From the IMG/VR virus record IMGVR_UViG_3300027793_000052, positions 1-64,000 of that record: a stretch of DNA of 64,000 bases. One strand, 5' to 3'. Positions 1-64,000 of this stretch are shown here, piece after piece. The position numbers and the translations under genes were made by a program. The notes beneath the pieces were generated by a model. It saw nothing but the letters and a program-made list of their open reading frames with translations. It was not told where the DNA came from and ran no database searches. Positions within the stretch are counted from its first letter, which is position 1, and each line of letters starts with the position of its first letter.

Positions 1-884
1 CTTATAGAAACCCATCCGAAGATGCCACAACCAAGATACAAGAAATAAATGAAGCCTATGAAATTTTAATAGGTAAAAAACAACCACCAAGAGAAGAAAT
101 ACCTAATAAAGGTGGTTTTGGTGGTAACCCATTTAATAATCCTTTTAATAACCCTTTTGCTGGGTTTAGAATGAAATCTAGACCCATTAGTATACTGGTT
201 AATGTAACATTAGAAGATATTTTTCACGGTGTTAACAAAAATATAAAATTTAATGTTAATAAAACTTGTAAAACATGTCAGGGTAATGGTGGTAACACCA
301 CAACATGTACACATTGTAATGGAAGAGGTGGTAAAATAGAATACCACCAAGCTATGGGTATGCAAACAATGATAATGTGTAGTCATTGTGGTGGTTCTGG
401 ACAAATGAGGGTTGATACTTGTGGTACATGTCACGGTGCTGGCATTATAAACCATATAGAAAGTTTTGATTTAAAAATACCCAAAGGACTAACCGAAGGT
501 GGTAGATTAATTATACAAGGTTTGGGGGCTGAAGGTCCTAACTTGGAAAGGGGCGACGTAGTTGTCAATTTTAATATACAACCCCACCCAAAATTCCAAT
601 TGGAAGGTTTAAATTTACATAAAACAGAAGAATTACCTTTTGTTGATATGATATTAGGTAAAGAAATTGAAATAGAAAGTTTTAGTGGTAAGTTTAAAGT
701 TAATATACCTGAATATTGTGAAAGTAACAAAGTCATAAGATTAAAAGGCCAGGGTTTAATTGACGAGGATACAGGTATTACAGGAGACTTATATGTTAAA
801 TTAACACCAAAAGTACCAAAAAATATAACAGATAGAGAAAAAGAATTGTTACAAGAACTTAGGAGCTCAATCAATTTTTCGTGA
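1..884 (+). CDS. dnaJ: DnaJ-type co-chaperone, 5'-truncated by the window edge
   Basis: Frame open from nt 3: YRNPSEDATTKIQEINEAYEIL (end of J-domain), G/F-rich linker, four CxxCxGxG zinc-finger repeats, C-terminal substrate-binding domain. Confidence 0.92.
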   Translation, partial: YRNPSEDATTKIQEINEAYEILIGKKQPPREEIPNKGGFGGNPFNNPFNNPFAGFRMKSRPISILVNVTLEDIFHGVNKNIKFNVNKTCKTCQGNGGNTTTCTHCNGRGGKIEYHQAMGMQTMIMCSHCGGSGQMRVDTCGTCHGAGIINHIESFDLKIPKGLTEGGRLIIQGLGAEGPNLERGDVVVNFNIQPHPKFQLEGLNLHKTEELPFVDMILGKEIEIESFSGKFKVNIPEYCESNKVIRLKGQGLIDEDTGITGDLYVKLTPKVPKNITDREKELLQELRSSINFS

Positions 885-896
885 TATTTATAAAAT

Positions 897-2036
897 ATGA
901 AAAAGAAAGAGTTACTTAAAGAAATCATGGGTGTACCCAAAGCTTTAAATTTTTGGGTTGATTATTTTAGTATTATATTAGCTGGTATGGCCAAATCAAT
1001 TTCACAATCAGATGAGATGGAAGAAGCTGAAGTAACCTATAAAAATCCAAATAACCCTGAAGAAATTGTTGAGGATTTAGCAAATCGTGGTTATAAAACC
1101 ATGGATGGTAAAACAGTGATGGATTGGGTACAAAAAATAGGTGGTTATTCAGACTTAGGGCAATTAATAAAAAATCCAACATATAAAGAATTTCCATTAT
1201 ACAAACCAACAATTGGTTTGATGGTAACATTTGTACCTGATGAATTATATGAAAGTGAAATTAGTGGTGATTATACAAAATCGATTCATGCCTATCATAT
1301 TTGGGATCCAAATACAATAAAACTGTCTAAAATGGGTGGTGACAATTTTGTTTTTCTTGGACAAAGTTTTAATTTTGAAGTTATGGTACCATTTTCATGG
1401 ATTGAGAATTTTGATACGGATCAGTTTAGAAAAATGTTAAAACCTGTTATTGGTCATGAGTTGACACATGCTTATGAAACATATAAAAGATTTCTTGGAA
1501 CAGGTGATCCTCTAAAAGGTCGTGAAACTTTTTTAAATGTCGCTTCTGAAACGGCTAAAAAATCCGATAACCCTTATTGGGGAAAATTTTTGTATTTGAT
1601 ATATCTATCATTATCCTATGAAATAAATGCCAGAATAGTAGAATTATATTCTTTTATTAAAAACAATGACATTAAAAACCAAGAGGAATTTATGAATGTT
1701 TTACAAAAAAGTTCTATATGGGATAAGATTAAAAAATTACAATCTTTTAATGCTGAAAACTATATTAATAATTTTAGTGACGATGAAATTAAATCTTTAA
1801 TAGATAATTGGGACCGAACATTACAGGATTTAAACATAGAAATGACAAATAAATTAGGTCACATATATAAGGGAAAATTAATGGACAAGGTACCACAATC
1901 GGCCAAAGAAAACCCAATTAAATTTTTTAAATTTTTTGAAAAAATATTCCATAAAAAAGGTGAAGATTTTAGAAGAAAGGCATTAAGATTATCTTCTTTA
2001 TTAATAAATGGTGAACAAGAAAAAATAGTGAAATGA
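897..2036 (+). CDS. HExxH (zincin-like) putative metallopeptidase, late-type gene
   Basis: GHELTHAYE motif with downstream EINAR; ATATTTAT motif at 884-891. Confidence 0.6.
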   Translation: MKKKELLKEIMGVPKALNFWVDYFSIILAGMAKSISQSDEMEEAEVTYKNPNNPEEIVEDLANRGYKTMDGKTVMDWVQKIGGYSDLGQLIKNPTYKEFPLYKPTIGLMVTFVPDELYESEISGDYTKSIHAYHIWDPNTIKLSKMGGDNFVFLGQSFNFEVMVPFSWIENFDTDQFRKMLKPVIGHELTHAYETYKRFLGTGDPLKGRETFLNVASETAKKSDNPYWGKFLYLIYLSLSYEINARIVELYSFIKNNDIKNQEEFMNVLQKSSIWDKIKKLQSFNAENYINNFSDDEIKSLIDNWDRTLQDLNIEMTNKLGHIYKGKLMDKVPQSAKENPIKFFKFFEKIFHKKGEDFRRKALRLSSLLINGEQEKIVK

Positions 2037-2139
2037 TGGAAAATTATAAAATTAATAGTGATTTAATTTCACAAGAAGAGATGGCAAAAAGGTGGGAAGA
2101 AAAAATAATTGGGTTACTACCTAAATTAAAAAAAATAAT

Positions 2140-2181
2140 TTGACATTTAAATAAACTTTTGTATATTTGTATCATATTTAT
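2140..2181 (+). promoter_or_regulatory. Composite promoter of tRNA operon 1 (TTGACA / TAnnTTTG / ATATTTAT)
   Basis: TTGACA 2140, TATATTTG 2162, ATATTTAT 2174; near-identical blocks precede tRNA operons 2 and 3. Confidence 0.7.
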
Positions 2182-2212
2182 TAAACACAAAAAATTATAT
2201 AGTAAACTCACC

Positions 2213-2302
2213 ATGACAAAGGCGACAACATACATTGTTTTAACTCACAGAGAGGAGAGAGAACGTTATCTGACTAACAGTCGGAGTGGATGTCGTATAT
2301 AG
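2213..2302 (+). CDS. Leader peptide 1 (MTKATTYIVLTHREERERYLTNSRSGCRI), putative attenuator uORF
   Basis: ATG..TAG between promoter and terminator; AGA GAG GAG AGA GAA CGT run matches downstream tRNA-Glu and tRNA-Arg. Confidence 0.7.
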   Translation: MTKATTYIVLTHREERERYLTNSRSGCRI

Positions 2303-2326
2303 TCATGTCTCTATATATCAAGATAT

Positions 2327-2358
2327 AAACCCCGATTAAGAGTCGGGGTTTTTTATTT
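2327..2358 (+). terminator. Attenuator-type intrinsic terminator, tRNA operon 1
   Basis: AAACCCCGAT/GTCGGGGTTT hairpin plus T run. Confidence 0.8.
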
Positions 2359-2409
2359 TGGCCAATAAATAAAAAATTTATACTTTTGTAAAAGTTCTTT
2401 GATAAACAA

Positions 2410-2481
2410 GCTCCCGTCGTCTAAAGGCAAGGACACATCTCTTTCACAGATGAAATACGGTTTCAAGATCCGTCGGGAGTA
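2410..2481 (+). tRNA. tRNA-Glu(UUC)
   Basis: GCTCCCG/CGGGAGT acceptor; CATCT-CTTTCAC-AGATG anticodon arm. Confidence 0.85.
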
Positions 2482-2486
2482 CAAAT

Positions 2487-2560
2487 GGTTCCGTAACTCA
2501 ATAGGATAGAGTAACTACCTTCTAAGTAGTAAGTTACAGGTTCGATCCCTGTCGGAATCA
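2487..2560 (+). tRNA. tRNA-Arg(UCU)
   Basis: GGTTCCG/CGGAATC acceptor; ACTAC-CTTCTAA-GTAGT; GGTTCGA T-loop. Confidence 0.9.
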
Positions 2561-2650
2561 CAAAAAAAGTGATAAAAAATTTATAAAGCGTATTGACAGA
2601 AGAGGTTTTTATCACTAGTATTAACAAACAAAAACGATATAGTTCTTTAA

Positions 2651-2972
2651 AATACTGATACTTGAATATTTGAAGCGGTTGGAATGATTACATCAAACAA
2701 CTATGATTCAGAAAAAGGACATTTTACCTAAGTATTGTCCAAGGTTTAATTAAAAGATGGGTATTAAGTTATCGTCCTGTTAAACTTAAAAAAACAATGG
2801 GAGTTTGTTAGCAACTCTAAAATCTAACAAGTTAGGAAGGGACTTTAAAACCCCCGAGTTTATTAGTGTCTGTAAAACCTAGTCAGGGTCACTCCTGGTC
2901 TTCCCCGAGATGGGGAACACGAAAAGTAACCATTATTCTGAAACATTCTCAGATATCAAGTTATCTAGTATT
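2651..2972 (+). ncRNA. Candidate Ro60-associated (Y-like) RNA, long form
   Basis: Ends pair (AATACT-GATA-CTTGA with TCAAG-T-TATC-T-AGTATT); carries GAAGCGGT-N8-TTACATC motif; lies upstream of Ro60. Confidence 0.5.
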
Positions 2973-2974
2973 TA

Positions 2975-3063
2975 AAAATATTCTATTGAAGCGGTGAAGA
3001 AAGTTACATCATTATTATTGAAAACGAAAAACACTTTCATCTAAAATACTCAATAGGTACTTT
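2975..3063 (+). ncRNA. Candidate Ro60-associated (Y-like) RNA, short form
   Basis: TATTCTATTGA/TCAATAGGTA closing stem, GAAAG/CTTTC inner stem, same GAAGCGGT-N8-TTACATC motif. Confidence 0.5.
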
Positions 3064-3105
3064 ATTTGTCCACGTTAACTGTAAGAGTTAATTGTGAGAC
3101 CTTAC

Positions 3106-3139
3106 AGTCCCTACGAGTAAAATTGTGGGGACTTTTTTT
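3106..3139 (+). terminator. Terminator hairpin immediately upstream of the Ro60 start
   Basis: AGTCCCTAC/GTGGGGACT plus T run; overlaps alternative hairpin CTGTAAG/CTTACAG. Confidence 0.6.
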
Positions 3140-3169
3140 ATTTTATTAAACAATATTAAATTTTAAGTT

Positions 3170-4780
3170 ATGACAAAGTTCAAATCAAAAGCAGTGGAAA
3201 ATTTTGACGGTGGTATTTCTTATACCTTAAACCCATTGGATACATTACGTATCGTGGCAGCATCATCTATCTTTGGTGAACCATCTTATTACAGAGGTTC
3301 TCACGACAAACCATCTAACTTATCTACGTTAAAGACGTATGACGTGTTAGGTTTGTACAAAGACCCAAGTGATACAACTACTGATGTTTTCACTAAGGCT
3401 ATCGACGAGGCTTTAGACTATGACTTCAAGGCAACCCTTGAGTTAGCTAAGACTCTTCGTCACGAACACTTCATGAGGTTAAACCCAGCGGTTATCTTCA
3501 TTAGAGCGTCTCAACACCCAAAGAGGGTTGAATTTAACGAAGCAAACCCAGGTTTGATGAAACAATACGGTTTGGACATTGTTGGTCGTCCTGATGACAT
3601 CACCAACCAATTTGATTACTACATGTTCTTAAACGGTTCTAAGAATGGTTTACCATCTATCGTTAAGAGGACATGGGCTGAGAAGTTGGCGTCTTTCACC
3701 AAGTACCAAATCAAGAAATATAAGTCAAAGTCATTAATTGACTTGGTTCGTATTTCTCACGCACACTCTGAAGTTATCGATGAGTTAATGAAGACTGGTG
3801 ACGTGGCTGTTTCTGAAACTGAAACAACTTGGGAATCACTTAGGTCTCAAGGTAAGACTTGGAAGGAAATTCTTAACACAATTAAGGTTTCACACATGGC
3901 TTTACTTAGGAACTTAAGGGGTATTTTCACTGAGGTGAATGATACTGAAGTGGCTAAGAAGGTTTTAACTGACCTTAAGGCAGGTGTTAAGTTTGGTAAG
4001 CAATTCCCATTCCGTTACTACACAGCTTACAAGGAAATCGATAAGGTTTCTATAAACCACAAGGGTATGATACTTGACGCTTTACAAGAGTGTCTTGACA
4101 TCTCTATCGAAAACTTCCCTAAGTTAAAGGGTAAGGTGGCTTGTTTATCAGATAACTCTGGTTCAGCTTGGGGTACAATGACCTCTGAGTATGGTACAAC
4201 CCATATTGCTGAAATTGCTAACTTATCATCTATCATCACAGCTTTATGTTCTGATGAAGGATATGTCGGTGTCTTTGGTGAAAGATTGAGTTTAAAACCT
4301 GTTTCTAAAAGAGACGGTATTATTACTCAGTTGGAAGAAACTTGTAAGAGAGGTAAGTCTCAAGGACAATCTTGTGAACACGGTATTTGGTTATTCTTAC
4401 GTGAAGCAATCGACACTAAAACTCACTATGATACTATCTTTATTTATAGTGACATGCAGGCAGGACACGGTGGTCTTTACGGTACAAGTGTAAGCCGTGG
4501 TGACGTTCACTCTAGAGGTGGAAGTTATGTAGACGTACTTAAAATGGTACAAGAATACCGTAAGAAGGTTAACCCAAAGGTTAACGTATTCACAGTCCAA
4601 GTGGCTGGATACAACAACTCTGTTGTACCTGAAAACCTTTACAGGGGTTCAGTACTTGGGGGTTGGACTGGTAAGGAAGCCTTATACGCTAGTGAGGTAA
4701 TCAAGACTTGGGATGAAATTGAGTCTAACGACAAGGTTACATCTGAGGTTGAAGTTACTGAACAAGTAGTACAATCTTAA
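3170..4780 (+). CDS. Ro60/TROVE-domain RNA-binding protein (Rsr-like) with vWA domain
   Basis: MALLRNLR, KQFPFRYYTAY, vWA DNSGS and YSDMQ motifs; 536 aa; codon usage (AAC, TTC, CGT) suggests high expression. Confidence 0.9.
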   Translation: MTKFKSKAVENFDGGISYTLNPLDTLRIVAASSIFGEPSYYRGSHDKPSNLSTLKTYDVLGLYKDPSDTTTDVFTKAIDEALDYDFKATLELAKTLRHEHFMRLNPAVIFIRASQHPKRVEFNEANPGLMKQYGLDIVGRPDDITNQFDYYMFLNGSKNGLPSIVKRTWAEKLASFTKYQIKKYKSKSLIDLVRISHAHSEVIDELMKTGDVAVSETETTWESLRSQGKTWKEILNTIKVSHMALLRNLRGIFTEVNDTEVAKKVLTDLKAGVKFGKQFPFRYYTAYKEIDKVSINHKGMILDALQECLDISIENFPKLKGKVACLSDNSGSAWGTMTSEYGTTHIAEIANLSSIITALCSDEGYVGVFGERLSLKPVSKRDGIITQLEETCKRGKSQGQSCEHGIWLFLREAIDTKTHYDTIFIYSDMQAGHGGLYGTSVSRGDVHSRGGSYVDVLKMVQEYRKKVNPKVNVFTVQVAGYNNSVVPENLYRGSVLGGWTGKEALYASEVIKTWDEIESNDKVTSEVEVTEQVVQS

Positions 4781-4785
4781 AAAAT

Positions 4786-5256
4786 ATGGGGGACTTAATG
4801 TCCCCCTATTTATTTTATAGTGATATTATATTATTATTATATTCCGTGGTAAAGACGGAATATTTTTCATTTCTCAAGTACAACCGATTCAAATTTGGTA
4901 AACAGGAGGTTTCACAATTTGTAATTTTTGAGTTTAAGTGGTTGTTTTCAATAATAATTTTTTATTTTCATAAGTGTGATGATTCACAAGATAGGTTTCA
5001 TACTCACGCTTTTAATGCCCTATCATTTAAACTATTTGGTCAATATGATGAACATATATTAGATGATGAATCTAATGGTTCCTATCATACAGAACGTAGA
5101 ACACAAGTGGTAAAATATTTCCCTAGGGATTCTTATCATCGTATAGCAAACAGTAATGGTTGTTGTACTTTGTTGTTATCAGGCCCATGGAAAAAACATT
5201 GGAAGGAGTATGTTGACGGTAATGTAATACATTATACTTGGGGTAGAAAGAAATAG
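4786..5256 (+). CDS. Cupin-like hypothetical protein
   Basis: RFHTHAFNALSF ... YHRI ... TLLLSGPW pattern. Confidence 0.45.
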   Translation: MGDLMSPYLFYSDIILLLYSVVKTEYFSFLKYNRFKFGKQEVSQFVIFEFKWLFSIIIFYFHKCDDSQDRFHTHAFNALSFKLFGQYDEHILDDESNGSYHTERRTQVVKYFPRDSYHRIANSNGCCTLLLSGPWKKHWKEYVDGNVIHYTWGRKK

Positions 5257-5309
5257 TTTGATTTTAATTTTTTATACACTATATTTGTGGTTAATAAAAA
5301 CAAACAGTC

Positions 5310-5993
5310 ATGGAAAAAGTAACATTAGAAATTCGAGCCGCTGAGGGTGGTGAAGATTCGAAACTCCTTGTGGAGGACATGGCTGCAGTCTATCTGAAAG
5401 CAGCCAAGAATAAAGGTTTTACCGTAGAGTCCGAACATTGAAGAGACGGACTTGTTAGTATTTAGCTGACAGGTAAAGGGGTTAAGAAATACTTCCAAAA
5501 CGAAGTTGGTTGTCATAGATGGCAAAGAATTCCACCCACTGAAAAACGTGGTAGAGTACATACAAGTACAATTACAGTAGCTTTATTAGATTCCCAAAAT
5601 TATCAGGAGATAGACATCAATATGGATGAATTACGTATTGAAACAACTCGTGGTACAGGTAATGGTGGTCAACATAAGAACACAACAGATTCTTGTGTGG
5701 TTATAACCCATATACCAACAGGGATAAAAGTGGTTAGAGATGGTAGAAGTCAACATAAGAATAAGGACGAGGCTTTAAACGAAATAAAACAACGTCTAAA
5801 TGATTTATACCAACAAAACCATATGGATAAAGTTTCTAAAGAAAGAAAGGGTCAAATCGGTAGTGGTAATAGGGGTTCTGAAAAGAAACGTACCTACAAC
5901 CAAAAAATGGATTTGGTTATCGATCATGAAAGTGATAAGTCTACAAGTCTTAAACAATTCATGAAAGGTAAATTAGAACTATTAATGTGTTAA
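5310..5993 (+). CDS. Class I peptide release factor homolog (RF1/PrfH-like, no N-terminal domain) with in-frame UGA and UAG
   Basis: EIRAAEGGED, HRWQRIPPTEKRGRVHTS (PxT) and GGQ all in one frame; stops at 5439 (TGA) and 5463 (TAG). Confidence 0.8.
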
Positions 5994-6068
5994 TATTAAA
6001 GGTGGGAATTACCCACCTTTTTTGTTTTAAAGAATATTTATAAGTGTGAGACATTTAGTAGGTGAAAT

Positions 6069-6260
6069 ATGGAAACTTATGAAAGAGAAAAAATAGATAA
6101 AATATTAGAACTAATTAAGGAGTTAAACATTAAACACAATGATAAGGATTTTGTTATTAGAGAGGTTTTAAATAACGAATTAAGGGCTAACTTAACAATT
6201 AATGGACTATTTGTTTCAGACGAATTCATATCAAATTATATAAAATATGTTATCGATTGA
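6069..6260 (+). CDS. Hypothetical protein
   Basis: ORF track; co-directional in gene run. Confidence 0.5.
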   Translation: METYEREKIDKILELIKELNIKHNDKDFVIREVLNNELRANLTINGLFVSDEFISNYIKYVID

Positions 6261-6263
6261 AAT

Positions 6264-8063
6264 ATGAGACATTTAATCAAGAAAATATTAAAAGAAGACA
6301 TCTTTCAAATGGATAGATTAAGGCAATTGGAAGAAGGTGACTTGTTCATCATCACAAAAGTTAATCAAAATCTAGAAGATTGTGATCCAGATGCTCTTAG
6401 TGTTCTAAACCCACTTATCGGTAAAGTTTGTAAAGTTATAACCACAGATTGGGATGTTAATTTATATGACGGTATGTGTGAAGAACATTATGGTTGGGGT
6501 GCTTATATAATGTCAGAAGATATGGTTGGTGGCCACGATTTATACGAAAAGAATGGTGAATGTAAAAAGGATAAATGTTATTGGGTTAATGACTACTATA
6601 TAGATTATGATATAATAGATGATGTAAATACTGATGAATTTTTTACACAACTAGACGAACAAGAAGAAGATTTTGGATGGATGGATGATATTATAGATAT
6701 ATCTATAAAAATAGGTGATGTTTTTTATATAGTAGATTATAATTACGGTTATGACATGCAACCTATAAATTATAGACCAAATGTAGTAAGATATATTTTT
6801 TATGTTACAGATATTTTTGAAGAAGGCGGTAAACTTCATTTAAATTACAAATATTGTGAACCTGTAAATGTCACATATAACCCAAAAGACTATATTAAAT
6901 CCAAATGTCGTTCCACGCAAGATGAGGTTATTGAATATGAAAGAGCTTTAGAGTTGGTAGATAAACAATATTGGCGATTTATGGGTAATAACAATATGAG
7001 TAATAATATAAACGAACAAGAAGAAGATTTTGGTTGGGCTGAAGAATCCATCTCAGGTGATTTAAATTTGGGTAAATATTTTGAAAATTCTGATATTTGT
7101 TTTGATGATGAAGTTAATGTTGATAACAACTGTAAAATTACCGTAACAAAAGATAGTTTTGTTTTTAAACTAAATTATAGTTGGTGGTTGAATAAATTTG
7201 GTGAAGACAATTGGATGTTGGATAGACTTATCAGATATGGAAGTATGGGATATGACAGTTATTATGTTGATTATGAGTTGGATGATGAGGAGTTTAATTA
7301 TATTTATTATATGATTAATGAAGAAAATAGATATAAACTAGCTGATTGTTTAAGTGTATTAAATGAAGATGTAAGTGAAAATGATTTAAAAAATAATCTA
7401 TATGATGTTTTTGAAAATTTTAATGGTATCTTACCGGTAGAAGGAATGGCCTCAGATGTTGTTTATGAACTATCAAGAGCTTTAGAAAAAAATCGAAATC
7501 AACAAATAAATTTGGAGTTTGAAGATTTAATGTCAAAGACTGTCGCTAAATTTGAACATGTTGGAGGTTGGAAAGAAGACTACATTTTAATAAAAATACC
7601 AAAAGAATTGGTTTTAGAAGCTTTAGAGCAAAATAAGGATGAAAATTTAACTGATATTGTGAAAAAATACAGTTACGTTTTTGATATAAATTGGGATGAT
7701 TTTTATTATGGTACTTTTGATTTAAGTGGTTCTGAGGATCAAATTAACGATATTATGGCCGATTATTTGGATAAATTAATTGATATATTAAATAATGATG
7801 ATACGATACAGACATTAAATAATTTTACATCTTCATTAAAAAAATTAGGTTTTAAAAAAGAAAATAATAAATGGTATAAAACAATTAAAAAAGATAATTT
7901 AGATTATGTTTTTATTGTTAGTGATATAAATGGTGAAGACATGAATTTAATTCTAACTATAACCGTTTTTTATGATACACAAACCAAATATAAAAATTAT
8001 AAATATAAAATAAGTTTTGACGAGTTGGGTTATTACATTAATAATTATATTTTAGACATATAA
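6264..8063 (+). CDS. Modular protein with MRHLIKKILKE leader and two EQEEDFGW junctions
   Basis: Leader plus repeated junction motif. Confidence 0.7.
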   Translation: MRHLIKKILKEDIFQMDRLRQLEEGDLFIITKVNQNLEDCDPDALSVLNPLIGKVCKVITTDWDVNLYDGMCEEHYGWGAYIMSEDMVGGHDLYEKNGECKKDKCYWVNDYYIDYDIIDDVNTDEFFTQLDEQEEDFGWMDDIIDISIKIGDVFYIVDYNYGYDMQPINYRPNVVRYIFYVTDIFEEGGKLHLNYKYCEPVNVTYNPKDYIKSKCRSTQDEVIEYERALELVDKQYWRFMGNNNMSNNINEQEEDFGWAEESISGDLNLGKYFENSDICFDDEVNVDNNCKITVTKDSFVFKLNYSWWLNKFGEDNWMLDRLIRYGSMGYDSYYVDYELDDEEFNYIYYMINEENRYKLADCLSVLNEDVSENDLKNNLYDVFENFNGILPVEGMASDVVYELSRALEKNRNQQINLEFEDLMSKTVAKFEHVGGWKEDYILIKIPKELVLEALEQNKDENLTDIVKKYSYVFDINWDDFYYGTFDLSGSEDQINDIMADYLDKLIDILNNDDTIQTLNNFTSSLKKLGFKKENNKWYKTIKKDNLDYVFIVSDINGEDMNLILTITVFYDTQTKYKNYKYKISFDELGYYINNYILDI

Positions 8064-8488
8064 TGAAAAATTTAATTAAAAAGATATTAAAAGAAAACGA
8101 AGAAGATTTTGGTTGGGCCGAAAATATTATAAGTTCTGATGATTTATTTATAAAAAGAGGGGATAATTATATTATAGATATGTGTAAAGATATGGTTGAT
8201 CCCAATTTGTTTAAAAAAAAATTTTACGAATTTTATGGTGAAAAAATAGTTGATGATTTAACTTCAAGAATGGATATTAACATCTTTAACAACCCCAACA
8301 TTGATGGTTATCTCAGAGAAAAAAAACCATTTCAAATATTAGTCGAATATGATGGAATAAAAATAAGTAGGACAGGATGGAATCCTTGTTATAGTGACTA
8401 TCAAGGTGAAAAATCCAAATTTACCAAAAAATTTCCTAAATTAAAATCTTTTACACCTTCAGACTTTCTATCGCTTATAATGGTTTAA
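8063..8488 (+). CDS. Single-module protein with MKNLIKKILKENEEDFGW leader
   Basis: Same motif family. Confidence 0.7.
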   Translation: MKNLIKKILKENEEDFGWAENIISSDDLFIKRGDNYIIDMCKDMVDPNLFKKKFYEFYGEKIVDDLTSRMDINIFNNPNIDGYLREKKPFQILVEYDGIKISRTGWNPCYSDYQGEKSKFTKKFPKLKSFTPSDFLSLIMV

Positions 8489-8614
8489 ATTTTTTAACAA
8501 ACTATTGATACTAATTTACTGTTTGTTTTTTATTGGTTATATTTTAATTGTAGGTAACAAAAAATAATACATTACGTATTAAAATGTAGATATTTATTAT
8601 GAAAGGGTGTATCA

Positions 8615-10249
8615 GTGAAAATAAAATTATCCATATTATTTTTTTTATTCAGTTTAATCAATTCGGTTAAGTCACAAGTATCTACATGGTATACATTTTC
8701 TGAAACGGTTGGTACTTATACGGCCATAACAGGTGGTACTCAATTAGTTACCACAACTGCCGGTGCTATAACATATGATACTGACGGTAATAATATCGTT
8801 CTTCCTACCACATCAAGATTTGTCGTAAATGGTATTATCATTACAAATGTAAATATGACTGCGGATGGTTCACTATGGTGTAATCCAGTTACACCGACAT
8901 CTGGTTTTGGTACTACGGGTCCATTACAATCAGGTCAAGATGCGGCTGGTATAATATCAGTTATGGGAATGGATTTACGTAGTACTGCATTAGCTACACA
9001 AGTTTATGAAAGAAGATGGCAAGATGTGGGGACTGAAGTTGTATTTCAATGGCAGAATTGTGCGAGATATCTACAAAGTGGTACGGAAAGATTTTCATTT
9101 CAAATTAGAATAAACAAAACAAATAATCAGATTAGAATGGTATATGGTAATATGACAACCATAGCCAACAGTACCACTTATCAACCACAAGTTGGAATAC
9201 GAGGTCTTACCAATGCTGATTACATAGCCAGACGATTAACTAATTCAGTACCCGATGCATCTCCTAATTGGGGCGCACCTAATGGGACGACTAACGCCAC
9301 TACAAACGCACATACAGTTAGGTTTACATCTAATGGTTCTTGTTTTCCTGTTTCAGGATTAACATTTATATGGTCATATAGCGGTCCTTTATTCAATAAC
9401 GATTTGTGTGAGAATGCAACTCTTGTTACATTACCATATAATAGTGGAGTTGTAACAACGATAGGTTCAAGTACAGATGTTCCGAATGTCGCATCACCCT
9501 GTGACGATTATATTACTCAATCAAATAACTTATGGTATAGAGTAGTTGGTACGGGTAATGATATGACTTTTAATACATGTAACGCCTCTACTAATTTTGA
9601 TTCTGAAATAAGAGTTTATACAGGTGATTGTTCTTCATTAAATAGTATGGTTGAAGTTGTATGTAGTGATGATGATCCAAATTGTACTTCAGGTGGTGTG
9701 TTAGATCCTTCCGTTACGTGGTGTTCATCATTAGGTGTTAATTATTTTATATCTGTCGGATATTACACAGTTACAAGTACATTAAGTACTGGTAATTACG
9801 TATTAAGTGGTGTAGAAGGAGGTTCTTGTTCATCACTACCAGTAGAACTAATTCATTTTTCCGGTAAAGGATTTGAACATTATAATTTATTAAGGTGGAA
9901 AACCGCCACAGAAATAAATAATGACCATTTCACACTTGAAAGAAGTTTAGATGGAATTAGATTTCAAGAAATACAACAAATTGATGGTATGGGTAATTCT
10001 AATGTAATTCAAGAATACTCGACACGTGATTTTGAACTAAATACAGGGTTAATATATTACAGACTTATACAAACAGATTATGATGGTACACGTACCTATT
10101 CAGATATAATTGTAATTAATAGAGACCCTTACAAATCACTTAAGGTTGTTAGAATTACAAATGTATTAGGTCAAGACATAAATGAATGGAGTCCAGGTAT
10201 TAAACTCTATCATTATAGTGATGGTAGTATTGAAAAGAGAATAGAATAA
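8615..10249 (+). CDS. Secreted beta-rich protein with T9SS-type C-terminal region
   Basis: GTG start, signal peptide, LPVELIHF...WKTATEINNDHFTLERS...YYRLIQTDYDG and terminal NVLGQ..G..YSDG..EK typical of Bacteroidota T9SS cargo. Confidence 0.7.
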   Translation: MKIKLSILFFLFSLINSVKSQVSTWYTFSETVGTYTAITGGTQLVTTTAGAITYDTDGNNIVLPTTSRFVVNGIIITNVNMTADGSLWCNPVTPTSGFGTTGPLQSGQDAAGIISVMGMDLRSTALATQVYERRWQDVGTEVVFQWQNCARYLQSGTERFSFQIRINKTNNQIRMVYGNMTTIANSTTYQPQVGIRGLTNADYIARRLTNSVPDASPNWGAPNGTTNATTNAHTVRFTSNGSCFPVSGLTFIWSYSGPLFNNDLCENATLVTLPYNSGVVTTIGSSTDVPNVASPCDDYITQSNNLWYRVVGTGNDMTFNTCNASTNFDSEIRVYTGDCSSLNSMVEVVCSDDDPNCTSGGVLDPSVTWCSSLGVNYFISVGYYTVTSTLSTGNYVLSGVEGGSCSSLPVELIHFSGKGFEHYNLLRWKTATEINNDHFTLERSLDGIRFQEIQQIDGMGNSNVIQEYSTRDFELNTGLIYYRLIQTDYDGTRTYSDIIVINRDPYKSLKVVRITNVLGQDINEWSPGIKLYHYSDGSIEKRIE

Positions 10250-10289
10250 TTATGTTTACGTTGTTGTTTTTATTCTTTATATTTTAACT

Positions 10290-11033
10290 ATGGAAAATAG
10301 TGAGGATATACGTAAGTTTATAAACAGAGAAATTAAGGCAAATTCAATTTTTATCATCAAACAAATAGATAAAAAAGTTGCTTATGAATTTGTTAGGGTT
10401 TACCATTATTTGGGTGATGCTAAGTTCTTTGCTAAGTTTTCCTTTGGTTTATACCATAAAGAAACCGATGAATTATTAGGGATTACCGCCTTCTCAAACC
10501 CACAAGGTAATGTGGCTTTAAAAGGTTGGTTCGGATTACCTAATACAGACCAAACAGTATTAGAACTTAGTAGACTATGTGTTAAACCATACTTAAACGG
10601 AACCAACGCAACATCTTATTTATTGGGTAACAGTATAAAACTTCTTAAGAAAGAAGGGGTTAGAGCTGTTATAACATTAGCAGATGACAGTAGACACAAT
10701 GGTAGTATATACCAAGTATGTAATTTCAAATACTACGGTCTAACAGATAAAAAATCAGACTTCTTTCATTTGAACGATAAAGGCGAATGGAAAGTCAATC
10801 CAAGAGGACCCACAAAAGATAAAAACGGTGTATGGATTAATAGAACACAAAAACACAGATATGCCTACATCATAGACGAAAACCTAAAATGTCTATACGA
10901 ACAACTTTCATATCCTAAAAAAGACGATACAAAACAATATGATTGTTGTGCTGGTACTAAAATTGTAAAAGATAAACGCTTCAATATTGACTATCCGTGC
11001 CCCAAATGTACACTTTCTGTATTGGTCGAGTGA
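10290..11033 (+). CDS. Mom-like (GNAT-fold) DNA-modification protein
   Basis: HYLG, ELSRLC, LGNSIKLL, AVITLADD, HNGSIYQVCNFKYYG pattern. Confidence 0.65.
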   Translation: MENSEDIRKFINREIKANSIFIIKQIDKKVAYEFVRVYHYLGDAKFFAKFSFGLYHKETDELLGITAFSNPQGNVALKGWFGLPNTDQTVLELSRLCVKPYLNGTNATSYLLGNSIKLLKKEGVRAVITLADDSRHNGSIYQVCNFKYYGLTDKKSDFFHLNDKGEWKVNPRGPTKDKNGVWINRTQKHRYAYIIDENLKCLYEQLSYPKKDDTKQYDCCAGTKIVKDKRFNIDYPCPKCTLSVLVE

Positions 11034-11046
11034 TATTTATTAATAT

Positions 11047-11262
11047 ATGAATATCCATAAATTTATAAGAAGACATGATTTCATAAGTGGTAAACCATTT
11101 TATTCATTGTCAATGATTGAGGTTGTACCGAGAATTATATTTGATTTTGTACCAAACCGAATACCAACAAGATATTCAACAACAATGATTGATAGTAGGT
11201 ATTATTCTACGATAACATATAATAACCCAATGCCAATGGTCAACGGTACGGTACTATTTTAA
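11047..11262 (+). CDS. Hypothetical protein
   Basis: ORF track; ATATTTAT upstream. Confidence 0.45.
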   Translation: MNIHKFIRRHDFISGKPFYSLSMIEVVPRIIFDFVPNRIPTRYSTTMIDSRYYSTITYNNPMPMVNGTVLF

Positions 11263-11816
11263 TGATAACCAAATCTTTACCAATATTTTCTTTTATCAAT
11301 CCATCATTTAAATGGAGTTGTGTTCAATCTCGTATTGTAGTTGGTGAAACTAGGGCTATAAGAGCTATATGGACACCAGAACTCGCTCAAGATTTACAGG
11401 CTTTCCACAATATAGATGCTGAAGCTGAATTAACAGCTTTATTGACGGAAAATCTTAGACAAGAAATTGATACACAAATATTAAACGATTTACGTGTACG
11501 TGGTTGGGATAATTTATTTGATGTTAACAGAGGTTTAATTAATAACAGACCTGTAAATGATTTTGATAATATACAGTTACCTTTAATTAGACAAGTATCT
11601 GCAAGAACATTAGGTATGGATTTAGTAGGGGTACAATCATTGGAACTACCTGATGGGTTAATGAATTACCTAGATTATAATTATAGAACTTTACCTAATG
11701 AGGAAGGTTGGTACACAAACGATACTTGGGAATCTATATTCATTAATATGTATTTAAAACCACATAAATTTTTACCACCGAAACGTAGAAGTAGAAGGGA
11801 TATAAGAAATTTTTAA
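11262..11816 (+). CDS. Short protein built from T4 gp23-like major capsid segments
   Basis: WTPELAQDLQAFHNIDAEAELTALL..EID and LPLIRQV..DLVGVQSLELPDGLMNYLDY. Confidence 0.7.
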   Translation: MITKSLPIFSFINPSFKWSCVQSRIVVGETRAIRAIWTPELAQDLQAFHNIDAEAELTALLTENLRQEIDTQILNDLRVRGWDNLFDVNRGLINNRPVNDFDNIQLPLIRQVSARTLGMDLVGVQSLELPDGLMNYLDYNYRTLPNEEGWYTNDTWESIFINMYLKPHKFLPPKRRSRRDIRNF

Positions 11817-11852
11817 AATTTCATGGATAAATATTTATATGAAACATAGATT

Positions 11853-12524
11853 ATGAGAAACTTAATTAAAAAAATCATAAAAGAAGAAATAATTAATGAA
11901 TTTAATTTAAAAGAAACATTTACAAGACCATTGAAAAATATTTCTAAATTAGATGATTTCACCTACATTGGTTATGAAGACAATGTTAAGGCCATATATA
12001 ATTTCAGATTAGAAACTGTGGATGATAATATACCGAAAAGGTATTTTGGGGATTTGATTGATTATTTTTATGAATTTTCATGGAAATTCGACATGGAAAT
12101 GGATGTAGAATTAAAAAACGATTGGTCTTGGGTTAAAGCCACAACAACATCTATAAAAATAATAGATGATTTTATTAGAACAATAAACCCAAAACTTATA
12201 AAATTTAGTGGTAGAAGTGAAGGTACCAAATCTATGTATAATAACGACATTTTTGTTGATAAATTAAGATCAATATTTGGTCAAACACATAATATTATAT
12301 TAGATGATGACGATCCTGAAAATAGAAAAATCTACATATCAAAAAGAGAATACAATATTTTAAGTGAAGATACCATCCGTAAAAACATGGATTGTATGAC
12401 TTATGAAGAGGCTTATAGAATTGTGAAATTCCCTAAAAAAAACCAATTTAAAGGTATAGTAAGGAATAAATTTAAAAAAGAACAAATACAAAGAATATTA
12501 AACAAAGAAAAATATTTATTTTAA
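11853..12524 (+). CDS. Hypothetical protein with MRNLIKKIIKE leader
   Basis: Leader motif; ATATTTAT at 11832. Confidence 0.65.
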   Translation: MRNLIKKIIKEEIINEFNLKETFTRPLKNISKLDDFTYIGYEDNVKAIYNFRLETVDDNIPKRYFGDLIDYFYEFSWKFDMEMDVELKNDWSWVKATTTSIKIIDDFIRTINPKLIKFSGRSEGTKSMYNNDIFVDKLRSIFGQTHNIILDDDDPENRKIYISKREYNILSEDTIRKNMDCMTYEEAYRIVKFPKKNQFKGIVRNKFKKEQIQRILNKEKYLF

Positions 12525-12531
12525 AAAAAAC

Positions 12532-12578
12532 TTGACAAGTAATAAACTTTTACTATCTTTGTATCATATTTATTAACA
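12532..12578 (+). promoter_or_regulatory. Composite promoter of tRNA operon 2
   Basis: 47 nt identical to 17274-17320; TTGACA, TATCTTTG, ATATTTAT. Confidence 0.75.
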
Positions 12579-12595
12579 GTAACAGAATTAAACAA

Positions 12596-12688
12596 ATGAA
12601 GACTTTAACAAACATATTATTCGTGATGACACTAACGGTGTTATTTCAGTTTACACAAACTGAACTCGGGTTCTTATGTCTAAGTTAA
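12596..12688 (+). CDS. Leader peptide 2 (MKTLTNILFVMTLTVLFQFTQTELGFLCLS)
   Basis: 22 of 29 non-start codons are Q/F/M/T/V/L, the amino acids of the downstream tRNAs. Confidence 0.8.
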   Translation: MKTLTNILFVMTLTVLFQFTQTELGFLCLS

Positions 12689-12713
12689 TCATTTAATATA
12701 TTAACAAATTTAG

Positions 12714-12748
12714 AAGAACCCGAGAAAAACTCTCGGGTTTTTTTATTT
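12714..12748 (+). terminator. Attenuator terminator, tRNA operon 2
   Basis: AACCCGAGA/TCTCGGGTT plus T run; left arm also pairs perfectly (11 bp) with 12665-12675. Confidence 0.85.
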
Positions 12749-12753
12749 TATAT

Positions 12754-12827
12754 TATCCCGTCGCCTAATTGGCATGGCACTAGATTTTGACTCTAGCATA
12801 GTACAGGTTCGAACCCTGTCGGGATAA
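12754..12827 (+). tRNA. tRNA-Gln(UUG)
   Basis: CTAGA-TTTTGAC-TCTAG; TATCCCG/CGGGATA. Confidence 0.88.
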
Positions 12828-12857
12828 CCGAAGAAGTTATTTGACATATTATATTTT

Positions 12858-12930
12858 GTGGAAGTTACCAAGTTGGTCAAGGTGTTGGTCTGAAAAACCA
12901 ATTATATGAGTTCGATTCTCATCTTCCACA
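12858..12930 (+). tRNA. tRNA-Phe(GAA)
   Basis: TTGGT-CTGAAAA-ACCAA; GTGGAAG/CTTCCAC. Confidence 0.88.
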
Positions 12931-13061
12931 CAACAAGCCGTAGGTATGAATAAGTATATATATATATATATAATATTATTTTAATAACTTATTTAATCAT
13001 TAATTAAAATAATCATCTAAAGTTCGATAATTTTTATCGATATATAATGATATTTATTACT

Positions 13062-13895
13062 ATGAAATGGTATAAAAAAGATATTGAAACATTGATTGAA
13101 TTAATTCGTCAAGGTAACACCTATGATGAAATAGGTGTTATAATGAAAAGAAGTAGATCTTCTATTAAAGCTAAATTATTAAAATTGGGTGAGACATATA
13201 GAAAGTATTCTGAAAACAATTATTATGAAAAGGTTAATTGTAAAAATTGTGGTATAGAATTTAAATCTTTAATGTCTAATAAACAAAAATTTTGTAACCA
13301 TACATGTGCTGCAAGTTATAATAATGTAATTAGAGGTAAAAGAAGTCAAGAAACAAAAAATAAAATAAGTAAATCATTAAAAAGTAAAAAAAAGGAGAAA
13401 TATGATTTAAATCCTAAAAAATGTATGAAATGTGGTGAACATATACCATATAGTAAATGGTGTAATTATAGAAAAAATTGTGACGAATGTAACATTATTA
13501 TTCGTAAAAATATGGGTAGGATTTTAGGTCAAAAAACCTCACAAACCAAAATAAAAAGATCGAAAGACGAGATAAATTTATATGAGTTATGTAAGATGAG
13601 TTTTAACGATGTTGAACATAATAAAATAATAAGTTCTGGATGGGATGCTGATATTGTTATAAATGATTATAAAATACTTATACTATGGAATGGTCCTTGG
13701 CATTATAAACAGTTACCATTAAAAAACCATAGTTTAAATCAAGTACAAACTAGAGATAAAATAAAACAAAAATTGTTTGAAAGTTTAGGTTGGAGAGTTA
13801 TAATATTTGAAGATAGATATTACACACCATATACAGCTTTTGATTATTTAAAAAATATAATTCGGGATATATCTCCCCACTCTCATAAGGTGTAG
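13062..13895 (+). mobile_element. Putative free-standing homing endonuclease (Cys-rich DNA-binding repeats plus Vsr/PD-(D/E)xK-like C-terminus)
   Basis: CKNC...FCNHTC, WDADIV..ILILWNGPWHY, RDKIK..GWRV; inserted inside a tRNA cluster. Confidence 0.6.
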
Positions 13896-13941
13896 AAAGA
13901 GTAATTGGCAACATGTGAGTTCAACTCTCACTATCCCGACA
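13862..13941 (+). ncRNA. Atypical tRNA-like RNA with CAU anticodon loop and no normal D-arm
   Basis: 8-bp TCGGGATA/TATCCCGA stem, CTCATAA loop, GTGAG-TTCAACT-CTCAC T-arm; only ~7 nt between acceptor and anticodon arm. Confidence 0.55.
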
Positions 13942-13985
13942 AAATAATGGTTCGATCTGTTCAAATCAGATATACGGTACTATAT

Positions 13986-14059
13986 TCCGGTGATACTCTG
14001 AAGGTAAGGGTGCTCGCCTTGTAAGCGAGATTTAGTCGGTTCGATCCCGACCACCGGAT
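13986..14059 (+). tRNA. tRNA-Thr(UGU)
   Basis: CTCGC-CTTGTAA-GCGAG; TCCGGTG/CACCGGA. Confidence 0.88.
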
Positions 14060-14064
14060 CAAAA

Positions 14065-14135
14065 GCCCTGATGACGTAATGGTAGCGTACTAATTTTACA
14101 TGTTAGCAGCAAAGGTTCAATTCCTTTTCAGGGCA
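14065..14135 (+). tRNA. tRNA-Val(UAC)
   Basis: CTAAT-TTTACAT-GTTAG; GCCCTGA/TCAGGGC. Confidence 0.8.
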
Positions 14136-14141
14136 CAAAAA

Positions 14142-14218
14142 GCCTTCGTGACGTAATTGGTAACCGTGTTAGTTTTAGAAACTAAATTTTGTGAGTTCAA
14201 ATCTCACCGAAGGCACCA
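14142..14218 (+). tRNA. tRNA-Leu(UAG), short variable loop, CCA encoded
   Basis: TTAGT-TTTAGAA-ACTAA; GCCTTCG/CGAAGGC. Confidence 0.85.
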
Positions 14219-14266
14219 AAAATTTTGATAATAAATAAACTTTTACTATATTTGTATCAACAAAAT

Positions 14267-14340
14267 GTTCCCATGGCGAAATTGGTAAACGCAACGAGTT
14301 TAAGCCTCGTATGTTCTCGGTTCAAATCCGGGTGGGAATA
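14267..14340 (+). tRNA. tRNA-Leu(UAA), short variable loop
   Basis: ACGAG-TTTAAGC-CTCGT; has its own TATATTTG promoter just upstream. Confidence 0.82.
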
Positions 14341-14556
14341 CAAAACATTGACGATATGGCGTGTAGGTGTAACTCGTTATAACACCGAGGGGAACATATG
14401 GTATACGAGAAACCATTGTGGTGTGTCTGAAGGGTCAATGTTGATATGGGGTGAGAATCTTAGTTGGCCACTAAGAAAATATGGAAGGGTGTCGCGTTAC
14501 CCAATCGGCTCAAATCCGATCCACTCCACTTTGGGTTATTTTTTGACCAAAAAATA

Positions 14557-14830
14557 ATGAGTAAGAGATACTCAAGAGTTGGGCTACTGGTCTATATCGC
14601 GTGGCAGTCTAGATGAGTGATGAGACTTTAAACTTCACCCCTTGGGTTAAAGGAGAAACATCGAACTCCTCCATTGTACGGTTGACAGGTTTTTATGTGG
14701 TAAGACACTAATGTAAACTCATAGAATTACCGATTAGAGACAAAGGGCTCTTCTGCAGGTGTTATGAGATGGTTCTCGAAACAGTCAGAGAAACCCGTTA
14801 AAATCTAATCCTCAAAGTAATCTCATTTGG
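14557..14830 (+). ncRNA. Unidentified structured RNA
   Basis: Non-coding and GC-enriched; nested stems AATGAG/CTCATT, GATTAGA/TCTAATC, GGG-CTCT/AGAG-CCC. Confidence 0.4.
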
Positions 14831-14839
14831 GGTAAAAAT

Positions 14840-14941
14840 AGTCAGGTGGCGTAATTGGTAACCGCTATAGGGTTGAGGCGTGCTAACTACCTATATAAAT
14901 TGTTTTTAAACAATGCAGGTTCGAGTCCTGTCCTGACTACA
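14840..14941 (+). ncRNA. tRNA-like RNA, AGTCAGG family copy 1 (aberrant anticodon arm)
   Basis: AGTCAGG/CCTGACT acceptor, CAGGTTCGAGTCCTG T-arm, no 7-nt anticodon loop. Confidence 0.65.
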
Positions 14942-15057
14942 AAAATAAAGACATATGGAATATATATTAGGATTTTTAATTGGTATAAGTATTTTTATTA
15001 TTTTTCATAAACCTATTATTAGAGCTTTAGAAAAATTAATCGACATTATCCAAGAAT

Positions 15058-15160
15058 AGTCAGGTGGTGAAATTGGTAGCCACAGCATATAAGACCATGG
15101 GCGTTGTGTTGAAACCTACTGGGGATTAGATTTACAGGTTCGAGTCCTGTCCTGACTACA
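15058..15160 (+). ncRNA. tRNA-like RNA, AGTCAGG family copy 2
   Basis: Same acceptor and T-arm, unrelated central region. Confidence 0.65.
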
Positions 15161-15384
15161 CGAGTCGAGTTGTGTTCGACTAATGTGCTCCCGCATGATG
15201 GAAGTGGTGTCACACCCACAGGGACCTGAGCCGATTACTTGAATCTAAGTCGGTTGGTTGGTGTACCAGTAACAGGAGGAAGTTAACACACAAGTCCTAA
15301 CCCCTCACGTAAGTGGGTTGCCGCTGAAGCCTCGAGAAGCTATTCGGTATTGGGGACAGTCAGAAATGATTGGGCGAAAATTAT

Positions 15385-15461
15385 AGTCAGGTGGTAGAAT
15401 TGTGATTACACCTTGGGACGAATGTCTAGGAGATACAGGTTCGAATCCTGTCCTGACTACA
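15385..15461 (+). ncRNA. tRNA-like RNA, AGTCAGG family copy 3
   Basis: Same acceptor and T-arm; central hairpin with 4-nt loop. Confidence 0.6.
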
Positions 15462-15492
15462 AGATATTTATAAAAGAGATAGGAGGGATTAC

Positions 15493-15975
15493 ATGGTACT
15501 AATACTTAACGCTGACTACACACCATTAACTGTGGCTAACTTTAAAAGAGCCTACAGATTAGTGTATAAAGGTAAGGCAGAAATAGTGGTTTCTCATGGT
15601 AAAGTTGATGCTGGTATAATATTGGATAAGCCTTCCATAATTAGATTAATTAAATATGTTTACTTTCCATATAAAAAAGTAACCTTATCAAGGTATAACA
15701 TTTATAGAAGGGATGAACATAAGTGTTTATATTGTGGATCCAAAGATAATTTAACGTTAGACCATGTTATACCAAGAAGTAAGGGTGGGCCAAACAGTTG
15801 GACAAACTTGGTGACATGTTGTATGAGATGTAATATGTTAAAGGGTGATAGAACACCTGATGAGGCAGGAATGGTATTATCACATAAACCATTTACACCT
15901 AATTATTTATATTTTATAAACAAAATGCATAAAATACATGAAGAATGGAAACCTTATTTAATGGATGATAAATAA
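15493..15975 (+). CDS. HNH endonuclease (McrA-like)
   Basis: CLYCG..LTLDHVIPRSKGG..WTNLVTCCMRCN; AGGAGG upstream. Confidence 0.85.
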   Translation: MVLILNADYTPLTVANFKRAYRLVYKGKAEIVVSHGKVDAGIILDKPSIIRLIKYVYFPYKKVTLSRYNIYRRDEHKCLYCGSKDNLTLDHVIPRSKGGPNSWTNLVTCCMRCNMLKGDRTPDEAGMVLSHKPFTPNYLYFINKMHKIHEEWKPYLMDDK

Positions 15976-16163
15976 TGGAAGGAAAAGAATTTAAATTTGT
16001 TGAGGGTATAGATTATTACCTAGATAAAGGTAGTATTGTACTTACTGAAGAATATTTAACACGTAGAAAAAAATGCTGTGGCTCTGGTTGCCGACATTGT
16101 CCATTTTGGCCTAGACATACTAAAGGTAATACAGAGTTAAGAGAAAAACCTAAAGAAAATTAA
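15975..16163 (+). CDS. Small Cys-rich protein
   Basis: CCGSGCRHCPF motif. Confidence 0.6.
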   Translation: MEGKEFKFVEGIDYYLDKGSIVLTEEYLTRRKKCCGSGCRHCPFWPRHTKGNTELREKPKEN

Positions 16164-16213
16164 AAAATACTTGACAGGAGATAAAAATTAATATATAATT
16201 GTATCATTAATAT

Positions 16214-16285
16214 CGCGATGAGGGTGTTGGTTCCCCACCGGTCTCATAAACCAGGTCCACGGCCGTTCGATTCGGCCCGTCGCCA
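16214..16285 (+). tRNA. tRNA-Met(CAU), possibly initiator type
   Basis: CTCATAA loop; C1:C72 mismatch in acceptor stem; anticodon stem lacks the usual three G-C pairs. Confidence 0.75.
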
Positions 16286-16382
16286 CTAAGTCCCCTATAG
16301 TATTATAGGGGATTTTTTTTAACATTAAAGACAACTTGACAAATTTAACAATCATAACGATATTTATATAAAAAGATATACC

Positions 16383-16961
16383 ATGAGAAATTTTAACGAA
16401 GACGATTTTAACAATGAATTTGGTGATGACTTTTTTGGTCGTTGGGAACGATTTAATGAACGTATGAAAAACGATAGAGATTTTAGACGTGAAATTAATA
16501 GATTCCAAAAAGATTTTGAAGAAATGATGCGTATGATGTCTAAAAATAAAAAAAATGGCATAAATTTATTTGGTTTAAATGATGATATGAGGTTTATACC
16601 TTTAAACGATTTTAGGACAAATAATTTTGATGGAATGGATATTCCTGAAGATGAAATGGATATTGAAAAAGGTGAGGATGAAAATGGTGAATGGGAAAAA
16701 AGAAATTGGGCATCACCTGACGGTTCTGTTTCTTATACTTCTTTCACACGTTCATCAGGTATTGAGGATTTTGGTGATAAAATATTTGATAGAGATAAAA
16801 ACAGAAATATTTTTGACCCTGAAAAAGAAAAATATTTAAAGTTGGCTAAATTAAAAAAGGCTTTGGATTATTGTGTTGAACAAGAAAAGTATGAAAAAGC
16901 CGCTGAACTTAAAAAAGAAATTGATAAAATAACAGCTTCTTTAAAAAAGAAAGAGGAATAA
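16383..16961 (+). CDS. Hypothetical protein with C-terminal UvrB/UvrC (UVR) motif
   Basis: LKKALDYCVEQEKYEKAAELKKEI. Confidence 0.6.
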   Translation: MRNFNEDDFNNEFGDDFFGRWERFNERMKNDRDFRREINRFQKDFEEMMRMMSKNKKNGINLFGLNDDMRFIPLNDFRTNNFDGMDIPEDEMDIEKGEDENGEWEKRNWASPDGSVSYTSFTRSSGIEDFGDKIFDRDKNRNIFDPEKEKYLKLAKLKKALDYCVEQEKYEKAAELKKEIDKITASLKKKEE

Positions 16962-17030
16962 AAACTATAAGTAATATTTTTTTACTGTTTTTTCTTATAG
17001 TTAATTTTAAATAATCATACATGGACAGTA

Positions 17031-17261
17031 GTGATGAACCGTATAAACAAAGAAAGACTCGCAACCATAAGCTTAATTTTGGCAATGTTCTTCAACCCTC
17101 TAGGGTTCGACGCACTATTCAACGCTGTAATGACATTGACAGGTTCTTATTGGATTACGGATATAATATTTTACCTTATATCACTATCGTTTCTTGGGTT
17201 ATATTTCTTATTACAAGGTATTAACCCAATAAAACACGTAAAAGAAAAAATAAAAAAATAA
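17031..17261 (+). CDS. Small membrane protein
   Basis: Two hydrophobic segments. Confidence 0.5.
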   Translation: MMNRINKERLATISLILAMFFNPLGFDALFNAVMTLTGSYWITDIIFYLISLSFLGLYFLLQGINPIKHVKEKIKK

Positions 17262-17273
17262 TTTAAAAAATAG

Positions 17274-17320
17274 TTGACAAGTAATAAACTTTTACTATCT
17301 TTGTATCATATTTATTAACA
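17274..17320 (+). promoter_or_regulatory. Composite promoter of tRNA operon 3
   Basis: 47 nt identical to 12532-12578. Confidence 0.75.
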
Positions 17321-17338
17321 AACAAAACAATTAAAGAA

Positions 17339-17434
17339 ATGAAAAATTGGCATAACATATCGAGTATACATAGTAATCGAATTAATAGTTCGGTGTACAC
17401 ATGGTGTGTTTTGTCCAATCAAGATAATACTTAA
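17339..17434 (+). CDS. Leader peptide 3 (MKNWHNISSIHSNRINSSVYTWCVLSNQDNT)
   Basis: Codons 3-18 are 16 consecutive N/W/H/I/S/R, the amino acids of the downstream tRNAs. Confidence 0.82.
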   Translation: MKNWHNISSIHSNRINSSVYTWCVLSNQDNT

Positions 17435-17459
17435 TGGGAATTAAGTTTTTTGTACAAGG

Positions 17460-17496
17460 AAAACCCACCACATGAAAATGTCGGTGGGTTTTTTGT
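17460..17496 (+). terminator. Attenuator terminator, tRNA operon 3
   Basis: AAAACCCACC/GGTGGGTTTT plus T run; competing strand at 17401-17412. Confidence 0.8.
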
Positions 17497-17522
17497 TATT
17501 TGACATATTGGTAAATTAAAAT

Positions 17523-17611
17523 GGAGAGTTAAGCAGATGCATTGGAGCGTCGACCAGCTTTGAAACCTGGGTCTCGTTAAGTCGGGTGGGGGTCGGGTCC
17601 TCAGCTCTCCG
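17523..17611 (+). tRNA. tRNA-Ser(UGA)
   Basis: TTTGAAA loop, long variable arm, GGAGAGT/GCTCTCC. Confidence 0.75.
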
Positions 17612-17617
17612 CAAAAT

Positions 17618-17706
17618 GGTGTTAGAGTCGGATATTGGTTAGCCGAGCTTGTCTGTGAAACAAGTGTTCTTTAGTGAACGTGCGGGTTCAATCCCCGTCT
17701 ATCACC
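17618..17706 (+). tRNA. tRNA-His(GUG)
   Basis: CTTGT-CTGTGAA-ACAAG; G-1:C73 pair; enlarged variable region. Confidence 0.8.
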
Positions 17707-17713
17707 CAAATAC

Positions 17714-17788
17714 GGGTCTGTAGTACTAATTGGATAAAACTTTCGGCTGTTAACCGAGATGATGTGAGTTCGAGTCTCACTGGACCCG
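17714..17788 (+). tRNA. tRNA-Asn(GUU) copy 1
   Basis: TTCGG-CTGTTAA-CCGAG. Confidence 0.85.
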
Positions 17789-17795
17789 CTGATTT

Positions 17796-17871
17796 GGACT
17801 GTAAGCTGACAAGGGGTAGCTGTGGCCTGTTAAGCCAAGGGTGGTGGGTTCGATTCCCACACAGTCCGCCA
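17796..17871 (+). tRNA. tRNA-Asn(GUU) copy 2, CCA encoded
   Basis: TGGC-CTGTTAA-GCCA; GGACTGT/ACAGTCC. Confidence 0.85.
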
Positions 17872-17874
17872 AAC

Positions 17875-17946
17875 GGGGGTATAGCTCAGTGGTAGAGCAG
17901 AGAGCTGTTAACTCTAAGGTCGTAGGTTCAATCCCTTCTACCCCCG
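17875..17946 (+). tRNA. tRNA-Asn(GUU) copy 3
   Basis: AGAG-CTGTTAA-CTCT; canonical D-arm. Confidence 0.9.
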
Positions 17947-17953
17947 CAAATAT

Positions 17954-18026
17954 AGTATCGTGTCTGAACGGTTTAGGAACTATCCTGATAAGATAGGAAA
18001 AGTGGGTTCAACTCCCACCGATACTA
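17954..18026 (+). tRNA. tRNA-Ile(GAU)
   Basis: CTATC-CTGATAA-GATAG. Confidence 0.85.
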
Positions 18027-18033
18027 CTAAAAT

Positions 18034-18107
18034 ACATCTGAGACCATATAGGAATTGGTACTGGCTTCCAAACCCAGTTGTTGCAGGTTCGAATCCTGTC
18101 AGATGTG
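18034..18107 (+). tRNA. tRNA-Trp(CCA)
   Basis: TTCCAAA loop; ACATCTG/CAGATGT. Confidence 0.8.
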
Positions 18108-18112
18108 CAAAA

Positions 18113-18202
18113 GGAAGATAGGTAAATATTGGTTTGTTACAGCATCCTGCTAAGATGTCCCGGGTAATACCGGTGAGGGTTCAATTCCCTTGTCTTCCGC
18201 CA
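18113..18202 (+). tRNA. tRNA-Ser(GCU), CCA encoded
   Basis: GCATC-CTGCTAA-GATGT; long variable arm. Confidence 0.88.
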
Positions 18203-18205
18203 AAT

Positions 18206-18293
18206 GGAGAGTTAAGGAAGGGAGTGGTTCCCTCGCTTGTTTGGAAAACAAGAACCCATTAAGTTGGGCACAGTTCGACTCTGTATCTCTCCG
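18206..18293 (+). tRNA. tRNA-Ser(GGA)
   Basis: CTTGT-TTGGAAA-ACAAG; long variable arm. Confidence 0.85.
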
Positions 18294-18303
18294 CTAATAA
18301 CAT

Positions 18304-18375
18304 GGGCGTGTCATATAAGGGTTATTATGCGAAGCTTATACCTTCGTCAAGGTGGCTCAACTCCACCCACGCCTA
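18304..18375 (+). tRNA. tRNA-Ile(UAU)
   Basis: CGAAG-CTTATAC-CTTCG; GGGCGTG/CACGCCT. Confidence 0.78.
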
Positions 18376-18380
18376 CAAAT

Positions 18381-18455
18381 GGTTCCATAGTGTAATTGGA
18401 TAACACGCAAAGCTACGAACTTTGAGACTTGAGGGTTCAAATCCTTCTGGAACTA
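18381..18455 (+). tRNA. tRNA-Arg(ACG)
   Basis: CAAAG-CTACGAA-CTTTG. Confidence 0.88.
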
Positions 18456-18460
18456 CTAAC

Positions 18461-18487
18461 AAACCCACCCCATGGTGGGTTTTTTTA
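18461..18487 (+). terminator. Terminator ending tRNA operon 3
   Basis: AAACCCACC/GGTGGGTTT plus T run. Confidence 0.8.
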
Positions 18488-18522
18488 TTTACATATGCCC
18501 CTAGTTTAAGTATAATTTATAT

Positions 18523-19041
18523 ATGATTAAAAATAGTATTCCTGAACATAGAATGGGTGTACATGTTTCTGTACCGATAGAAGATATTAGACAGAACATG
18601 GATTTTGGTAATATAATCCAACCTAGATGGTTATTAACAATACCACACAATCATGGTTTATATCAGTATTTAGTAAAAACAGATGGTCCATCAGTGGTAA
18701 CAGTTGGTAATATTGATTTTGGTGTACCAAGATTGGAATGGCAACCATTAAAATTAACCGTTGTAAGATGTGATGATTATGACACCACAAATACTATAAC
18801 TTATACCAGTGGTACAATTACATTAGGTGATAGTCCTTTAGATGTAATCAGAAATTGGATGATGAGTTATGAAAAGAAAAATATTAGGTTGGAAAAAATA
18901 AACCATAATGGTTTATGGCATGAAAGGTTTGATATAAGAGGTTCATTTATAACAGAAATGAATCATGAGGTAATTATGGATAGGGAGATCAGTCAAATGG
19001 AGATAACAATAAATTTTGACCATTTACAGTATATATTATGA
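18523..19041 (+). CDS. Divergent T4 gp19-like tail tube paralog
   Basis: EWQPLKLT..VIRNWM..KKNIRLEKINHNG..ERFDIRGSFITE..EITINFD resembles the gp19-type pattern. Confidence 0.45.
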   Translation: MIKNSIPEHRMGVHVSVPIEDIRQNMDFGNIIQPRWLLTIPHNHGLYQYLVKTDGPSVVTVGNIDFGVPRLEWQPLKLTVVRCDDYDTTNTITYTSGTITLGDSPLDVIRNWMMSYEKKNIRLEKINHNGLWHERFDIRGSFITEMNHEVIMDREISQMEITINFDHLQYIL

Positions 19042-19508
19042 AAGAAAAAATTATGAGCAAGGTGTTGAAAAAGATAATAAAAGAATCGTTATTGTTAGAA
19101 TCTATAGATATTTTTGATATAAATAACATACCTTGTGAGTTTAATATACATACTGAAAATAATAATAACATAACAGTAATATTCACACCAAATTCAGAAG
19201 ACTTTTACCAATTAAGTATTGAAATAAAAGATGACGGTTGTTATTATGTTATATTCGGTGTTATTATTGATGATGTAGTTAGAACATCTTTGACTTTAAA
19301 TAGTGATTACAGACTTAAAGTTTTATCTACTGTGTTCTCTTTAATTAAATACTATACAGATAAGTATAACGTTGAATGTTTGGAAATGGATATAGATGAT
19401 GAAATGAGATTAAAATTATATAATCTTTATTTTAGTAAACATTTTAAAAATTTCCAAGTAGATAAGTTAGGTAACAAAGTGAGATTAGTAAAAAATGATA
19501 AACTTTAA
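19038..19508 (+). CDS. Hypothetical protein with KVLKKIIKE leader
   Basis: ORF track; leader motif. Confidence 0.55.
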   Translation: MKEKIMSKVLKKIIKESLLLESIDIFDINNIPCEFNIHTENNNNITVIFTPNSEDFYQLSIEIKDDGCYYVIFGVIIDDVVRTSLTLNSDYRLKVLSTVFSLIKYYTDKYNVECLEMDIDDEMRLKLYNLYFSKHFKNFQVDKLGNKVRLVKNDKL

Positions 19509-19812
19509 TCAATATTTTAAAGAAATTGTTAGACCAATAATTGGTGGGGATATGATAAAGGATGTTATATTGGTTAATAACGCTAAAATTAAAAATATAA
19601 CAATAACGGAAGAAATTGAGTTACAAAAAAATAGTGTAGGTATTGATTTAATTGAGGATTGGACTTTTGATTTTATAGACCTTATTCAAAAAATAGAAAA
19701 AGATTATGGAATCACAATAAAAGATGATGAATATTGTTGTGATAATAACGGTTATTTCACTGTTAAAACTTTTGATGAATTAAATGATATTATAAAAAAT
19801 AAAACATTATGA
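19495..19812 (+). CDS. Acyl-carrier-protein-like protein lacking the DSL serine
   Basis: WTFDFIDLIQKIEKDYGITIKDDE...TFDELNDII aligns to the ACP helix II-IV pattern. Confidence 0.4.
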   Translation: MINFNQYFKEIVRPIIGGDMIKDVILVNNAKIKNITITEEIELQKNSVGIDLIEDWTFDFIDLIQKIEKDYGITIKDDEYCCDNNGYFTVKTFDELNDIIKNKTL

Positions 19813-20081
19813 AAGAAAAAATTATGAGCAAGGTTTTTATAACCTTATTGGTTGTATGGGTGTTTTCGGCAGTTTATTTGTCGATTAATTCAATTTTTGG
19901 TATCTTTATGGATACAAATCCAAATATATCTAAAGCCATATTAGGTTTTAGTTTTTTAGGTATGGTTGGTTCTGGTATCGTTAACAAATTTATTGGTAAC
20001 GATTTAAATAAAATCGGTGAAGATTTAAAACAAAAAGGTTGTAAAACTTGTAAACAAAAGAATAAGAATGGGAATGTTTGA
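19809..20081 (+). CDS. Membrane protein
   Basis: Two TM segments; C-terminal CKTC. Confidence 0.55.
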   Translation: MKEKIMSKVFITLLVVWVFSAVYLSINSIFGIFMDTNPNISKAILGFSFLGMVGSGIVNKFIGNDLNKIGEDLKQKGCKTCKQKNKNGNV

Positions 20082-20541
20082 TTATCTTAATGTTGACATC
20101 AATATTCTACCTGATTTAACAGAAGAAGAAAGGGTTAAATTAGGTGGTAATAATATTGATTGGCAAACAAAACATTTTGAATGTGAAATGACCCATGTTT
20201 ATATTGTTGAGGATACAGAAAATAAATTTAGACATTCATTCTTAAAAAACAGAACACCTTATAAATTACAAATAAAAAGATTTGATTGGGAAGAGGTACC
20301 AAAAGAAGAAAGACCGTACCCAAATGCTGATGAAAATTCTTTTGAACACCTTCTAGGTTCTTTTAGGGAAATTAATGTAAGAGTTGAAGATTTAGATTAT
20401 ACAGGAACTTTTACTTTCTATACTTATATAAAACCAGAAGATGAGGGGATTGGTGATGTTAAAAAGTTAAAATGGGTTGAGTTTATTTGTGAAGTTGAAA
20501 ATGGTAAAATAATTTCAATAAAGCGGTTGACAGATGAATAA
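20068..20541 (+). CDS. Hypothetical phage protein
   Basis: ORF track. Confidence 0.55.
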   Translation: MGMFDYLNVDINILPDLTEEERVKLGGNNIDWQTKHFECEMTHVYIVEDTENKFRHSFLKNRTPYKLQIKRFDWEEVPKEERPYPNADENSFEHLLGSFREINVRVEDLDYTGTFTFYTYIKPEDEGIGDVKKLKWVEFICEVENGKIISIKRLTDE

Positions 20542-20760
20542 TAATCCTTATATTTGTATAAGAAATAAAAATACATAACATAAATTTAACATAAGCGTTG
20601 ACAAATAAATAAAACTTTATTAATTTTGTCCATATTTATTTATAGAAGTTGTGGTTCTGATGGGTTTCAGGAACCACCCCAAAAAAGACAGATACAGAAC
20701 GGGGACTGTTTACAACGAAAACCCCACAAAAAAAACTATAAACAAATTAAAACTAAAAAA

Positions 20761-20868
20761 ATGAGAAAGAATTACACATATCAACCGAGTACACCGAAAG
20801 CAGGGAAAGTAGCCGATAAAGGCTGTGATACCTTGAATGGTTGTGGTATGTACAATTCTGTCTCATAA
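20761..20868 (+). CDS. Leader peptide 4 (MRKNYTYQPSTPKAGKVADKGCDTLNGCGMYNSVS)
   Basis: 11 of 12 codons in PKAGKVADKGCD are from the Y/P/D/G/A/C/K set of downstream tRNAs. Confidence 0.78.
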   Translation: MRKNYTYQPSTPKAGKVADKGCDTLNGCGMYNSVS

Positions 20869-20892
20869 GAATATATAGAGAAGAGTTTAAAT

Positions 20893-20930
20893 AACCCCCA
20901 CAACCGATAAAAAAGTTGTGGGGGTTTTTG
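20893..20930 (+). terminator. Attenuator terminator, tRNA operon 4
   Basis: AACCCCCACAAC/GTTGTGGGGGTT plus T run; competing GGTTGTGG at 20839-20846. Confidence 0.85.
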
Positions 20931-20943
20931 TTTATAGTTATAC

Positions 20944-21025
20944 CCGTAAGTTGAACAGGTGGTGAGTTCCGTTGACTGTAGATCAACCGTTTTAAACTGT
21001 GGGGGTTCGATTCCCTCCTTACGGA
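20944..21025 (+). tRNA. tRNA-Tyr(GUA)
   Basis: GTTGA-CTGTAGA-TCAAC; variable arm. Confidence 0.85.
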
Positions 21026-21045
21026 CAAAAACGTTCATTGAAAAT

Positions 21046-21169
21046 AAAAAGAATAGAAGCGGTGGTATTGGTTACATCGATAATGGATATCAATTTGACA
21101 GCAAATCAAACGTTGTGGGTTCGAGTCCCATGATAAAAAACACCGATATTTTTATTCTCTGTTCTTTTT
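21046..21169 (+). ncRNA. tRNA-Cys-like body closed by a Y-like stem
   Basis: GAAGCGGT-N8-TTACATC motif, D-like hairpin, TTTGA-CAGCAAA-TCAAA, GTGGG-TTCGAGT-CCCAT; no normal acceptor stem. Confidence 0.55.
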
Positions 21170-21175
21170 AAATAT

Positions 21176-21254
21176 ATGGGGTTGGAGGAGTCAGGTTTTC
21201 CTCGCTTGGTTTGGGACCAAGAGACTTGCGTGGGTTCAAATCCCACACCCCATA
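21176..21254 (+). tRNA. tRNA-Pro(UGG)
   Basis: CTTGG-TTTGGGA-CCAAG. Confidence 0.82.
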
Positions 21255-21260
21255 CAAAAC

Positions 21261-21338
21261 GGATACGGCGCATAACGGCTGGTGTACCTGACTGTCTATC
21301 AGGTTTTAAGAGGGTTCGACTCCCTTCGTATCCGCCAA
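21261..21338 (+). tRNA. tRNA-Asp(GUC), CCA encoded
   Basis: CCTGA-CTGTCTA-TCAGG. Confidence 0.88.
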
Positions 21339-21340
21339 TG

Positions 21341-21410
21341 CGGGATTAGCATAAAGTTAATGTACTAGTCTTCCAAACTAGTGAAGTCGGATAGTTACCG
21401 GCATCCCGCT
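21341..21410 (+). tRNA. tRNA-Gly(UCC)
   Basis: CTAGT-CTTCCAA-ACTAG; GCGGGAT/ATCCCGC, U73; non-canonical T-loop. Confidence 0.78.
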
Positions 21411-21420
21411 CTAAAATTAT

Positions 21421-21495
21421 GGGCTACATCCCGAAGGCAGGGCACTTGATTTGCACTCAAGTGAAAACGGTAGGGTTCGATTCCCTCGTGGTCCA
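21421..21495 (+). tRNA. tRNA-Ala(UGC)
   Basis: CTTGA-TTTGCAC-TCAAG; G3-U70. Confidence 0.85.
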
Positions 21496-21509
21496 CAAAT
21501 ATAATAAAA

Positions 21510-21600
21510 GGGTCTGTGGTGTGAGTGGTTTAAACCACCTGTCTGCAAAACAGGGATGACAATTAATTTTGTTACGTCAGTTCGAATCTGACCAGACCCT
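21510..21600 (+). tRNA. tRNA-Cys(GCA) with long variable arm
   Basis: CCTGT-CTGCAAA-ACAGG; U73. Confidence 0.82.
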
Positions 21601-21612
21601 CTAAAAAATAAA

Positions 21613-21687
21613 GACCTCGTAACTTAGTTGGTTTAAAGTGCTAATCTTTTAAATTAGAAATCGTGAGTTCGAATCTCACCGGGGTCA
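21613..21687 (+). tRNA. tRNA-Lys(UUU)
   Basis: CTAAT-CTTTTAA-ATTAG. Confidence 0.88.
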
Positions 21688-21688
21688 C

Positions 21689-22141
21689 TTAACCACCATA
21701 ACAATCAATACCTTTTATGGTTATTGTTGTATCGTTTTTAATTGTAATTTCTGTTTTTTCAGGGAAATATTCCTCATGGGTTAAATCATTACTACACTCA
21801 ACCCTAGGATTGTCCAATTTTATAATAAGTTTATCATCTGATATCACACCTCTAATTGGTGTGTCTAACTTATAATAAACATTACCACCATCATAATCTT
21901 TATGTACTGTTCTTTCGTAAAATATTGAACCAAATATTGAATCTGAAAATACTGATTTTGTGTAATCTATAGTACAATAATAAGAAGTGTTACCACTCAT
22001 AGTACTACGAATTTGACCTTCATATCTATAACTCGAACTAAACAATCCACAAATCAAGGCAATTATAATCACCAAAAATACTAATCCACCGCCTCCACCA
22101 CTAGGTGTTGATGGTACCCATACCCAAAAACCTTTTGACAT
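21689..22141 (-). CDS. Membrane-anchored hypothetical protein
   Basis: N-terminal hydrophobic segment. Confidence 0.5.
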   Translation of the reverse strand: MSKGFWVWVPSTPSGGGGGLVFLVIIIALICGLFSSSYRYEGQIRSTMSGNTSYYCTIDYTKSVFSDSIFGSIFYERTVHKDYDGGNVYYKLDTPIRGVISDDKLIIKLDNPRVECSNDLTHEEYFPEKTEITIKNDTTITIKGIDCYGG

Positions 22142-22152
22142 AATCTTTATTT

Positions 22153-22341
22153 TTAATTAAAAACCTCACTACTTAATTTTAAATATTTAATATGTTTTAT
22201 TGGTAATAAATTACCCTCGTAACGTAATTCCAAACAAAGTTCACCTTTGTTATTTGTTACAACAATCCCTGTTGAAAATACATCCATTGGTACATCCAGT
22301 TCATCACCAATTTTAATTTCGTTACCGTTTAAATCTTTCAT
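22153..22341 (-). CDS. Small hypothetical protein
   Basis: MKDLNGNEIKIGD start pattern. Confidence 0.5.
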   Translation of the reverse strand: MKDLNGNEIKIGDELDVPMDVFSTGIVVTNNKGELCLELRYEGNLLPIKHIKYLKLSSEVFN

Positions 22342-22342
22342 T

Positions 22343-23311
22343 TTAAGTTGTTTTTGGAAAATAAAAATTTGAGTTTGTTATTCTAACACCTTCTAACATT
22401 AATTTTATATTTAAATCATTAATGATAGCCTGTGCTTCTTTTTCATCATACAAGTCTAAATCTACGGTAAAAGAATTATATTTTCCACCGCCACCTTTAA
22501 CTGAATTGTATTTTACGTTCATGGAATCTAGTCTATCCATTAGTCTAAATTTATTGTAAGTTGGTTCCGAAACCTCAAAACTCATAATACAATTTACGTC
22601 TGGTTTTTTATACCTAAAACCCATAACTCTTTGACTATCTTCGTTTAAATTTTCAATCACGTTATTATCTACAATATAACCCCATTTTCTATATGGTGTT
22701 TGTATTAAATGTCTTTTAGCATAATCTCGCCAAGTATTTAAAACAGTTTTAATTTCATCAGGGTGTATGTTAATACTTTCCAAATAATTACCAAACTCAT
22801 CAATTAAAATATTTAATGGTTCTTTCATAGTTTTAGCCTTTTTATATAAACCTCTAACATACGCTTCAACCTCATAAGGTTCCGTAAGGTATTCATAATA
22901 TTCTAAATCCTCTGGATATCTTCTTTTTGTTGAAAAAAAGCTTCCACGTTCTTTTACTTTAAATCTATCTTGTGCTATGTGTTCAATTTCGTGCCTAATT
23001 ATATTTTTTAGTTCAGCAACCAATTTATTTAAATCGGTATAAAAATCTTGTTCATTACTAGATACGGTTATATCTAATATCATTTTTTTATATTTACCTC
23101 TATTTGGAGACAATTCCATATGGCCACCAACCAAAGGTTCTTTTAAATTATCCATTTCTTTTATCTTAACGATTACGTCAATAAAAGTTCTACTAAATAA
23201 CCTTATTCTTGTTCTATATTTTTTTACACCTTTTTTAACAGCATAGATAATTTCTTTTGTTAATTCATTAGTTACATTATCGTACCTACCTTCGTTTAAT
23301 AAATTACTCAT
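22343..23311 (-). CDS. HExxH putative metallopeptidase
   Basis: IRHEIEHIAQ...EVEAYVRG; paralog of the C-terminal module of 40204-42819. Confidence 0.6.
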   Translation of the reverse strand: MSNLLNEGRYDNVTNELTKEIIYAVKKGVKKYRTRIRLFSRTFIDVIVKIKEMDNLKEPLVGGHMELSPNRGKYKKMILDITVSSNEQDFYTDLNKLVAELKNIIRHEIEHIAQDRFKVKERGSFFSTKRRYPEDLEYYEYLTEPYEVEAYVRGLYKKAKTMKEPLNILIDEFGNYLESINIHPDEIKTVLNTWRDYAKRHLIQTPYRKWGYIVDNNVIENLNEDSQRVMGFRYKKPDVNCIMSFEVSEPTYNKFRLMDRLDSMNVKYNSVKGGGGKYNSFTVDLDLYDEKEAQAIINDLNIKLMLEGVRITNSNFYFPKTT

Positions 23312-23381
23312 TGATTTTGCTATATGATATAAATATCATATATTTGGTGTTATGAATATATTATTTTATAAAAATTGATGT

Positions 23382-24170
23382 ATGCCAGAAATTAGTGAAG
23401 TTAGAATAATGTCAGAATACATTAATGAAGTTAGTCAGGATAAAACTTTTATTAACATTAAAAAATCTGAGGTAAGTAAGATAAAAACTAACTTGGATTA
23501 TGACTGGTCTGTTGGTTTTAAGTTAAAATCAGAAAGCAGGGGTAAAGAATTAATTTTAAAGTTAGAAAGTTTAAATAAATCTTTATTAACCAACATGGGA
23601 ATGTCTGGTAATTGGGTTTTTATTAAAAATAAAATAACCCCAAAACACGCACATTTGATATTTGAAACCACAGATGGTGGGTTATTGTGTTTGGTTGATG
23701 TTAGAAGGTTTGCCAAATGGAAATGGTCAGAAACTTGGTCTGAAAATAGGGGACCTGATCCTATAAAAGAACATTTAAAATTTAAAGAAAATATTCTTGA
23801 TAACTTAAATAAAAAAGATTTTCAAAAACCAATTTATGAACTGATGATGAACCAAAAATATTTTAATGGTATTGGGAATTATTTAAGGTCGGAAATAATC
23901 AACAGAATAAACGATAACCCTTTTTTAACTTCAAAAGAATTTATCACAAAAAACCCAAATTTTTTTGATGTTTGTAAAGACGTTATATTGGAATCTTATG
24001 TTTTAGGTGGGGGTCAACTTAAAGAATGGGTAAATCCTTTTAATGAGGATAAAATAACATTTTCAGAATGGTTAAAATGTTATGGCAAAAAAAATATGTC
24101 CACAATTATAGATAAAAATGGTAGAAAGTTTTGGTATAACCCAAAATTTGATTTATCTTTGGTTAGTTAA
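23382..24170 (+). CDS. Fpg/Nei-family DNA glycosylase
   Basis: N-terminal MPE, GMSG, H2TH GIGNYLRSEI. Confidence 0.85.
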   Translation: MPEISEVRIMSEYINEVSQDKTFINIKKSEVSKIKTNLDYDWSVGFKLKSESRGKELILKLESLNKSLLTNMGMSGNWVFIKNKITPKHAHLIFETTDGGLLCLVDVRRFAKWKWSETWSENRGPDPIKEHLKFKENILDNLNKKDFQKPIYELMMNQKYFNGIGNYLRSEIINRINDNPFLTSKEFITKNPNFFDVCKDVILESYVLGGGQLKEWVNPFNEDKITFSEWLKCYGKKNMSTIIDKNGRKFWYNPKFDLSLVS

Positions 24171-24186
24171 TTTTAAAAGAAAAAAT

Positions 24187-24384
24187 ATGAGTAAGATTAA
24201 AGATGAAAATTTTGACGAAATAATTTTTCGTAAAGAATTACTTAAAGTTTATAAAGAATTGGAAAATCATCCAACATTTGAAGAATTTAGTCCTATAGTT
24301 TTGGCTAAAAGTCTTTATGGTAAGTTTCATTTAAATGATGAAGATGTTTTGATGGCTGTTAAAATGTATTATAATTTTGAGTAA
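24187..24384 (+). CDS. Hypothetical protein
   Basis: ORF track (ATG at 24187). Confidence 0.45.
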   Translation: MSKIKDENFDEIIFRKELLKVYKELENHPTFEEFSPIVLAKSLYGKFHLNDEDVLMAVKMYYNFE

Positions 24385-24661
24385 GTTTAGTAAATATAGG
24401 GAAAAACCTAATTGGAAACCTAAGGAAGGTAACCTTATTCTAATAAATACTAATGGTTGTTTGATGGAGGTTGGTGGTACTGAAGATATTGACGGGGAAA
24501 GAAAAGTTTCTTTAAATATGGATTGTGGTGATTATAACTTAGGGGTTGAAATGGTGCCTATCAGAGATTTAATTCAAAAAGTTAGAAATGGTGAATGGAA
24601 AATTGTTAAAGATGGACCGATAGAACCCGAAAAAATATTAAAGCAATATAAATTTATTTGA
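24377..24661 (+). CDS. Hypothetical protein
   Basis: ORF track. Confidence 0.45.
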   Translation: MSKFSKYREKPNWKPKEGNLILINTNGCLMEVGGTEDIDGERKVSLNMDCGDYNLGVEMVPIRDLIQKVRNGEWKIVKDGPIEPEKILKQYKFI

Positions 24662-24704
24662 TATTTTCTTGACTGTTAATAATTTTTTTTGTAATTTTAC
24701 TTTG

Positions 24705-24836
24705 TGACGAGTGGCGGAGGGTATACGCGGTTCATCGACGGATGGATTGGTTCAAAACACTAAGGTTACATATTGGTACCTTTAAATATTTGACACGAAA
24801 TAGAACATCGAAAGGTTTAAATCCTTTCCTCGTCAA
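24705..24836 (+). ncRNA. tRNA-like RNA with expanded anticodon region
   Basis: TGACGAG/CTCGTCA acceptor, GTGGCGGA-type D-arm, GAAAGG-TTTAAAT-CCTTTC T-arm; followed by a terminator. Confidence 0.5.
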
Positions 24837-25068
24837 AAAATTCCCCCGATTGATTGAGATTTATCTCTCTCGGGGGGTTTTTAATTTAAAAACTTTTTAC
24901 TATATTTGTAATAAACCTTAGAATAATGAAAGAATATAAATTAGTGTCTAAAGGGGGTGAAAAAATTTCTAAATACTCCACATATAGTTTAGAATTAGCT
25001 ATTGAGTATTTTGCTAAAGTCAAAAAGTTAAAAGTTTCACAATTATTAAAAATTTATAACGTAGAAGA

Positions 25069-25842
25069 ATGTTAATCACACTGGGCGATATACACGGTAA
25101 TTTTAACTACGTTAAGTGGTATATAAAGGCACACAAGATTAAAGATTGTACTATATATCAGGTAGGTGACTTTGGTATTGGGTTTACCAATGAATTCAAC
25201 GATATGAATACATTGGGTGATTTGAATAAGTTTTTAAACGAATATAACATTCAAATGTATGCTATACGTGGTAACCACGATAACCCAAAATACTTTGACG
25301 GGCATTTAAGAAACTACTTTACCAACTTACATTTACTACCTGATTATACAGTAATAAACGTAGATGGTGTTAACATATTAGGTGTTGGTGGTGCTGTGAG
25401 TGTTGACCGTAGACCACATATGAGAGAACAACTTCAATATGCCAGAAATGGTGTTGAGAGAGAGTTATATTGGTACGATGAGGTTTTCGTGTTGGATGAG
25501 GAAAAACTAAAAGGTTTTAGGGATATAGATATTGTTGTAACACATACAGCACCTGATTTCTGTCACCCTGTAAATACAAACGGGTTTGGATATTTGGTTA
25601 ATCAATTTGCCATGGATGATGAAAAACTAAAAGATGACCTTTTAGAAGAGAGAAAATTGGTTACTAAGATGTGGGAGATATTAAAAGAGAATAATAAACC
25701 TTTTATGTATTTTTATGGCCATTTTCACAATGTATGGCTTGAAGATATTGATGGATGTGAATTCAGATTATTAGGTATTAACGAATTCTACGACCCAAAA
25801 ATCGATTACATGAATTATTTAAACAAAAAATATGGGGATTAA
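25069..25842 (+). CDS. Calcineurin-like metallophosphoesterase
   Basis: GDIHG, GDFG, RGNHD, THTAP, GHFH. Confidence 0.88.
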   Translation: MLITLGDIHGNFNYVKWYIKAHKIKDCTIYQVGDFGIGFTNEFNDMNTLGDLNKFLNEYNIQMYAIRGNHDNPKYFDGHLRNYFTNLHLLPDYTVINVDGVNILGVGGAVSVDRRPHMREQLQYARNGVERELYWYDEVFVLDEEKLKGFRDIDIVVTHTAPDFCHPVNTNGFGYLVNQFAMDDEKLKDDLLEERKLVTKMWEILKENNKPFMYFYGHFHNVWLEDIDGCEFRLLGINEFYDPKIDYMNYLNKKYGD

Positions 25843-25887
25843 TGGTTTTCAGTCCCTTTACATATATTTATATGTAAAGGGGTTTTT

Positions 25888-26697
25888 ATGCAAAAATGGT
25901 CAACATATGAAATAAATTATTTAAAAGAAAATTATGAAAATAAAGGTAGTGAATATTGTTCAAAACAATTAAATAGAAGTTTAAACTCTGTTAGGAATAA
26001 AGTTAGAAAACTTAAACTATCCATTAATAAAGAACTTAAATCTGAAATACAATCTAAAAACGGGTCAAAATATGAAAAAATGGTATTCTCCTTTGAAAAC
26101 CCCCAAGATTTATATATAATGGGATTTTTATGGGCGGACGGTTATCTTCACGATACATTTAATAGATTGGAGTTATATACCACTACTGAAGATTTTAAAA
26201 CCATAGAATGGTTATTTGATGATAATAAATGGTCTATTTCACATAGAGAAAGGGTGAATAAAAAACCATCAACAACATTAGGATTGTATCAAAAAAATGT
26301 TTGTGAAAATTTTAGAGAGTATGGTTATACAGGGAAAAGTTTATATTCCCCTAATTTTTTACACAAAATACCAGAAAACATAATACATTATTTTTTTAGG
26401 GGTTTTTTTGACGGTGATGGATGTTTTTATGTTAGTAAAGATAATAAACAAAAACAATGTTATTTGGCCGGTAGTTATGAACAAGATTGGTCATGGGTTG
26501 AAGATAGGCTTAAAAAATTGAATATTGATTATACCATAAAAAGAAAAACACAAAAAGGTGGTAAGGAAAAATATTCTATTGTTTACATTAAAAAATCATA
26601 TATAAAGAATTTCGGTTTTTTTATATATGAAAATTATGATATAGATAATATTGGTTTACCTAGAAAATATAATAAATTTTTACAAATAATAAATTAA
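25888..26697 (+). mobile_element. Free-standing LAGLIDADG homing endonuclease
   Basis: YIMGFLWADG and FFRGFFDGDG motifs. Confidence 0.85.
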
Positions 26698-26701
26698 TTT
26701 T

Positions 26702-26797
26702 GAAGGTACTAACTTTAGATTGTTAGGGATAAACGAACATTATATGTATCAAAACCATAATGATTATACACCTGAATGGGAGAAGGAATTAAAATAA
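26702..26797 (+). pseudogene. Orphan alternative 3' end of the phosphoesterase gene
   Basis: EGTNFRLLGINEHY... versus DGCEFRLLGINEFY at the end of 25069-25842. Confidence 0.7.
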
Positions 26798-26842
26798 AAA
26801 AGGGACAATTAAGTCCCTTTTTTTATTATTTGTTATTTTAAT

Positions 26843-27751
26843 TTATTTTAAAGCTGGTACGGCATCCTTAGTATAACCCAAGAACTCACAAATAACTTGA
26901 CCGCCTTGTCCTTGTCGGTTAGTTTGTGATGTATTTATTTGACCATATTTTGTAGAACACTCCACTGGGTAAGATGGGTCAGAACATGGTGTAGGTGGCT
27001 CAAACTGTTTATAACCCCAATCACAACCGTAAGGAAAAACACCTGGAATATCTACACAACTTTTAAATGATACACCATTAGTTGCTGTAGTAAATTTGGC
27101 TAATTGACCAGTACTGTCAGTATATCCAAAATCCCAAAACGCACCGAAGTTAGGGTTTAATCCGTTAGTGTTTCTAGGCCCAAAAGAAGTAACACTTTCT
27201 CTAAGTACGGAATGTAAACCATCAACACAAGAAATATCGAAAGATTCGACATCACCTAATACTTTACCGTTTTGCCACCAAGTATTTACTGAAAATTCAA
27301 ATATATTTAAACCATACGGATAAACTTGTTTTTCATTTGAATCCAATATACTTTGAGCTGCAGTGCAAGCTTGATTATCAATACCCCAAGTAATAACAAC
27401 TGAATTTATAGCTAAAGTATCACCCAAATGATATTGTACACCTTTTTTTGCCCAAAATATACCTTTACATTTTACTGGTGTACCATCAGGGTTTTTAGCT
27501 TCAGGGTTAAAGTTAGTAGAATCCATACCAAACTTACCTACAATTGATTGTGTACTTGGTAATGTAACAAATACTTGTACGGAATCCAAATTTGAATTAT
27601 TTATTAATACAACATCAGTGTATTTAGTTGTATCTACCGTGTTAGTTGATGGTGGAGTTACGGGTTTAGAATTTTTCCAATTCCAAAGAACACCACCCGC
27701 AATTATAGAACCTATTCCTATTGCGATTAAAATTTTAGCGATTTTTTTCAT
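26843..27751 (-). CDS. Membrane-anchored Cys-rich protein, possibly thaumatin/GH64-like
   Basis: N-terminal TM; IFEFSVN...ESFDISCVDG resembles thaumatin DFYDVSLVDG. Confidence 0.4.
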   Translation of the reverse strand: MKKIAKILIAIGIGSIIAGGVLWNWKNSKPVTPPSTNTVDTTKYTDVVLINNSNLDSVQVFVTLPSTQSIVGKFGMDSTNFNPEAKNPDGTPVKCKGIFWAKKGVQYHLGDTLAINSVVITWGIDNQACTAAQSILDSNEKQVYPYGLNIFEFSVNTWWQNGKVLGDVESFDISCVDGLHSVLRESVTSFGPRNTNGLNPNFGAFWDFGYTDSTGQLAKFTTATNGVSFKSCVDIPGVFPYGCDWGYKQFEPPTPCSDPSYPVECSTKYGQINTSQTNRQGQGGQVICEFLGYTKDAVPALK

Positions 27752-27860
27752 TTTGTTTATTGTTTATTACTAAATATCTCTTAATAATAAAAAAATGTCA
27801 CATTAAAAAAAGCGTTAACTATTTAAATATTTTTCTTATTTTTATATTAAATAATTAATT

Positions 27861-28328
27861 ATGTACTTTTCAGCAATAGTAGCTCACGATAAAAACAAAT
27901 TAATAGGTGGTAACAATAAACTTTTGTGGCACATACCTGAAGATTTAAAAAGGTTTAAGAAAATAACCACCAATTCGGTTGTGGTTATGGGTAGAAAAAC
28001 TTATGAAAGTATAGGAAAACCATTGTCAAATAGGATAAATGTTATATTGACTAAAAATAAAAACTATAAGGTAGATGGTTGTATTGTGTTAAATTCTGTT
28101 GATGAGATTATTATGGAATTTAAAAACACACCAGAAGTTTTTATCATAGGCGGTGGTGAAATTTATAAACAATTTTTATCATATATTGATAGAATTTATG
28201 TAACTTTGGTGGAAGGAAATTATGAAGGTGATTCTTATTTCCCTGAATATTCAGAATATGATTGGAAATGTTTTTATGAAGAAAAGGGCGAAGGTTTTAC
28301 GTATAAAACTTATATTAGAAAAAAATGA
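27861..28328 (+). CDS. folA: Dihydrofolate reductase
   Basis: LLWHIPEDLKRFK, VVMGRKTYESIGKPL, FIIGGGEIY. Confidence 0.95.
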   Translation: MYFSAIVAHDKNKLIGGNNKLLWHIPEDLKRFKKITTNSVVVMGRKTYESIGKPLSNRINVILTKNKNYKVDGCIVLNSVDEIIMEFKNTPEVFIIGGGEIYKQFLSYIDRIYVTLVEGNYEGDSYFPEYSEYDWKCFYEEKGEGFTYKTYIRKK

Positions 28329-28705
28329 AACTATTCTTAGATGATGTACGTACTTTAGATATGATATACCCTAAGGAAAACCATAAAGATTGGGTTATCG
28401 TTAGAAGTTACCATGAATTTGTTAACTACATTAAAAAATTTGGGTTGCCAACTTTTATTAGTTTCGACCATGATTTAGGTTTTGAACATACTAGATGGTA
28501 TTTTGAAAACGGTGGTCATGAAAATCCACCCGATCCTTTTGATACTGATTTTAAAGAAAAAACTGGTTATGATTGTGCAAAATTTTTAGTTGATTATTGT
28601 CTTAGTAATAAAAAATCATTACCTATTTGGCAAGTACATTCACATAACCCTGTAGGGTCAAAAAACATTAGAAGTTACTTAAAAAATTTTGAAAAATTTT
28701 ATTAA
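28325..28705 (+). CDS. Cyclic-phosphate-processing receiver-like domain protein
   Basis: LFLDDVR, ISFDHDLG, TGYDCAKFL, VHSHNPVG. Confidence 0.7.
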   Translation: MKLFLDDVRTLDMIYPKENHKDWVIVRSYHEFVNYIKKFGLPTFISFDHDLGFEHTRWYFENGGHENPPDPFDTDFKEKTGYDCAKFLVDYCLSNKKSLPIWQVHSHNPVGSKNIRSYLKNFEKFY

Positions 28706-28724
28706 ACAATATAAATTTATAAAC

Positions 28725-28955
28725 ATGAGAATTAATATCCAAAACCTATTGGTACAACAAGACTTATTTGAAATACTAAACTCTAATTCTATGGAGTTGG
28801 GGGTTCAGGAAGATGACAACAAAGTATATTTAATCAAAACAATTACAGACGGAGAATATTGGTTGGGTGAATCCAGATATATTTACGACAACAAAGAAGA
28901 AGCTTTAAAAGATTTAGAAACCTTAAAAAACATCATGAAAAGTATTGATGTCTAA
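28725..28955 (+). CDS. Hypothetical protein
   Basis: ORF track. Confidence 0.45.
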   Translation: MRINIQNLLVQQDLFEILNSNSMELGVQEDDNKVYLIKTITDGEYWLGESRYIYDNKEEALKDLETLKNIMKSIDV

Positions 28956-28957
28956 AT

Positions 28958-29557
28958 ATGAAATACGAAAAACAAAATATATTTTTTATTAGTGATTTAC
29001 ACATAGGACACACCAACGTAATAAGATACGATGGTAGACCTTTTGCGGATGTAAATGAAATGCATATAGAATTAATTAAACGATGGAACAATGTTGTGGG
29101 TGAAAACGATATTGTCTATTATTTAGGTGATTTGTCTTTTACTAGAGATGATATCACTAAATGGTTTATAAACTCTATTAAGGGTAAAATACATTTTATT
29201 ATGGGTAATCACGATAAAATGAAACATATTATAAAATTTAATAGATGGGAAAATATCTATGAATATGGTACTGAAATTTTTGTTAAAGATGAAAATAACA
29301 ATAAAACAAGAGGTTCAAACGGTTACCAACAAATTATTCTATCACATTACCCCATATTAAGTTGGAATAAAGCACATTACGGGAGTGTACATTTGCATGG
29401 CCATTGCCACGGTAGTTTGTTAAAATCAAACCAAGAATATTACAAAAGGAGAGTAATGGATGTAGGTGCTAATTGTATTGACTATACACCTATATCGTAC
29501 CCACAAGTTATGGATGTTATGAGTAAAAAAATTATATCTAGTGTTGACCATCATTGA
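28958..29557 (+). CDS. Calcineurin-like metallophosphoesterase
   Basis: SDLHIGH, YYLGD, GNHD, LSHYP, LHGHCH. Confidence 0.88.
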   Translation: MKYEKQNIFFISDLHIGHTNVIRYDGRPFADVNEMHIELIKRWNNVVGENDIVYYLGDLSFTRDDITKWFINSIKGKIHFIMGNHDKMKHIIKFNRWENIYEYGTEIFVKDENNNKTRGSNGYQQIILSHYPILSWNKAHYGSVHLHGHCHGSLLKSNQEYYKRRVMDVGANCIDYTPISYPQVMDVMSKKIISSVDHH

Positions 29558-29563
29558 TAGTGA

Positions 29564-30199
29564 TTATTTAAAAAACATTTTATTATTATATTTTTTTAAT
29601 ATTTCATTTAAGTAAATAATATTAATGTTTATAACACTCCCATTTAAATTAGAACCTAACCAAACAAAGGTTTTATTTTTTATTGAAACTATCTTATAAT
29701 AATAAATCGGTATTTTTATCCTAGATTTACCTAAGTAAGTTTTTTTATTGTTATCATAAACAACACCAGTTATTATTCTAACATCAGACTTGTATTTTGA
29801 TATGGTGTCTTCAACACCCAACTCCATCATTTTCCATTTACCTCTGTTAAAATCTGCCAACTGTGGTGCTTGGTTAAACATTGAGAACGAATGATATTGT
29901 AATGTGTCATCATATGATGTTATGTGTGCCGGAGTTAAATGACCCAAATCATAACCTGAATTATGATAATATTCTTTTTTGTAAGGCCCATTCGGTTTTT
30001 CATTATGCCACCTATCTTTCCTATCAGAATCCAATTTCTGAAAATCAGCCCATTTTATATTATGTTCTGATATAAAAGTACACGTATCATTATCTAGTGA
30101 TAGTTTTATATCACCATGATTTATAGTAAATTTAGTTTTTTGATATGTAATTGGTTTAACTAATAAAACAATTAAAATAATGTAAGATATGATTTTCAT
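29564..30199 (-). CDS. DNA/RNA non-specific endonuclease (NucA/EndA-like), signal peptide
   Basis: YDLGHLTPA, FNQAPQLADFNRGKW, IPIYYYKI. Confidence 0.85.
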   Translation of the reverse strand: MKIISYIILIVLLVKPITYQKTKFTINHGDIKLSLDNDTCTFISEHNIKWADFQKLDSDRKDRWHNEKPNGPYKKEYYHNSGYDLGHLTPAHITSYDDTLQYHSFSMFNQAPQLADFNRGKWKMMELGVEDTISKYKSDVRIITGVVYDNNKKTYLGKSRIKIPIYYYKIVSIKNKTFVWLGSNLNGSVININIIYLNEILKKYNNKMFFK

Positions 30200-30585
30200 T
30201 TTTTTCTTTTGATTTTTCTTAAAACTTTATGTGATTCCGTTGTTAACTTATGACCCTTCCTCATGTTAATTGTGGACCTAATAAATCTTAAATTAGATAT
30301 ATGCCCTATTTTTTCTGGTGGTATGTTGTTATAAAATCCGTAAGAAATAGGTACGATGTGGTCTAAATGCCAGCAATTAACCCCTCTAAAACAACGGCGT
30401 TCGTGATTTTTTAATAAATGTAATGGTTGAGATTCGGTAATAGACCACACCTTTAAGTAGAAAAGGCGCCTATCCAAATCCTTTATTGTATTTAACTTAC
30501 GTTTTTTAAGGTTTGGGTGTTCTTTTAATATCTTCTTACACTCTGTTATTAATAATTTTTCTCTTTCTGTTAAAACTTTCTTCAT
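30196..30585 (-). CDS. Small HNH-like protein
   Basis: WHLDHIVPI...NLRFI...N. Confidence 0.55.
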   Translation of the reverse strand: MKKVLTEREKLLITECKKILKEHPNLKKRKLNTIKDLDRRLFYLKVWSITESQPLHLLKNHERRCFRGVNCWHLDHIVPISYGFYNNIPPEKIGHISNLRFIRSTINMRKGHKLTTESHKVLRKIKRKK

Positions 30586-30624
30586 TTCTATAAATATTAG
30601 ATTATATTTATAAAAAATAAAATT

Positions 30625-30810
30625 ATGACAAGAGAAGAAAAAGCTAAAAAATTTGATGCATTATTACTTGAACACGATAAACTAAGTCGTGAAGTTAGTG
30701 TAATACAATCTAAATTTGATTTAACAGTTGAGGATAATAAAAAAATCAAGGAGTTAAAGATAAAAATGGATGATTTACAAAGACAGGCAACAAGTTTAGG
30801 TAGTTATTAA
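30625..30810 (+). CDS. Small coiled-coil protein
   Basis: ORF track. Confidence 0.45.
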   Translation: MTREEKAKKFDALLLEHDKLSREVSVIQSKFDLTVEDNKKIKELKIKMDDLQRQATSLGSY

Positions 30811-30868
30811 TTTTTATATTGACAGAATACTAATTATTACCTATCTTTATATTGTTCTTTGAAATTAT

Positions 30869-31259
30869 GGGGGTGACTTGGAATTGATTGGCTACATTAG
30901 TTATTGTAAAAGCATGTCGAGACTTGTTTGTAGGCTCGTTAAACCAACAATCAAAATTTTAAATGGCGACATTTTCGCAGACGCTACTGTAGGTCACTTT
31001 GTGACTGAAGGTGCAGAGGTTGTAGCCTAATTAGATTAGGGTACACAACGGGGTTGGATTACCTAGGAACAGAAGTCCAAAAAAGGGTGTTACCACTACC
31101 ACAAAAGGGTAAAGTCAAACATGGAATGTGTCAACTAAGTCCATGGGAGAACTAAAAGATGAAGTTGTATATTTTGGGTGGTTAGAAAACCACATCCTAA
31201 ACATGTAGAAGACTTTAATTCATTAGAACAAGACGGCGGTTCGACCCCGCTCACCTCCA
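30869..31259 (+). ncRNA. ssrA: tmRNA
   Basis: GGGGGTG/CACCTCC-A acceptor with G3-U70, GCATGTCGAG after helix 2, GACGGCGGTTCGACCCCGC T-arm; tag ORF 30965-31030. Confidence 0.92.
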
Positions 31260-31292
31260 CTTTAGAAATTTATTAACCTAAAAATCGAAAAA

Positions 31293-31586
31293 ATGGACAT
31301 TACTAAAAAGAAAGAGAAATTCTTAAAAAGACTGAGAAATGCTAAATCTGGTGAAACAGTTAAAGTTGTTGAATTTAAAAGAAAACATTTTAAATCAGAA
31401 CTTTCTACTGAGTTTGGTTTTGGAATTCAAGATATGAAAAAGAAGTCTAGAGAGTTTTATAATTGGTTAATTACCAGTGGTTATGATATTAACGTAACAC
31501 CTACAAGTATGGAACCATCTAATTTTGGTGTCTTAGTTACAGTTAAGAAGGAAAAAATTGATGAGGTTTATTTTGTTGGTGACTAA
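31293..31586 (+). CDS. Hypothetical protein
   Basis: ORF track. Confidence 0.5.
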   Translation: MDITKKKEKFLKRLRNAKSGETVKVVEFKRKHFKSELSTEFGFGIQDMKKKSREFYNWLITSGYDINVTPTSMEPSNFGVLVTVKKEKIDEVYFVGD

Positions 31587-31744
31587 ACATTTGTTTCTTG
31601 GTTCGTAAACCAAGTGGTGGATTCCGAAAAAGATAAAATCTTGTCGGCCCTAACCTCTGATTTTCAGGGGTTTTTTATTGCCTAAAAATTTGATAAATTA
31701 GTATTTACTTTTTATATTTGTACGTGGTATTAAATTTAATCACT

Positions 31745-33655
31745 ATGAAAATAACGGATTTTTTAAACTCAAAAGAAACATTAAATAAAGTTTTGGATGT
31801 ATTGGTTGAGAGAGGTTTGGATTTTGCCAAACTACCCCAAGATTGCTTTATCGCAGGTGGTTCAGTTTCTAATGTACTAATATCAATGTTACACGGTGGT
31901 GAACCTATCGTTAATGATATTGATGTGTATGTTAAAACCGACGATAAAAATGCTAAGGTTGGTAATAGTTGGTACCCTTCTATGTACACAACTGAAGACT
32001 CTATTGAGGTGTTGGATGATGATTATGGTCGTATATACATTTCAGAAGGTGGTGATAGAATGAGAGTAGTTGCACATCGTAGAGACGGTGTTTTAAATAT
32101 TATACAATATGCATACGAAAAAGGTTACCAAAGAATGAACGGTAAACCTAGTACTAAGACTGAATGTGAATTAACCATTGAGGGTTTTGATTTGAATTGT
32201 TGTATGGCAGGTATTGACCTATCCAATCGTAAGATAGTTTATAACGAAAACTTTGTGGATTTTTTGAAAACCAAACAATTAAAGGTTGTGAATCCAATGG
32301 CACCAATTCAGACAACCATCCGTATCTATAAAAAATTAAAAGATTTGGATTGTTACTGTAATGTAGAACATGAAATACGTTTTTTAACTGTTGCTTTTAG
32401 AAAGTTAACCAATAATCAGTTATGTAAGTATATAGGACCTGAAACTGAGGCTAAGTATAGAAAGTATTTTGACTTTGTTTCTAAGTATTTTACAATTCGT
32501 GAACCAAAAAATTCTGATGAAATACCCCATAATATGAAGGATAAATATTTCATCGATACTCCCATAAATCCTAACTGTAAAATTTGGTTATATGAACCTG
32601 TGATGGATTTTGATATAATAGAAGAGGTTACTTCGGCCATAAGACTAAAACGTATTTGGTATTTGAATTACACGCCAAAGAAAAAATCTGAACAAGATAA
32701 GATTAATAAAGTTTTTTATAAAAATGTATTCACAGGTAATCTTAGTGAAGATGCTTGGGAATACAAAGAGGGTTGGCCTGTATCTGTCGTAAAACCCATT
32801 TACGCGTCAAGTAGATATAGTTATATGATGGTATTAGCTAAGAAAGATTACCACAAGTGTGATTTTACTATTAAACATTTAAATGTTATAGACGAGTTTA
32901 CAAAGAAACATTACTACATTAGAAGGGTTTTATCTAAACTTGATACTGTTAGTGAACAGTATAAAATGGTTAAATTTATAAAATCTTTAGCTAAAAAAGA
33001 GGGTGAATGGATTATTGGTTTGTTGGAAAATGTTGACAATAAAGAACTACCTAATAATTTTACAAATGAACAATTAGTAAAGTTTATTGAAGAGGAAAAA
33101 TCTAAGGATAGTCAAGCACTTGTTGAACCTTTAAATTTGAATGATTTTATATTTAATAAAAACATCAAAGAGTTAATATCAAACCTTCAATTAAAAATGG
33201 AAGGTACTATGATGGGTCATTGTGTAGGTGGTTACGGTTCTCAAGTGGAAAGAGGGTACTCACGTATTTTTCACGTTGAACATAATGGCATCGGGTCTAC
33301 TTTAGAACTATCCTTACCTAATCTTGTTAAACCTAATTATAATGTTTTCATAGACCGTGGTGACGGACCAAAAATAGAGGAGATTATTAGGTCTACAAAA
33401 TATGAAGATAAATTTATTGTTAGATATAGTGATGATAGCACAGCTGTGTTATCAGAAAAGGACCTAGGTTATAAAGTTAGACAACATCAAGGAAGATACC
33501 CTGAAAAAGGTAATCTTACACCAACAGAAAGAAATACTTATGTTGCTACAGAATTAGTTAAATTTTTAAACCAAAAATACTTTTTGGAAAAGTTCAATAT
33601 TGATTTAACAGAAAATTTTGCCATCAAAAAAAATAATCTTACATTTGTTGAGTGA
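31745..33655 (+). CDS. Nucleotidyltransferase-like N-terminal domain fused to a PcfJ-like C-terminal domain
   Basis: FIAGGSV...NDIDVY, FDLNCC; EGTMMGHCVGGY. Confidence 0.55.
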   Translation: MKITDFLNSKETLNKVLDVLVERGLDFAKLPQDCFIAGGSVSNVLISMLHGGEPIVNDIDVYVKTDDKNAKVGNSWYPSMYTTEDSIEVLDDDYGRIYISEGGDRMRVVAHRRDGVLNIIQYAYEKGYQRMNGKPSTKTECELTIEGFDLNCCMAGIDLSNRKIVYNENFVDFLKTKQLKVVNPMAPIQTTIRIYKKLKDLDCYCNVEHEIRFLTVAFRKLTNNQLCKYIGPETEAKYRKYFDFVSKYFTIREPKNSDEIPHNMKDKYFIDTPINPNCKIWLYEPVMDFDIIEEVTSAIRLKRIWYLNYTPKKKSEQDKINKVFYKNVFTGNLSEDAWEYKEGWPVSVVKPIYASSRYSYMMVLAKKDYHKCDFTIKHLNVIDEFTKKHYYIRRVLSKLDTVSEQYKMVKFIKSLAKKEGEWIIGLLENVDNKELPNNFTNEQLVKFIEEEKSKDSQALVEPLNLNDFIFNKNIKELISNLQLKMEGTMMGHCVGGYGSQVERGYSRIFHVEHNGIGSTLELSLPNLVKPNYNVFIDRGDGPKIEEIIRSTKYEDKFIVRYSDDSTAVLSEKDLGYKVRQHQGRYPEKGNLTPTERNTYVATELVKFLNQKYFLEKFNIDLTENFAIKKNNLTFVE

Positions 33656-34176
33656 TGACTAAAATATTAATAAATTTTTTTCTAATTATAACTTTGTTTG
33701 TAGGTGTAACTTCTTGTAAGAAAGAAAAACCACAAGCAAAGTATAATTTTATTGTCGGTAAATGGTCATACAGTCCTTTATACCCGATACCTGGTAGACC
33801 TAAAAGTAAAGAAGAAAGTTTAGAACAATGTACATTACTTTTCAATGAAAAAGGTATTGTAACAATCACAATTGGTGACGACTATTCAAGTGATAATCCA
33901 ATCAAAAATTATAAAGCAAGGTATTACATTACAGAAAGTAAGGATACTTTTTTTACATACCAAATAAAAATTGATTTTAAATTAAATTTTGACCATAACC
34001 AAAAATACGGTGACATTATAAGAAAAGATTTTTCCCTTTTTCAAAACAAAACCATAAATTTTAAACACTATTTAAAGGGTGATTATATCGTTGATTTTGG
34101 TGAAGGACCAAAGGATAATAATGAATTGATAATATTTAATGAGGTAAGTGATAGAACTTTTGTCAGAAATTTTTAA
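33652..34176 (+). CDS. Lipoprotein
   Basis: Lipobox VTSC followed by KK. Confidence 0.65.
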   Translation: MMTKILINFFLIITLFVGVTSCKKEKPQAKYNFIVGKWSYSPLYPIPGRPKSKEESLEQCTLLFNEKGIVTITIGDDYSSDNPIKNYKARYYITESKDTFFTYQIKIDFKLNFDHNQKYGDIIRKDFSLFQNKTINFKHYLKGDYIVDFGEGPKDNNELIIFNEVSDRTFVRNF

Positions 34177-34235
34177 ATAAAAATATTTTGTAAAGTCAAG
34201 TTTATTTATTACTTTTACATAGTCAAAAAAATCAT

Positions 34236-35195
34236 ATGAAAAATATTTTATACCTTTTATTTTTATTTAACATATTTCTTACTTCTTGTGAGAAAGAAGA
34301 AAAATATATACCCAGTACACTTACTGTGGTAGAAAAAGACCCTTACGTAAATCCTATTGGGTATAAATGGGAGTTGATTGATGCTAAAGTTTTTGTTACC
34401 AAAAGTTTATCAGGTGGTAATGGACAAGTTGTGAGTAAAAAATATTACGACCATTTTGATGTGAATAAAAATACATCCAACATGGACATATTTGTACCAT
34501 CTTGGTTACCAATTGATAATGTAATTAAAAATGTAACTACCTTTCAATTAAGTACTTCAGGTTTTTTCACTCTAAATGATAATCAACAATATGATTATAC
34601 TTACACCGAAGTTAAAGGTTTAAACCCCACTATAAGGGTAAACGGTTTAGAAAATGGTAGTGCTAGGGTTTTTAGTATATTAAAAGCCACCGAAAGTTAC
34701 ATGCATGTTGAGGCTTATCTTAGTCACGCTAGTGATAGTCAATATGATTATGACTATTACTCTATTTTAGAGTTTGTTAAGGTTGGGGGTAGTGGAAATT
34801 ATGAAAATTATAAAACACCATATGATTTTGTTTATAGTGGTGTTTGGAACGTAACGCCACAACCAAATACAAACGATATGACAGGTCAGAAGTGGGTTGT
34901 AACTAGATACAATAACGGTTTAAGTGGTAACGTATACCCAAATGACACTTTAGAGTTTACCTCTCAAACTGAATATAAAATAAATAATGGTTTATTAAGA
35001 AATTATACATTAAGTAATGTTACAGGTAATAATATGAAAAGTTTAAGTTTGTATTCATTTACAACTTTGGGTGGTGATTACAGTGGTCAGGTAATATCTA
35101 CATTCATAACTGACGGTGTTATAAACAATAATAATTTTGTGGATATATTCAACGTTAATAACACTGTGACAGTTTGGATGAAACGTGTACAATAA
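34236..35195 (+). CDS. Lipoprotein with two lipocalin-like beta domains
   Basis: Lipobox LTSC-EKE; GYKWELI and GQKWVVT starts. Confidence 0.65.
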   Translation: MKNILYLLFLFNIFLTSCEKEEKYIPSTLTVVEKDPYVNPIGYKWELIDAKVFVTKSLSGGNGQVVSKKYYDHFDVNKNTSNMDIFVPSWLPIDNVIKNVTTFQLSTSGFFTLNDNQQYDYTYTEVKGLNPTIRVNGLENGSARVFSILKATESYMHVEAYLSHASDSQYDYDYYSILEFVKVGGSGNYENYKTPYDFVYSGVWNVTPQPNTNDMTGQKWVVTRYNNGLSGNVYPNDTLEFTSQTEYKINNGLLRNYTLSNVTGNNMKSLSLYSFTTLGGDYSGQVISTFITDGVINNNNFVDIFNVNNTVTVWMKRVQ

Positions 35196-35221
35196 AAAAA
35201 TGGGGGTCATGACCCCCATTT

Positions 35222-35419
35222 TTATTCGTTATTATTTTTATATTTTTTATTAACGTAAATAGCTTTCTTTTTTTGTTTTCTTCTTTTAACTGAACCTTTT
35301 TCGTATACACGACGATCGTTCAATTCAGACATTTGACGCGTCTTAATCACTTTGGAACGATAGTTTTTTAAGGCTTTTTCGATACTACCTTTACCTTCTT
35401 TTACCTTTACTTTTAACAT
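35222..35419 (-). CDS. rpsU: Ribosomal protein bS21
   Basis: SIEKALKNYRSKV..ELNDRRVYEKGSVKRRKQKKKA. Confidence 0.85.
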   Translation of the reverse strand: MLKVKVKEGKGSIEKALKNYRSKVIKTRQMSELNDRRVYEKGSVKRRKQKKKAIYVNKKYKNNNE

Positions 35420-35546
35420 ATATTAATAAATATATCTTTTTTAATTAAAATTAAAGATTATGTTAAAAAATAGTGTGGAGGATATATAGTACAGATGTTA
35501 CAAGATATTTATTGAAACAATAAGTCTCAATTAAAACTGATTGATT

Positions 35547-36149
35547 ATGGATATCGTAAAAATTATGTTACTTGGTAGCGGTTACGATGTAACGAGAGGC
35601 ATTGTCACAAAGAAGAATTACAAAAAAATTAAAAATTCTTCAACTCTCGATAATGTATGGATTAAAAAGTTAGGAAAAAAAATAGAAAAAAATTTTACAG
35701 GATTTAAAACAGAATTTAATGATTATGGAATATCAAAAGGTGATTTAATAATAGAAGTAAACGGCGAAGAATTTGTAAATATACCAATAAGTGTTTTAGA
35801 AGATTATACATTTAATAATGTTGAACTAATGGAATTGGAAGGGTATCAATATCCTTCAACAGATGGTGTTGTTGTAACGTCTGTACAAGAATTATATGGT
35901 GTTTTTATGGATGTAATATTTGTAACTTCTGAAAAATTTGATGTCACAAAGTTTAAATTTATTAAAAAAGAAATACAAGACGAAAAAGAAGAAACTTTAT
36001 TTAATTTAATTTCTGAAGTTTACTATGATGAAGAGTTAATTAAATTTGAGGGTGATAACACAGATTTACGTATGTCAAATGTTAACTTTGATATAGGTAA
36101 AAAAGAAAAAGTTTCAAAAAATGAAAAAGACGATAATAGACAACTTTAG
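35547..36149 (+). CDS. Hypothetical protein
   Basis: ORF track. Confidence 0.5.
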   Translation: MDIVKIMLLGSGYDVTRGIVTKKNYKKIKNSSTLDNVWIKKLGKKIEKNFTGFKTEFNDYGISKGDLIIEVNGEEFVNIPISVLEDYTFNNVELMELEGYQYPSTDGVVVTSVQELYGVFMDVIFVTSEKFDVTKFKFIKKEIQDEKEETLFNLISEVYYDEELIKFEGDNTDLRMSNVNFDIGKKEKVSKNEKDDNRQL

Positions 36150-36348
36150 GATTAACGATAACGTTTTAATAACAAGTTTTAACCCACCTTTGGAGGGTAG
36201 AATAGCTGACATGTATGAAATGGAACCAAATATGATTGGTGATCCTACTTTAACAAAAATGTATCCTAAAATGGTACCAATTATTGAGGTGATATTGAAA
36301 GACGGTAAGTTACGTTCTTTTGTGAAAGATGTTGTAAAAAAGGTTTAA
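36121..36348 (+). CDS. Hypothetical protein
   Basis: ORF track. Confidence 0.45.
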   Translation: MKKTIIDNFRINDNVLITSFNPPLEGRIADMYEMEPNMIGDPTLTKMYPKMVPIIEVILKDGKLRSFVKDVVKKV

Positions 36349-36350
36349 AT

Positions 36351-36442
36351 CTTTCGTTTATGGGTTTCATACAACTTCAATATATTCGTTTAGTGTTACT
36401 TTAACCGCTGTAGATACCTTTCGTTTATGGGTTTCATACAAC
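36351..36442. CRISPR. CRISPR-like mini-array A (1 full and 1 truncated 36-nt repeat, 31-nt spacer) overlapping an ORF 3' end
   Basis: GCTGTAGATACCTTTCGTTTATGGGTTTCATACAAC at 36407-36442; identical 25-nt part at 36351-36375; 32/36 identical to the array B repeat. Confidence 0.5.
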
Positions 36443-37347
36443 ATACGCACGCAGATTTTCTGAAATTCTGGGTATTCTACCCCCATTTCTTTACATTTTA
36501 ACCATATTTTATCATAATCTGCATATAAAACCGGTTTCTGATCACCAGTATCTATGTTATCTAAAAATAAAAAATCCCCATTTTTATCAATATATTTTGT
36601 CCATCCTGGTTGTTTTTCTGATTCTACCAATTCACAATCCATTAATTTTTCCATAATAAACCCCTCACATGGGGATAATTCCGGAACATCATTAACCCAA
36701 TCAAATTCTTCTTCGTTTTCTTTTAACCCTTTTTTACTTTTCATTAAGTTCTTTAAAACGTAAGAACCGGCTGATAATGATATACCCATCATAAGTTCAT
36801 CTAAGTTATCAACACTAAAACCTTTTTCTGATGCAATATCTTTTAAAGTATTTAAAATCGGAACTGACATAAAAGTAAAAGACAACACATCAATTAAAGT
36901 TGTTATAGTAACACCAATCTTCATACCTATAGTTTTAAATAAATTAATACTGGCATTCATAAATTTGACAACGCCCTTTAACTCTTCATTTAGTTTACGT
37001 TTTTTTAATTCAGAAATTAATTTTTTTAAATCTTCTTTGGACTTAGATGTCAAAATGTAAACTGCTGTCATAACCAAAAGTGTTGCATCATATTCGGTTA
37101 TGTTTATGTTTTTATTATGTAATAATTCTATAACAGGCCCAGAAAAAGCACTAATACCTAAACCATAAGTTAACATAAAGTCAGCATTGATTTTCATATC
37201 GTTAATAACTTTTTTAATTATAGGTTTACTACTTGGTATACCACCACTACCTTCATTAATTATTTTTTCATACATCATGTGAACTTGACCTTCCATGTAC
37301 ACACGTTCAGTTAATAAGTTTAACGATAATTTTGATAAGTTACTCAT
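36367..37347 (-). CDS. Two-module protein: membrane module plus array-associated module ending in repeat/spacer-coded peptide
   Basis: LKENEEEFDW junction; C-terminal module paralogous to 48217-48675. Confidence 0.65.
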   Translation of the reverse strand: MSNLSKLSLNLLTERVYMEGQVHMMYEKIINEGSGGIPSSKPIIKKVINDMKINADFMLTYGLGISAFSGPVIELLHNKNINITEYDATLLVMTAVYILTSKSKEDLKKLISELKKRKLNEELKGVVKFMNASINLFKTIGMKIGVTITTLIDVLSFTFMSVPILNTLKDIASEKGFSVDNLDELMMGISLSAGSYVLKNLMKSKKGLKENEEEFDWVNDVPELSPCEGFIMEKLMDCELVESEKQPGWTKYIDKNGDFLFLDNIDTGDQKPVLYADYDKIWLKCKEMGVEYPEFQKICVRMLYETHKRKVSTAVKVTLNEYIEVV

Positions 37348-37415
37348 ACAATAATAAATATGCTTTACCTTTCTTTAAAGATAATTTAGAATATTTATAT
37401 AATAAAATATTTAAC

Positions 37416-38078
37416 ATGAAAAAAGTCATAAGATTAAATGAAAATGATATTGAAAAATTGGTTAAAAAAATCATCAGAGAAGGTGAAACCAGTTACATGA
37501 ATGATCACGAAGCTAATACATATATGTTTTGGCAAAACCTTGAAACCATTAAACATGCCGCAGAGGAAATTTTGGAGATGGACAGGGAAAAAATAAATGA
37601 AATTTTAGCAGATGGTCATGCTTGGGCCATGGACCATATTGCGACTTCAGCTGATGATGTTGAAGAAGTATATCATTTTTTGGAAGGTCGTGAAGATGAT
37701 TATGAAAAACATGAACACAAGGAAGAAGAAGAGGAGGAGGAAGAATATGGGCAATATATGGAATCCATCAAAGGTAGAATAATTCATGCTGACGAATTTG
37801 GCTTCACAGAGTTATTACCAATAAATGAAGGTAAAGGTAAAGGGGCTTGTGCAAACAGAGATTTAAATAAACCTTGGTTAACACCTGATGGACCTAAAAA
37901 ACGTTCTGTTTGTGTTAAAAACGCTTCAGGAAATGTGGTTAAAGTTAATTTTGGTGACCCTAATATGAGAATTAAAAAATCAAACCCTGAAAGAAGAAAA
38001 TCTTTTAGAGCTAGACATAAATGTGAGAATCCAGGACCAAAGTGGCGTGCACGCTATTGGTCGTGTAAGTTTTGGTGA
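37416..38078 (+). CDS. Conserved phage protein with leader motif
   Basis: LVKKIIRE; VNFGDPNMRIKKSNPERRKSFRARHKC..RYWSC. Confidence 0.6.
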   Translation: MKKVIRLNENDIEKLVKKIIREGETSYMNDHEANTYMFWQNLETIKHAAEEILEMDREKINEILADGHAWAMDHIATSADDVEEVYHFLEGREDDYEKHEHKEEEEEEEEYGQYMESIKGRIIHADEFGFTELLPINEGKGKGACANRDLNKPWLTPDGPKKRSVCVKNASGNVVKVNFGDPNMRIKKSNPERRKSFRARHKCENPGPKWRARYWSCKFW

Positions 38079-38959
38079 TACAACCCAATACCCCTATAAG
38101 ATTTTAACTTACCCTTAATAACTTTAGTTATATTTGACCTATCTAGATTATTTTCTTTACAAAATTTAGATAGGTCATTTTTTAATATATCTATGACTAA
38201 TTTTTTACCCATATCATAAAGTTTCACCATTTCAACATTTAAAACATCGTATTCTTGACATTTTGTTAAAATTTCATCATCAGTTTGTTGGGTGTCTAAA
38301 AAACAATAATAACCATTATGTCTTTTAATATTTTTAGTATGACCTCTTAGTGTGTTAACAAAAAAATGTATTTTCAAATTATTTTGTTGACAAAAATCCC
38401 CCAAATTTTTAATCCTCAAAATATTATTTTTTCCATCAACTAAAATCCAACTTTTTGATTTGTTTTTATTTTGTTCAATTAATCTGGGCCCGTTTTTTTG
38501 ACTTATCTTATTTTTATGTTCTTCGGTAAATTTTTTACCTTTGTTGTATCCTATGAATTTGACTTTAATTTTTTCCTTATAATCATTACTGTTTAAAGTT
38601 TTTTGCCATTTTTCAGATTTTTTTAAACCTTCAGAAATTCTATTAGATAAATCTTCAGATATTATTCTATTTTTCTGACCACCTCCTAAAACATTATACC
38701 CATTAGGTGTTAGTGAGTTATGTTCATTTATCCAATAGATTTCCTTTTTATCTAACTCATCAATCGATGAAGCCTCATCAATCACTTCCCATTCAAAATT
38801 ATCTATACCATATTTTTTTATTGCATTTAAAAATGGTCTATCATTTTTATCATTTTTCGATTCTTTTAGGTGTCCACTAATTCTTTTATCTAAACCCCTT
38901 ATGGTCTGACCTATGTAAACTTTCCCATTTATTTTATTTTTAACCATATAAATTACCAT
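38054..38959 (-). mobile_element. GIY-YIG homing endonuclease with NUMOD-like repeats
   Basis: VIYMVKNKINGKVYIGQT...GYNV; KGKKFTEEHKNKIS. Confidence 0.88.
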
Positions 38960-39024
38960 AACTACTGACTATTTATTATATAAATATCTATAACTTTTAA
39001 TGGAGTTGTAAATTTTGGTAAAAT

Positions 39025-39471
39025 ATGAAACATATAATCAAAGAAGTTCTCTTACAAGAGGCTAAAAAAAAGAAATCGAATGACCGTTGTACACGTATTG
39101 CTAAACGTAAATACGACGTATGGCCATCTGCTTACGCATCAGGTGCTGTAGTTAAGTGCCGTCAAGGTAAAATTTGGAAAAATGAAGATTTGGAATATGA
39201 TTTGGATACTTTGATGGAAAATACTGAGTATGAAGATTTACTTAGTGAAGAACCTAAGAGAGATTTTTCAAAAGAAAAAGAAAAGGGGTTACACGGATGG
39301 TTTGAACGTAGAGGTGGAACAGGTAAGGCTAAAGGATGGGTAGATTGTAACACTTGTCGTGACGGTAAATGTAAACCGTGCGGTAGACAAGAGGGTGAGA
39401 AAAGAAAGAAACCTAGATGTAGGCCAACACCATCACAATGTAAGGGGTATAAAAGACCGGATCAAAGATAA
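39025..39471 (+). CDS. Cys/basic-rich phage protein
   Basis: WPSAYASGAVVKCR, GLHGWF, WVDC, PRCRP. Confidence 0.6.
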   Translation: MKHIIKEVLLQEAKKKKSNDRCTRIAKRKYDVWPSAYASGAVVKCRQGKIWKNEDLEYDLDTLMENTEYEDLLSEEPKRDFSKEKEKGLHGWFERRGGTGKAKGWVDCNTCRDGKCKPCGRQEGEKRKKPRCRPTPSQCKGYKRPDQR

Positions 39472-40197
39472 ATGAAAAATTTAATTCGTAAAATATTAAA
39501 AGAAGAATTAAAGACTAAAAAATATAAGTCTTTAAAACCTGGCGTTGCTGAACTACATGGTAAAAAGATTGTTGTGGTTTTAGATGAGAACGATAGAATA
39601 GTTGCACATGGACCTTACATAACTGACACTACAGATAAAAGGTATATATGTCATATTGCTGAAGGTTTAATAGAAGAACTATTCGATGAAGGTGAAATAC
39701 AAATGGAAAGTTTGTTAAAAGAACTAGATACAAAAGATTTTACTAATATTCAAAAAATAAACTATTGTGACAACATTAGAGAATCCGAAGAAATAGATTC
39801 TGAAAATGTTTTATTAAGTGGTCATAAAGGTCACACAGGTAAAGTGTTTGTACATAGAAATTTAAATAAACCACCTTATTGGACAATAAAGGCTAGAAGT
39901 GGTGAAAACGCTGGGATTGTTATTGGTTATGATAAAACAGTTTGTTTAACAAATGTTGTATTCTCAGTTAGTGAAAAATCACGTCAAAGGGTTTTAGTGA
40001 CAAAACAAAAAAACGTACATGCTGGGGTGGTTGGGTATTTAAAAGAAAATTGTTCTACGAACACAAGCGGTTGGATTCCTGTCACATATAATCCTTACAA
40101 ATATAGTACTTTTATTAGATTAGATAATGGTCAACCTATATATGAAGCTAGTGAGGCCATATTAAAAAATGAAAAAGAAATTTGGGTAAAAATTTAA
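39472..40197 (+). CDS. Hypothetical protein with MKNLIRKILKE leader
   Basis: Leader; C-terminal HRNLN..KNVHAGVVG..VTYNPYKY domain. Confidence 0.6.
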   Translation: MKNLIRKILKEELKTKKYKSLKPGVAELHGKKIVVVLDENDRIVAHGPYITDTTDKRYICHIAEGLIEELFDEGEIQMESLLKELDTKDFTNIQKINYCDNIRESEEIDSENVLLSGHKGHTGKVFVHRNLNKPPYWTIKARSGENAGIVIGYDKTVCLTNVVFSVSEKSRQRVLVTKQKNVHAGVVGYLKENCSTNTSGWIPVTYNPYKYSTFIRLDNGQPIYEASEAILKNEKEIWVKI

Positions 40198-40203
40198 TTT
40201 ATT

Positions 40204-42819
40204 ATGCCTTACGAAATAGATCCTAAAAATAAAAAATGTGTCAGAAAGGCCGATAGCAAAAAACGTGTCGGTTGTACAAAAGGTTCTGTAAAGAAGTACC
40301 TTACAGCATTACGTATGAATGTTAGTGAATCTGAAATGGGTGATTTTGAATGGGCGGAAGAAACTATAAGTGGTGGAGTGGATTTAAACAACCCTGAAGT
40401 TTTATTTACAGTTTTAGAAGATACATTTAAAAACAGTAATTTTAAAATAGTAAAAAACGGTGGTATCTATCATATCGAAGACCAATACGGTGATATATAT
40501 TCCTACATAAGTAAAAATGACTTCAACCTACCTTTTATTTATCATGATATTAAAGATAATATAACATTTTTAACTGGTGAAGGTGATAATGATTTATTAC
40601 CTTATTATAGGAGATTACTTAACTTAATAAGACATTTATATAAAAACAACATAAACCAATTATTCAAACCCATCAATGAAACAGAAGATGATTTTAGTTG
40701 GTTTGATTTGGATAGTGGGGTAAGATTAGGTGACTTATGGCAAAGTGGTACCTTAAAAGTTGGTGATGTTATTTTTATCTCTGGTGATGTTTATGATGGT
40801 GAAGGTAAGTTATTAACAACATTTAATAAAGAATTATTCGAAGTCACTCAAATAATCGTACATGGTGATGACCATAGAATGAAATTTAAATGGGTTGATA
40901 ACACAAAAGAAAAACCTAATGATTGGAAGGATGTTTTGAGTTATGAAAATACTATAATAGTAGACGGTTTAATTGATTCTGATTTTAAATGGATAATAGA
41001 ACCTGTAACAAAATCAATTAATGAATCTGAAGAAGGTGAATTTGGTTGGGTTGAAGATATCTTAGATAACCCAATTAATATGTTAGTAAAGGGTGGTGTT
41101 TATTTAGTTAATCACAGAGATAAGGATGAATGGGGGTTAAATGTTAAAGTTTTAGATTTTACAAGTGATACTGTGTCTTACATAAGAAGAGTAACTGATA
41201 ATGGTGATCAAACCTTAAATAATAGTGAAAACATAATAGGTAGAAGTAGGGTTGATAAGTTAATAACCCGTAATTATTGGCAATTAATACCAACCAAAAC
41301 CTCTTTATTTAGTGATACTATAAAAGAATCCGAAGATAATTTTGGATGGGCTGAAGATATAATTGAAAAACCATTTTTAGATTTTACAGGTAAGGAACTT
41401 TTAATAGATGTTAGAGGTTTTACAGAGGAAGAACGTGAAGAATTGTACCAAGTCTTAAAAGGTTATATAGATTTTGATTATGGTAGAGAACATAGAGGTG
41501 ATTGGAACCCCAAATGTATTATAGATAATTATAATCTTAAATCGGTTTGTCTTCATTGTGGTACTGAGGATTTTGATTATGAACCACAAAGAGGTCATAT
41601 ATGTTGTTTATCTAACACATATGACGAACAACCGGCTTACACCAAAGCAAATATCATACCAATTGACGGTAAAATTTTATTGGGTAAAAATAATTTAAAT
41701 GAGGCTGAAAAAATTAGTTCTGATGATTTTGGATGGGCTGAAGATATAATACACGGTGAAGCTATCGGAATTAACATACAAGGTAAAGACGATTTTATAA
41801 GAAACCTAAAACCAGGTTCCGTTTTAAAGATAAGTGGTGACCAAGACGGATTGTTTTTTTATGATGAAATGGTTGAGGTTGTGTCTAATTTTCCTAGTTC
41901 CGATGATAGAGCGACAAATTTAAAATTAATAAAATTTAGTGGTTTTTTAGCAACTGATGATGCTGATGCTGATATGGAAGGTACACATTGTGGTGGTATT
42001 TCAACTAATGATGAAATTAAATCTAAATGTGGGTGTGAAAATTATGGTGAAGGTATAAATCAAGATATGGGTATTGGTAGATGCTGGTGGGTTGATTTGA
42101 AAAACTCAGTAGACGAAATATCTTTCTATCCATCCAAAAGTAATATAATGGAAAATAAAAATAAAAAACCTTTATTAAAAGAAGGTCGTTATGACCGTAT
42201 AACAAGTAGTGTTGTAAGGGACATTATGGAATTGGTGAAAACTAATAAAGAAGGTTATTTTCATTTACCCGATGATGTTAGGGATGAATTATATTATGAA
42301 CAAGAAGGTTTATCTTTTAGTGTTGAAATAACGATAAAAAAAACAGAAGATCCTATAACATTTGAAGTTGGTACTATTACGGTTGGTGATGAAGAATATG
42401 ATGAAGAATACGATGAAAACGTGTTAGAAATGTCAATCTTATTGGGTACAAATTTTAATAGACAAAATTTTGAAAGTTTATTTTATAAACTACAAGAAGA
42501 TGTGAGACATGAAATAGAACACTTTACTCAAGAAGGTCCTGATAGAATAAAAGATAAACCTAAATCTAAAGAAAAAACATCAGAATTACCACCATTCGAA
42601 CATCATACACATATAACTGAAATACCAGCTTTGGTACATGGTTTTTATCGTCGAGCTAAATTGGAAAGAAGACCATTAGATGAAATAATGGTTGAAGATT
42701 TAGATGAAGATATATCCAAAGGTAATTTAACCAAAGAACAGGCTAGTCAAATACTCACATTATGGATTGATTACGCCAAAAAACATTTACCACATGCTCA
42801 ATATAGTGGTGAATATTAA
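40204..42819 (+). CDS. Large modular polyprotein-like protein: five E-x-DFGW-type junctions plus C-terminal HExxH module
   Basis: VSESEMGDFEW, INETEDDFSW, INESEEGEFGW, IKESEDNFGW, LNEAEKISSDDFGW; VRHEIEHFTQ. Confidence 0.7.
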   Translation: MPYEIDPKNKKCVRKADSKKRVGCTKGSVKKYLTALRMNVSESEMGDFEWAEETISGGVDLNNPEVLFTVLEDTFKNSNFKIVKNGGIYHIEDQYGDIYSYISKNDFNLPFIYHDIKDNITFLTGEGDNDLLPYYRRLLNLIRHLYKNNINQLFKPINETEDDFSWFDLDSGVRLGDLWQSGTLKVGDVIFISGDVYDGEGKLLTTFNKELFEVTQIIVHGDDHRMKFKWVDNTKEKPNDWKDVLSYENTIIVDGLIDSDFKWIIEPVTKSINESEEGEFGWVEDILDNPINMLVKGGVYLVNHRDKDEWGLNVKVLDFTSDTVSYIRRVTDNGDQTLNNSENIIGRSRVDKLITRNYWQLIPTKTSLFSDTIKESEDNFGWAEDIIEKPFLDFTGKELLIDVRGFTEEEREELYQVLKGYIDFDYGREHRGDWNPKCIIDNYNLKSVCLHCGTEDFDYEPQRGHICCLSNTYDEQPAYTKANIIPIDGKILLGKNNLNEAEKISSDDFGWAEDIIHGEAIGINIQGKDDFIRNLKPGSVLKISGDQDGLFFYDEMVEVVSNFPSSDDRATNLKLIKFSGFLATDDADADMEGTHCGGISTNDEIKSKCGCENYGEGINQDMGIGRCWWVDLKNSVDEISFYPSKSNIMENKNKKPLLKEGRYDRITSSVVRDIMELVKTNKEGYFHLPDDVRDELYYEQEGLSFSVEITIKKTEDPITFEVGTITVGDEEYDEEYDENVLEMSILLGTNFNRQNFESLFYKLQEDVRHEIEHFTQEGPDRIKDKPKSKEKTSELPPFEHHTHITEIPALVHGFYRRAKLERRPLDEIMVEDLDEDISKGNLTKEQASQILTLWIDYAKKHLPHAQYSGEY

Positions 42820-42894
42820 TTTACTGTACCAATTATTTAACCTATATTTGTAATAATAAAGAATTTAATTAAATAAATTTTAAGTTTACAAAAA

Positions 42895-43149
42895 ATGGGT
42901 AAAGCAAAAAAAGAACACAGAAAAAGAGTTGAAGCACGTAATCGTAGAATTGAACAGGCTAGAAAAAGTTTTAGAGACAAGTTCAGAGAAGAACTTTTAA
43001 AAGAAATTGAATTGGAAAAGGCAAGAAGAATTGCTGAAAACCCTGAACTAATGGCAGAATTAGAAAAGAAAGTTAGGGAAGAAGGGGAAAAAATTGTCGA
43101 GACAAACCCGAATGACACTGAAACTATTATAACAAAATCTATAGAATAA
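42895..43149 (+). CDS. Charged helical hypothetical protein
   Basis: ORF track. Confidence 0.5.
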   Translation: MGKAKKEHRKRVEARNRRIEQARKSFRDKFREELLKEIELEKARRIAENPELMAELEKKVREEGEKIVETNPNDTETIITKSIE

Positions 43150-43153
43150 CCAT

Positions 43154-43777
43154 ATGAACAGTGAAGTTTTAGAATACGAAATTATAAACCGCGAAACCAA
43201 GTACAAAGGATTTTCCAAATTAGAAGAAGTTACAGTAAAACACGGTGATACTGAATTTAAACGTGAAGTTTTTGATAGAGGTAATGCTGCGGCAGCTTTA
43301 GTTTATAACACAGAAACTAATAAATTTCTTTTTGTGGAACAGTATCGTCCAGGTGCCGACGGAGTAACAGTTGAAATTGTGGCCGGTGGTATTGATGACG
43401 GTGAAAAACCACAAGATACGGTTAAAAGAGAAATTGCTGAAGAGTTGGGGTATAAAGTTGATAAGTTGACCCATATTACAGATTGTTACGTATCACCTGG
43501 AGCTAACACAGAAGTTACCGCTATATTCTACGCTGAAGTAAGTGAAAAAATAGGTGAAGGTGGTGGTATTGATAATGAAAATATTAAAATAGTTGAAGTG
43601 GACGAGTTGGGTTTAAACGGGAATTTATTTTTTAGTATACCTGAAGATGGTAATATAGTTCCACCATATAAACTTATTGATGCTAAATCCATAATTGCGG
43701 TTAGTTGGTTTATGACTTCTAAATTGATGAAATCCCTTTGGGAAACTATTTCTGATTATAAAATGAAATCTTTATAA
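43154..43777 (+). CDS. NUDIX hydrolase (ADP-ribose pyrophosphatase/NudK-like)
   Basis: EIVAGGIDDGEKPQDTVKREIAEELG; SPGANTE. Confidence 0.88.
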   Translation: MNSEVLEYEIINRETKYKGFSKLEEVTVKHGDTEFKREVFDRGNAAAALVYNTETNKFLFVEQYRPGADGVTVEIVAGGIDDGEKPQDTVKREIAEELGYKVDKLTHITDCYVSPGANTEVTAIFYAEVSEKIGEGGGIDNENIKIVEVDELGLNGNLFFSIPEDGNIVPPYKLIDAKSIIAVSWFMTSKLMKSLWETISDYKMKSL

Positions 43778-44394
43778 TGAAAACAATATTCGTAAACGTA
43801 AACACACAAGAAGATTTCTTTGGTGAGGATAGTAAAGTTAAAGTTCCAAATGTGGAATCAATACGTCCTAAATTAAAAGCTTTAACATCATTCGCTAAAG
43901 AAAATAAAATAAAGGTGGTCAATGTTATTAGTTGGTATGATCCTAAAAATGAAATGTTTAAACCACCACATGATTTTAATAAAACATTTCCTGAACACTG
44001 TGTCGCAAACACAAATGGAACCAACTTTATCAAAGAAACTTTACCTGAAGATGATTATTTTTTAATCAAATGGGATGCACCTTATATTGTCTTTCCTGAA
44101 ATACATAAACATCGTAATTTGATTGTTTTCAAAAACAACATCAACCTTATTGAAGGTAACAAATTTGCTGACAGTGTATTAAACAATTTAGGTACCGTAT
44201 TAATGGATAGACCTTTGTATGTTGTTTACGGTGTTGGTGCGGGATTGGTCGCCAAAGATTTAACACGTAGAGGTTACAATGTTAAAGTTATAACTGATGC
44301 TACCATAGAATTTAATAACATACCTTTAAGTTACGAAGAGGTAGGTGTTGAACCAATAACTACTGAGTATTTATTTTCTTCTGAATTGGCATAA
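43777..44394 (+). CDS. Isochorismatase/nicotinamidase-fold protein, catalytic residues degenerate
   Basis: VNTQEDF, FPEHCV retained; catalytic Asp and Cys not evident. Confidence 0.6.
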   Translation: MKTIFVNVNTQEDFFGEDSKVKVPNVESIRPKLKALTSFAKENKIKVVNVISWYDPKNEMFKPPHDFNKTFPEHCVANTNGTNFIKETLPEDDYFLIKWDAPYIVFPEIHKHRNLIVFKNNINLIEGNKFADSVLNNLGTVLMDRPLYVVYGVGAGLVAKDLTRRGYNVKVITDATIEFNNIPLSYEEVGVEPITTEYLFSSELA

Positions 44395-44415
44395 TATTTA
44401 ATAAAATAATTTAAA

Positions 44416-45033
44416 ATGGAATATACTGAAGATGAAATATTAGAAGTTGTATCTCGTTGGGAAAATTCGGGATTATTATACGGTTTACCTTTATATGAAA
44501 AACAAGAGTTAGCACCAATATACGATAACGTTGCCAGACTTGCCATCTCTAAATTAGACAAAGGTTTAATAAGTCGTGAAGTATCAGACTTATTGGATAA
44601 CGTAATGTTTCCTATATGTAGAAGACTTTATCGTAGGGTTGGTTCAGACTTTGAAATAGAAAGAATGATAGAAAATCTAATCAAAGAAGTTAATGAAAAT
44701 AAAGATAAATTAAACAGTTTTGTGGTTGACAAAACTACAAATCCTATTGTTGAATTTTGTGTTACATTCGCGGACGGGTATGAAGATGAAACAATAAGTA
44801 ATAAGCAATTTAGTGATGAAGAATATATAGAAAGAGTTGATAAAGTATTAGATACACTACGTCACATACTCCTCAACAAAGATATGGTATCATTTGTGGA
44901 TAGAACAAATTCTGATTGGAAGATTATGTTATCTGACGCTAAAAAATCTTCCAAACAAGTAAGATATTGGAACCAAAAAATATGTAAAGAATTTCTTAGT
45001 CAAATTATGTCAGATACAAACAAAGCTATATAA
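44416..45033 (+). CDS. Protein whose N-terminus resembles the N-terminal region of T4-like major capsid proteins
   Basis: RWENSGLLYGL..LAPIYDN..VMFPICRRL. Confidence 0.45.
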   Translation: MEYTEDEILEVVSRWENSGLLYGLPLYEKQELAPIYDNVARLAISKLDKGLISREVSDLLDNVMFPICRRLYRRVGSDFEIERMIENLIKEVNENKDKLNSFVVDKTTNPIVEFCVTFADGYEDETISNKQFSDEEYIERVDKVLDTLRHILLNKDMVSFVDRTNSDWKIMLSDAKKSSKQVRYWNQKICKEFLSQIMSDTNKAI

Positions 45034-45089
45034 GTATATTAAACCATTTTTTCAAACTAATTAATATTTATTGTTAGTAAATAATTTTA

Positions 45090-45614
45090 ATGAGTAAATA
45101 CAACAAATCCTATCTTATTAATTATGAGATAAAAGCAAATAAAGTTCGTATTATAGGTGACAATATAGAACCAAGAATATGTAACATCAAAGAAGCTATC
45201 AGTATAGCGGAATCCATGGAAATGGATTTGGTTGAAATAAATTCAAATTCAGAACCACCAATATGTAGAATTGTCAGGTATGACAAATTTTTATATGAGG
45301 AAAAACGTAAACAAAGGGATGTAGAAAAAAGAAACCGTGAAAATCGTATAGAAGTTAAAGAAATACAATTATCACCAAACATTGATATTCATGATGTGGA
45401 ATTTAAATCAAAACATGCCATCAAATTTTTAAAAGAAAATAACAAAGTAAAGTTAGTGGTCAAGTTCGGCGGTCGTGAAATTATGTTTAAAGAGCGGGGT
45501 GAAAAACTTTTATTAGAATTTGTTCAAAATTTGGAATCCTTTGGGGTACCTGAGTATTTACCAAAATTAGAAGGTAAAAGAATGCATTTAATTTTAAAAC
45601 CTAAAAAACAATAA
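45090..45614 (+). CDS. infC: Translation initiation factor IF3
   Basis: INYEIKANKVRII, DLVEI, PPICRIVRYDKFLYE, KVKLVVKFGGRE. Confidence 0.95.
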   Translation: MSKYNKSYLINYEIKANKVRIIGDNIEPRICNIKEAISIAESMEMDLVEINSNSEPPICRIVRYDKFLYEEKRKQRDVEKRNRENRIEVKEIQLSPNIDIHDVEFKSKHAIKFLKENNKVKLVVKFGGREIMFKERGEKLLLEFVQNLESFGVPEYLPKLEGKRMHLILKPKKQ

Positions 45615-45624
45615 AAAAAGGGAC

Positions 45625-45819
45625 TTATGTCCCTTTTTCTGTATTTTGTATTTTTTTATGTGTTTCCATCAGTTCCCTCATGTCAGCATATATTTGTTCA
45701 ACAGCTAATTTGAGGTATCCGGTTTTTTCTTCATCATTAGATTTATCCATTTCAGACTTTAACCCTTTTACCTTATCAACCAAATTTTGTAATTTTATAT
45801 AATATATTTCCTTATCCAT
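45625..45819 (-). CDS. Small helical protein
   Basis: ORF track. Confidence 0.45.
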   Translation of the reverse strand: MDKEIYYIKLQNLVDKVKGLKSEMDKSNDEEKTGYLKLAVEQIYADMRELMETHKKIQNTEKGT

Positions 45820-47282
45820 CTTTGTTCTCTTATTCTATCATCCACAAGTTTTGGTGGGGGTAGTATTTTAAGCATTGTATTTTTTTCATTTCTAGCTGTT
45901 TTTTTATCGTTACTTAAAAAAACAAACTTATCTGTTAATCTTACCACTGTTACATTAGTACCTGGACCCCACTTTCTACCCCTTTCTTTATACACAACAG
46001 TATCACCAATAGATAAATTTTTGGTGGATTGATTTATTTTGGTACCTTCTTCACCCATTATTTTATAAAAATTTAAAACTAATCTATACGCAATTTCTTC
46101 TTTTGCCTCACTATTTAAATCCTTAGTTACCCCATCTTCATCTAGTGATTTAATAATTTCTGATAATTTAACAATTTGATTTTTATCTTTTAAATTATTT
46201 AAAAAATAATAACCAAAATCATCTTGACTAAAATAATCCGACATATCTTCAAAGTTAGAGGTCAAAAGTAAAGAAATATCTAATGTTAAAAAAGGTATAT
46301 CGTAACCGTTATAGTTATTAAAATAACTATTCATCGGTAAACCCCTATAATTTATTATTATATCATTTAAAAAAGGAACATCTTGAATGACACCATTTAA
46401 CATTTTAGGGAAAATATGTATGTAACCACGGTTAGTTGTAATACCTGCGACATAAGGTTTTAATTTATCAAGAAAGGTATTAATTTTATTTTTTTTATTT
46501 TTTACAATATCACCTACATATTTTTTACAAGCCTCGATACCATCTTTAGGTAAGATAGTTATCATAAAAGAAGATTCCATTCTTTGGTCCTCCATCGAAT
46601 ACCATTCCCAATCAATTGGTTTTTCAAAAAAAGGAAACTTTATATGGACGGCTATTTTGTAATTTCCAACTTCCTGACCTCTAGTTGGGTGTAATTCTTT
46701 TTTATCTAACCAAAATATCAAAGAACCTTCTTTAGAGTATCTATTCCAATAATTTGAATTAGATGTTGACACACACCAACTTGAGTGTATTCCGTATTTA
46801 CATGAAGCCTCATGTGTTAAAGGTGAAATAAGTAACCATCTATCATCCTCCCAAATTTTAACCCTATTAGCTGTGGCCGGTTTTAATTCTTCAAAGTACT
46901 CACACATTGGTTTTATCCAAAGGTGTGAAACATAAGAGTTAATATCTTTTGGTGCTTTTTTAATCCTATCAAATTCTTTTTTTTGTTCTTCACTTGGATT
47001 TTGGAAGTTTTGTTCACTATATATTGCGGCAACAGTTTTGTCATTTAAACGATTAGTATTTGTATGAAAACATTTAACCGCATCAATTATTTCATTACCA
47101 CTTTCCGGTGAAATAATAATATTTTTAACCATCCACTCAAGGTATTTGTTATTACCTGAGGGGTCGTTTCCAGATAAAGAACGTATGGTTTCTTCATCTA
47201 CATTATTATATTTTTTAATGACATCCTCTAAACGCCCTTCATTTATAATCTGCTCTAATATAATGTATTTAATATTTGTCAT
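45795..47282 (-). CDS. DPSGNNKYL-family protein
   Basis: DPSGNNKYLEW and PLTHEASCKYG..WCV shared with 50324 and 55049 ORFs. Confidence 0.6.
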   Translation of the reverse strand: MTNIKYIILEQIINEGRLEDVIKKYNNVDEETIRSLSGNDPSGNNKYLEWMVKNIIISPESGNEIIDAVKCFHTNTNRLNDKTVAAIYSEQNFQNPSEEQKKEFDRIKKAPKDINSYVSHLWIKPMCEYFEELKPATANRVKIWEDDRWLLISPLTHEASCKYGIHSSWCVSTSNSNYWNRYSKEGSLIFWLDKKELHPTRGQEVGNYKIAVHIKFPFFEKPIDWEWYSMEDQRMESSFMITILPKDGIEACKKYVGDIVKNKKNKINTFLDKLKPYVAGITTNRGYIHIFPKMLNGVIQDVPFLNDIIINYRGLPMNSYFNNYNGYDIPFLTLDISLLLTSNFEDMSDYFSQDDFGYYFLNNLKDKNQIVKLSEIIKSLDEDGVTKDLNSEAKEEIAYRLVLNFYKIMGEEGTKINQSTKNLSIGDTVVYKERGRKWGPGTNVTVVRLTDKFVFLSNDKKTARNEKNTMLKILPPPKLVDDRIREQRWIRKYII

Positions 47283-47521
47283 GGTATTAATTTAATTATT
47301 TATTCTAATAAATAAATATCAATTTATTTGTAATAATATCTTGACAGTAATATAAAAAATAAGTAATATTAACTTGTAATCGAAACGGTGAGACCGACAA
47401 CAAAACTCAGACAGTAAGGTTAAGGAAAGATTCGAGTGAATCATGGAAATAATCGAGGACTGTAATTATAAGAAAGGGTCTCTATTGATTAATAGGAGGT
47501 AACCCGAAAGTTACCACATAC

Positions 47522-47594
47522 GCGGAAGTAGTTTAACTATTAGAACACAACACATCCTGTGTTGGGGTAACAGTGAAAATCTGATTCTTCTGCT
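47522..47594 (+). ncRNA. tRNA-Gly-like RNA with non-canonical loop, copy 1
   Basis: GCGGAAG/CTTCTGC, U73; CAACA-CATCCTG-TGTTG; T-loop TGAAAAT. Confidence 0.55.
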
Positions 47595-47603
47595 CTAATA
47601 AAC

Positions 47604-47673
47604 GCGGAGGTCGTATAATGTTAATATGTCGTACATCCTGTATGAAGATTGTGGACGAACCCACACTTCCGCT
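47604..47673 (+). ncRNA. tRNA-Gly-like RNA with non-canonical loop, copy 2
   Basis: GCGGAGG/CTTCCGC, U73; TCGTA-CATCCTG-TATGA; T-loop ACGAAC. Confidence 0.55.
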
Positions 47674-47715
47674 CAACCCATAACCCGATAATAAAATATC
47701 GGGTTTTTTTATACG

Positions 47716-48138
47716 ATGGAAAAATTAAAAGTAGGTGATTTCGTTTCTTGTTTCTATAGTTTTAGAACTGGTACCGCTTACGGTAAAGTTTTAAAAATAC
47801 ATGATTTAAAAAATAATATAGATTGTGATGAATACGGTCCTATTATTACAGGTATGGGTGATGAGAATAGTAAACTTAAAGTAACCGTAAAAATATTAGG
47901 TTATGATATGGGTGAAGATTACGGTATTAACAGTTTAGGTGAAATTGTTGAAGATGTTGAAGAGACTAGGGAGTTGGATGTACATAAAATTTTCTACATT
48001 ATAGATGAGAAACTAATTCGTGAAATGAGAATTGAGTGGGAGAATTTAATGAAAAAGAAGTTAGATTTCTTATATAAAAACATTAATAGGGATGTTTTGT
48101 CAGGCAGAAAAACCATCAAAGGGTTAAATATGACTTAA
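47716..48138 (+). CDS. Hypothetical protein
   Basis: ORF track. Confidence 0.5.
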   Translation: MEKLKVGDFVSCFYSFRTGTAYGKVLKIHDLKNNIDCDEYGPIITGMGDENSKLKVTVKILGYDMGEDYGINSLGEIVEDVEETRELDVHKIFYIIDEKLIREMRIEWENLMKKKLDFLYKNINRDVLSGRKTIKGLNMT

Positions 48139-48141
48139 TAA

Positions 48142-48367
48142 ACCTTTCGTTTATGGGTCTCCCACAACCAAGGTTTAAAAAGGGATCTTAAAAAATGGAC
48201 TGTAGACACCTTTCGTTTATGGGTCTCCCACAACAAACTTGCGGTGGAGTGGGGAGTTAAATTTAGCTGTAGACACCTTTCGTTTATGGGTCTCCCACAA
48301 CAGTTCATCAACCGTACCGTCAATTGGTGAAGCTGTAGACACCTTTCGTTTATGGGTCTCCCACAAC
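48142..48367. CRISPR. CRISPR-like mini-array B: 3 full and 1 truncated 36-nt repeats, spacers of 30/31/30 nt
   Basis: GCTGTAGACACCTTTCGTTTATGGGTCTCCCACAAC at 48199, 48266, 48332 and partial at 48142; unique spacers; repeat can fold into a hairpin; no cas gene seen. Confidence 0.65.
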
Positions 48368-48675
48368 ATATTAACACATATTTTCTGAAATTCTGGGTAA
48401 GAAACCCCCATTTTTTGACATTTTTTCCAGATTTTACCATAATCAACATATAAAACCGGTTTCTGATCACCAGTATCTATATTATCTAAAAATAAAAAAT
48501 CCCCATTTTTATCAATATATTTTGTCCATCCTGGTTGTTTTTTTGATCCTACCAAGTTACATTCTGATAATTTATCATAAATAAATTTTTCTGCCTCAGA
48601 TAATTCTGGAATATCATCAAACCAATCTAAATTTTCTATGGATTCTTTTAATATTTTTTTAATTAAATTCCTCAT
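48217..48675 (-). CDS. Leader-bearing protein reading in frame into array B
   Basis: MRNLIKKILKE; LWETHKRKVSTA occurs twice, encoded by the repeats. Confidence 0.65.
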   Translation of the reverse strand: MRNLIKKILKESIENLDWFDDIPELSEAEKFIYDKLSECNLVGSKKQPGWTKYIDKNGDFLFLDNIDTGDQKPVLYVDYGKIWKKCQKMGVSYPEFQKICVNMLWETHKRKVSTASPIDGTVDELLWETHKRKVSTAKFNSPLHRKFVVGDP

Positions 48676-48732
48676 ATCATATAAATATTTTGTATATTTG
48701 TAAAAATTAAAATAAATAGACCTCTCTAAGAG

Positions 48733-49251
48733 ATGGAAAATTTAGTATTAAAAGGTAAAATAATATTTGATCCTGAAAACAGAACCAGGAAACACAACCG
48801 TCAGGCTGATTGGAAACGTATTGCCATGGTTCATTTTGATGGTGAGATGTGTGATTATTATGCTTGGTTTATTGAACGTAGATATAATATAAAACTAAAT
48901 AAACCACTTAGAGGTTCACACATTACCTTTATTAATGATAGTACTAAGGACCTGACTAAGAATTTTACAATACCCGTCAAAGTTATTAATGACAATTGGT
49001 CTAAACTTAAAGATAAGTGGGATGGTAAAGAAATAGAAGTTACTTTAAACCTAGATTTACGTTCCAACGGGGAACATTGGTGGATGAAAGTTCATTCACA
49101 ATCATTCGAGGATATTAGAACCGAAATAGAATTAGGTAGACCTTTCTTTAACTATCACATGACTATTGGTTATGCTAATGAACGTAATATAGAACATTCT
49201 GAATATATTGTTGGTCTCATAGATAAATTTGGTAATAATTATGGTATATAA
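48733..49251 (+). CDS. 2H phosphoesterase-family protein
   Basis: Two HxT motifs: SHITF and YHMTI. Confidence 0.65.
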   Translation: MENLVLKGKIIFDPENRTRKHNRQADWKRIAMVHFDGEMCDYYAWFIERRYNIKLNKPLRGSHITFINDSTKDLTKNFTIPVKVINDNWSKLKDKWDGKEIEVTLNLDLRSNGEHWWMKVHSQSFEDIRTEIELGRPFFNYHMTIGYANERNIEHSEYIVGLIDKFGNNYGI

Positions 49252-49278
49252 TACCAACAAATTGATTATAATTGTAAA

Positions 49279-49830
49279 ATGAAAATTATAGAAACTAAAA
49301 TAAAAGATTTGGTTATCATTAAACCAAAAGTTTTTAAAGATGACAGAGGTCATTTTCTTGAAACTTATAATCAAACCGTGTTTGAAAAATTGGGCATAAA
49401 TTTCGGTGACTTTCACCAAGACAATCAATCTTTATCTAAAAAAGGTGTATTAAGAGGTTTACACTTTCAAAAGGGTGAACACGCCCAAGCCAAATTGGTT
49501 AGAGTTATAAAAGGTTCAGTTTTAGATGTGGCGGTTGACCTGAGAGAAGGTTCACCAACTTACGGTGAATGGAAATCTGTTTTGTTAACTAGTGATAATA
49601 ATGTTATGTTTTTTATACCGGAAGGTTTTGCACATGGATTTATTACACTAGAAGATGATACAATATTTAGTTACAAATGTAATAAACCTTACAACAAAGA
49701 ATTTGAATCCGGTATTTTGTGGAATGATCCTGATTTAAACATAGATTGGATGTTATACGGTGATGAACCAATAATGTCAGGAAAAGACCTAACTTTACCA
49801 ACCCTTGAGGAATTAAATCAAAACTTATAA
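49279..49830 (+). CDS. rfbC: dTDP-4-dehydrorhamnose 3,5-epimerase
   Basis: VFKDDRGHF, QDNQSLS..GVLRGLHFQ, QAKLVRV, PEGFAHGF. Confidence 0.95.
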   Translation: MKIIETKIKDLVIIKPKVFKDDRGHFLETYNQTVFEKLGINFGDFHQDNQSLSKKGVLRGLHFQKGEHAQAKLVRVIKGSVLDVAVDLREGSPTYGEWKSVLLTSDNNVMFFIPEGFAHGFITLEDDTIFSYKCNKPYNKEFESGILWNDPDLNIDWMLYGDEPIMSGKDLTLPTLEELNQNL

Positions 49831-49844
49831 AATTTTAAAATTGA

Positions 49845-50249
49845 ATGGAAAAATTTAAAGTGGGTGATGTCGTTAGATTGACCAATGGTTTGACTGCAAA
49901 GGTTTTAAATAAACCTGGTACTTTTATGTCAAACGGTTCTTATGAAATAATGTTGGTGGAGTATACTATGAACGGTAGGATTTTACCTATAAAAGACAGT
50001 AAAAAATGGATTAAACCTGACGAAATTGCCTATAGTTTAACACAAACTGACACACATGAACCTCTTGAAAATTACATGGAAATTATCTATAACGGTCAAG
50101 AAATAGTCTTCATACCAAAAGATATTAGTAAAGTAGAATTGGTTAAAGATGAAAACGGTTTTCAAACAATCAGACTCCATTATGAAGGTCACATACATGG
50201 TAGTATAAACATTCTAATTGGTGATAATAAAATAGAAAATAATGGGTAA
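49845..50249 (+). CDS. Hypothetical protein
   Basis: ORF track. Confidence 0.5.
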   Translation: MEKFKVGDVVRLTNGLTAKVLNKPGTFMSNGSYEIMLVEYTMNGRILPIKDSKKWIKPDEIAYSLTQTDTHEPLENYMEIIYNGQEIVFIPKDISKVELVKDENGFQTIRLHYEGHIHGSINILIGDNKIENNG

Positions 50250-50323
50250 GATTTTGTCAAAATGACCAAACAAACATGGAAAATCTAAGTTTAATTTATT
50301 AATGTTAGATAAAAGTTTTAAAT

Positions 50324-51265
50324 ATGAATAAGAAAGAATTAAAAAACCTAAATAAAGATTTGGAAATACATTTGGTTGACATAATCAACATGTTTGACCC
50401 TTCTAAGACAAATAAATACACTAAATTCTTAGTTGATATGTTTAAAAATTATATTTCTGAAAAAAATGAAAAAATTTCAAATAGGGACATACCATTAATT
50501 GGTAAAATAACTGGGGTGAAAGATGATAATGAGTTTTTATATAAAATACCACAATCTAAAAATGAACTAGAAGAAGTATTAGTTGATTATATTCACGATG
50601 TTTTTAGTTATGAAAGATTAGAATCCTTACACAAATTTGACTACCATTTAAAGTTTGGTAGAATACCTCTTGAATATCGTGATATAAACAAATGTAATAG
50701 TTGGGACGATATTGTTCGTCTTAGTTCTTTAGCTACAATTAAAGAAAAAGAAAAATCACTAGAAAAAGAAATTTTAAAAGTTTACGAAGATAATTCTTGG
50801 CTCGCAATTAAACCATTAACTTTTAAAGCTTCATTGGCATATGGTTCTGGCACAAAATGGTGTACAGCCTCAAAAAACAACAAAGATTATTTTTATAGAT
50901 ATTCTAGAAATGGTGTTTTGATTTATGTAATTAGTAAGGAAAGTGGTAGAAAATTTGGTGTGTATTATACTGATTATGATGTGTTAACACCAGAATTTTC
51001 TGTATGGAATGAAATTGATAATAGAATTGACACTATTCAAACGGGTATACCTTCTGATGTGATGTCTGAAATTTATAAAAATTGTGTATCAGATATGAAA
51101 AACGTAAAATATTTTTCTGAAGAAGAATACCTAAAAAGTGAAAAGTATTATATACCAGAAGTAGTACCGATACAACAAATTGACGAAGAAGAAGCTAATA
51201 TCATATATAATTATGGTGTTGATTACGAGACACCAGACACACCCCCAAGAGAAACCGATTTTTAA
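50324..51265 (+). CDS. DPS-family protein (PLT..AS..YG..WC motif)
   Basis: FDPSKTNKY, KPLTFKASLAYGSGTKWCTAS. Confidence 0.6.
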   Translation: MNKKELKNLNKDLEIHLVDIINMFDPSKTNKYTKFLVDMFKNYISEKNEKISNRDIPLIGKITGVKDDNEFLYKIPQSKNELEEVLVDYIHDVFSYERLESLHKFDYHLKFGRIPLEYRDINKCNSWDDIVRLSSLATIKEKEKSLEKEILKVYEDNSWLAIKPLTFKASLAYGSGTKWCTASKNNKDYFYRYSRNGVLIYVISKESGRKFGVYYTDYDVLTPEFSVWNEIDNRIDTIQTGIPSDVMSEIYKNCVSDMKNVKYFSEEEYLKSEKYYIPEVVPIQQIDEEEANIIYNYGVDYETPDTPPRETDF

Positions 51266-51290
51266 TAATTAAAAAAATAAAAAATATAAT

Positions 51291-51527
51291 ATGTTATTTG
51301 TAATTGAAGAAAATAAAACAAAAATGGCTCCACTAAAAAGCGGAGCTTTGATTGAATTAGACACATTTGGAAATGTGTGGTATAAATCTGATATAGATGT
51401 TGTGTTAGGTAAAGTTGTCAAGGATAAGTTTATACCTTTAACCAATAAAGAATTTAATTCAGATATGTTATTAGCGATAGCTAAAGTAGTCAACCAAGAA
51501 AGTATTGTTGATGAAATAAAAAAGTAA
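51291..51527 (+). CDS. Hypothetical protein
   Basis: ORF track. Confidence 0.45.
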   Translation: MLFVIEENKTKMAPLKSGALIELDTFGNVWYKSDIDVVLGKVVKDKFIPLTNKEFNSDMLLAIAKVVNQESIVDEIKK

Positions 51528-51582
51528 TTCTTTATGAAACCCCTTTACCGAGGGGTTTTTTATTTTAAGATGATATTTATTA

Positions 51583-52779
51583 ATGATGAATACTATCCGT
51601 AAAATTATTAAAGAACAATTACTCACTGAAAAGGCTGGAATATCGGAAATTGTTAGAAAATGGGCTACAATATTAAAAAATGAAGTAGACGAAAATTTAA
51701 AAATTCATAGAGAAGAACAACACAAAAAATATTCCCAAAAAACAAAGGGTATTTCATACCCATCCATGAGTGATATTTTTGATGTAAATTTAGATAAGCC
51801 TGTAAACCCTGAAGATGATCCTTTTTATTGGGAGGATGACACTAGTAAAGGAAAAAATTATTATAAGAAAGGTTATGATGATTATATGAGAGAGGATTAT
51901 AGGTCTAGACAGAGTTACAGTCAAATGTACGAACCTTTAGCCGAGGTTGTGGTATACGGTGAGGATTACCCCAAAGAATACGAAGAATTTTCAGTAGATG
52001 TTTGGGTTCTAACAAATAGTAATCGTATTGAGTATGACCATTATGAATCTGGTTATGATGAAGATGGTTATTATATTGTTTACCTTAATATACCTTTAGC
52101 TGCCATGAGTATGTCCACTTTTATTCATGAAATTAAACATGCTTACGATGATTGGAATAGGATGCGAACCGGTGGTAAACCAATAAGAGATAGTTGGGAA
52201 ATTAAAAATATATACACAAAAGATTTTGAAAAGTTAATACTAGGTGCTTCGGTAAACTTTCCACAATTGGGTCCTATAATTCGTAATTATTATATGGGTT
52301 CTAAATTGGAAACACCTGCTTACTTGGAAAACGAATATGACAACGCAATGGTAAACTATCAAGATATTGGTAAAAAATTGATGAATTTTAAAGCATCTAC
52401 TTTTATGACCAAGGAAGGTGAACCGGCTAGAGGTTTGGGGGATGAGTTTAAAAAACTACAAAGTTACGATATACCTTTATTCAAAAAATTTGATAATGTT
52501 TTAGATTTTTTAAGGTATACAGAAAAATATTTCAACCAAAGAGGTGAAGACATTTTTAGACGAGTTAACAAAATGAGATACGTTCACGGTTTACCGGCTA
52601 AACAAGAACCTAAAAAATGGGAACCAAGTACAAAAACACAAAAAACAACAAGTACGAAGGGTACACAACAAGACCTTTTTAGTTCAAGTGAAGATTTTGA
52701 TGATTGGAAATATTCTAGAGAAAGGGGTTGGTATTATGCTGGTAAAGGTGGTGAAGATTTTAATGATTATTATTACTAA
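51583..52779 (+). CDS. HExxH putative metallopeptidase with leader motif
   Basis: MNTIRKIIKE; FIHEIKHAYDDW. Confidence 0.62.
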   Translation: MMNTIRKIIKEQLLTEKAGISEIVRKWATILKNEVDENLKIHREEQHKKYSQKTKGISYPSMSDIFDVNLDKPVNPEDDPFYWEDDTSKGKNYYKKGYDDYMREDYRSRQSYSQMYEPLAEVVVYGEDYPKEYEEFSVDVWVLTNSNRIEYDHYESGYDEDGYYIVYLNIPLAAMSMSTFIHEIKHAYDDWNRMRTGGKPIRDSWEIKNIYTKDFEKLILGASVNFPQLGPIIRNYYMGSKLETPAYLENEYDNAMVNYQDIGKKLMNFKASTFMTKEGEPARGLGDEFKKLQSYDIPLFKKFDNVLDFLRYTEKYFNQRGEDIFRRVNKMRYVHGLPAKQEPKKWEPSTKTQKTTSTKGTQQDLFSSSEDFDDWKYSRERGWYYAGKGGEDFNDYYY

Positions 52780-52789
52780 ATTAAATTAA

Positions 52790-53419
52790 ATGAACATTAG
52801 AAAAATAATAAAAGAAACTTTATTATTGGAAATAGGTGAAGCCAATGTAGAACCATTCATGTGGAAGTTGGCTAACAAGACAGACGATTTTTATATCTAT
52901 GAATTTAAAACGGCTGGAGGTTCAAACTTAAACATAAATGTTACGTTTTATAAATTAAGTCCCAAGATGATGTCTAACTTAGTTGATAGAGACAGAAGAT
53001 TACCAGAGGAGGCAATTAATTTAATTAAAAAAAATCCTACGGGTTATTGGGATGTTGAGTTTACTGTTGAAGAAGACAGAGGTAGTGCACTTGATAATCC
53101 TTATCTTACAATTAGTAAATCAGAGTTTAAATCAGATAAAATAGAGTTATTTAAAATATTATCCACCTTAAACAAAATTGTTAATGATTTTTTGTATAAA
53201 GAAAAAAATGTCAGAGGACTTACTTTTAAACCAGTAAATAGAAAAAGGGGGATGTTGTTTTTAACTTATTTTAAAAAACTTTTACCTGATGCACAAAAAA
53301 TGGTAACACATTATGGTGTTCATATTATTGTTTTGGATAAAAATTTAAATAAAGTGGATACAAGATTAAAAAAACAATCTTATCTGGATAGAAAAACGTT
53401 TGGTGATGATGAATATTAA
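52790..53419 (+). CDS. Hypothetical protein with MNIRKIIKE leader
   Basis: Leader motif. Confidence 0.6.
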   Translation: MNIRKIIKETLLLEIGEANVEPFMWKLANKTDDFYIYEFKTAGGSNLNINVTFYKLSPKMMSNLVDRDRRLPEEAINLIKKNPTGYWDVEFTVEEDRGSALDNPYLTISKSEFKSDKIELFKILSTLNKIVNDFLYKEKNVRGLTFKPVNRKRGMLFLTYFKKLLPDAQKMVTHYGVHIIVLDKNLNKVDTRLKKQSYLDRKTFGDDEY

Positions 53420-54191
53420 AAAAATAATAAAAAATATTCTAACAGAAAGTGCTGGTATCTCTTTTGAAGTAAGAGCTTGGTCTGATATTATTTATAACCT
53501 GTTGATAAATAACTCTGGTGATGAATTAATAGTTGATGGTCAAGAATATCCAGAAATATTTGAAAAATTTTCTGTTGATTATTTTGTTATTGATTTTAAT
53601 AAAAGATTAAATGGTTATTTAAATGAAACTTCTGGTTATGATAAAGACGGTAATTATGTGGTTCATATTTTAATTTTAGACAAACTTAAAGGTCACCCTT
53701 ATTTAAAAACCGTTTTAAATCACGAAATCAAACACGCATACCAAGATTGGCAAAGAATAAGTAAAGGTTATCCAAACATTAATTCAACAAAGGAATCCAT
53801 AAACATGTATACTCGTGATTTTATCAAAGTTTTAAATAATGAAACCCAAGTTAGTCAGATTTTTAAAGATGTATTAAAAGGTTATTACTTATTGTCAGAC
53901 TTAGAGTTAGACGCTTTTATGGAAAATGTTTATGACCGAGACATGATGAATGATTACAGAGGAATGGTTTCGGAGTTAAAAAATTTATATGTGTTCAAAG
54001 ACCTTCGTCATATAAGCCCAAAAATTTTAAAAAACGATTGGTCTCTTTTGATAAACATGGACATACCTTTTTTAAAAAAATATAAAAATTACAATTCATT
54101 TTTGAAAAAATCTAACGAATATTTTAAAACAAGAAGTGAGGAAATAATTCGTAAATTAAATAAAATGGAATATGTTCACAGAGGAAGATAA
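53409..54191 (+). CDS. HExxH putative metallopeptidase, paralog of 51583-52779
   Basis: LTESAGISFEVRAW versus LTEKAGISEIVRKW; LNHEIKHAYQDW. Confidence 0.62.
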   Translation: MNIKKIIKNILTESAGISFEVRAWSDIIYNLLINNSGDELIVDGQEYPEIFEKFSVDYFVIDFNKRLNGYLNETSGYDKDGNYVVHILILDKLKGHPYLKTVLNHEIKHAYQDWQRISKGYPNINSTKESINMYTRDFIKVLNNETQVSQIFKDVLKGYYLLSDLELDAFMENVYDRDMMNDYRGMVSELKNLYVFKDLRHISPKILKNDWSLLINMDIPFLKKYKNYNSFLKKSNEYFKTRSEEIIRKLNKMEYVHRGR

Positions 54192-54301
54192 ACATCCCGA
54201 TATTATTTTATTAGAAAATAAATTAATTAAAGTTGTTGGTGAAGAAGAGTATGAAAGAGCTGCTATATTGAAAAAGTGGATTGACTTGTTAGAAGAATAC
54301 C

Positions 54302-54598
54302 ATGAAAAGAAAAATATTAAGAAAAATAATAAAAGAAGAACTTCTTAGAGAACAAATTGTTTGTCACTTAGTAGCACCCAAAGGTAAAGGTAAGGGTGGT
54401 TACATGAGTAATGAAGAGGCTTTGGATTTAATAGATAAAATACAAATAGGGGGTCGAAAAGAAATTCATGACCCACAACTTTGGGCAAAATTTGTTGAGA
54501 CATTATCCGAATTTAGACAAAACATTAAAAATATTGACACCAACAACGATACTGTAGACACTTATTTACACAAATTGAGAGATTTGATTGGTTGTTAG
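54302..54598 (+). CDS. Small protein with ILRKIIKE leader
   Basis: Leader motif. Confidence 0.55.
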   Translation: MKRKILRKIIKEELLREQIVCHLVAPKGKGKGGYMSNEEALDLIDKIQIGGRKEIHDPQLWAKFVETLSEFRQNIKNIDTNNDTVDTYLHKLRDLIGC

Positions 54599-54635
54599 TC
54601 TTTTTAATTTCACAAATTTTTCATACTATTGTTTT

Positions 54636-54995
54636 ATGAAACTATTAGATAAATTTTATTACGAACCTATTTTGGGTTTATTTCACCTATCAGGTATTGA
54701 AAGAATTATTAATGTATTTGTTATTTTATCGATTGGGGCTTTTGTTGGTGCCAACAATGTAGATTTACTAAATAAAGTTAACCCCATTGAACAAATTGGT
54801 ATTTGGTATATAGTACCTTTTTTAGTTTTAAGTTATATAATAATGGAACCTATGATAAACTTAACACCAAAAACAGAAAAAAAAAGTTTTTCTTATTTTG
54901 TGATAAATGTTTTATCAATTTTGGTTACCATGTTAGTATTTGAGTTTATTTACAAATTGTTGTTAATCGTTTTTTTAGACTATTTTTTCAAATAA
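54636..54995 (+). CDS. Membrane protein
   Basis: Three hydrophobic segments. Confidence 0.5.
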   Translation: MKLLDKFYYEPILGLFHLSGIERIINVFVILSIGAFVGANNVDLLNKVNPIEQIGIWYIVPFLVLSYIIMEPMINLTPKTEKKSFSYFVINVLSILVTMLVFEFIYKLLLIVFLDYFFK

Positions 54996-55048
54996 CATGT
55001 GACTTTTTATGAATTTTTAATATTTATATAAAGATAAATTATATTAAT

Positions 55049-56590
55049 ATGAATTCATTATATAAACTACTAGAAGAAACAGTACTACTAGAAGGTCGTA
55101 AAGAACAAGTTATGGCCAAATACCCTGATGTGGATAAAGAAGTTATAGAATTTATTTCACAAAATGACCCTTCAGGTAATAATAAATATTTAGATTGGGC
55201 TGTCAAACAAGTTAAAGAAGGTGGAGACAAAGCTGATGTGGTATATTTGGTAAACAAATATCACCAAAACTTAAGTCTGATAAACACTGACCTAATAAAA
55301 GATTATCTTGAAACTTATGACACACCTATTGAAGACAAATTAAAAAAATCAGCAAAAGATATTAATATATTTCCGGATCTTGATGAATTAAGGGTTTTTG
55401 CCGAATTTTTAGGAAGATACTCTGCCAAATCCAAAGAAGAAAAAGAAATAAAAAGTGAAGGTGATAAAGTTTTTGAAAATAAAGATTTAACTGTTGTATC
55501 ACCAAGAACTCACAGAGCTTCTTGTAAATATGGTGTACACAGTGCATGGTGTGTTGCTACAGCAAACACAAGTCATTTTGCTAATTATACAAAAGACGGT
55601 ACTTTATATTTCTTCATTAGTAGAAAAGATTACCCTTATACGGAATATTGGAAGGATAAAGACGGTGGTAACCCACCTTACAAAACAGCTTTATTATTGA
55701 AAGACAATGGTCAGGCTTCATGGTGGTCCAAGGGTGATAGTAATTACGCTAATGGTTTAGACACTAATGATCCTAAATTATCACCTTTTTTCACTGAAAA
55801 AATTAAAAATGCGGTATTAGCTCACAACAGAGACGCGATAAAAAATCGTAAACAAAGACAAATAGAAGATACTTTAAAAGCTAAAGGCTTTTATAAACCA
55901 GGTTATGGAGATAATAGTTTGAAGGACAATTTTGGTGGATTTGTTCAATCTGGGATTTATTCAAAAGAACAATTGGTTTCAATAATAAAAAATGATAATT
56001 GGTTGGCTTTATATGAGAACTCAAATACTGGTAAAATCGTTCGTGAACAATTAGGTGGTGAAACTGTGTTTGGTTTGATAATTGAAATGTTAAGTTCTTT
56101 GGGTGTAGAAGATGTTCGTACAAAACTTAAAGACATGGAGGCACAAGATTTTTTCAGATCGGCAGTAACAAAACTAAGTGATGATGAAAATCGTCAAATA
56201 GCAAAACTTATTATCCAAAAACTTGGTGCAAAACCAACATCAAAAGACGTTGGTAATGATATTAAAATTTATGTTGACAAATGGACATTATCACCTGAAG
56301 GTTGGCGTACATATAACACAACTTCTAACTATTTTGTGGTAGGTGATATTGTTGGTGAAACAATAAAACCAATTCAAATGATAAAAGTTGATAGATTTAA
56401 TCCAGCAGACCACAGTCAATTACAAGTTTCTTCTTGGGTAGCTAAAAACTCTAATTCTAAAATGTACGCTGTCACAACAGAAAAAGATTTATTAGACGAT
56501 TATATTGGTAAAAACGTAGAATTACCTCCAGCAATACAAAAACTAGTATCCCAAAAAGCTAGTCAGGTGTGGCCAAAGGTAGATAAATAA
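55049..56590 (+). CDS. DPSGNNKYL-family protein
   Basis: LEGRKEQV..DPSGNNKYLDW; PRTHRASCKYGVHSAWCV. Confidence 0.6.
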   Translation: MNSLYKLLEETVLLEGRKEQVMAKYPDVDKEVIEFISQNDPSGNNKYLDWAVKQVKEGGDKADVVYLVNKYHQNLSLINTDLIKDYLETYDTPIEDKLKKSAKDINIFPDLDELRVFAEFLGRYSAKSKEEKEIKSEGDKVFENKDLTVVSPRTHRASCKYGVHSAWCVATANTSHFANYTKDGTLYFFISRKDYPYTEYWKDKDGGNPPYKTALLLKDNGQASWWSKGDSNYANGLDTNDPKLSPFFTEKIKNAVLAHNRDAIKNRKQRQIEDTLKAKGFYKPGYGDNSLKDNFGGFVQSGIYSKEQLVSIIKNDNWLALYENSNTGKIVREQLGGETVFGLIIEMLSSLGVEDVRTKLKDMEAQDFFRSAVTKLSDDENRQIAKLIIQKLGAKPTSKDVGNDIKIYVDKWTLSPEGWRTYNTTSNYFVVGDIVGETIKPIQMIKVDRFNPADHSQLQVSSWVAKNSNSKMYAVTTEKDLLDDYIGKNVELPPAIQKLVSQKASQVWPKVDK

Positions 56591-56664
56591 TTGAGGGGGG
56601 TTGTAAAACCCCTTTTTTATTTTTATATTTGTTATAATTAAAAAATTAATATAACATTGTAAAA

Positions 56665-57150
56665 ATGAAAATTGTAGAAGTCATTCTGTTATTGTCTTTA
56701 TTACACGTTTTAATTTCGATGTTTTGTTGTATATCTACAATTGAGATTGGAAAAAAATGGTATGAAAAAATATATTTGTTAATACCAGGTCTTAATTTTA
56801 TTTGGACCTTATACACCTTAGATAGTGAAATTTCATTATTAAAATTGGACAAATCTTATTTTGAATTAAAGTCTCAAATACACCAAAGACAAATAGTAGA
56901 ATTACGTAATATCAACAAATCACCTAGAAAAATAAAGATTGGTGATGGTATTGTTTACCCAAATAACGAAACTGTAAAAAATGAGGTCAGAGGTAAAATT
57001 GGTGTCATAGTGGAAATAAATGATGAAGGTGTTGTAGCTGAGATAGTTGATAGTGATACATATTGGACTACAAGTTGGGATGTTATATACGGTGATAACA
57101 TTGTAATTATAGGTAATGATGTTTTAAAACCTTTTAAATTTGTAAATTAA
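56665..57150 (+). CDS. Membrane-anchored hypothetical protein
   Basis: N-terminal hydrophobic segments. Confidence 0.5.
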   Translation: MKIVEVILLLSLLHVLISMFCCISTIEIGKKWYEKIYLLIPGLNFIWTLYTLDSEISLLKLDKSYFELKSQIHQRQIVELRNINKSPRKIKIGDGIVYPNNETVKNEVRGKIGVIVEINDEGVVAEIVDSDTYWTTSWDVIYGDNIVIIGNDVLKPFKFVN

Positions 57151-57269
57151 ATGAACCCAAAAACAACTTTAAATCTTAAATTAACTTTTAAAATCATCAA
57201 AAAATTTTTAAAATTTGTTTGTAAACCTTTTTATTCTTATATTTGTAACCGTATAGAAAAAAGGAAGTC

Positions 57270-57692
57270 ATGGTGAACAGGAAAGTTAGGTTTAATTACG
57301 ATATATTAGAAGAATATAAGGCAGGTATTGTTTTAATAGGTTCTGAGGTTAAGTCTATTAAATCGGGTGATGTCAGTGTCGACGGGTCTTATTGCTTCTT
57401 CAAGGACGGTGAGTTGTTTATTAAAAATATGTACGTCAAACCATATGAAAGTTCAAGAAATGATTTAGACCCAAGACGTGATAGAAAATTACTTCTTAAA
57501 AAAAAAGAAATTAAAAAGTTACAAATAGCTCTTAGTGAAAAAGGTTTAACTATAATACCTTTGGCTTTAAAAAATGAAGGTAGAATAAAAGTTATAATTG
57601 GTGTTGGTAGAGGTAAAAAAATATACGATAAAAAAGAAACAATAAAAGAACGTGATATAAAAAAACAATTAAAGAAAAATTATGAAATTTAA
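57270..57692 (+). CDS. smpB: SsrA-binding protein SmpB
   Basis: NRKVRFNY..AGIVLIGSEVKSI, DPRRDRKLLL, GRGKKIYDKKETIKERD. Confidence 0.95.
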   Translation: MVNRKVRFNYDILEEYKAGIVLIGSEVKSIKSGDVSVDGSYCFFKDGELFIKNMYVKPYESSRNDLDPRRDRKLLLKKKEIKKLQIALSEKGLTIIPLALKNEGRIKVIIGVGRGKKIYDKKETIKERDIKKQLKKNYEI

Positions 57693-57990
57693 CTTTACCG
57701 AAAAAAAATCAAAAGTAATACCTTTAGAAATGGTACCTAACATCACTTCAGTCTATAGTGAAGAAAATGAAAATGGTGATTTTTATGATTTTAGTGATGG
57801 TGCTTATATATCTGATAATGAAAAACAAAAATGGATTGAAGAAGTTATTGATTACTTAAATGAAAATCCTGATGAGGCATACTGTAACATATCTTGTGGT
57901 GGTTCTATGGTTATAGGTCTTAGAAGTATTGATAGTATAGAAATAATTGTTATAAATTCTTATATGACAGCAACAATTGTAGAGGATTAA
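57682..57990 (+). CDS. Hypothetical protein
   Basis: ORF track. Confidence 0.45.
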   Translation: MKFNFTEKKSKVIPLEMVPNITSVYSEENENGDFYDFSDGAYISDNEKQKWIEEVIDYLNENPDEAYCNISCGGSMVIGLRSIDSIEIIVINSYMTATIVED

Positions 57991-58000
57991 AACTATTTAT

Positions 58001-58219
58001 ATGGAAAAAAGTAAAATGGAAAATTATAAAATTAAAGTTCAAATAACTTCTTTGGGTGATGATGTTGTTGGTGAATTTGAGGTCACAACCAAAGAATATG
58101 AAATGGTCAAAGAAACCACAGGTAGGGATTTGGTTAGTCAAGGAGTGGATTTGGTTTTAAATGATTTTAGAGAAATGAGAAAATCTAATCCACATCACCA
58201 CACAAATAGGTTAGATTGA
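58001..58219 (+). CDS. Hypothetical protein
   Basis: ORF track. Confidence 0.45.
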   Translation: MEKSKMENYKIKVQITSLGDDVVGEFEVTTKEYEMVKETTGRDLVSQGVDLVLNDFREMRKSNPHHHTNRLD

Positions 58220-58256
58220 AATTTATAAAAATTTTATTTACAATTAATAATAAAAA

Positions 58257-58478
58257 ATGTATACAATAAAATATGAAAAAGGTAATTTTTATCTTTACAT
58301 TGACAACCTTAAAATGTATAGGGTAAAATACGATGAAAGATTAATAAGTATGTTGGAGGGTACATACGACAATTCTTTTCCAATTAAAAAAGATATGGTT
58401 GAGTTGAATACATTTGCTTTTGGTGATAAAAATTGGTTTGGTACGGAAAAAAGAGAAACACTTTATATATTAAAATAA
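58257..58478 (+). CDS. Hypothetical protein
   Basis: ORF track. Confidence 0.4.
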   Translation: MYTIKYEKGNFYLYIDNLKMYRVKYDERLISMLEGTYDNSFPIKKDMVELNTFAFGDKNWFGTEKRETLYILK

Positions 58479-58780
58479 TGGAAAAACAAGTTGAAATCAG
58501 GTTGAAAAAATCTACAAGAAAAAAAGCCAAATGGGTGGTTATTTTTTTAAACAGTTTATTGACCATAGTTGGTGCATTCACTGGTAGTGTAGCATTACTA
58601 GTATTACCCGCGTTATTATTTTGGGTGTACGTTTTGTTAGATAAATTTAACCCACTAACAAAAAATACTGATATCAGTAAGATAGTAAGAAAAGATGTAA
58701 AAGTTAAAAACAAAAAAACAAAGCTGGTTGAAACAAAAGAAAATAATTTTTATGATAATTCACACGAAAGTGGGTATTAA
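58478..58780 (+). CDS. Membrane protein
   Basis: Two TM segments. Confidence 0.5.
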   Translation: MEKQVEIRLKKSTRKKAKWVVIFLNSLLTIVGAFTGSVALLVLPALLFWVYVLLDKFNPLTKNTDISKIVRKDVKVKNKKTKLVETKENNFYDNSHESGY

Positions 58781-58796
58781 TTAGTATATTTGTGAT

Positions 58797-59429
58797 ATGA
58801 AATTAAGTATAACAAACAAATTTATCAAATCATTTGCTGAAATGATTAATCGTCAAACAGTTTTATGGAAAACTTGGGATTTTTTACGTTATGAAATGCC
58901 AAACTTTTTCAAAAACGTTTGGTTATTTAGAAAAGCATTATTCCAATATCGTTGGTATGGATATAATGGTGTTCTTATGTTTATGGAAACATCAATTGGT
59001 GACATGGCAAAAAACATAGACATAAAAGGTAATGAAGTTGATAGTTCCAGAAAGAAAAAAGTGGACAAAATGATTACCGCTCAATATATTTTAGATAGAT
59101 TTATCAAAGATGATTTTGTTGAGTTGGCAGAAAAAGAATTAGGGGTTTTACCTGATAGACCTTTACAATTTAAACCTTGTGAAGATAGACCTGGTTATTA
59201 CGAAATGGTTGATGATGATACTCCTGAAGAAAAAGAACTTAGAAAAAAAGTTTATGAAAGGTCACGTCAAATTGAAAAACAAATGTGGGAACAACTATGG
59301 GAAATTTTTAAAGGACAGGATTTTGATAAGTTTAAAGATGCACCCGAAAATATCACCGATTGGGATGAACAATACAAATATTGGGATGAACAATTTGATG
59401 GTTCTGGTCTAAAAGGATGGTGGGATTAA
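58797..59429 (+). CDS. Conserved phage hypothetical protein
   Basis: Ends FDGSGLKGWWD. Confidence 0.55.
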   Translation: MKLSITNKFIKSFAEMINRQTVLWKTWDFLRYEMPNFFKNVWLFRKALFQYRWYGYNGVLMFMETSIGDMAKNIDIKGNEVDSSRKKKVDKMITAQYILDRFIKDDFVELAEKELGVLPDRPLQFKPCEDRPGYYEMVDDDTPEEKELRKKVYERSRQIEKQMWEQLWEIFKGQDFDKFKDAPENITDWDEQYKYWDEQFDGSGLKGWWD

Positions 59430-59477
59430 TGGTGATTTTTATCACCATTAATTTTTTAAAATTTTTAATTTTGTGAT

Positions 59478-60020
59478 ATGAAAAAATTATTATTATCTTT
59501 ATTATTACCCCTGAATTTATTCGCCACTGATTTTGTATATTTAGTCGGACAAGAATGGCCCAATAATAATATATCCGGAAATTACAGTTCAGATACAGTT
59601 CAGATAAGTGTTACAAATTTTGACAAATTAATTGTACGTAATGTCGCCACGTATGGTATTGGGTGTAGTATAAATGGGTTTATAGTAGATGGTATGGCAC
59701 AGTCAGAGGCAAGATTATTTGATTTTACTAATGATAACCTAAGTGACACCAAACAATTTGTATTTTTTGATGGTAATAATGTATTTGTTGTAAACGTATT
59801 AATTATTGACGTTATTACAAACGTTAGATATGTAAGATTATTTAACCATCCAAACTTTAAGTCAGAACTACAAAACTCAAATGTATATGTCGTTGATATA
59901 TTTGGTAATATTATCTACATGGGTGATGGAAATAAATTAGATATCATCAACATATCTGACTATGGTATTGGTATGTATATATTGATGATTAACAATAAAA
60001 AAATTAAAATTATAAAATAA
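59478..60020 (+). CDS. Secreted protein with T9SS type-A-like CTD
   Basis: Signal peptide; VYVVDIFGNII..ISDYGIGMYILMI..KIKIIK. Confidence 0.55.
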   Translation: MKKLLLSLLLPLNLFATDFVYLVGQEWPNNNISGNYSSDTVQISVTNFDKLIVRNVATYGIGCSINGFIVDGMAQSEARLFDFTNDNLSDTKQFVFFDGNNVFVVNVLIIDVITNVRYVRLFNHPNFKSELQNSNVYVVDIFGNIIYMGDGNKLDIINISDYGIGMYILMINNKKIKIIK

Positions 60021-60102
60021 CGGTTGATGATAAACAATCGTTTTAATGTTGTTTATCATTTGTTATATTCAGTTTTTATTAGTATATTTGTAAAAAAATA
60101 AA

Positions 60103-60402
60103 ATGATTAAAGAAATTAAAAAATGGGTATTGTTTAATATTTTGAAAGGTAAAGCACATCTTTTAAGATTCAAACATTTTTTAAAAACAGGAAGAGACAT
60201 TGAAATGTTACCACCACCACAAAAAGATTATGCTAGAGCTTATTTTTTTGAAATAGAAAATGGTGATTATGTTTTAAAACATCATGAAATTCCGTCAAAT
60301 TTCATAGAAAAGTTCCACGAAGACTTCAATAACAAAAATGGTAAGTTAATGGGTTTAACAAGGGAACAAGTGGTTAGATGGGTTGTAGAAAATAAAAATT
60401 GA
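60103..60402 (+). CDS. Cassette ORF 1, hypothetical
   Basis: Bounded by GTTATATTC (60062) and GAATATAAC (60401). Confidence 0.55.
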   Translation: MIKEIKKWVLFNILKGKAHLLRFKHFLKTGRDIEMLPPPQKDYARAYFFEIENGDYVLKHHEIPSNFIEKFHEDFNNKNGKLMGLTREQVVRWVVENKN

Positions 60403-60459
60403 ATATAACGATACTCAGATATATTTCAGGTTTCTGATATTTATATATAAAACAAAATT

Positions 60460-60708
60460 ATGAGCAAAGAAATGAGAAAATACATAGACACTTTCAAACA
60501 GAGACTAACTGAATCAGAAAACTTGAATATATCTGATGTTAGTGATAGTGAGTTATTCACTTTACAAGATATAAAAGACGCTATTACAATAGCGTTCAGA
60601 TGGGGAAAACCTATTGGTTGGGGCGAAGGTCCTGAAAAATTTGATGAGGAGGAAAAGAATGTCTTTAACGAGATTATCAAGGAATTAAGAATTAGGAAAA
60701 GTGAATAA
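60460..60708 (+). CDS. Cassette ORF 2, hypothetical; start lies inside the attC-like site
   Basis: GTTAGTGATA (60538) with TATCACTAAC (60715). Confidence 0.5.
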   Translation: MSKEMRKYIDTFKQRLTESENLNISDVSDSELFTLQDIKDAITIAFRWGKPIGWGEGPEKFDEEEKNVFNEIIKELRIRKSE

Positions 60709-60962
60709 ACTAATTATCACTAACGTTTGCAAATATGAGAAGTAAATTTTTCCTCTAAGATTTGGTAATCTAAAATTTATTTCTTATATTTGTTGTTATA
60801 AGTAGTGTGTGGGTGATTAACCCCGCATCGGAAGATTAACTAATAGTGGTGAAAATCCACAGCGGGGTCAATGTCATCTACACACATTACTTATAACGGT
60901 TTCGGGCTTTGCGTTCGGCAGGGCTTATGGAAACGGATTTATCAACTTAAAAATAAATAACA

Positions 60963-61250
60963 ATGGAAAACGAAAACTTAAATTTGAACGAAACCCCTGC
61001 TGACGCAAAACCCGTGTTAGGCGATGTTTTCCCTTCGGGTGGAATTGACCTTGTTGGGTACAATGTAGAATATTGGGTAAGAAGTCCAAAAGCAACTTTT
61101 TTAGCTAAAGGCTTAATTGTGTCTTACAGCAAAAAGGGCAAACATGGGAAAGGGTCTTATTCGGGTGGTGTTTATGTAATTAGATGCGGTAAAAGGACGT
61201 TTTCAAAGAGAAGATGTGAATTTACGGTGGTGTCTAAAAATATCGCCTAA
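60963..61250 (+). CDS. Cassette ORF 4, hypothetical; start lies inside the attC-like site
   Basis: GTTAGGCGAT (61016) with ATCGCCTAAC (61242). Confidence 0.5.
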   Translation: MENENLNLNETPADAKPVLGDVFPSGGIDLVGYNVEYWVRSPKATFLAKGLIVSYSKKGKHGKGSYSGGVYVIRCGKRTFSKRRCEFTVVSKNIA

Positions 61251-61297
61251 CTATTATATATAAACAAGTATAGGTTAAACCATTTAAAATCAATTAA

Positions 61298-62099
61298 ATG
61301 AACCAAAAAATTATAAAGATTTGCGAAGAAAAGTTTATATACTTAAATTACTCTCCTCGAACAAAAGATAATTATTTAAGTCACATTAAAGACTTCCTAA
61401 AATCTCTGGGAGATAAACAAGTCATTCATTGTAATTCAAAAGATTTCCAATCTTACTTAGATAACTACAAATTTACCTCTATTTCACAACAAAACCAAGT
61501 TATTAACTCAATCAGATTTCTCTACAAATTCGGTCTAAATAAGAAATACGATAAAGTATCTTTCAAACGACCCAAGTCAGAAAAGAAGTTACCAAAAGTA
61601 ATTGATAATGATTACATTATAGAGTGTCTATCGAAGATAAATAATTTGAAGCATAAATCAATATTATCTTTGTCGTATTCGGTTGGTTTGAGGGTTTTCA
61701 GAAGTTGTTAATCTTAAGATAGAAGACATTGATTCTAAAAGAATGATAATCCATATCAAAAACGCTAAAGGTAGAAAAGATAGGGTAGTCCCCCTTTCTC
61801 AGAACATCTTAGAATTATTAAGAAGTTATTACAAAGAGTTTAGGCCAATTGATTTTTTATTTAATGGTCAAAATAACTTAAAATATAGTACTGGCAGTTG
61901 TAACCAAATTGTTAAAAAATACTTAGGTGAAAAATATCACATTCACCAATTAAGACATAGTTGTGCAACAAACCTATTGGAGAATGGTACAGACCTAAAA
62001 TTAATTCAAAAAATATTAGGTCATTATTCAGTTAAAACTACAGAAATATATACACATGTCTCAAATCAATTATTGTCAAAGGTAAATCTTCCTATTTAA
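61298..62099 (+). pseudogene. Tyrosine recombinase (IntI/XerD-like) split by a 1-nt frameshift
   Basis: YSVGLRV then, after an extra T at about 61694-61697, SEVVNLKIEDID..KGRKDR..HQLRHSCAT..LGHYSVKTTEIYTHV. Confidence 0.85.
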
Positions 62100-62135
62100 T
62101 TTTGCCACCAAATAGATAATCACTATATTTGTTAT

Positions 62136-62384
62136 ATGAAAAATACATTATTAGTTTTATTAGGTTTATTTCTGATGTCAACCACGGTTGTGACTGTAAA
62201 TAAAATGTCAGACAGAAGTAAGGAACAAAAGGTTATTCTAGGAAGAAATCTTAACCAATTAAAGGTTGAAATACAAGATAACTTTAAATTAGGTTATCGT
62301 GTTGTGGCTATGGTTAATCAAAACCAAGACACTTATAGCAATTCATCACCAAACGATGAGATAATGGTTGTAATGGAAAAATAA
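62136..62384 (+). CDS. Secreted small protein
   Basis: Signal peptide. Confidence 0.45.
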   Translation: MKNTLLVLLGLFLMSTTVVTVNKMSDRSKEQKVILGRNLNQLKVEIQDNFKLGYRVVAMVNQNQDTYSNSSPNDEIMVVMEK

Positions 62385-62389
62385 TTATC

Positions 62390-62701
62390 ATGTCAACAAA
62401 ATTCAAATTCAATAACGGTAATATGGCATTAGTATGTTCTTCTTGTGGGAGGATACTAAAAACAGGCGGTGAGTTTACAGAACAAGAATGGAGGTGTTTA
62501 AACGGTGAGGTAGATTTAGGTGATAAGTATTGTTCTGATTGTGAAGATAATGTTAAACCTGAAGATAAAACTGGTGATAACATGATGTCAAATTTAGAAC
62601 ATATAAAAAATATTTTACCACATATTAGGAATGATGAAAATTTTCAGTTAAATTTGTTAAATAGTTTAATGAAAAAAATCAAAAATGATAAACAATCGTA
62701 A
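62390..62701 (+). CDS. Zn-ribbon hypothetical protein
   Basis: CSSC...CSDC. Confidence 0.5.
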   Translation: MSTKFKFNNGNMALVCSSCGRILKTGGEFTEQEWRCLNGEVDLGDKYCSDCEDNVKPEDKTGDNMMSNLEHIKNILPHIRNDENFQLNLLNSLMKKIKNDKQS

Positions 62702-63098
62702 ATTTAAAACAAACTTATTAATAACAATTTTTAATTTCTTATTTGGAATAAGTTTGTTTGGTCAAAATAGTTATGTTGTACTAAAATATAGTAATATTAA
62801 AATAGTAACTCCTACCGATACAACAATACACAAGATACAAAATTATTTTTATTTTAACGAATGTTCTTTTGTTATATCTTCACAATCAACAAGGGTTTAT
62901 GATATTCTAATACCTTCTGTAAATGAATTTGATGTTACAGGTGTTAGGGTATTACAAGATACTGGTGTGAAGTTGGAGGATGGTGGTGTGATTTATGAGG
63001 CACCAATGCATAAGAGACAAGTTGCAGTTTATTTTAGTGAAGGTTTAACCGAATTAAAAATAATGAGAAAAGATAAAACAGGTGTTATATTTTATTAA
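62685..63098 (+). CDS. Secreted hypothetical protein
   Basis: Hydrophobic N-terminus. Confidence 0.45.
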   Translation: MINNRKFKTNLLITIFNFLFGISLFGQNSYVVLKYSNIKIVTPTDTTIHKIQNYFYFNECSFVISSQSTRVYDILIPSVNEFDVTGVRVLQDTGVKLEDGGVIYEAPMHKRQVAVYFSEGLTELKIMRKDKTGVIFY

Positions 63099-63100
63099 TT

Positions 63101-63370
63101 ATGACGTTAGAGGCACAATACAAAGAATTTAAAACAAAAAACCCAGATTCTGCTTTGACATTTGAAGAATGGTATGAAAGTAAGTTTTACAGGATTAATG
63201 AATTAATTGTTGAAAAATTAAAAGAGAAAAAACATGGTTTTAACATAGAACATATGTATCATTTTTTTTGTGGTGATTGTAAAGAATTATGGTCATTAAG
63301 TGAGTATAAACCAAGTAAAGATAAAATGTTAACTTGTCCACATTGTGGGTTTAAATCAAATATTATTTAA
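63101..63370 (+). CDS. Zn-ribbon hypothetical protein
   Basis: CGDC...CPHC. Confidence 0.5.
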   Translation: MTLEAQYKEFKTKNPDSALTFEEWYESKFYRINELIVEKLKEKKHGFNIEHMYHFFCGDCKELWSLSEYKPSKDKMLTCPHCGFKSNII

Positions 63371-63520
63371 ATTTATGAAAGAAGTTATTGGAAAATCAAA
63401 GGTTAGTACTGCCTTAATATTAATGGGACCTATAGCTAAGGGATATAATCTTAGACTTAATCGTGTCAAAGAATTTAAAAAGGTACGTGAAATTGTGGAA
63501 AGTAAGTATAAAATCATAAA

Positions 63521-63808
63521 ATGGAATTAAAAAAGAATATATTACCTATAATTTTTAAGACCAAAGTTGGTGAGTTATACAAACCAATAGATAATTCTTG
63601 GGCTTATTGTTTAGATGATGGTTATAATCACTTTTTGGCCGGTACAGGATTTCCTAATGATGAACCACCACAAACTGTTATTATAGTTAAAGGTCCTTAT
63701 TATTTAAAAAAGAAATGGATAGGCGATGTAATTTATGATTTAAAATTTGTTACAGTTAAATGTCAAAAAGGATTATTACACGAAGTATTATATCATGGAG
63801 AAGATTAG
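63521..63808 (+). CDS. Hypothetical protein
   Basis: ORF track. Confidence 0.4.
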   Translation: MELKKNILPIIFKTKVGELYKPIDNSWAYCLDDGYNHFLAGTGFPNDEPPQTVIIVKGPYYLKKKWIGDVIYDLKFVTVKCQKGLLHEVLYHGED

Positions 63809-64000
63809 AAAAGGTGATTATGTTTTTATCACAGACGGACAAACTTGGATATCAAAAAACTTATTCGATAGAAAATTTTTATGTATGAAACCCAATAAGT
63901 TTTATAGGGTTCTAGGTTTGAATGATAAATCTGTTTTTTTAACTTGTGAACCAAATGCGGGTAAATTCACTAGAATTAAACTAGAAAGTCCAATACTTGA
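63795..64000 (+). CDS. Hypothetical protein, 3'-truncated by window edge
   Basis: ATG at 63795; frame open to the end of the window. Confidence 0.35.
   Translation, partial: MEKIRKGDYVFITDGQTWISKNLFDRKFLCMKPNKFYRVLGLNDKSVFLTCEPNAGKFTRIKLESPIL

Follow-up and report, generated by a model that had tools for sequence, protein, structure and literature searches.

Arrays closest to the phage loci

Viruses without cas genes can carry mini-CRISPR arrays (Medvedeva et al., 2019, PMC6858448; reviewed in PMC11656645). The two loci analysed here, A and B, belong to a T4-like jumbo phage whose host is probably a freshwater member of the Bacteroidota, and resemble those arrays in holding one to few spacers, with content varying between close relatives, in residing in a virus devoid of cas genes and in the presumed use of host proteins for adaptation and interference. 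In the known virus-borne arrays the repeats are identical to those of host arrays and most spacers match related viruses, whereas a degenerate pattern of the phage repeat had no match in 185,579 species genomes and none of the phage spacers matched the related phage genomes searched (~760 kb), with one matching a bacterial chromosomal gene. A further difference is the position of the phage leader and first repeat within a conserved gene that encodes a protein, an arrangement of which a literature search found no report. Huge phages also carry CRISPR arrays without cas genes and with spacers from the host chromosome (Al-Shayeb et al., 2020, PMC7162821). The loci described here have in common with these a jumbo phage carrier, compact arrays, the absence of adaptation and interference genes and a spacer matching bacteria from the same sample, but differ in the fusion to an ORF, in the many dispersed or tandem units of one gene and one array, and in having a dedicated protein family.

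In Bacteroidota, type VI-B (Cas13b) arrays are filled in trans by the Cas1-Cas2 of type II-C systems (Smargon, 2016, preprint 10.1101/092577; Hoikkala, 2021, PMC8092290), with a single II-C adaptation module in Flavobacterium serving 36-nt II-C and VI-B arrays and self spacers entering the VI-B array (PMC8092290). The phage arrays share with VI-B arrays the 36-nt repeat, 30-nt spacers and 66-nt unit, a geometry also seen at the Cas13b locus of genome G326, as well as base-paired GUUG.../...ACA(A/G)C repeat ends with an inner CCC/GG(G/U) stem and a tolerance of self-derived spacers; transcription from leader to array would also agree with the sense of the ORF. They are unlike VI-B in that the repeat loop, read in the sense of the ORF, is rich in A and not, like VI-B loops, in U, the phage lacks Cas13b, the bacterial leader examined is non-coding and repeat identity is limited. 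The closest real repeats, from arrays of the Cas13b-bearing genomes G326 and G130, share only 18-22 of 36 positions with the phage repeat against 14.4 ± 2.4 in a shuffled-middle control; the phage repeat scores alike in both orientations against them, and the II-C repeat of G120 scores 11-20. On these comparisons the repeat would most resemble, weakly, those of Bacteroidota type VI-B and II-C systems.

RNA anti-CRISPRs are solitary repeat units of phages that lack a functional spacer and mimic a host repeat (summarised in PMC11656645). As in those, the repeats here are phage-borne CRISPR repeats perhaps able to tie up host Cas proteins, but every phage locus here holds one to four spacers that turn over, so the loci are more than lone repeats. 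Spontaneous formation of "neo-CRISPR" arrays, through off-target integration by Cas1-Cas2, was reportedly described by Nivala and colleagues in 2018. The insertion of a spacer outside a canonical array with duplication of a repeat-length target is common to both, although here the site has been kept and multiplied throughout a large phage gene family, under constraint on its DNA sequence.

Gene-embedded repeats at loci A and B

The features of locus A (36351-37347) and of its three-spacer paralogue, locus B (48133-48675), are given in Table 1; both lie in the 64-kb window (the whole stretch of DNA analysed, 64,000 nucleotides) and are the sole two such loci in the 318-kb phage genome. A 25-nt core of the repeat occurs six times in the window, twice at locus A and four times at locus B, against 0.00 copies expected from shuffled sequences. 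The two loci share a protein module with 73% amino acid identity, and the leader and repeat A1 are 87% identical at the DNA level to 48332-48585 in locus B.

Table 1. Positions of genes, repeats and spacers at the two loci of the 64-kb window.
Locus	Feature	Coordinates	Strand	Remarks
A	ORF	36367..37347	-	326 aa; C-terminal ~115 aa form the module
A	Coding leader	36443..36660	-	3' region of the module, adjoining repeat A1 upstream
A	Repeat A1	36407-36442	-	full, 36 nt, GTTGTATGAAACCCATAAACGAAAGGTATCTACAGC; in-frame translation LYETHKRKVSTA
A	Spacer A1	36376-36406	-	31 nt
A	Terminal degenerate repeat	36340..36375	-	25 nt kept (36351-36375), then divergence at 3' end
A	Convergent ORF	36121..36348	+	75 aa; stop abuts array; no family match
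B	ORF	48217..48675	-	152 aa; residues 1-115 form the module
B	Repeat B1	48332..48367	-	GTTGTGGGAGACCCATAAACGAAAGGTGTCTACAGC; translation LWETHKRKVSTA
B	Spacer B1	48302..48331	-	30 nt; missing from ENA allele
B	Repeat B2	48266..48301	-	identical to B1
B	Spacer B2	48235..48265	-	31 nt; missing from ENA allele
B	Repeat B3	48199..48234	-	one change, last base T at 48199
B	Spacer B3	48169..48198	-	30 nt; oldest; no match found
B	Terminal degenerate repeat	48133..48168	-	31/36 kept
B	Convergent ORF	47716..48138	+	140 aa; abuts array B

The earlier note had read locus A as an ORF ending in a repeat, followed by a 31-nt spacer and a truncated repeat that supplies the TGA, and direct reading of the locus confirmed this. 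The last structured residues of the protein are encoded by repeat A1, after which the ORF continues across the spacer to a stop at GTT GTA TGA (TGA at 36367-36369) inside the second repeat copy, the tail VKVTLNEYIEVV and its stop being encoded by spacer A1 and repeat copy 2. At locus B the ORF continues past repeat 1 and spacer 1, then through repeat 2 and spacer 2; the 31-nt spacer shifts the frame, and the stop falls in repeat 3. The same note's observations that the repeats of the two loci differ at 4 of 36 positions (6, 7, 10 and 28), that copies within a locus are identical over their overlap (except for C>T at 48199) and that the truncated repeat adjoins the stop of a convergent gene at both loci also hold, with the plus-strand ORFs ending at 36348 and 48138, 2-3 nt from the last matching base. 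Read in the original frame of the ORF, the terminal repeat of locus A leads to a TAA at 36345-36347 and that of locus B to KRKVY and a TAA at 48135-48137, each TAA overlapping the stop of its convergent gene by 2 nt. This abutment is specific to the present genome; in relatives a co-directional gene or a terminator hairpin follows the array.

CRISPR leaders are usually taken as non-coding and AT-rich. Here, what precedes repeat 1 is the 3' coding part of a conserved, confidently folded gene, the leader corresponding to its last ~70 codons and the first repeat to its last 12, and the leader-repeat junction (TGCGTGCGTAT/G) is also preserved at distant loci. The same stretch of DNA serves as the first repeat and encodes the C-terminus of the protein, and protein and guides would come from the same transcript. 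In the structure model of the locus B protein (pLDDT 87) the C-terminal helix includes residues encoded by the repeat, and the module adopts a ~90-residue alpha/beta domain in which nuclease or integrase features are absent. Searches of the module against Pfam and PHROGs found nothing, while those against the PDB (by sequence and fold), AFDB and the ESM Atlas returned uncharacterised viral proteins only. Codons within the repeat do not vary and are not the preferred ones (ACC x24, CGA x25, AAG x24), and such rare, frozen codons indicate selection preserving the DNA sequence. The module is a real, folded phage protein, and constraint acts on its DNA as well.

The repeat can form a hairpin that pairs end to end, with 91% of cells paired against 25-50% in slid registers and paired ends GUUG/CAGC, GCUG/CAGC or GUUG/CAAC (L024); covariation in this hairpin was not statistically significant, though pairing is kept. 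Its loop in the ORF sense (AUAAACGAAA) is U-rich solely on the opposite strand. A search of Rfam gave neither CRISPR-DR nor any other family.

The module family comprises at least 160 sequence clusters. The earlier note had argued that two instances mark a system rather than an accident, a view that an absence of downstream repeats from most homologues would have undone; all 17 viral loci found by protein homology alone have an array, as do the five members of distant subfamilies examined, in which the repeat sequences differ and the 36 + 30 nt design and repeat-encoded C-terminus are kept, so that the argument is borne out. Among the 149 cluster representatives, the reading frame visibly enters a second repeat copy, exactly 22 aa further on, in at least 25. 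Arrays number up to 7 per 122 kb and 5-7 per partial genome, tandem units of module and array occur among relatives, and in a few ENA relatives the array is eroded or absent.

Gain, loss and origin of spacers

In the viral contigs, every relative of the module carries an array, and the 26 distinct arrays have 36-nt direct repeats, within the 23-50 nt typical of CRISPR, lying between 44 unique spacers of 28-32 nt (one of 28, five of 29, 32 of 30, five of 31 and one of 32 nt), with one to four spacers per locus. An ENA contig is 100% identical to locus B over ~640 nt apart from a clean indel of 133 nt (66+67), which corresponds to the absence of exactly the two ORF-proximal repeat-spacer units, repeat B3 being the first repeat in this one-spacer allele. 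In related phages the distal spacers are common and the extra spacers ORF-proximal, and homologous loci can hold wholly different spacers. Both the indel and the extra proximal spacers support the proposal, made on the initial reading of the sequence, that the repeat is duplicated locally on insertion as in CRISPR adaptation. Spacers of 28-32 nt enter at the ORF-proximal repeat along with a 36-nt repeat copy, older units disappear or decay at the distal end of the array, where the terminal repeat is degenerate at its 3' end but retains a stop in the frame of the gene, and turnover of the array is fast compared with point mutation. A reading of these units as protein repeats with a hypervariable tail was rejected, with in-frame stops in 15 of the 44 spacers (12 and 27 in the other frames), hence no depletion, and with the ORF ending within the first spacer in 11 of the 26 arrays.

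For at least some spacers the source is the chromosome of a bacterium found in the same samples. Spacer B2 matches at 30 of 31 positions the bacterial phytoene desaturase gene crtI (metagenome contig L045, codon 231), the sense strand of which corresponds to the plus strand of the window; its neighbours on the bacterial contig, named from their translations, are a sigma factor and phytoene synthase-like, ispH-like and folE-like genes. The stretch of spacer B1 occurs in unrelated flanking DNA, as a protospacer, on other contigs in three runs, and the contigs with B1 and B2 protospacers come from three runs that all also hold the phage. These two spacers match foreign DNA, and among the 44 a target gene was identified for one and a protospacer contig for one more, the search beyond this phage group having covered the four window spacers. 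The bacterium with the matched crtI is presumably the phage host; it lies outside the 185,579 species genomes, its crtI having at most 65% amino acid identity to any there. Mean spacer GC is 38% ± 1.9, above both the phages (30%) and the bacterial contig (34.5%).

None of the 44 spacers match ~760 kb of related phage genomes, and the four window spacers matched only themselves in IMG/VR and nothing among cultured phages; spacer A1 had no match elsewhere in the phage genome or in viral contigs. Targeting between phages was accordingly rejected, no target having been found in related phages or IMG/VR. The two protospacer contexts available share no PAM motif. Relative to their target genes, spacers B1 and B2 appear to be of opposite polarity, which does not fit simple targeting of mRNA from one strand.

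Readings of the arrays and their meaning

The phage genome is from freshwater and 96% complete, and profile searches of it for Cas1, Cas9, Cas13a and Cas13b, the last backed by a positive control, recognised none of them, the sole match to a Cas9 profile being an HNH fragment at 15679-15996. A domain search for TnpB/Cas12f and a scan of the phage ORFs for dual-HEPN motifs found none, and Cas1 was not found in five related partial phage records. PADLOC, run on the 72 phage ORFs of at least 350 aa, gave SNF2-type helicases only among the matches listed (25 of 54 families). A phage-encoded effector or integrase was rejected on these profile, domain, motif and PADLOC searches. In one ENA contig a TnpB-like gene lies beside tandem modules, and this is treated as incidental because such a gene is absent from the present phage genome.

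Loci A and B are genuine CRISPR-type mini-arrays, neither chance patterns nor protein repeats; they lack cas genes, their leader and first repeat lie within a gene, and they are probably served in trans by host Cas proteins. Host Cas1-Cas2 would supply the integrase, and the array would form the 3' portion of the transcribed module mRNA, in keeping with the terminator hairpin that follows it in several relatives; evidence from RNA libraries consists of unstranded contigs without sign of processing. The guide RNAs may then occupy or redirect a class 2 effector of the host, Cas13b or Cas9, so that its use against the phage would be blunted or the effector turned on host transcripts or DNA. The protein tails read from spacers are an unselected side effect. 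Since the repeat is absent from the species genomes, service by the host is something that we infer, and the great divergence of repeats among subfamilies sits uneasily with a need for each to fit an effector of the host.

A tentative, rather doubtful proposal joins module protein and array in one self-referential phage device, the protein recognising the repeat, in RNA or DNA form, and recruiting or replacing host factors for spacer capture or guide loading.

It is unlikely that the arrays are without function for the phage and arise as a by-product, in which the 3' end of the gene mimics the leader-repeat junction of the host and host Cas1-Cas2 therefore mis-integrates spacers, mostly of host DNA, into the infecting phage. 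Such an origin would sit well with a phage without cas genes, an identified spacer from an ordinary host gene, random spacer-coded protein tails, arrays eroded or absent in some relatives and a terminal repeat that resembles the original gene end with its own stop. However, the fusion of ORF and array is kept over deeply diverged subfamilies despite change in the repeat sequence, nearly every member has at least one spacer, and both the rare, frozen repeat codons, which indicate selection on the DNA sequence, and the expansion of the family to 5-7 arrays per partial genome speak for more than an accident of integration.

An improbable alternative is a self-contained phage system in which spacers are inserted and used independently of canonical host Cas proteins and the module protein is the working partner of its own array, where its role might be to bind the repeat (RNA or DNA), to mark the site of integration or to act as a chaperone for the guides. 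The strict association of one gene with one array over at least 160 sequence clusters would agree with this, as would the co-evolution of the repeat and the protein C-terminus, but such co-evolution is expected anyway because the repeat sits in coding sequence. Likewise, the C-terminus is basic (HKRKV), the fold is without known relatives and no matching host repeat was found in the 185,579 species genomes, yet the ~90-residue alpha/beta domain lacks nuclease and integrase features and the 36+30 ruler agrees with that of Bacteroidota II-C and VI-B arrays, both found here and published (10.1101/092577, PMC8092290). That the loci are not CRISPR at all, being a tandemly duplicated 3' end of the gene or a protein whose C-terminus carries 22-residue repeats with variable inserts, is scarcely credible: most spacers, like the repeat, have a length divisible by 3 and the ORF does traverse one or more units, but the spacers are mutually unrelated, one copies a bacterial gene and 12 of 44 break the frame.

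The loci show signals for spacer integration coexisting with the C-terminal helix of a protein, which constrains the signals that any integrase has to read, and array finders may overlook arrays embedded in genes if they mask coding sequence. What the loci preserve is a record of spacers captured recently, in lakes, by a lytic jumbo phage; as the same phage is present in runs from 2017 to 2024, such capture could be traced over time. At least one spacer is host-derived, which ties an uncultured phage directly to its host, and the possibility arises that phages load the Cas effectors of the host with decoy guides or guides directed against it. The module family, with no known fold relative, is a candidate new player in CRISPR biology and, if the self-referential proposal is true, would be a previously unknown accessory, even core, component of CRISPR-type adaptation spread through jumbo phages.

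Architecture and recurrence of the module-array unit

The proteins of locus A and its paralogue, locus B, share a C-terminal module of about 115 residues whose end is coded by the first repeat of an array, with 73% protein identity and 87% DNA identity over the last 254 nt. The earlier note described the ORF of locus A as ending in a repeat, followed by a 31-nt spacer and a terminal repeat giving the TGA, and this proved correct, as did its statements that repeats A and B differ at 4/36 positions, that copies are identical within each locus with the sole exception of the final base in repeat 3 of locus B (48199) and that the terminal repeat abuts the stop of a convergent gene. The convergent + strand ORFs of both loci have their stops 2-3 nt away from where repeat conservation ends, the in-frame stop of the terminal repeat in the window overlapping that of the convergent gene by 2 nt. 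Six copies of the repeat core lie in the window, where none would be expected, and a genome-wide scan found no other CRISPR-like loci. The module of locus A follows an N-terminal part of about 195 residues (1-195) that has one hydrophobic stretch near residues 144-165 and no family match; in relatives, proteins of 246-522 aa carry the module behind other N-terminal parts.

Positions of features in the window, unless another sequence is named
Feature	Position	Strand	Description
ORF of locus A	36367-37347	-	326 aa; its end is a full 36-nt repeat (36407-36442), in frame as LYETHKRKVSTA
Spacer A1	36376-36406	-	31 nt
Second repeat copy, locus A	36351-36375	-	First 25 nt kept, then divergent; gives stop as GTT GTA TGA
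Locus B	48133-48675	-	115-residue module; 3 full repeats; spacers 30, 31 and 30 nt; degenerate fourth repeat
tRNA region	2410-21688		22 clustered tRNA genes
HNH-domain fragment	15679-15996	+	Internal TAA; within tRNA region
Leader M(K/R)xLIKKILKE	6264, 8063, 11853, 19053, 39472, 48675(-)		9 further sites elsewhere in genome; repeat families D3, D6, D8-D11
ORF between loci A and B	38054-38959	-	301 aa; GIY-YIG-like N-terminus (VYIGQT...), by eye
ORF beside locus B	48733-49251	+	Weak 2H-phosphoesterase match (PF22547, below cut-off; PHROG 12204, 1e-17)
ORF beside locus B	49279-49830	+	dTDP-4-dehydrorhamnose 3,5-epimerase-like, by eye
Large terminase ORF	126549-129704 of whole phage genome (outside window)	+	1052 aa
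TnpB/Cas12f-like gene	7310-8572 of L147 (ENA contig, related phage)	+	420 aa; OrfB_IS605 and TNB domains

The module is predicted to fold as a helix, four strands and two helices, with the last helix completed by repeat-coded residues (pLDDT 87, above 94 over residues 25-115). No solved or annotated likeness to it was found, the structural neighbours being viral hypothetical proteins only. A homology search with the module alone recovered 23 proteins, all ending ...ML(Y/W)ETHKRKVxT and several visibly running into a second copy. On viral contigs, each array found by repeat pattern has an upstream module ORF in frame with its first repeat. In total, 26 distinct arrays were found, and of their 44 unique spacers 32 measure 30 nt and the others 28-32 nt. 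Seven arrays lie on one 122-kb partial genome, and module-array-module-array tandems occur. Searched with a profile, 1.8 billion cluster representatives yielded 160 matches; in most of those listed the domain is C-terminal or nearly so. Many distant subfamilies have very different C-terminal motifs (e.g., LEEDYKLKGFTP, VEDHFKMREATP and MWETLKLKDITP) and also continue, exactly 22 residues on, into a second and identical copy, such a copy being visible in at least 25 of 149 representatives. The view that these loci represent a system rather than an accident is borne out by the downstream content of the homologs, an array being present at 17/17 viral-contig loci recovered by protein similarity and 36-nt repeats with a 66-nt period in 5/5 distant members for which DNA was retrieved, one of them on a 262-kb phage contig; in a few ENA relatives the arrays are eroded or absent.

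Turnover and source of the spacers

An ENA contig matches locus B over about 640 nt save for a clean 133-nt (66+67) gap that takes out the two ORF-proximal repeat-spacer units, leaving only the oldest spacer. The k=141 assembly behind this contig makes it unlikely that 36-nt repeats were collapsed. Related phages have distal spacers in common with differing extra ORF-proximal ones, and homologous loci may carry wholly different spacers. The last third of the far-end repeat is degenerate in every array. Read in the frame of the gene, this repeat gives a stop within 9-12 codons in 18/26 arrays; it therefore looks like the original gene end. Comparison of these loci showed that repeat-plus-spacer units enter at the repeat nearest the ORF and are lost or decay at the distal end, and both the two-unit indel and the extra ORF-proximal spacers support the earlier proposal of local repeat duplication on insertion, as in CRISPR adaptation. 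At some loci the ORF-embedded first repeat is unlike the identical downstream repeats, for example GACCC versus three copies of GGTTC (loci L019/L032 vs L044; L016), which suggests that, since the last spacer was gained, paralogous loci have exchanged sequence by gene conversion or recombination.

When contigs of four runs were aligned on locus B, loose ends marked other contigs carrying exactly spacer B1 or exactly spacer B2 in unrelated flanks, these being found in one DNA run and in RNA libraries also holding the phage. The B2 junction pattern led to a 36.9-kb metagenome contig on which a 30/31 protospacer lies within crtI, the gene for phytoene desaturase, at codon 231. The putative neighbors of crtI, from translations, are a sigma factor, phytoene synthase, ispH and GTP cyclohydrolase I. 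On this sequence evidence the context of the protospacer is bacterial chromosomal. The closest genome relatives of the crtI contig are Bacteroidota with only about 65% protein identity, indicating that its species is absent from the genome collection. The four window spacers matched only the phage itself in IMG/VR and nothing among cultured phages, and the 44 spacers had no match in about 760 kb of related phage genomes. Mean spacer G+C (38% ± 1.9) is above that of the phages (30%) and near that of the bacterial contig (34.5%). These contig comparisons showed that at least some spacers were copied from a bacterial chromosome in the same samples. Spacer B2 reads as crtI sense on the + strand of the window, and RNA transcribed in the ORF direction would therefore be antisense to the crtI message. 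For B1 the reverse polarity is suggested by its short flanking sequence, from a single open frame across just 90 nt.

The phage genome and its setting

The virus record, whose initial 64 kb make up the window, is of 317,983 bp with 30% G+C, is 96% complete (CheckV) and carries 22 tRNA genes. The phage was found in many freshwater metagenomes (2017 to 2024) as well as in several metatranscriptome libraries. The nearest relatives of its large terminase are those of T4-like Flavobacterium phages (about 30% identity). This protein matches other terminases in two pieces over about half its length, which suggests a big insertion such as an intein or inserted domain. The tRNA genes lie among copies of a promoter-like element TTGACA...TAnnTTTG (repeat families D5 and D7) of the Bacteroidota -33/-7 promoter type. 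The HNH-domain fragment is probably a decayed homing endonuclease, and the GIY-YIG-like ORF, by eye, also looks like a homing endonuclease. The same leader of about 11 residues opens 15 otherwise unrelated ORFs, often followed by a DFxW(A/V)xD motif; its LKE fits the L/I-x-E site of the prohead protease, and in a T4-like phage the leader might be a shared targeting or cleavage signal. In the related contig L147 the TnpB/Cas12f-like gene is directly upstream of three tandem module genes, and 8 kb off lie another ORF, weakly matching HTH_OrfB_IS605, and next to it a 444-aa ORF with no recorded family match.

Relation to known arrays and possible function

No Cas1, Cas9, Cas13a, Cas13b, TnpB-like gene, dual-HEPN ORF or strong PADLOC Cas match was found in the 96%-complete phage, the sole "Cas9" match being a weak one to the HNH part of the model at the HNH-domain fragment. 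Neither Cas9 nor Cas13b was matched in four partial related viral records, nor Cas1 in five, with the Cas13b search recovering its positive controls. The degenerate repeat pattern had no match among 185,579 species genomes. Of 401 Bacteroidota genomes searched, three have 36/30 arrays whose repeats are of the form GTTG...ACAAC. The first array adjoins Cas13b, along with a membrane accessory gene and a leader that is non-coding, the second is in a genome also bearing Cas13b, and the third adjoins Cas9 and a putative Cas1. The phage repeats are like these in repeat length, spacer length, paired ends and an inner CCC/GG stem, but the two Cas13b-bearing genomes have repeats identical to them at only 18-22/36 positions (shuffled control 14.4 ± 2.4; both orientations alike). 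Hairpin potential is kept over 28 repeat variants (91% paired), with covariation not significant. VI-B arrays combine 36-nt repeats, whose ends are GUUG/CAAC, with spacers of 30 nt (10.1101/092577), and in Flavobacterium columnare both the II-C and VI-B arrays are filled by the II-C Cas1-Cas2, self spacers being taken by VI-B about as often as phage spacers (PMC8092290). The loci resemble Bacteroidota class 2 arrays and are not assigned to VI-B.

Spacers would be inserted by host Cas1-Cas2, with the array co-transcribed with the module mRNA and the guides occupying or redirecting a host effector. Several relatives have a hairpin and T-run directly 3′ of the terminal repeat. Contig cover in the RNA libraries is unbroken except at the divergent promoter region that precedes the module; the contigs are unstranded and demonstrate neither transcription as one unit nor processing. 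A more radical possibility, that the module protein acts on its own repeat, is considered unlikely.

The repeat codons are invariant and non-preferred for a 30% G+C genome (ACC 24/24, CGA 25/26, AAG 24/25), which points to selection on the nucleotide sequence of the repeat as well as on the protein. The spacer-coded tails, by their stops, are not under selection, in-frame stops being equally common in the ORF frame and elsewhere and the ORF terminating within the first spacer in 11/26 arrays. That the arrays arise as a by-product would account for such random tails and for host-derived spacers, but is considered unlikely and leaves the frozen rare codons, the family expansion and the deep conservation of the ORF-array fusion unexplained.

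Mini-arrays lacking Cas genes are established in viruses (PMC6858448, PMC11656645), as are the compact arrays of huge phages, which in some cases include spacers from host chromosomes (PMC7162821). Within the literature covered, which is incomplete, no description was found of a leader and first repeat inside the 3′ end of a conserved protein-coding gene, of a dedicated protein family with a one-gene-one-array rule or of many gene-plus-array units per genome. Loci A and B are real and are a variant of virus-borne CRISPR mini-arrays in which the leader and first repeat lie within a coding gene.

What the first reader, a model, noticed from the sequence alone, without database searches (positions are those of the whole stretch)
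40204..42819. Polyprotein-like ORFs built from unrelated modules joined by (I/L)(N/K)E-x-EDDFGWAEDI linkers
Seen: five such junctions in this ORF, two in 6264-8063, and one each in 8063, 37347(-) and 48675(-). The same motif follows the N-terminal leader in single-module genes, and the last module here starts LLKEGRY like the stand-alone gene 23311(-) (LLNEGRY). Inference: junctions are protease sites that release modules in the capsid, and their conserved DNA (GAAGAAGATTTTGGTTGGGC) may act as recombination joints for module shuffling.
Basis: partly seen in the sequence, partly recalled or inferred. Interest (0 to 1): 0.7.

Follow-up and report, generated by a model that had tools for sequence, protein, structure and literature searches.

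The report
Shuffled multi-module phage protein with cleavage-like linkers
A 318-kb T4-like phage encodes an 871-residue protein made of seven unrelated small domains, ending in a zinc-protease-like domain, joined by one conserved linker that looks like a T4 head-protease cutting site; relatives shuffle the same domains, so it is probably a cleavable cargo protein loaded into the phage head, though cleavage and packaging are untested.

Summary
ORF 40204-42819 has five (I/L/V)-x-E + acidic run + (F/L)-x-W-(A/V)-x-D junctions and a sixth, LLKE|GRYD, before the last module. AlphaFold2 places every junction in a low-confidence linker between confident globular domains.

The window belongs to a 317,983-bp T4-like virus record that encodes a gp21-type (Peptidase_S77) prohead protease and a gp23-type capsid protein. 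T4 gp21 cuts after Glu in L/I-X-E. In 114 junctions from about 35 relatives, P3 is I/L/V/M in 109.

An 11-residue leader, M(K/R)xLI(K/R)KILKE, heads 21 of 401 genes here (0.35 expected) and at least 141 ORFs in 115 or more viral contigs. It resembles the 10-residue T4 capsid targeting sequence.

Relatives keep the N-terminal mini-domain and the C-terminal module, but permute, duplicate, gain and lose the middle modules. The C-terminal module has an invariant HExxH plus a downstream Glu, and weak structural matches to zinc peptidases. It also exists as about 66 stand-alone proteins.

Best reading: a packaged polyvalent protein cut at its junctions, most likely by the prohead protease; the protein's own zinc-peptidase module is the main rival. 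The idea that conserved junction DNA acts as a recombination joint is only weakly supported.

The parts
40204..42819 (+). Multi-module ('polyvalent') protein gene, 871 aa: M0-G-M2-J-C-B-A
40204..40323 (+). M0: conserved basic N-terminal mini-domain (aa 1-40; three short strands plus a helix, pLDDT above 90). It heads most multi-module relatives.
40318..40368 (+). Junction J1 (NVSE|SEMGDFEWAEETI), in a low-pLDDT linker
40372..40665 (+). Module G (aa 57-154), alpha/beta, pLDDT about 78-90. Found at other positions in relatives.
40669..40713 (+). Junction J2 (PINE|TEDDFSWFDLD)
40720..41007 (+). Module M2 (aa 173-268), beta-rich
41014..41064 (+). Junction J3 (SINE|SEEGEFGWVEDIL)
41056..41328 (+). 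Module J (aa 285-375), beta-rich; low model confidence because the alignment is thin
41317..41364 (+). Junction J4 (TIKE|SEDNFGWAEDII)
41389..41685 (+). Module C (aa 396-494), alpha/beta with a Cys/His-rich stretch
41692..41751 (+). Junction J5 (NLNE|AEKISSDDFGWAEDII)
41761..42150 (+). Module B (aa 520-649), small beta-barrel with weak SH3/Tudor/CAP-Gly-like matches (Z about 5)
42169..42195 (+). Junction J6 (PLLKE|GRYD), without the F-x-W part
42172..42816 (+). Module A (aa 657-871): zinc-peptidase-like domain with HEIEH at aa 769-773 (nt 42508-42522) and an invariant Glu at aa 806
22343..23311 (-). Stand-alone module-A gene with a 7-residue N-terminal peptide (MSNLLNE|GRYD), HEIEH at aa 107-111, and a C-terminal extension
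6264..8063 (+). Leader-headed multi-module protein with two internal junctions (nt 6648-6695 and 7005-7052)
8063..8488 (+). Single-module gene: leader plus motif at the N-terminus (nt 8063-8131)
36367..37347 (-). Fusion protein. Residues 198-316 are a copy of the whole stand-alone gene 48217-48675(-), including a decayed leader (KNLMKSKKGLKE). Junction at nt 36685-36729.
48217..48675 (-). Stand-alone leader + motif-variant gene, paralogue of the C-terminal module of 36367-37347(-)
39472..40197 (+). Leader-headed gene ending 7 nt upstream of the ORF (C-terminal phrog_586 domain)
11853..12524 (+). Leader-headed gene without the F-x-W motif
37416..38078 (+). Gene with the long leader form (…NENDIEKLVKKIIRE|G), paralogous in its N-terminus to head-module gene 138865-139254

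Best explanation
ORF 40204-42819 is a phage 'polyvalent' cargo protein. A conserved basic N-terminal mini-domain is followed by five interchangeable small globular modules and a C-terminal zinc-metallopeptidase-like module. The parts are strung together by flexible linkers with a two-part signal.

The first part, (I/L/V/M)-(N/K/T)-E followed by Ser, is most likely a cutting site for the phage's T4-type (gp21, Peptidase_S77) prohead protease, which cuts after Glu in L/I-X-E. The second part is an acidic run plus (F/L)-x-W-(A/V)-x-D-(I/L), predicted as a short helix. It would be an accessory recognition or retention element that stays on the new N-terminus of each released module.

The same signal follows an 11-residue amphipathic leader, M(K/R)xLI(K/R)KILKE, on many single-module genes. 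I read that leader as this clade's equivalent of the 10-residue T4 capsid targeting sequence. On this model, proteins are loaded into the prohead core either singly or as a polyprotein, then trimmed or separated during head maturation, and probably ejected into the host with the DNA.

Junctions arise when a leader-bearing gene fuses in frame to its upstream neighbour. Afterwards the leader helix decays while the x-E + acidic + F-x-W part is kept.

Shown: the motif, the linker position, the domain structure, the module shuffling, the presence of the protease gene, and the origin of at least two junctions by fusion.

Inferred: cleavage, the identity of the protease, capsid location and ejection.
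For: 1. The genome encodes Peptidase_S77 (105 bits) and a gp23-type capsid protein (210 bits), in a T4-like head module with an acidic scaffold-like gene.
2. T4 gp21 cleaves after Glu in L/I-X-E, and the T4 targeting sequence is 10 N-terminal residues with processing determinants at positions 8 and 10 (PMC9026906). Alt loses 6 residues at ITE-6 (PMC5694885). T-even internal proteins are diverse and share only the targeting sequence (PMC3012670).
3. Junction logo from 114 sites: P3 is I 45, L 39, V 15, M 10. P2 is N in 65. P1' is S in 97. P2' is E in 94. P3 was not constrained beyond being non-acidic.
4. The capsid protein has LISE|T (relatives LINE, LISE) before the conserved FETVVFPIVRR block. 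I judge this, by recalled comparison with T4 gp23 and not by an alignment run here, to be the position of the T4 maturation site.
5. All junctions fall in pLDDT<50 linkers between confident domains.
6. The leader is at the N-terminus of 21 of 401 genes against 0.35 expected. Synonymous codon variation (TTA/CTT/CTC; AAA/CGT/AGG) shows that selection acts on the protein.
7. The leader occurs in at least 115 viral contigs on unrelated cargo, 36 of 98 with the F-x-W motif. All 5 large leader-bearing records tested carry S77.
8. In relatives, the leader heads genes lying between the protease and scaffold genes. One of them is orthologous to gene 139333 of this genome.
9. Stand-alone module-A proteins begin with a short peptide ending (I/L)(I/L)xE before G(R/K)YD, or with the full leader (P0042).
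10. Fusion origin: residues 198-316 of 36367-37347(-) equal the whole stand-alone gene including its leader (72% identity, E = 2e-61). A complete internal leader sits at genome position 80460.
Against: - No proteomic or N-terminal data exist, so cleavage and packaging are unproven.
- L/I-X-E is short and would be common by chance in an AT-rich proteome.
- The strong conservation of P2 Asn, P1' Ser, the acidic run and F-x-W has no counterpart in known gp21 sites, so the motif may serve something else.
- The leader also heads enzymes expected to work in the cytoplasm: a CCA-adding enzyme and a DHH-type phosphoesterase-like protein.
- The promoter-like GATATTTATA box upstream of many leader genes also precedes a helicase gene, so it does not mark late genes.
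- The three public T4-like phages with the nearest capsid proteins have S77-type heads but no leader.
Confidence: 0.45

Rival explanations
1. The junctions are cut by the protein's own C-terminal zinc-peptidase module A, in cis or in trans, before or after delivery. This is what has been proposed for zincin-like domains of polyvalent proteins. The hydrophobic (F/L)-x-W would then be the P1' side of the scissile bond.
For: - Module A is the constant C-terminal element of all multi-module relatives.
- HExxH and a Glu 33 residues downstream are invariant in 50-62 sequences.
- Fold matches are weak: M1 aminopeptidase catalytic domains (Z 5.1-5.2) and SprT-like, ImmA/IrrE and M48 models (E about 1e-2).
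- Module A is present in both relatives that are at least 98% complete.
- PMC5512222 proposes exactly this role for such domains and cites P1 DdrB.
Against: - The junction motif is also found in proteins that lack module A: 6264-8063, 36367-37347(-), and the CCA-enzyme fusion.
- It also follows the leader on many single-module proteins, so trans cleavage would be needed.
- The best-conserved positions (hydrophobic P3, Glu P1) match the serine prohead protease rule.
- The fold matches are below the level that shows a shared fold, and activity is untested.
Confidence: 0.2
2. The junctions are not cut. They are flexible tethers, and the acidic/aromatic F-x-W helix is a short linear motif that docks each module, and each single-module protein, onto a common partner such as the scaffold core, the inner capsid surface or a host hub protein.
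For: - The F-x-W-(A/V)-x-D-(I/L) part is as conserved as the x-E part.
- It is predicted as a short isolated helix in a disordered stretch, typical of docking motifs.
- It is kept once per module.
Against: - It does not explain the near-invariant hydrophobic-x-E-Ser upstream.
- It does not explain junction J6 or the stand-alone module-A N-termini, which keep only x-E|G.
- No partner has been identified.
Confidence: 0.2
3. The motif is conserved mainly as DNA: a recombination joint that mediates module exchange, with no role in the protein.
For: - The identical 20-mer occurs at 7020 and 8099, and shared runs reach 25 nt.
- Homology blocks in relatives end at junctions.
Against: - Codon identity is close to that expected from amino-acid identity plus codon bias: 330 against 268 for the motif, 591 against 547 for the leader.
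- Synonymous variants are frequent.
- The spacer length varies from 5 to 12 residues.
- The one dated fusion breaks at the leader start, not at the motif.
Confidence: 0.05

Closest known systems
T4 capsid targeting sequence (CTS) on internal proteins IPI-III and Alt, removed by gp21 (PMC9026906, PMC3012670, PMC5694885)
   Same: - A short N-terminal amphipathic peptide (10 against 11 residues) that starts MK and ends hydrophobic-x-E.
- It is attached to otherwise unrelated, fast-evolving proteins.
- The phage has a gp21-family protease.
- Genes sit in variable regions and next to the head module.
   Different: - The leader sequence itself is unrelated.
- It heads about 20 genes per genome rather than 3-4.
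- It is often followed by an acidic F-x-W element unknown in T4.
- The site recurs inside long proteins as a module junction.
- Targeting and cleavage are untested here.
Polyvalent proteins of phages and conjugative elements (Iyer et al. 2017, PMC5512222)
   Same: - Many unrelated globular domains in one phage polypeptide.
- A zincin-like HExxH…E domain is the hub.
- Domain architectures vary freely between relatives.
- Predicted delivery with the DNA and processing into units.
   Different: - No known effector domain (ART, nuclease, methylase and so on) was recognised in the small modules.
- The modules are separated by one explicit conserved linker motif. The word 'linker' does not occur in that paper's text.
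- Module A matched no Pfam zincin family above threshold.
Multiple processing of head and inner-body proteins in giant phages phiKZ, 201phi2-1 and SPN3US (PMC5694885, PMC9026906)
   Same: - The prohead protease cuts after Glu in a 3-residue motif.
- It cuts at several sites per protein.
- It acts on many ejection proteins of a jumbo phage.
   Different: - Those sites are S/A/G-X-E or A-X-E and lie mostly in propeptides that are discarded.
- Those phages are not described as having a polyprotein of shuffled modules or a conserved extended junction.

Membership tests
T4-type CTS-bearing internal head proteins | The phage encodes a gp21-family (Peptidase_S77) prohead protease and a gp23-type capsid | tested here: met
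T4-type CTS-bearing internal head proteins | An N-terminal peptide of about 10 residues ending in L/I-X-E, shared by otherwise unrelated proteins | tested here: met
   Leader M(K/R)xLI(K/R)KILKE on 21 of 401 genes. The finding's own ORF has M0 instead of the leader, followed by NVSE|S.
T4-type CTS-bearing internal head proteins | Sequence homology of the leader to the T4 CTS (MKTYQEFIAE) | tested here: not met
   Only the pattern is alike (MK start, hydrophobic positions, terminal E); no sequence similarity. This was judged by eye and PMC9026906.
T4-type CTS-bearing internal head proteins | The peptide directs incorporation into the prohead core and is removed by the protease | not testable with these tools
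   Needs virion proteomics or fusion experiments. The complex prediction gave no answer.
Polyvalent proteins (PMC5512222) | Two or more unrelated globular domains in one polypeptide of a phage or plasmid, with variable architectures among relatives | tested here: met
Polyvalent proteins (PMC5512222) | A zincin-like metallopeptidase domain: a beta-sheet, a helix with HExxH, and a second helix with Glu | tested here: inconclusive
   HExxH and Glu are invariant. The secondary-structure order fits. Fold matches are weak (Z about 5, E about 1e-2). There is no Pfam hit above threshold.
Polyvalent proteins (PMC5512222) | Recognisable conflict effector domains (ART, nucleases, methylases, ArdC-N and so on) | tested here: not met
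   Pfam and PHROGs found none. The small modules have no named relatives.
Polyvalent proteins (PMC5512222) | Delivered into the host with the DNA | not testable with these tools
   -

The most novel reading that the evidence does not exclude
An uncultured clade of large T4-like phages uses one universal, portable loading-and-release signal. It consists of an 11-residue amphipathic leader, a hydrophobic-N-E|S-E-E cut site and an acidic F-x-W helix. With it they pack dozens of unrelated proteins into the capsid, either singly or as cleavable, freely shuffled polyproteins. The cargo would include zinc-peptidase effectors and even tRNA-repair enzymes (a CCA-adding enzyme fused to what looks, by its HxT motifs only, like a 2H-type phosphoesterase). 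The F-x-W element would be a new, second determinant of prohead protease recognition or cargo retention.
Probability: 0.3. Interest if true: 0.8.

Novelty: new variant of a known kind. Interest (0 to 1): 0.65.

Why it matters
If the junction is a true head-protease site, this family is a natural polyprotein system inside a tailed-phage capsid, with a defined and portable linker.

- It would extend the T4 capsid-targeting concept from 3-4 proteins to a large, shuffling repertoire, giving a sequence rule for predicting injected proteins in thousands of uncultured marine and freshwater T4-like phages.
- It would offer a ready-made cleavable linker and leader for loading foreign proteins into phage heads.
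- It gives the polyvalent-protein hypothesis a concrete, testable processing site.
- The conserved acidic F-x-W element has no described counterpart in the papers searched and read here.

Tried and rejected
- tblastn of the whole ORF and of the 26-residue leader + motif against 50,697 phage records: no match.
- Pfam and PHROGs on the ORF and five related window proteins: nothing significant.
- Profile of module A against PDB sequences, and its members against Pfam: only chance-level hits, including Tox-MPTase2 at E = 0.057 in 2 members.
- Foldseek of the three-domain model against the PDB: no match at E <= 0.001.
- Word-based search with module C alone for stand-alone homologues: none.
- Close-relative scan of viral contigs with the whole ORF: only the same phage in another assembly.
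- Leader pattern in the three public phages with the nearest capsid proteins (Flavobacterium phage immuto, Microcystis phage Mel-JY01, uncultured LR756508): absent.
- Literature search for the leader and motif strings: no paper.
- Complex prediction of the S77 protease with a 34-residue J4 peptide: no answer, neither support nor evidence against.
- The GATATTTATA box as a marker of late genes: rejected. It also precedes a helicase gene as well as the terminase, protease and a tail gene.
- First single-linkage clustering of modules merged everything into one cluster. It was replaced by stricter clustering and by BLAST with AlphaFold2-delimited modules.
- The third 'junction' in 6264-8063 (nt 6477-6506, CEEHYGWGAY), found only by the DNA pattern with 3 mismatches, lacks the x-E/acidic context and is not counted.
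Full report
**Setting**

The window is the first 64 kb of a 317,983-bp IMG/VR virus record, estimated 96% complete. GC content is about 30%, and the window holds 22 tRNA genes.

The genome encodes a T4-type prohead protease (Peptidase_S77, 105 bits, genome 138056-138868). It also encodes a gp23-type major capsid protein (142300-144069). These lie in a T4-like head module that includes an acidic scaffold-like gene.

The capsid protein is nearest to those of Flavobacterium phage immuto, Microcystis phage Mel-JY01, a 484-kb uncultured phage and Rhodothermus phage RM378. All of these are below 43% identity. The protease has more than 7,000 metagenomic relatives at E <= 1e-10. The phage therefore belongs to a large uncultured T4-like clade.

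ORF 40204-42819 is one 871-aa frame. It is found unchanged in a second assembly, so it is not an assembly artefact.

It contains five junctions of the form hydrophobic-x-E, acidic run, (F/L)-x-W-(A/V)-x-(D/E). These are at aa 39-55, 156-170, 271-287, 372-387 and 497-516. A sixth boundary, LLKE|GRYD at aa 656-664, lacks the aromatic part.

- two junctions in 6264-8063;
- one after the leader of 8063-8488;
- one inside 36367-37347(-);
- a weaker form after the leader of 48217-48675(-).

Ten more occur elsewhere in the genome.

**The junctions are linkers between real domains**

Two AlphaFold2 models were made, for aa 366-871 (mean pLDDT 82) and aa 1-380. They give confident globular bodies for:
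- M0 (aa 1-40, pLDDT above 90);
- G (57-154);
- M2 (173-268);
- C (396-494);
- B (520-649);
- A (657-871).

Module J (285-375) is poorly modelled because few sequences were available.

Every junction falls in a stretch with pLDDT below 50. Only a short helix is predicted there, over the W-A-E-D-I-I part. The motif is therefore not part of the module folds. BLAST between modules finds nothing but the motif.

**A conserved N-terminal leader**

Twenty-one of 401 genes begin with M(K/R)xLI(K/R)KILKE or a close variant, against 0.35 expected from the pattern's internal frequency. Codons vary synonymously (TTA/CTT/CTC/CTA for Leu; AAA/CGT/AGG for Lys/Arg), so selection acts on the peptide.

About nine of these leaders run straight into the acidic F-x-W motif.

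This gave 141 ORFs:
- Most are small proteins of 100-250 aa, often in tandem arrays.
- Of 98 distinct complete ORFs, 36 have the motif after the leader.
- At least three have an internal junction with the hydrophobic-x-E context.

In those contigs the leader also heads a CCA-adding enzyme, a DHH-type phosphoesterase-like protein (by N-terminal resemblance only) and zinc-ribbon-like proteins.

No paper in the searched library contains these strings.

**Relation to the T4 head system**

T4 gp21 cuts after Glu in L/I-X-E. The T4 capsid targeting sequence is the first 10 residues of IPIII, with processing determinants at residues 8 and 10 (PMC9026906). T4 Alt loses six residues at ITE-6 (PMC5694885). 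T-even internal proteins are diverse and share only this targeting sequence (PMC3012670).

The leader here is 11 residues. It starts MK, has hydrophobic residues at positions 4-5 and 8-9, and ends L-K-E.

I compiled 114 junctions from the ORF and its relatives. The only requirement at P2 and P3 was a non-acidic residue.
- P3 is I 45, L 39, V 15, M 10.
- P2 is Asn in 65.
- P1' is Ser in 97.
- P2' is Glu in 94.

The capsid protein reads LISE|T shortly before the conserved FETVVFPIVRR block, and its relatives read LINE or LISE. From recalled knowledge of T4 gp23, not from an alignment run here, I judge this to be the position of the T4 maturation cut.

In two relatives, genes between the protease and scaffold genes start MGLIRKIIKE… and MNIRKIIKE…. 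One of them is orthologous to gene 139333 of this genome.

All five large leader-bearing records tested encode S77. This fits the model but does not discriminate, because any T4-like phage would have S77. Three public T4-like phages lack the leader.

**Relatives and module shuffling**

A full phmmer search of 1.84 billion representative proteins gave 419 hits at E <= 0.001. About 35 are multi-module proteins of 390-1,238 aa. Most begin with M0 (MPY-x-IDPKNKKCV…GCT), and all end with module A. Between these ends the modules differ in kind, number and order.

BLAST with the AlphaFold2-delimited modules, with the motif excluded, gives these architectures:

| Protein | Architecture |
|---|---|
| this ORF | M0-G-M2-J-C-B-A |
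| P0004 | M0-C-G-B-A |
| P0006 | M0-C-G-A |
| P0016 | M0-B-C-A |
| P0012 | M0-C-B-A |
| P0003 | C-B-B-A |
| P0024 | M0-M2-M2-C-A |
| P0020 | M0-C-A |

Segments cut at the junctions cluster cleanly into 14 families, so homology blocks end at junctions.

**Module A**

Module A has HExxH and a Glu 33 residues downstream, invariant in 50 and 62 aligned sequences. Its order of elements is helix, beta-sheet, long HExxH helix, Glu helix, helical bundle.

Fold matches are weak:
- M1 aminopeptidase catalytic domains, Z 5.1-5.2 over 134-139 residues;
- SprT-like, ImmA/IrrE and M48 models at E about 1e-2.

No Pfam family passes threshold. I call it zinc-peptidase-like, with family membership unproven.

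About 66 relatives are stand-alone proteins of 260 aa or less. Those inspected start with a short peptide ending (I/L)(I/L)-x-E directly before G(R/K)(Y/F)D. One (P0042) carries the full leader. Window gene 22343-23311(-) is such a copy, starting MSNLLNE|GRYD.

Multi-domain phage proteins built around a zincin-like domain are the 'polyvalent proteins' of Iyer et al. (PMC5512222). That work predicts they are packaged, delivered with the DNA and processed into units. This ORF fits that concept, but it adds an explicit conserved linker and lacks recognisable effector domains.

**How junctions arise**

Residues 198-316 of the fusion protein 36367-37347(-) match the entire stand-alone gene 48217-48675(-) from its second residue. 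Identity is 72% (E = 2e-61), and DNA identity is near-perfect over long stretches.

The fusion still shows a decayed leader, KNLMKSKKGLKE against RNLIKKILKE. At genome position 80460 a complete leader (TKSLIKKILKE…) sits inside a 268-aa ORF.

Junctions are therefore relics of leaders of downstream genes that fused in frame. In the older junctions of the MPY family only hydrophobic-x-E plus the acidic F-x-W part survives. This shows that part is kept by selection once per module, while the leader helix is needed only once per polypeptide, or is replaced by M0.

**The DNA-joint idea**

Where two motif copies have the same amino acid, they share the codon 330 times against 268 expected from genome codon usage. 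For the leader the figures are 591 against 547. The longest shared exact run is 25 nt.

DNA identity is thus mostly a by-product of protein conservation in an AT-rich genome. Short conserved stretches could still help illegitimate or microhomology recombination. However, the one datable event breaks at the leader start, not in the motif.

**Verdict**

The most likely mechanism (about 0.45) has three steps:
1. The protein is loaded into the prohead.
2. The S77 protease cuts after the Glu of each junction during maturation.
3. This releases small modules and a zinc-peptidase-like effector, each bearing an acidic F-x-W N-terminus whose role (exosite or retention) is unknown.

The rivals are cutting by module A itself (0.2), uncut tethers carrying a docking motif (0.2), and a purely DNA-level role (0.05).

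A complex prediction of the protease with a junction peptide gave no answer and counts neither way. Virion N-terminomics and protease assays would settle the matter.

Noticed in passing
window 11262-11816 (+): A 184-aa ORF made of rearranged pieces of the major capsid protein. Its aa 21-115 match capsid aa 351-450 at 47% identity, and its aa 101-137 match capsid aa 72-108, so the order is permuted. It may be a capsid-gene fragment or decoy far from the head module.
   Followed up: partly
window 2410-21688: 22 tRNA genes in several clusters, covering 19 amino acids, with three tRNA-Asn copies in a row.
   Followed up: no
window 45795-47282(-), 55049-56590(+); genome 99389-101071, 123707-126478: A second family of large proteins (495-923 aa) shares the N-terminus …(I/L)(I/L)xEGR(L/K)E(D/Q)V.KKYP(N/E)VD. 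The x-E|GR start resembles that of module A. The two window members give weak hits to phrog_17056.
   Followed up: partly
genome 135696-138005(-), next to the protease gene: A 769-aa protein consisting of the leader + motif, a second junction, two small similar modules, then a CCA-adding-enzyme-like region. Its C-terminus has two HxT motifs that look 2H-phosphoesterase-like (by eye only). In other viral contigs the leader is fused directly to the CCA enzyme (510 aa). It may be a packaged tRNA-repair enzyme.
   Followed up: partly
whole genome; e.g. window 48676-48690, 37390-37415: A promoter-like box (G)ATATTTAT(A/T) lies 9-40 nt upstream of 81 of 401 gene starts. It sits very close (12-14 nt) to the ATG of most leader genes. 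It also precedes the protease, terminase, a tail gene and a helicase gene, so it is not class-specific.
   Followed up: partly
window 37416-38078(+); genome 138865-139254 and about 149400: A longer leader form, MKKVI(K/R)LxENDIEKLVKKII(N/R/K)E. It is present on a head-module gene and on paralogues, and is repeated on four or five genes between the protease and scaffold genes in relative G006 (L161).
   Followed up: partly
window 48217-48330(-): The stand-alone gene ends with a tandem duplication of the segment …WETHKRKVSTA…, which is absent from its fused paralogue.
   Followed up: no
window 38054-38959(-): An ORF starting …NGKVYIGQT…, a GIY-YIG-like signature. Similar N-termini occur at genome 206343 and 265759. 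These may be homing endonuclease genes among the leader genes. Not checked against Pfam.
   Followed up: no
genome 139333-139818; ORF aa 1-40: The head-module protein carries an extra basic N-terminal segment (…NPWSVCTKSVG…RCVKDVKK) that its orthologues in relatives replace by the plain leader. It loosely recalls M0 (…KRVGCTKGSV…). No relation was tested.
   Followed up: no

Follow-up and report, generated by a model that had tools for sequence, protein, structure and literature searches.

What is a run of CRISPR-like repeats doing at the 3' end of a phage gene, and what would a phage gain by keeping it there? The question arises from a locus near 48 kb in a window of 64,000 nucleotides, the whole stretch of DNA analyzed here, which makes up the first 64 kb of a 318-kb phage contig. 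Viral origin is indicated by a gp23-type capsid gene and tRNAs in the window and by the presence of the contigs in IMG/VR. A preliminary description had proposed that a CRISPR-like array is fused in frame to the C terminus of a protein, with the gene on the leader side and a degenerate repeat on the trailer side, and our results support both points. The features of the locus are as follows.

48676-48704, minus strand: sigma-70-like promoter match (TTTACA-17-TATGAT), a consensus match only, immediately upstream of the ORF start
48675-48217, minus strand: 152-aa ORF, with the conserved family domain at residues 1-115 and S1, R2, S2, and the start of R3 in translation at residues 116-152
48675-48643, minus strand: N-terminal leader peptide MRNLIKKILKE (codons 1-11), common to four unrelated ORFs of the window and of low confidence in the structural model
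48367-48332, minus strand: repeat R1, which also encodes residues 103 (third base) to 115, MLWETHKRKVSTA
48331-48302, minus strand: spacer S1, 30 nt, translated as SPIDGTVDEL
48301-48266, minus strand: repeat R2, identical to R1
48265-48235, minus strand: spacer S2, 31 nt, which shifts the reading frame
48234-48199, minus strand: repeat R3, with one mismatch (last base T, not C) and the stop of the ORF inside it
48198-48169, minus strand: spacer S3, 30 nt, the sole spacer of the one-spacer variant L018
48168-48133, minus strand: terminal repeat R4, nominally 36 nt, of which the first 27 nt (48168-48142) are repeat and the remainder is sharply diverged

From 48367 to 48142 on the minus strand, three 36-nt repeats, spacers of 30, 31, and 30 nt, and a truncated fourth repeat follow one another as originally described. 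The three repeats agree within one mismatch, their spacings together with that of the truncated copy are 66, 67, and 66 nt, and the three copies found with at most 3 mismatches compare with 0.00 expected from 100 shuffles. As in the generic definition of a CRISPR repeat, there are at least three near-identical direct copies of 23 to 55 nt at regular spacing. The boundary first given for the feature, 48142, marks where conservation of R4 ceases, whereas the nominal 36-nt unit runs on to 48133, and the degenerate tail of R4 lies across the stop codon of a convergent gene (47716-48138, plus strand). R1 begins on the last position of the Met103 codon, and from there the ORF reads ...NM-LWETHKRKVSTA-SPIDGTVDEL-LWETHKRKVSTA-KFNSPLHRKFVVGDP, its passage from repeat through spacer to repeat being exactly as claimed. 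The 67-nt unit then ends the frame, again in agreement with the earlier account: the 31-nt S2 shifts it, and a TAA stop follows within R3. Sigma-70-like matches in the 48-kb region are no more numerous than in shuffled sequence.

It had gone unnoticed in the preliminary description that the repeat is integral to a whole conserved gene family and that a second copy lies in the same window:

36367-37347, minus strand: paralogous gene of 326 aa, with 72% identity to the 48-kb copy over the C-terminal ~115 aa
36340-36442, minus strand: second mini-array, consisting of a full repeat, one spacer, and a truncated repeat
36442-36407, minus strand: full repeat of the second mini-array, encoding MLYETHKRKVSTA
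36406-36376, minus strand: its spacer, 31 nt
36375-36340, minus strand: its truncated repeat, with the first 25 nt kept

The whole module of gene and array thus occurs twice in the window, the second copy spanning 36340-37347, and the paralogue is extended at its N terminus by about 200 aa, which include one hydrophobic segment. The family, a phage protein of about 105 to 115 aa, comprises 70 clusters among 1.84 billion proteins. We compared 34 non-redundant loci, 27 with arrays and seven with a single repeat and no spacers (L019/L020). The chain of repeats begins within the family gene at 32 of them, and one of the two exceptions sits in a frameshifted gene copy. At least 12 copies of the module lie within 20 kb in the genome of one relative. 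The A-type and B-type subfamilies align as homologs from end to end (hhalign probability, 99.7%), and in a distant subfamily a diverged repeat, which has co-diverged with the gene, occupies the same position. What the locus contains is a true CRISPR-type array of repeats and spacers, whose leader-side repeat doubles as the final 12 conserved codons of a phage gene, and the module has been conserved across a set of uncultivated giant phages whose capsids are of the T4 type. A gene that ends in a CRISPR repeat and is trailed by a cas-less array is an arrangement that has not been described before.

Each array holds one to three spacers. The 42 spacers of the 27 arrays are all unique, exactly 30 nt long in 33 cases (range, 29 to 34), and richer in GC than random 30-mers of the same loci (37.0% versus 29.5%; p = 7e-7). 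Sharp truncation after nt 20 to 30 marks 20 terminal repeats, and repeat variants occur in blocks that run from the gene side (GAT-GAT-GAT-GAA in L033; GAG-GAG-GAA-GAA in L045). Across relatives the spacers are neither invariant nor homologous to one another, as a simple intragenic duplication would have them; spacer content differs among close relatives, with polarity and a degenerate repeat at the trailer end, which is the behavior generically expected of CRISPR. For example, L007 and L029 match perfectly over 230 nt of downstream flank and at 92% upstream, with no spacer in common. L018 and the window have identical flanks (240 nt upstream, 200 nt downstream) and the trailer-side spacer in common, with one spacer versus three, a difference most simply explained by a single deletion between R1 and R3 and not by gain. 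The one-spacer form was seen on 1 contig, while 11 contigs carry the three-spacer array unchanged, which indicates that this phage does not turn its spacers over rapidly.

The preliminary description further held that each spacer acquisition rewrites the protein tail. A change in the array does alter the tail, the product being 152 aa with three spacers and 135 aa with one between identical flanks, but signs of selection for such rewriting did not emerge. Stop codons, whose depletion across homologs had been put forward as a check, are not depleted from the spacers: 24 of 42 spacers are stop-free in the frame of the ORF, compared with 20 and 30 for the two alternative frames of that strand and 23 to 27 for those of the reverse strand. 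Given this lack of depletion, the encoded tail appears to be a by-product. Nine of the 42 spacers have frame-breaking lengths, early stops or spacers of 29, 31, 32, 33, or 34 nt are found in many arrays, half of the first spacers contain a stop, and arrays run on beyond the stop codon. Five ORFs (L018, L031, L038, L042, and L045) read through all of their spacers to a stop beyond the truncated repeat.

The nucleotides of the repeat are themselves constrained, since its codons are ones that these genes otherwise avoid. Within the repeat, CGA encodes 23 of 25 Arg residues, AAG 25 of 26 Lys, ACC all 16 Thr, and GTG or GTA all 26 Val; in the upstream parts of the same genes CGA is used for 0 of 54, and AAG, ACC, and GTG account for 6%, 17%, and 2%. 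A hairpin spanning the whole repeat is predicted on the ORF-sense strand (-9.7 kcal/mol, versus -5.7 on the other strand). Among the 34 unique repeats, terminal-stem pairs are kept in 74 to 94% on the sense strand and 12 to 88% on the antisense strand, and 83.5% of cells are paired in the hairpin versus 31 to 53% with the partners slid. Changes in the hairpin are one-sided (e.g., G-C to G-U), with no pair altered on both sides. We considered the antisense (plus) strand as the RNA strand, for which similarity to type VI-B is undiscriminating (11.7 versus 12.7); array polarity and the G-U pairs favor the ORF-sense strand. Rfam assigned the array to neither CRISPR-DR nor any other family, whether searched permissively over 47500-49000 or at the gathering threshold over the whole window, and a search of the window for a tracrRNA-like anti-repeat gave only chance matches of 10 to 14 nt.

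Likeness to Cas13b-type repeats, which had been suggested from the outset, holds in some respects and not in others. Type VI-B systems have a 36-nt repeat with GUUG...CAAC ends, 30-nt spacers, and a crRNA composed of a 5' spacer and a 3' repeat, and they lack cas1 and cas2 (Smargon et al., 10.1101/092577). Their arrays, which may differ in leader and repeat, are served by adaptation in trans and are transcribed from the leader into the array (Hoikkala et al., PMC8092290). The phage module resembles them in the 36+30 unit, the GUUG 5' end, the predicted hairpin spanning the full repeat, the presumed transcription from the leader side, the lack of adjoining cas1 and cas2, and the truncated terminal repeat, which a published VI-B array (row NZ_CP022387) has in equally sharp form. 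The CAAC 3' end is found in the relatives L019/L020 (GUUG...CAAC); the window repeat ends GUUGU...ACAGC, closing by a G-U pair. In primary sequence the resemblance is modest, the best identity to published VI-B repeats being 22 of 36 (Flavobacterium columnare), and it does not extend to the loop, which is A-rich on the leader-to-trailer strand (AUAAACGAAA) and not poly-U, the U-rich version being on the opposite strand. Over the inner 28 nt, identity to six real VI-B repeats is 11.7, compared with 7.5 +/- 1.9 for shuffles and 18.7 among the real VI-B repeats. The phage loci also differ from type VI-B in lacking cas13b, csx27, and csx28 and in having a protein-coding gene as their "leader." In VI-B hosts a leader-repeat hairpin stops processing of the first repeat, whereas a phage decoy would require it.

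The protein offers fewer clues. In an AlphaFold model of residues 1-115 the mean pLDDT is 86, residues 25-115 are mostly above 90, and the repeat-encoded residues are predicted to form the end of helix 3 within the confidently folded domain. Searches of Pfam, PHROGs, NCBIfam, PADLOC, PDB sequence profiles, the ESM Atlas, and Foldseek (PDB, BFVD) returned nothing informative for the family protein, its best BFVD matches being uncharacterized proteins of uncultured phages (E about 1e-3, TM about 0.5); a Pfam search with the longer members that have N-terminal extensions was empty. The leader MRNLIKKILKE is possibly a capsid-targeting or propeptide signal. In phage T4, internal proteins with a capsid targeting sequence are packaged, injected, and counter host defense (PMC3012670). 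As with those proteins, the window ORFs are diverse small proteins of a phage with a T4-type capsid that have only a short N-terminal leader in common; this shared 11-residue leader, which ends L-K-E, is the sole basis of the analogy, and packaging and cleavage are putative here.

As first reported, no cas gene is present in the window: Pfam and PADLOC searches of its 61 ORFs of at least 100 aa revealed no cas1, cas2, or cas13. Nor did we find cas genes within 3 to 10 kb of about 30 related arrays, or cas13b, with or without csx27 or csx28, adjoining the window or those arrays. Two candidates were rejected. Matches to Cas9 models fell in one small ORF (<400 aa) and coincide with a Pfam HNH match, for which reason we read them as a homing-type HNH domain; an 871-aa ORF (40204-42819), considered as a compact Cas13, had no PADLOC or Pfam match and consists of repeated acidic-linker modules that are not Cas13-like. 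A megablast search with 46000-51000 found no match in 50,697 phage records. The nearest clusters of an RmlC-like gene (49279-49830) are mostly from Bacteroidota and some from Cyanobacteriota, which may be a weak hint of a Bacteroidota host. The window also carries tmRNA, SmpB, IF3, RF-1, 22 to 24 tRNAs, and Ro60/TROVE-like and 2H phosphoesterase-like genes, which fits a phage under RNA-level attack.

What, then, might the module do? It is likely that the CRISPR-type array depends on some Cas machinery, and the most likely explanation is that the gene family, with its repeat tail and cas-less array, subverts the RNA-guided immunity of the host. More specifically, we propose, at a probability of roughly 0.4, that it is a cas-less mimic of a type VI-B-like repeat of Bacteroidota that hijacks or titrates host Cas13b. 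The repeat would mimic the 36-nt class 2 repeat of a host, probably of the Bacteroidota, with type VI-B (Cas13b) as the closest type. Each copy would be transcribed at the 3' terminus of the gene's mRNA and there present a complete repeat hairpin after 30 nt of arbitrary sequence, much as does the extraneous crRNA known to sequester Cas13b. In experiments, such crRNA sequesters Cas13b and weakens defense, and Cas13b binds the whole-repeat hairpin (PMC13187072). By this means the phage could titrate or reprogram the sole kind of CRISPR effector that giant phages cannot dodge by shielding their DNA. Spacers would enter at the gene-proximal repeat through adaptation machinery acting in trans, as VI-B arrays borrow Cas1-Cas2, and would be lost through repeat-repeat recombination; those with a full repeat after them may double as guides, and the variable protein tail would be incidental. 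That decoying or titration is the main selected function is a tentative suggestion, with somewhat less than even odds.

An argument can be made against the decoy reading on several grounds. Host arrays with this repeat did not appear in two degenerate-pattern scans of 185,579 species genomes, where three single matches all lay inside unrelated cellular genes, or in JGI metagenome contigs, where all 18 repeat loci were gene-linked and phage-like. Because the species-genome scans are pattern-dependent, a host repeat differing at a fixed position would be missed. The lack of adjoining cas genes, the modest VI-B identity, the A-rich loop, the CAGC end of the window repeat, and a hairpin without two-sided pair changes also count against it. 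Ribosomes cross R1, and in the window R2 as well, and should compete with hairpin folding and Cas binding. The upstream coding sequence may pair with R1 in the window, although this prediction is not significant and does not extend to other loci. Finally, the array is identical on 11 contigs and L018 is best explained by deletion.

Alternatively, the phage could, as do archaeal and bacterial viral mini-arrays, borrow the host Cas effector for guides of its own, with the spacers aimed at competing phages or host transcripts and the repeat located in a gene solely so that the gene promoter drives the array. One to three spacers without cas is the size class of viral mini-arrays (PMC11656645; PMC6858448), at least one spacer is present at 27 of the 34 loci, and the spacers are compositionally foreign, with no match to the phage's own genome. 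Yet searches for spacer matches found none: there were no protospacers for the 42 spacers across the fetched loci or for the window array in INPHARED (50,697 phage records), with mismatches tolerated in both searches, and exact matching of four spacer cores, including those of S1 and S2, found no match elsewhere in IMG/VR. Furthermore, a VI-B spacer sits 5' of its repeat, and in 11 of the 27 arrays the only spacer precedes a truncated repeat, which cannot form the hairpin bound by Cas13b. The collateral RNase activity of Cas13 would hurt the resident phage too. Full repeats stand alone at seven loci, and every copy of the gene keeps its repeat strictly conserved, both of which indicate that the functional unit is the repeat itself. 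We consider a guide function of this kind rather unlikely, with perhaps one chance in a few.

It is also conceivable, although unlikely, that gene and array form one autonomous adaptive unit resident in the phage, for which no host array would be needed. The gene would act as leader and its last 12 codons as repeat, the small protein, probably packaged and injected, would work with guide-like or decoy RNAs released from the tail of its mRNA, and spacers would be written in nature by phage machinery encoded in the other 254 kb or by an attracted host integrase. Less probable again is an autonomous phage system with an effector, an integrase, or both elsewhere in the 318-kb genome, of which 64 kb are covered, and with the ~105-aa protein as partner of its own mRNA-tail RNA. 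Huge phages with their own CRISPR-Cas are known (PMC11656645), gene and repeat are strictly linked and co-diverge over deep divergence, and no collection searched held a host array with this repeat. However, no cas-like gene lies in the window or within 3 to 10 kb of about 30 related arrays, and the protein is unlike any Cas, Acr, or nucleic-acid-binding fold.

We know of no precedent for an adaptation sink at the DNA level, in which a leader-repeat look-alike on hundreds of replicating genomes per cell would divert host Cas1-Cas2 so that the spacers are useless to the host. Such a sink would account for unselected spacers, many copies per genome, and nucleotide-level conservation of the repeat; the location in an ORF would be irrelevant, neither RNA folding nor escape from ribosomes would be needed, and there is documented use of Cas1-Cas2 in trans by arrays that differ in leader and repeat (PMC8092290). 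Nevertheless, spacers taken up during infection should derive mostly from the phage itself, and none of those observed matches the phage, whose GC content theirs exceeds. The idea would also require purifying selection against self-matching spacers, and it has to contend with an array that is stable on 11 contigs. We judge it improbable.

There is still less to recommend a non-CRISPR origin by intragenic tandem duplication, as a protein repeat, or as the recombination scar of a multigene family. The repeat is coding and its amino acid motif conserved, the arrays are recombination breakpoints (L007 and L029 being 92% identical upstream and 100% downstream), and neither a cas gene nor a protospacer was found. 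Against this, repeats within an array are identical in nucleotides while the 30-nt inserts have no common sequence, a strict 30-nt ruler holds over 27 independent arrays and two diverged repeat classes, and the inserts are foreign in base composition. Frame-breaking units, in-spacer stops that the arrays run past, and nucleotide-identical repeats beside unrelated spacers rule out the protein-repeat version. Least credible of all is the notion that the array exists to vary the C-terminal peptide, since, although tails differ among relatives, five ORFs cross all of their spacers, and the repeat-encoded residues lie within a confidently folded domain, present data on open frames (24 of 42 versus 20 to 30 in five control frames), frame-breaking spacers, and stops in first spacers disfavor it.

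Mimicry of a host type VI-B-like repeat, if true, would provide the first viral repeat mimic or mini-array of type VI, the RNA-targeting type. The module provides a clear natural example of conserved coding sequence doubling as a CRISPR repeat, under selection at both the protein and the nucleotide level. Giant phages escape DNA-targeting defenses and stay exposed to Cas13, and a multicopy Cas13b decoy would be an expected countermeasure that is directly testable. The arrays also record natural spacer insertion into phage genomes, which bears on how arrays without cas1 and cas2 are filled. Compact repeat variants that Cas13b tolerates may be of use as tools, as may a new small partner protein.

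Among the nearest known systems are viral mini-CRISPR arrays, which lack cas genes, hold one to three spacers, and are presumed to use host Cas (Medvedeva et al. 2019, PMC6858448; reviewed in PMC11656645). The phage module is likewise virus-borne and cas-less, with one to three spacers whose content varies among related viruses. In known mini-arrays, however, the repeat is an exact copy of one in a host array, and the spacers mostly match related viruses, neither of which was found here. Moreover, those arrays are intergenic, whereas the first repeat of the phage module forms the conserved 3' coding terminus shared by a protein family, and the module is also multicopy, with a type VI-B-like repeat. 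RNA anti-CRISPRs (Racrs), or solitary repeat units, too, are viral copies of a CRISPR repeat able to occupy Cas, and seven of our related loci have a single repeat, although both window loci have spacers. The largest survey of such viral elements found solitary repeats for all CRISPR types except VI with a finder that masks confident ORFs (Camara-Wilpert et al. 2023, PMC10651486), so that coding-region elements such as the phage module would have been invisible to it. Racrs are small noncoding intergenic RNAs with their own promoter, while the phage repeat lies inside a conserved ORF, is translated, and mostly has spacers after it. Cracrs, the viral crRNA-like regulatory RNAs described for types I-E, I-F, and V-A, are often arranged like arrays, as here, and have partial-length spacers that match cas or toxin promoters; the paper that describes them mentions neither type VI nor coding-region elements (10.1101/2024.10.29.618823). 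No such target is known for the phage spacers. A parallel to the double use of one stretch is offered by TnpB/IscB, whose omega-RNA scaffold overlaps the 3' end of its own gene and is constrained at both the protein and the RNA level. There, the protein is itself an RNA-guided nuclease (about 400 aa, RuvC), and its guide is set by the transposon end and is nonexpandable. The phage protein, by contrast, is about 105 aa, with no nuclease motif and no known fold, and is followed by an array that is expandable.

On the minus strand at 48367-48133, three 36-nt repeats, with spacers of 30, 31, and 30 nt between and after them, lead into a partial fourth copy. By a shuffle control, no such repeat matches are expected by chance. 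The repeats are designated R1 to R4 and the spacers S1 to S3, numbered from the gene side; a second module lies in a paralogous gene.

Repeats of the 48-kb array and the paralogous module
48367-48332, minus strand: R1, full 36-nt repeat
48301-48266, minus strand: R2, full 36-nt repeat
48234-48199, minus strand: R3, differing from R1 and R2 only in its last base
48168-48142, minus strand: R4, terminal copy, only the first 27 nt kept
36340-37347, minus strand (gene 36367-37347): paralogue with second module, 326 aa, 12 kb away, 72% identical in the shared domain

A 152-aa ORF (48675-48217, minus strand) spans R1, S1, R2, and S2 and ends at a TAA stop within R3, because the 31-nt S2 shifts the frame. 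When we checked repeats, spacer lengths, and read-through, the preliminary description of an array and in-frame ORF at 48142-48675 was correct in every sequence-level claim. The genes on either side of the locus (47716-48138 and 49845-50249, both plus strand) have a common N-terminus, MEK(L/F)KVGD, with 27 of 30 nt identical, and the stop codon of the former overlaps the degenerate end of R4. Just downstream of the trailer end, the intergenic stretch 47420-47712 (plus strand) is a candidate structured RNA (-77.3 kcal/mol; z = -3.15; 0 of 200 shuffles as stable) with an intrinsic terminator at its end (47682-47705); it matched no Rfam family.

The ORF belongs to a family of phage proteins of about 115 aa whose last 12 conserved codons are the first repeat. 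The paralogue ends in MLYETHKRKVSTA, encoded by a full repeat, after which come a 31-nt spacer and a truncated repeat; the same protein, tail unchanged, occurs on at least 10 contigs. The corresponding position in another phage (L007, 55% identical) holds three repeats with two 30-nt spacers, both unrelated. A word-indexed search found 23 homologues and an exhaustive profile search of 1.84 billion representative proteins found 70 clusters, all unnamed and without a Pfam, PHROG, or NCBIfam family. Their alignment is conserved to ...DML(Y/W)E(T/I)(H/Y)KRKV.T. and hypervariable beyond, and in several proteins the motif recurs after exactly 10 residues. The nonredundant loci retrieved from IMG/VR, JGI metagenomes, and ENA assemblies together yielded 34 repeat chains, 27 of them with at least two repeats, and 42 spacers altogether. 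All but two chains (32/34) start within the 3' end of a family gene, and one exception lies inside a frameshifted gene copy. Family genes also stand in tandem on two contigs of one sample (at least 5 in 2 kb and at least 12 in 20 kb). At locus L019 (10881-11195, plus strand), a frameshifted, partly deleted copy still has a truncated repeat at its end, which indicates that gene copies decay in place. Directly upstream of a tandem run at locus L020 is a TnpB gene (7310-8572, plus strand; OrfB_IS605 and Cas12f1-like_TNB), with an HTH_OrfB_IS605 fragment near it (19232-19357, minus strand); this is probably an IS element within the phage, yet it places an RNA-guided nuclease beside repeat-bearing genes. 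Finally, a full-length alignment (hhalign probability, 99.7%) links a distant subfamily to the first. Its members terminate in WL.E.YNL(K/R)G.TP and have, at the DNA level, a 36-nt repeat of their own (24/36 identity to the first type); here too the spacers are 30 nt long and the last copy is degenerate. In one case, in a 263-kb phage, the module sits between a DnaJ gene and a tRNA cluster. The module is thus old, and gene and repeat have diverged together.

The repeat is present in two IMG/VR contigs (317,983 and 132,425 bp), both of which match the window exactly in the region of the array. Positions in the longer contig agree with those of the window, which is thus its first 64 kb. Genes for a gp23-type major capsid protein, DnaJ, SmpB, IF3, RF-1, DHFR, and several homing endonucleases, along with a tmRNA and 22 to 24 tRNAs, assign the window to an uncultivated giant phage; megablast of 46000-51000 found no relatives among 50,697 deposited phage genomes. 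The few Cas9-model matches all fell in one small ORF, where they coincide with HNH Pfam matches and probably reflect a homing-type HNH domain. The tmRNA (30869-31262, plus strand; 82 bits), the tRNAs (in clusters between 2410 and 21688), SmpB, IF3, RF-1, and DnaJ make an unusually complete translation-rescue set. Proteins with Ro60/TROVE-like, 2H phosphoesterase-like, and cREC_REC domains (3170-4780 and 48733-49251, both plus strand; also 3176-4819 of related locus L033) hint at an RNA-repair toolkit, and the 2H phosphoesterase-like gene directly adjoins the array gene. Five otherwise unrelated ORFs, starting at 6264, 8063, 11853, and 39472 on the plus strand and 48675 on the minus strand, share an 11-residue start, M(R/K)(N/H)LI(K/R)KI(L/I)KE, that is likewise found at the N-terminus of proteins from the distant subfamily and from other phages (L009, L016). 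Since T4 internal proteins carry a capsid-targeting sequence in a similar way (PMC3012670), the bearers of this leader may be packaged and injected. An 871-aa ORF without database match (40204-42819, plus strand) has four or five internal copies of an acidic motif, E(S/D)xDDF(G/S)W(A/V)ED, that usually comes after the N-terminal leader; the ORF thus looks like a chain of several leader-linked modules.

An AlphaFold model of the family domain (mean pLDDT, 86; residues 25 to 115 mostly above 90, residues 1 to 22 poorly ordered) runs helix, four strands, two helices, and the repeat-encoded residues 103 to 115 form the end of the last helix with high confidence. Comparison of the fold with the PDB gave no significant match, and with BFVD only borderline ones, to uncharacterized proteins of uncultured phages. 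Within the repeat, codon choice is nearly fixed: CGA for 23/25 Arg, AAG for 25/26 Lys, ACC for 16/16 Thr, TTG for 22/27 Leu, and GTG or GTA for 26/26 Val. Upstream in the same genes, CGA accounts for 0/54, AAG for 6%, ACC for 17%, TTG for 15%, and GTG for 2%, a contrast that rules out translation-level codon choice and indicates that the repeat nucleotides themselves are maintained. The ORF-sense RNA is predicted to form a hairpin closing over the whole repeat, with a terminal stem on this strand only, since it depends on G-U pairs. Standard pairs fill 83.5% of pair cells versus 31 to 53% in slid controls; every change affects just one partner of a pair, never both, and covariation therefore does not prove the hairpin.

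The 42 spacers are all different, and 33 are exactly 30 nt long (range, 29 to 34 nt). Their GC content (37.0% versus 29.5% in random 30-mers drawn from these loci; p=7e-7) and the lack of any match to their own phage indicate that they came from other DNA and not from local duplication. Repeat variants within an array run in blocks from the gene side (L033, L045, L028), as expected if the gene-embedded repeat is the copy template at each insertion. The window locus and L018 have 100% identical flanks but three spacers versus one, the longer form on 11 contigs and the shorter on 1; a single R1 x R3 deletion explains this pair most simply, a change in the array that need not involve spacer gain. 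In L007 (3200-3700) and L029 (1402-1840), 230 nt downstream of the array are 100% identical, whereas upstream genes are about 92% identical and spacers unrelated, so that arrays are also recombination breakpoints between phage lineages.

Tentatively, with a probability of roughly 0.4, we propose that the phage module mimics a class 2 repeat of the host, one resembling those of VI-B (Cas13b-type) CRISPR. The mimic would be expressed as the tail of an abundant, multicopy mRNA, and its RNA would tie up or reprogram the host effector. A trans-acting integrase would write spacers in at the gene-proximal repeat, and repeat-repeat recombination would remove them. The wealth of translation and RNA-repair functions in the window (tmRNA, SmpB, tRNAs, Ro60/TROVE-like, 2H phosphoesterase-like) fits such a mechanism. 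To our knowledge, phages that shield their DNA can be reached by RNA targeting only. Weak points are that ribosomes translate through the first repeat and that similarity to known VI-B repeats is modest. The proposed mechanism is within reach of ordinary experiments.

Among the alternatives, a mini-array supplying guides is the most serious, if unlikely; its spacers are of foreign origin, and no protospacers were found when the 42 spacers were compared with the fetched loci, the window array with phage records, and four spacer cores, by exact match, with IMG/VR. We give less weight to a phage system that is autonomous, its Cas genes lying in the remaining 254 kb of the contig; neither cas1, cas2, cas13, nor another effector appeared in the 61 window ORFs (Pfam, PADLOC), and no cas genes were found beside any related array. 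Slightly less probable again is a DNA-level sink for adaptation machinery. A non-CRISPR origin is improbable: pattern scans of 185,579 species genomes and JGI metagenome contigs found no cellular array with the family repeat, but 20 terminal repeats end sharply after nt 20 to 30, as in a published VI-B array. Least credible is tail diversification. Here the interpretation in the preliminary description is partly supported: acquisition does literally rewrite the tail, but there is no sign of selection for it. Stop-free spacers are no commoner in the ORF frame (24/42) than in control frames (20 and 30 in the other two, 23 to 27 on the reverse strand), 9 spacers have frame-breaking lengths, and half of first spacers contain a stop codon, so translated spacers are a by-product.

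In known VI-B arrays, the 36-nt repeat begins with GUUG, ends with CAAC, and has a poly-U loop; spacers measure 30 nt and precede the repeat (on its 5' side) in the crRNA, and cas1 and cas2 are absent (10.1101/092577); spacers are acquired in trans via the Cas1-Cas2 of another system, and transcription starts from the leader (PMC8092290). The phage repeats agree in size, spacer length, and 5' end, and in some relatives in the 3' end. They differ in their A-rich loop and in sequence, with at most 22/36 identity to published VI-B repeats; the inner 28 nt have a similarity of 11.7, where shuffles reach 7.5 and real VI-B repeats, compared with one another, 18.7. A type II-C affiliation is conceivable, as the II-C repeat of Flavobacterium columnare is also 36 bp (PMC8092290). 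No anti-repeat was found in the window. Viral mini-arrays and solitary repeat units have been described (PMC6858448, PMC10651486, PMC11656645). The main survey of solitary units, which masked ORFs before searching, reported zero of type VI (PMC10651486), and that type goes unmentioned in a recent study of viral crRNA-like regulators (10.1101/2024.10.29.618823). In VI-B hosts, an "extraneous crRNA" made of leader and first repeat sequesters Cas13b and lowers defense, and hosts suppress it by a leader-repeat hairpin (PMC13187072); by analogy, each family gene copy would yield a similar RNA at its 3' end. What is new among viral cas-less CRISPR elements is a dual-coding repeat, at once the conserved terminus of a phage protein family and the first unit of small spacer arrays that vary in content among relatives.
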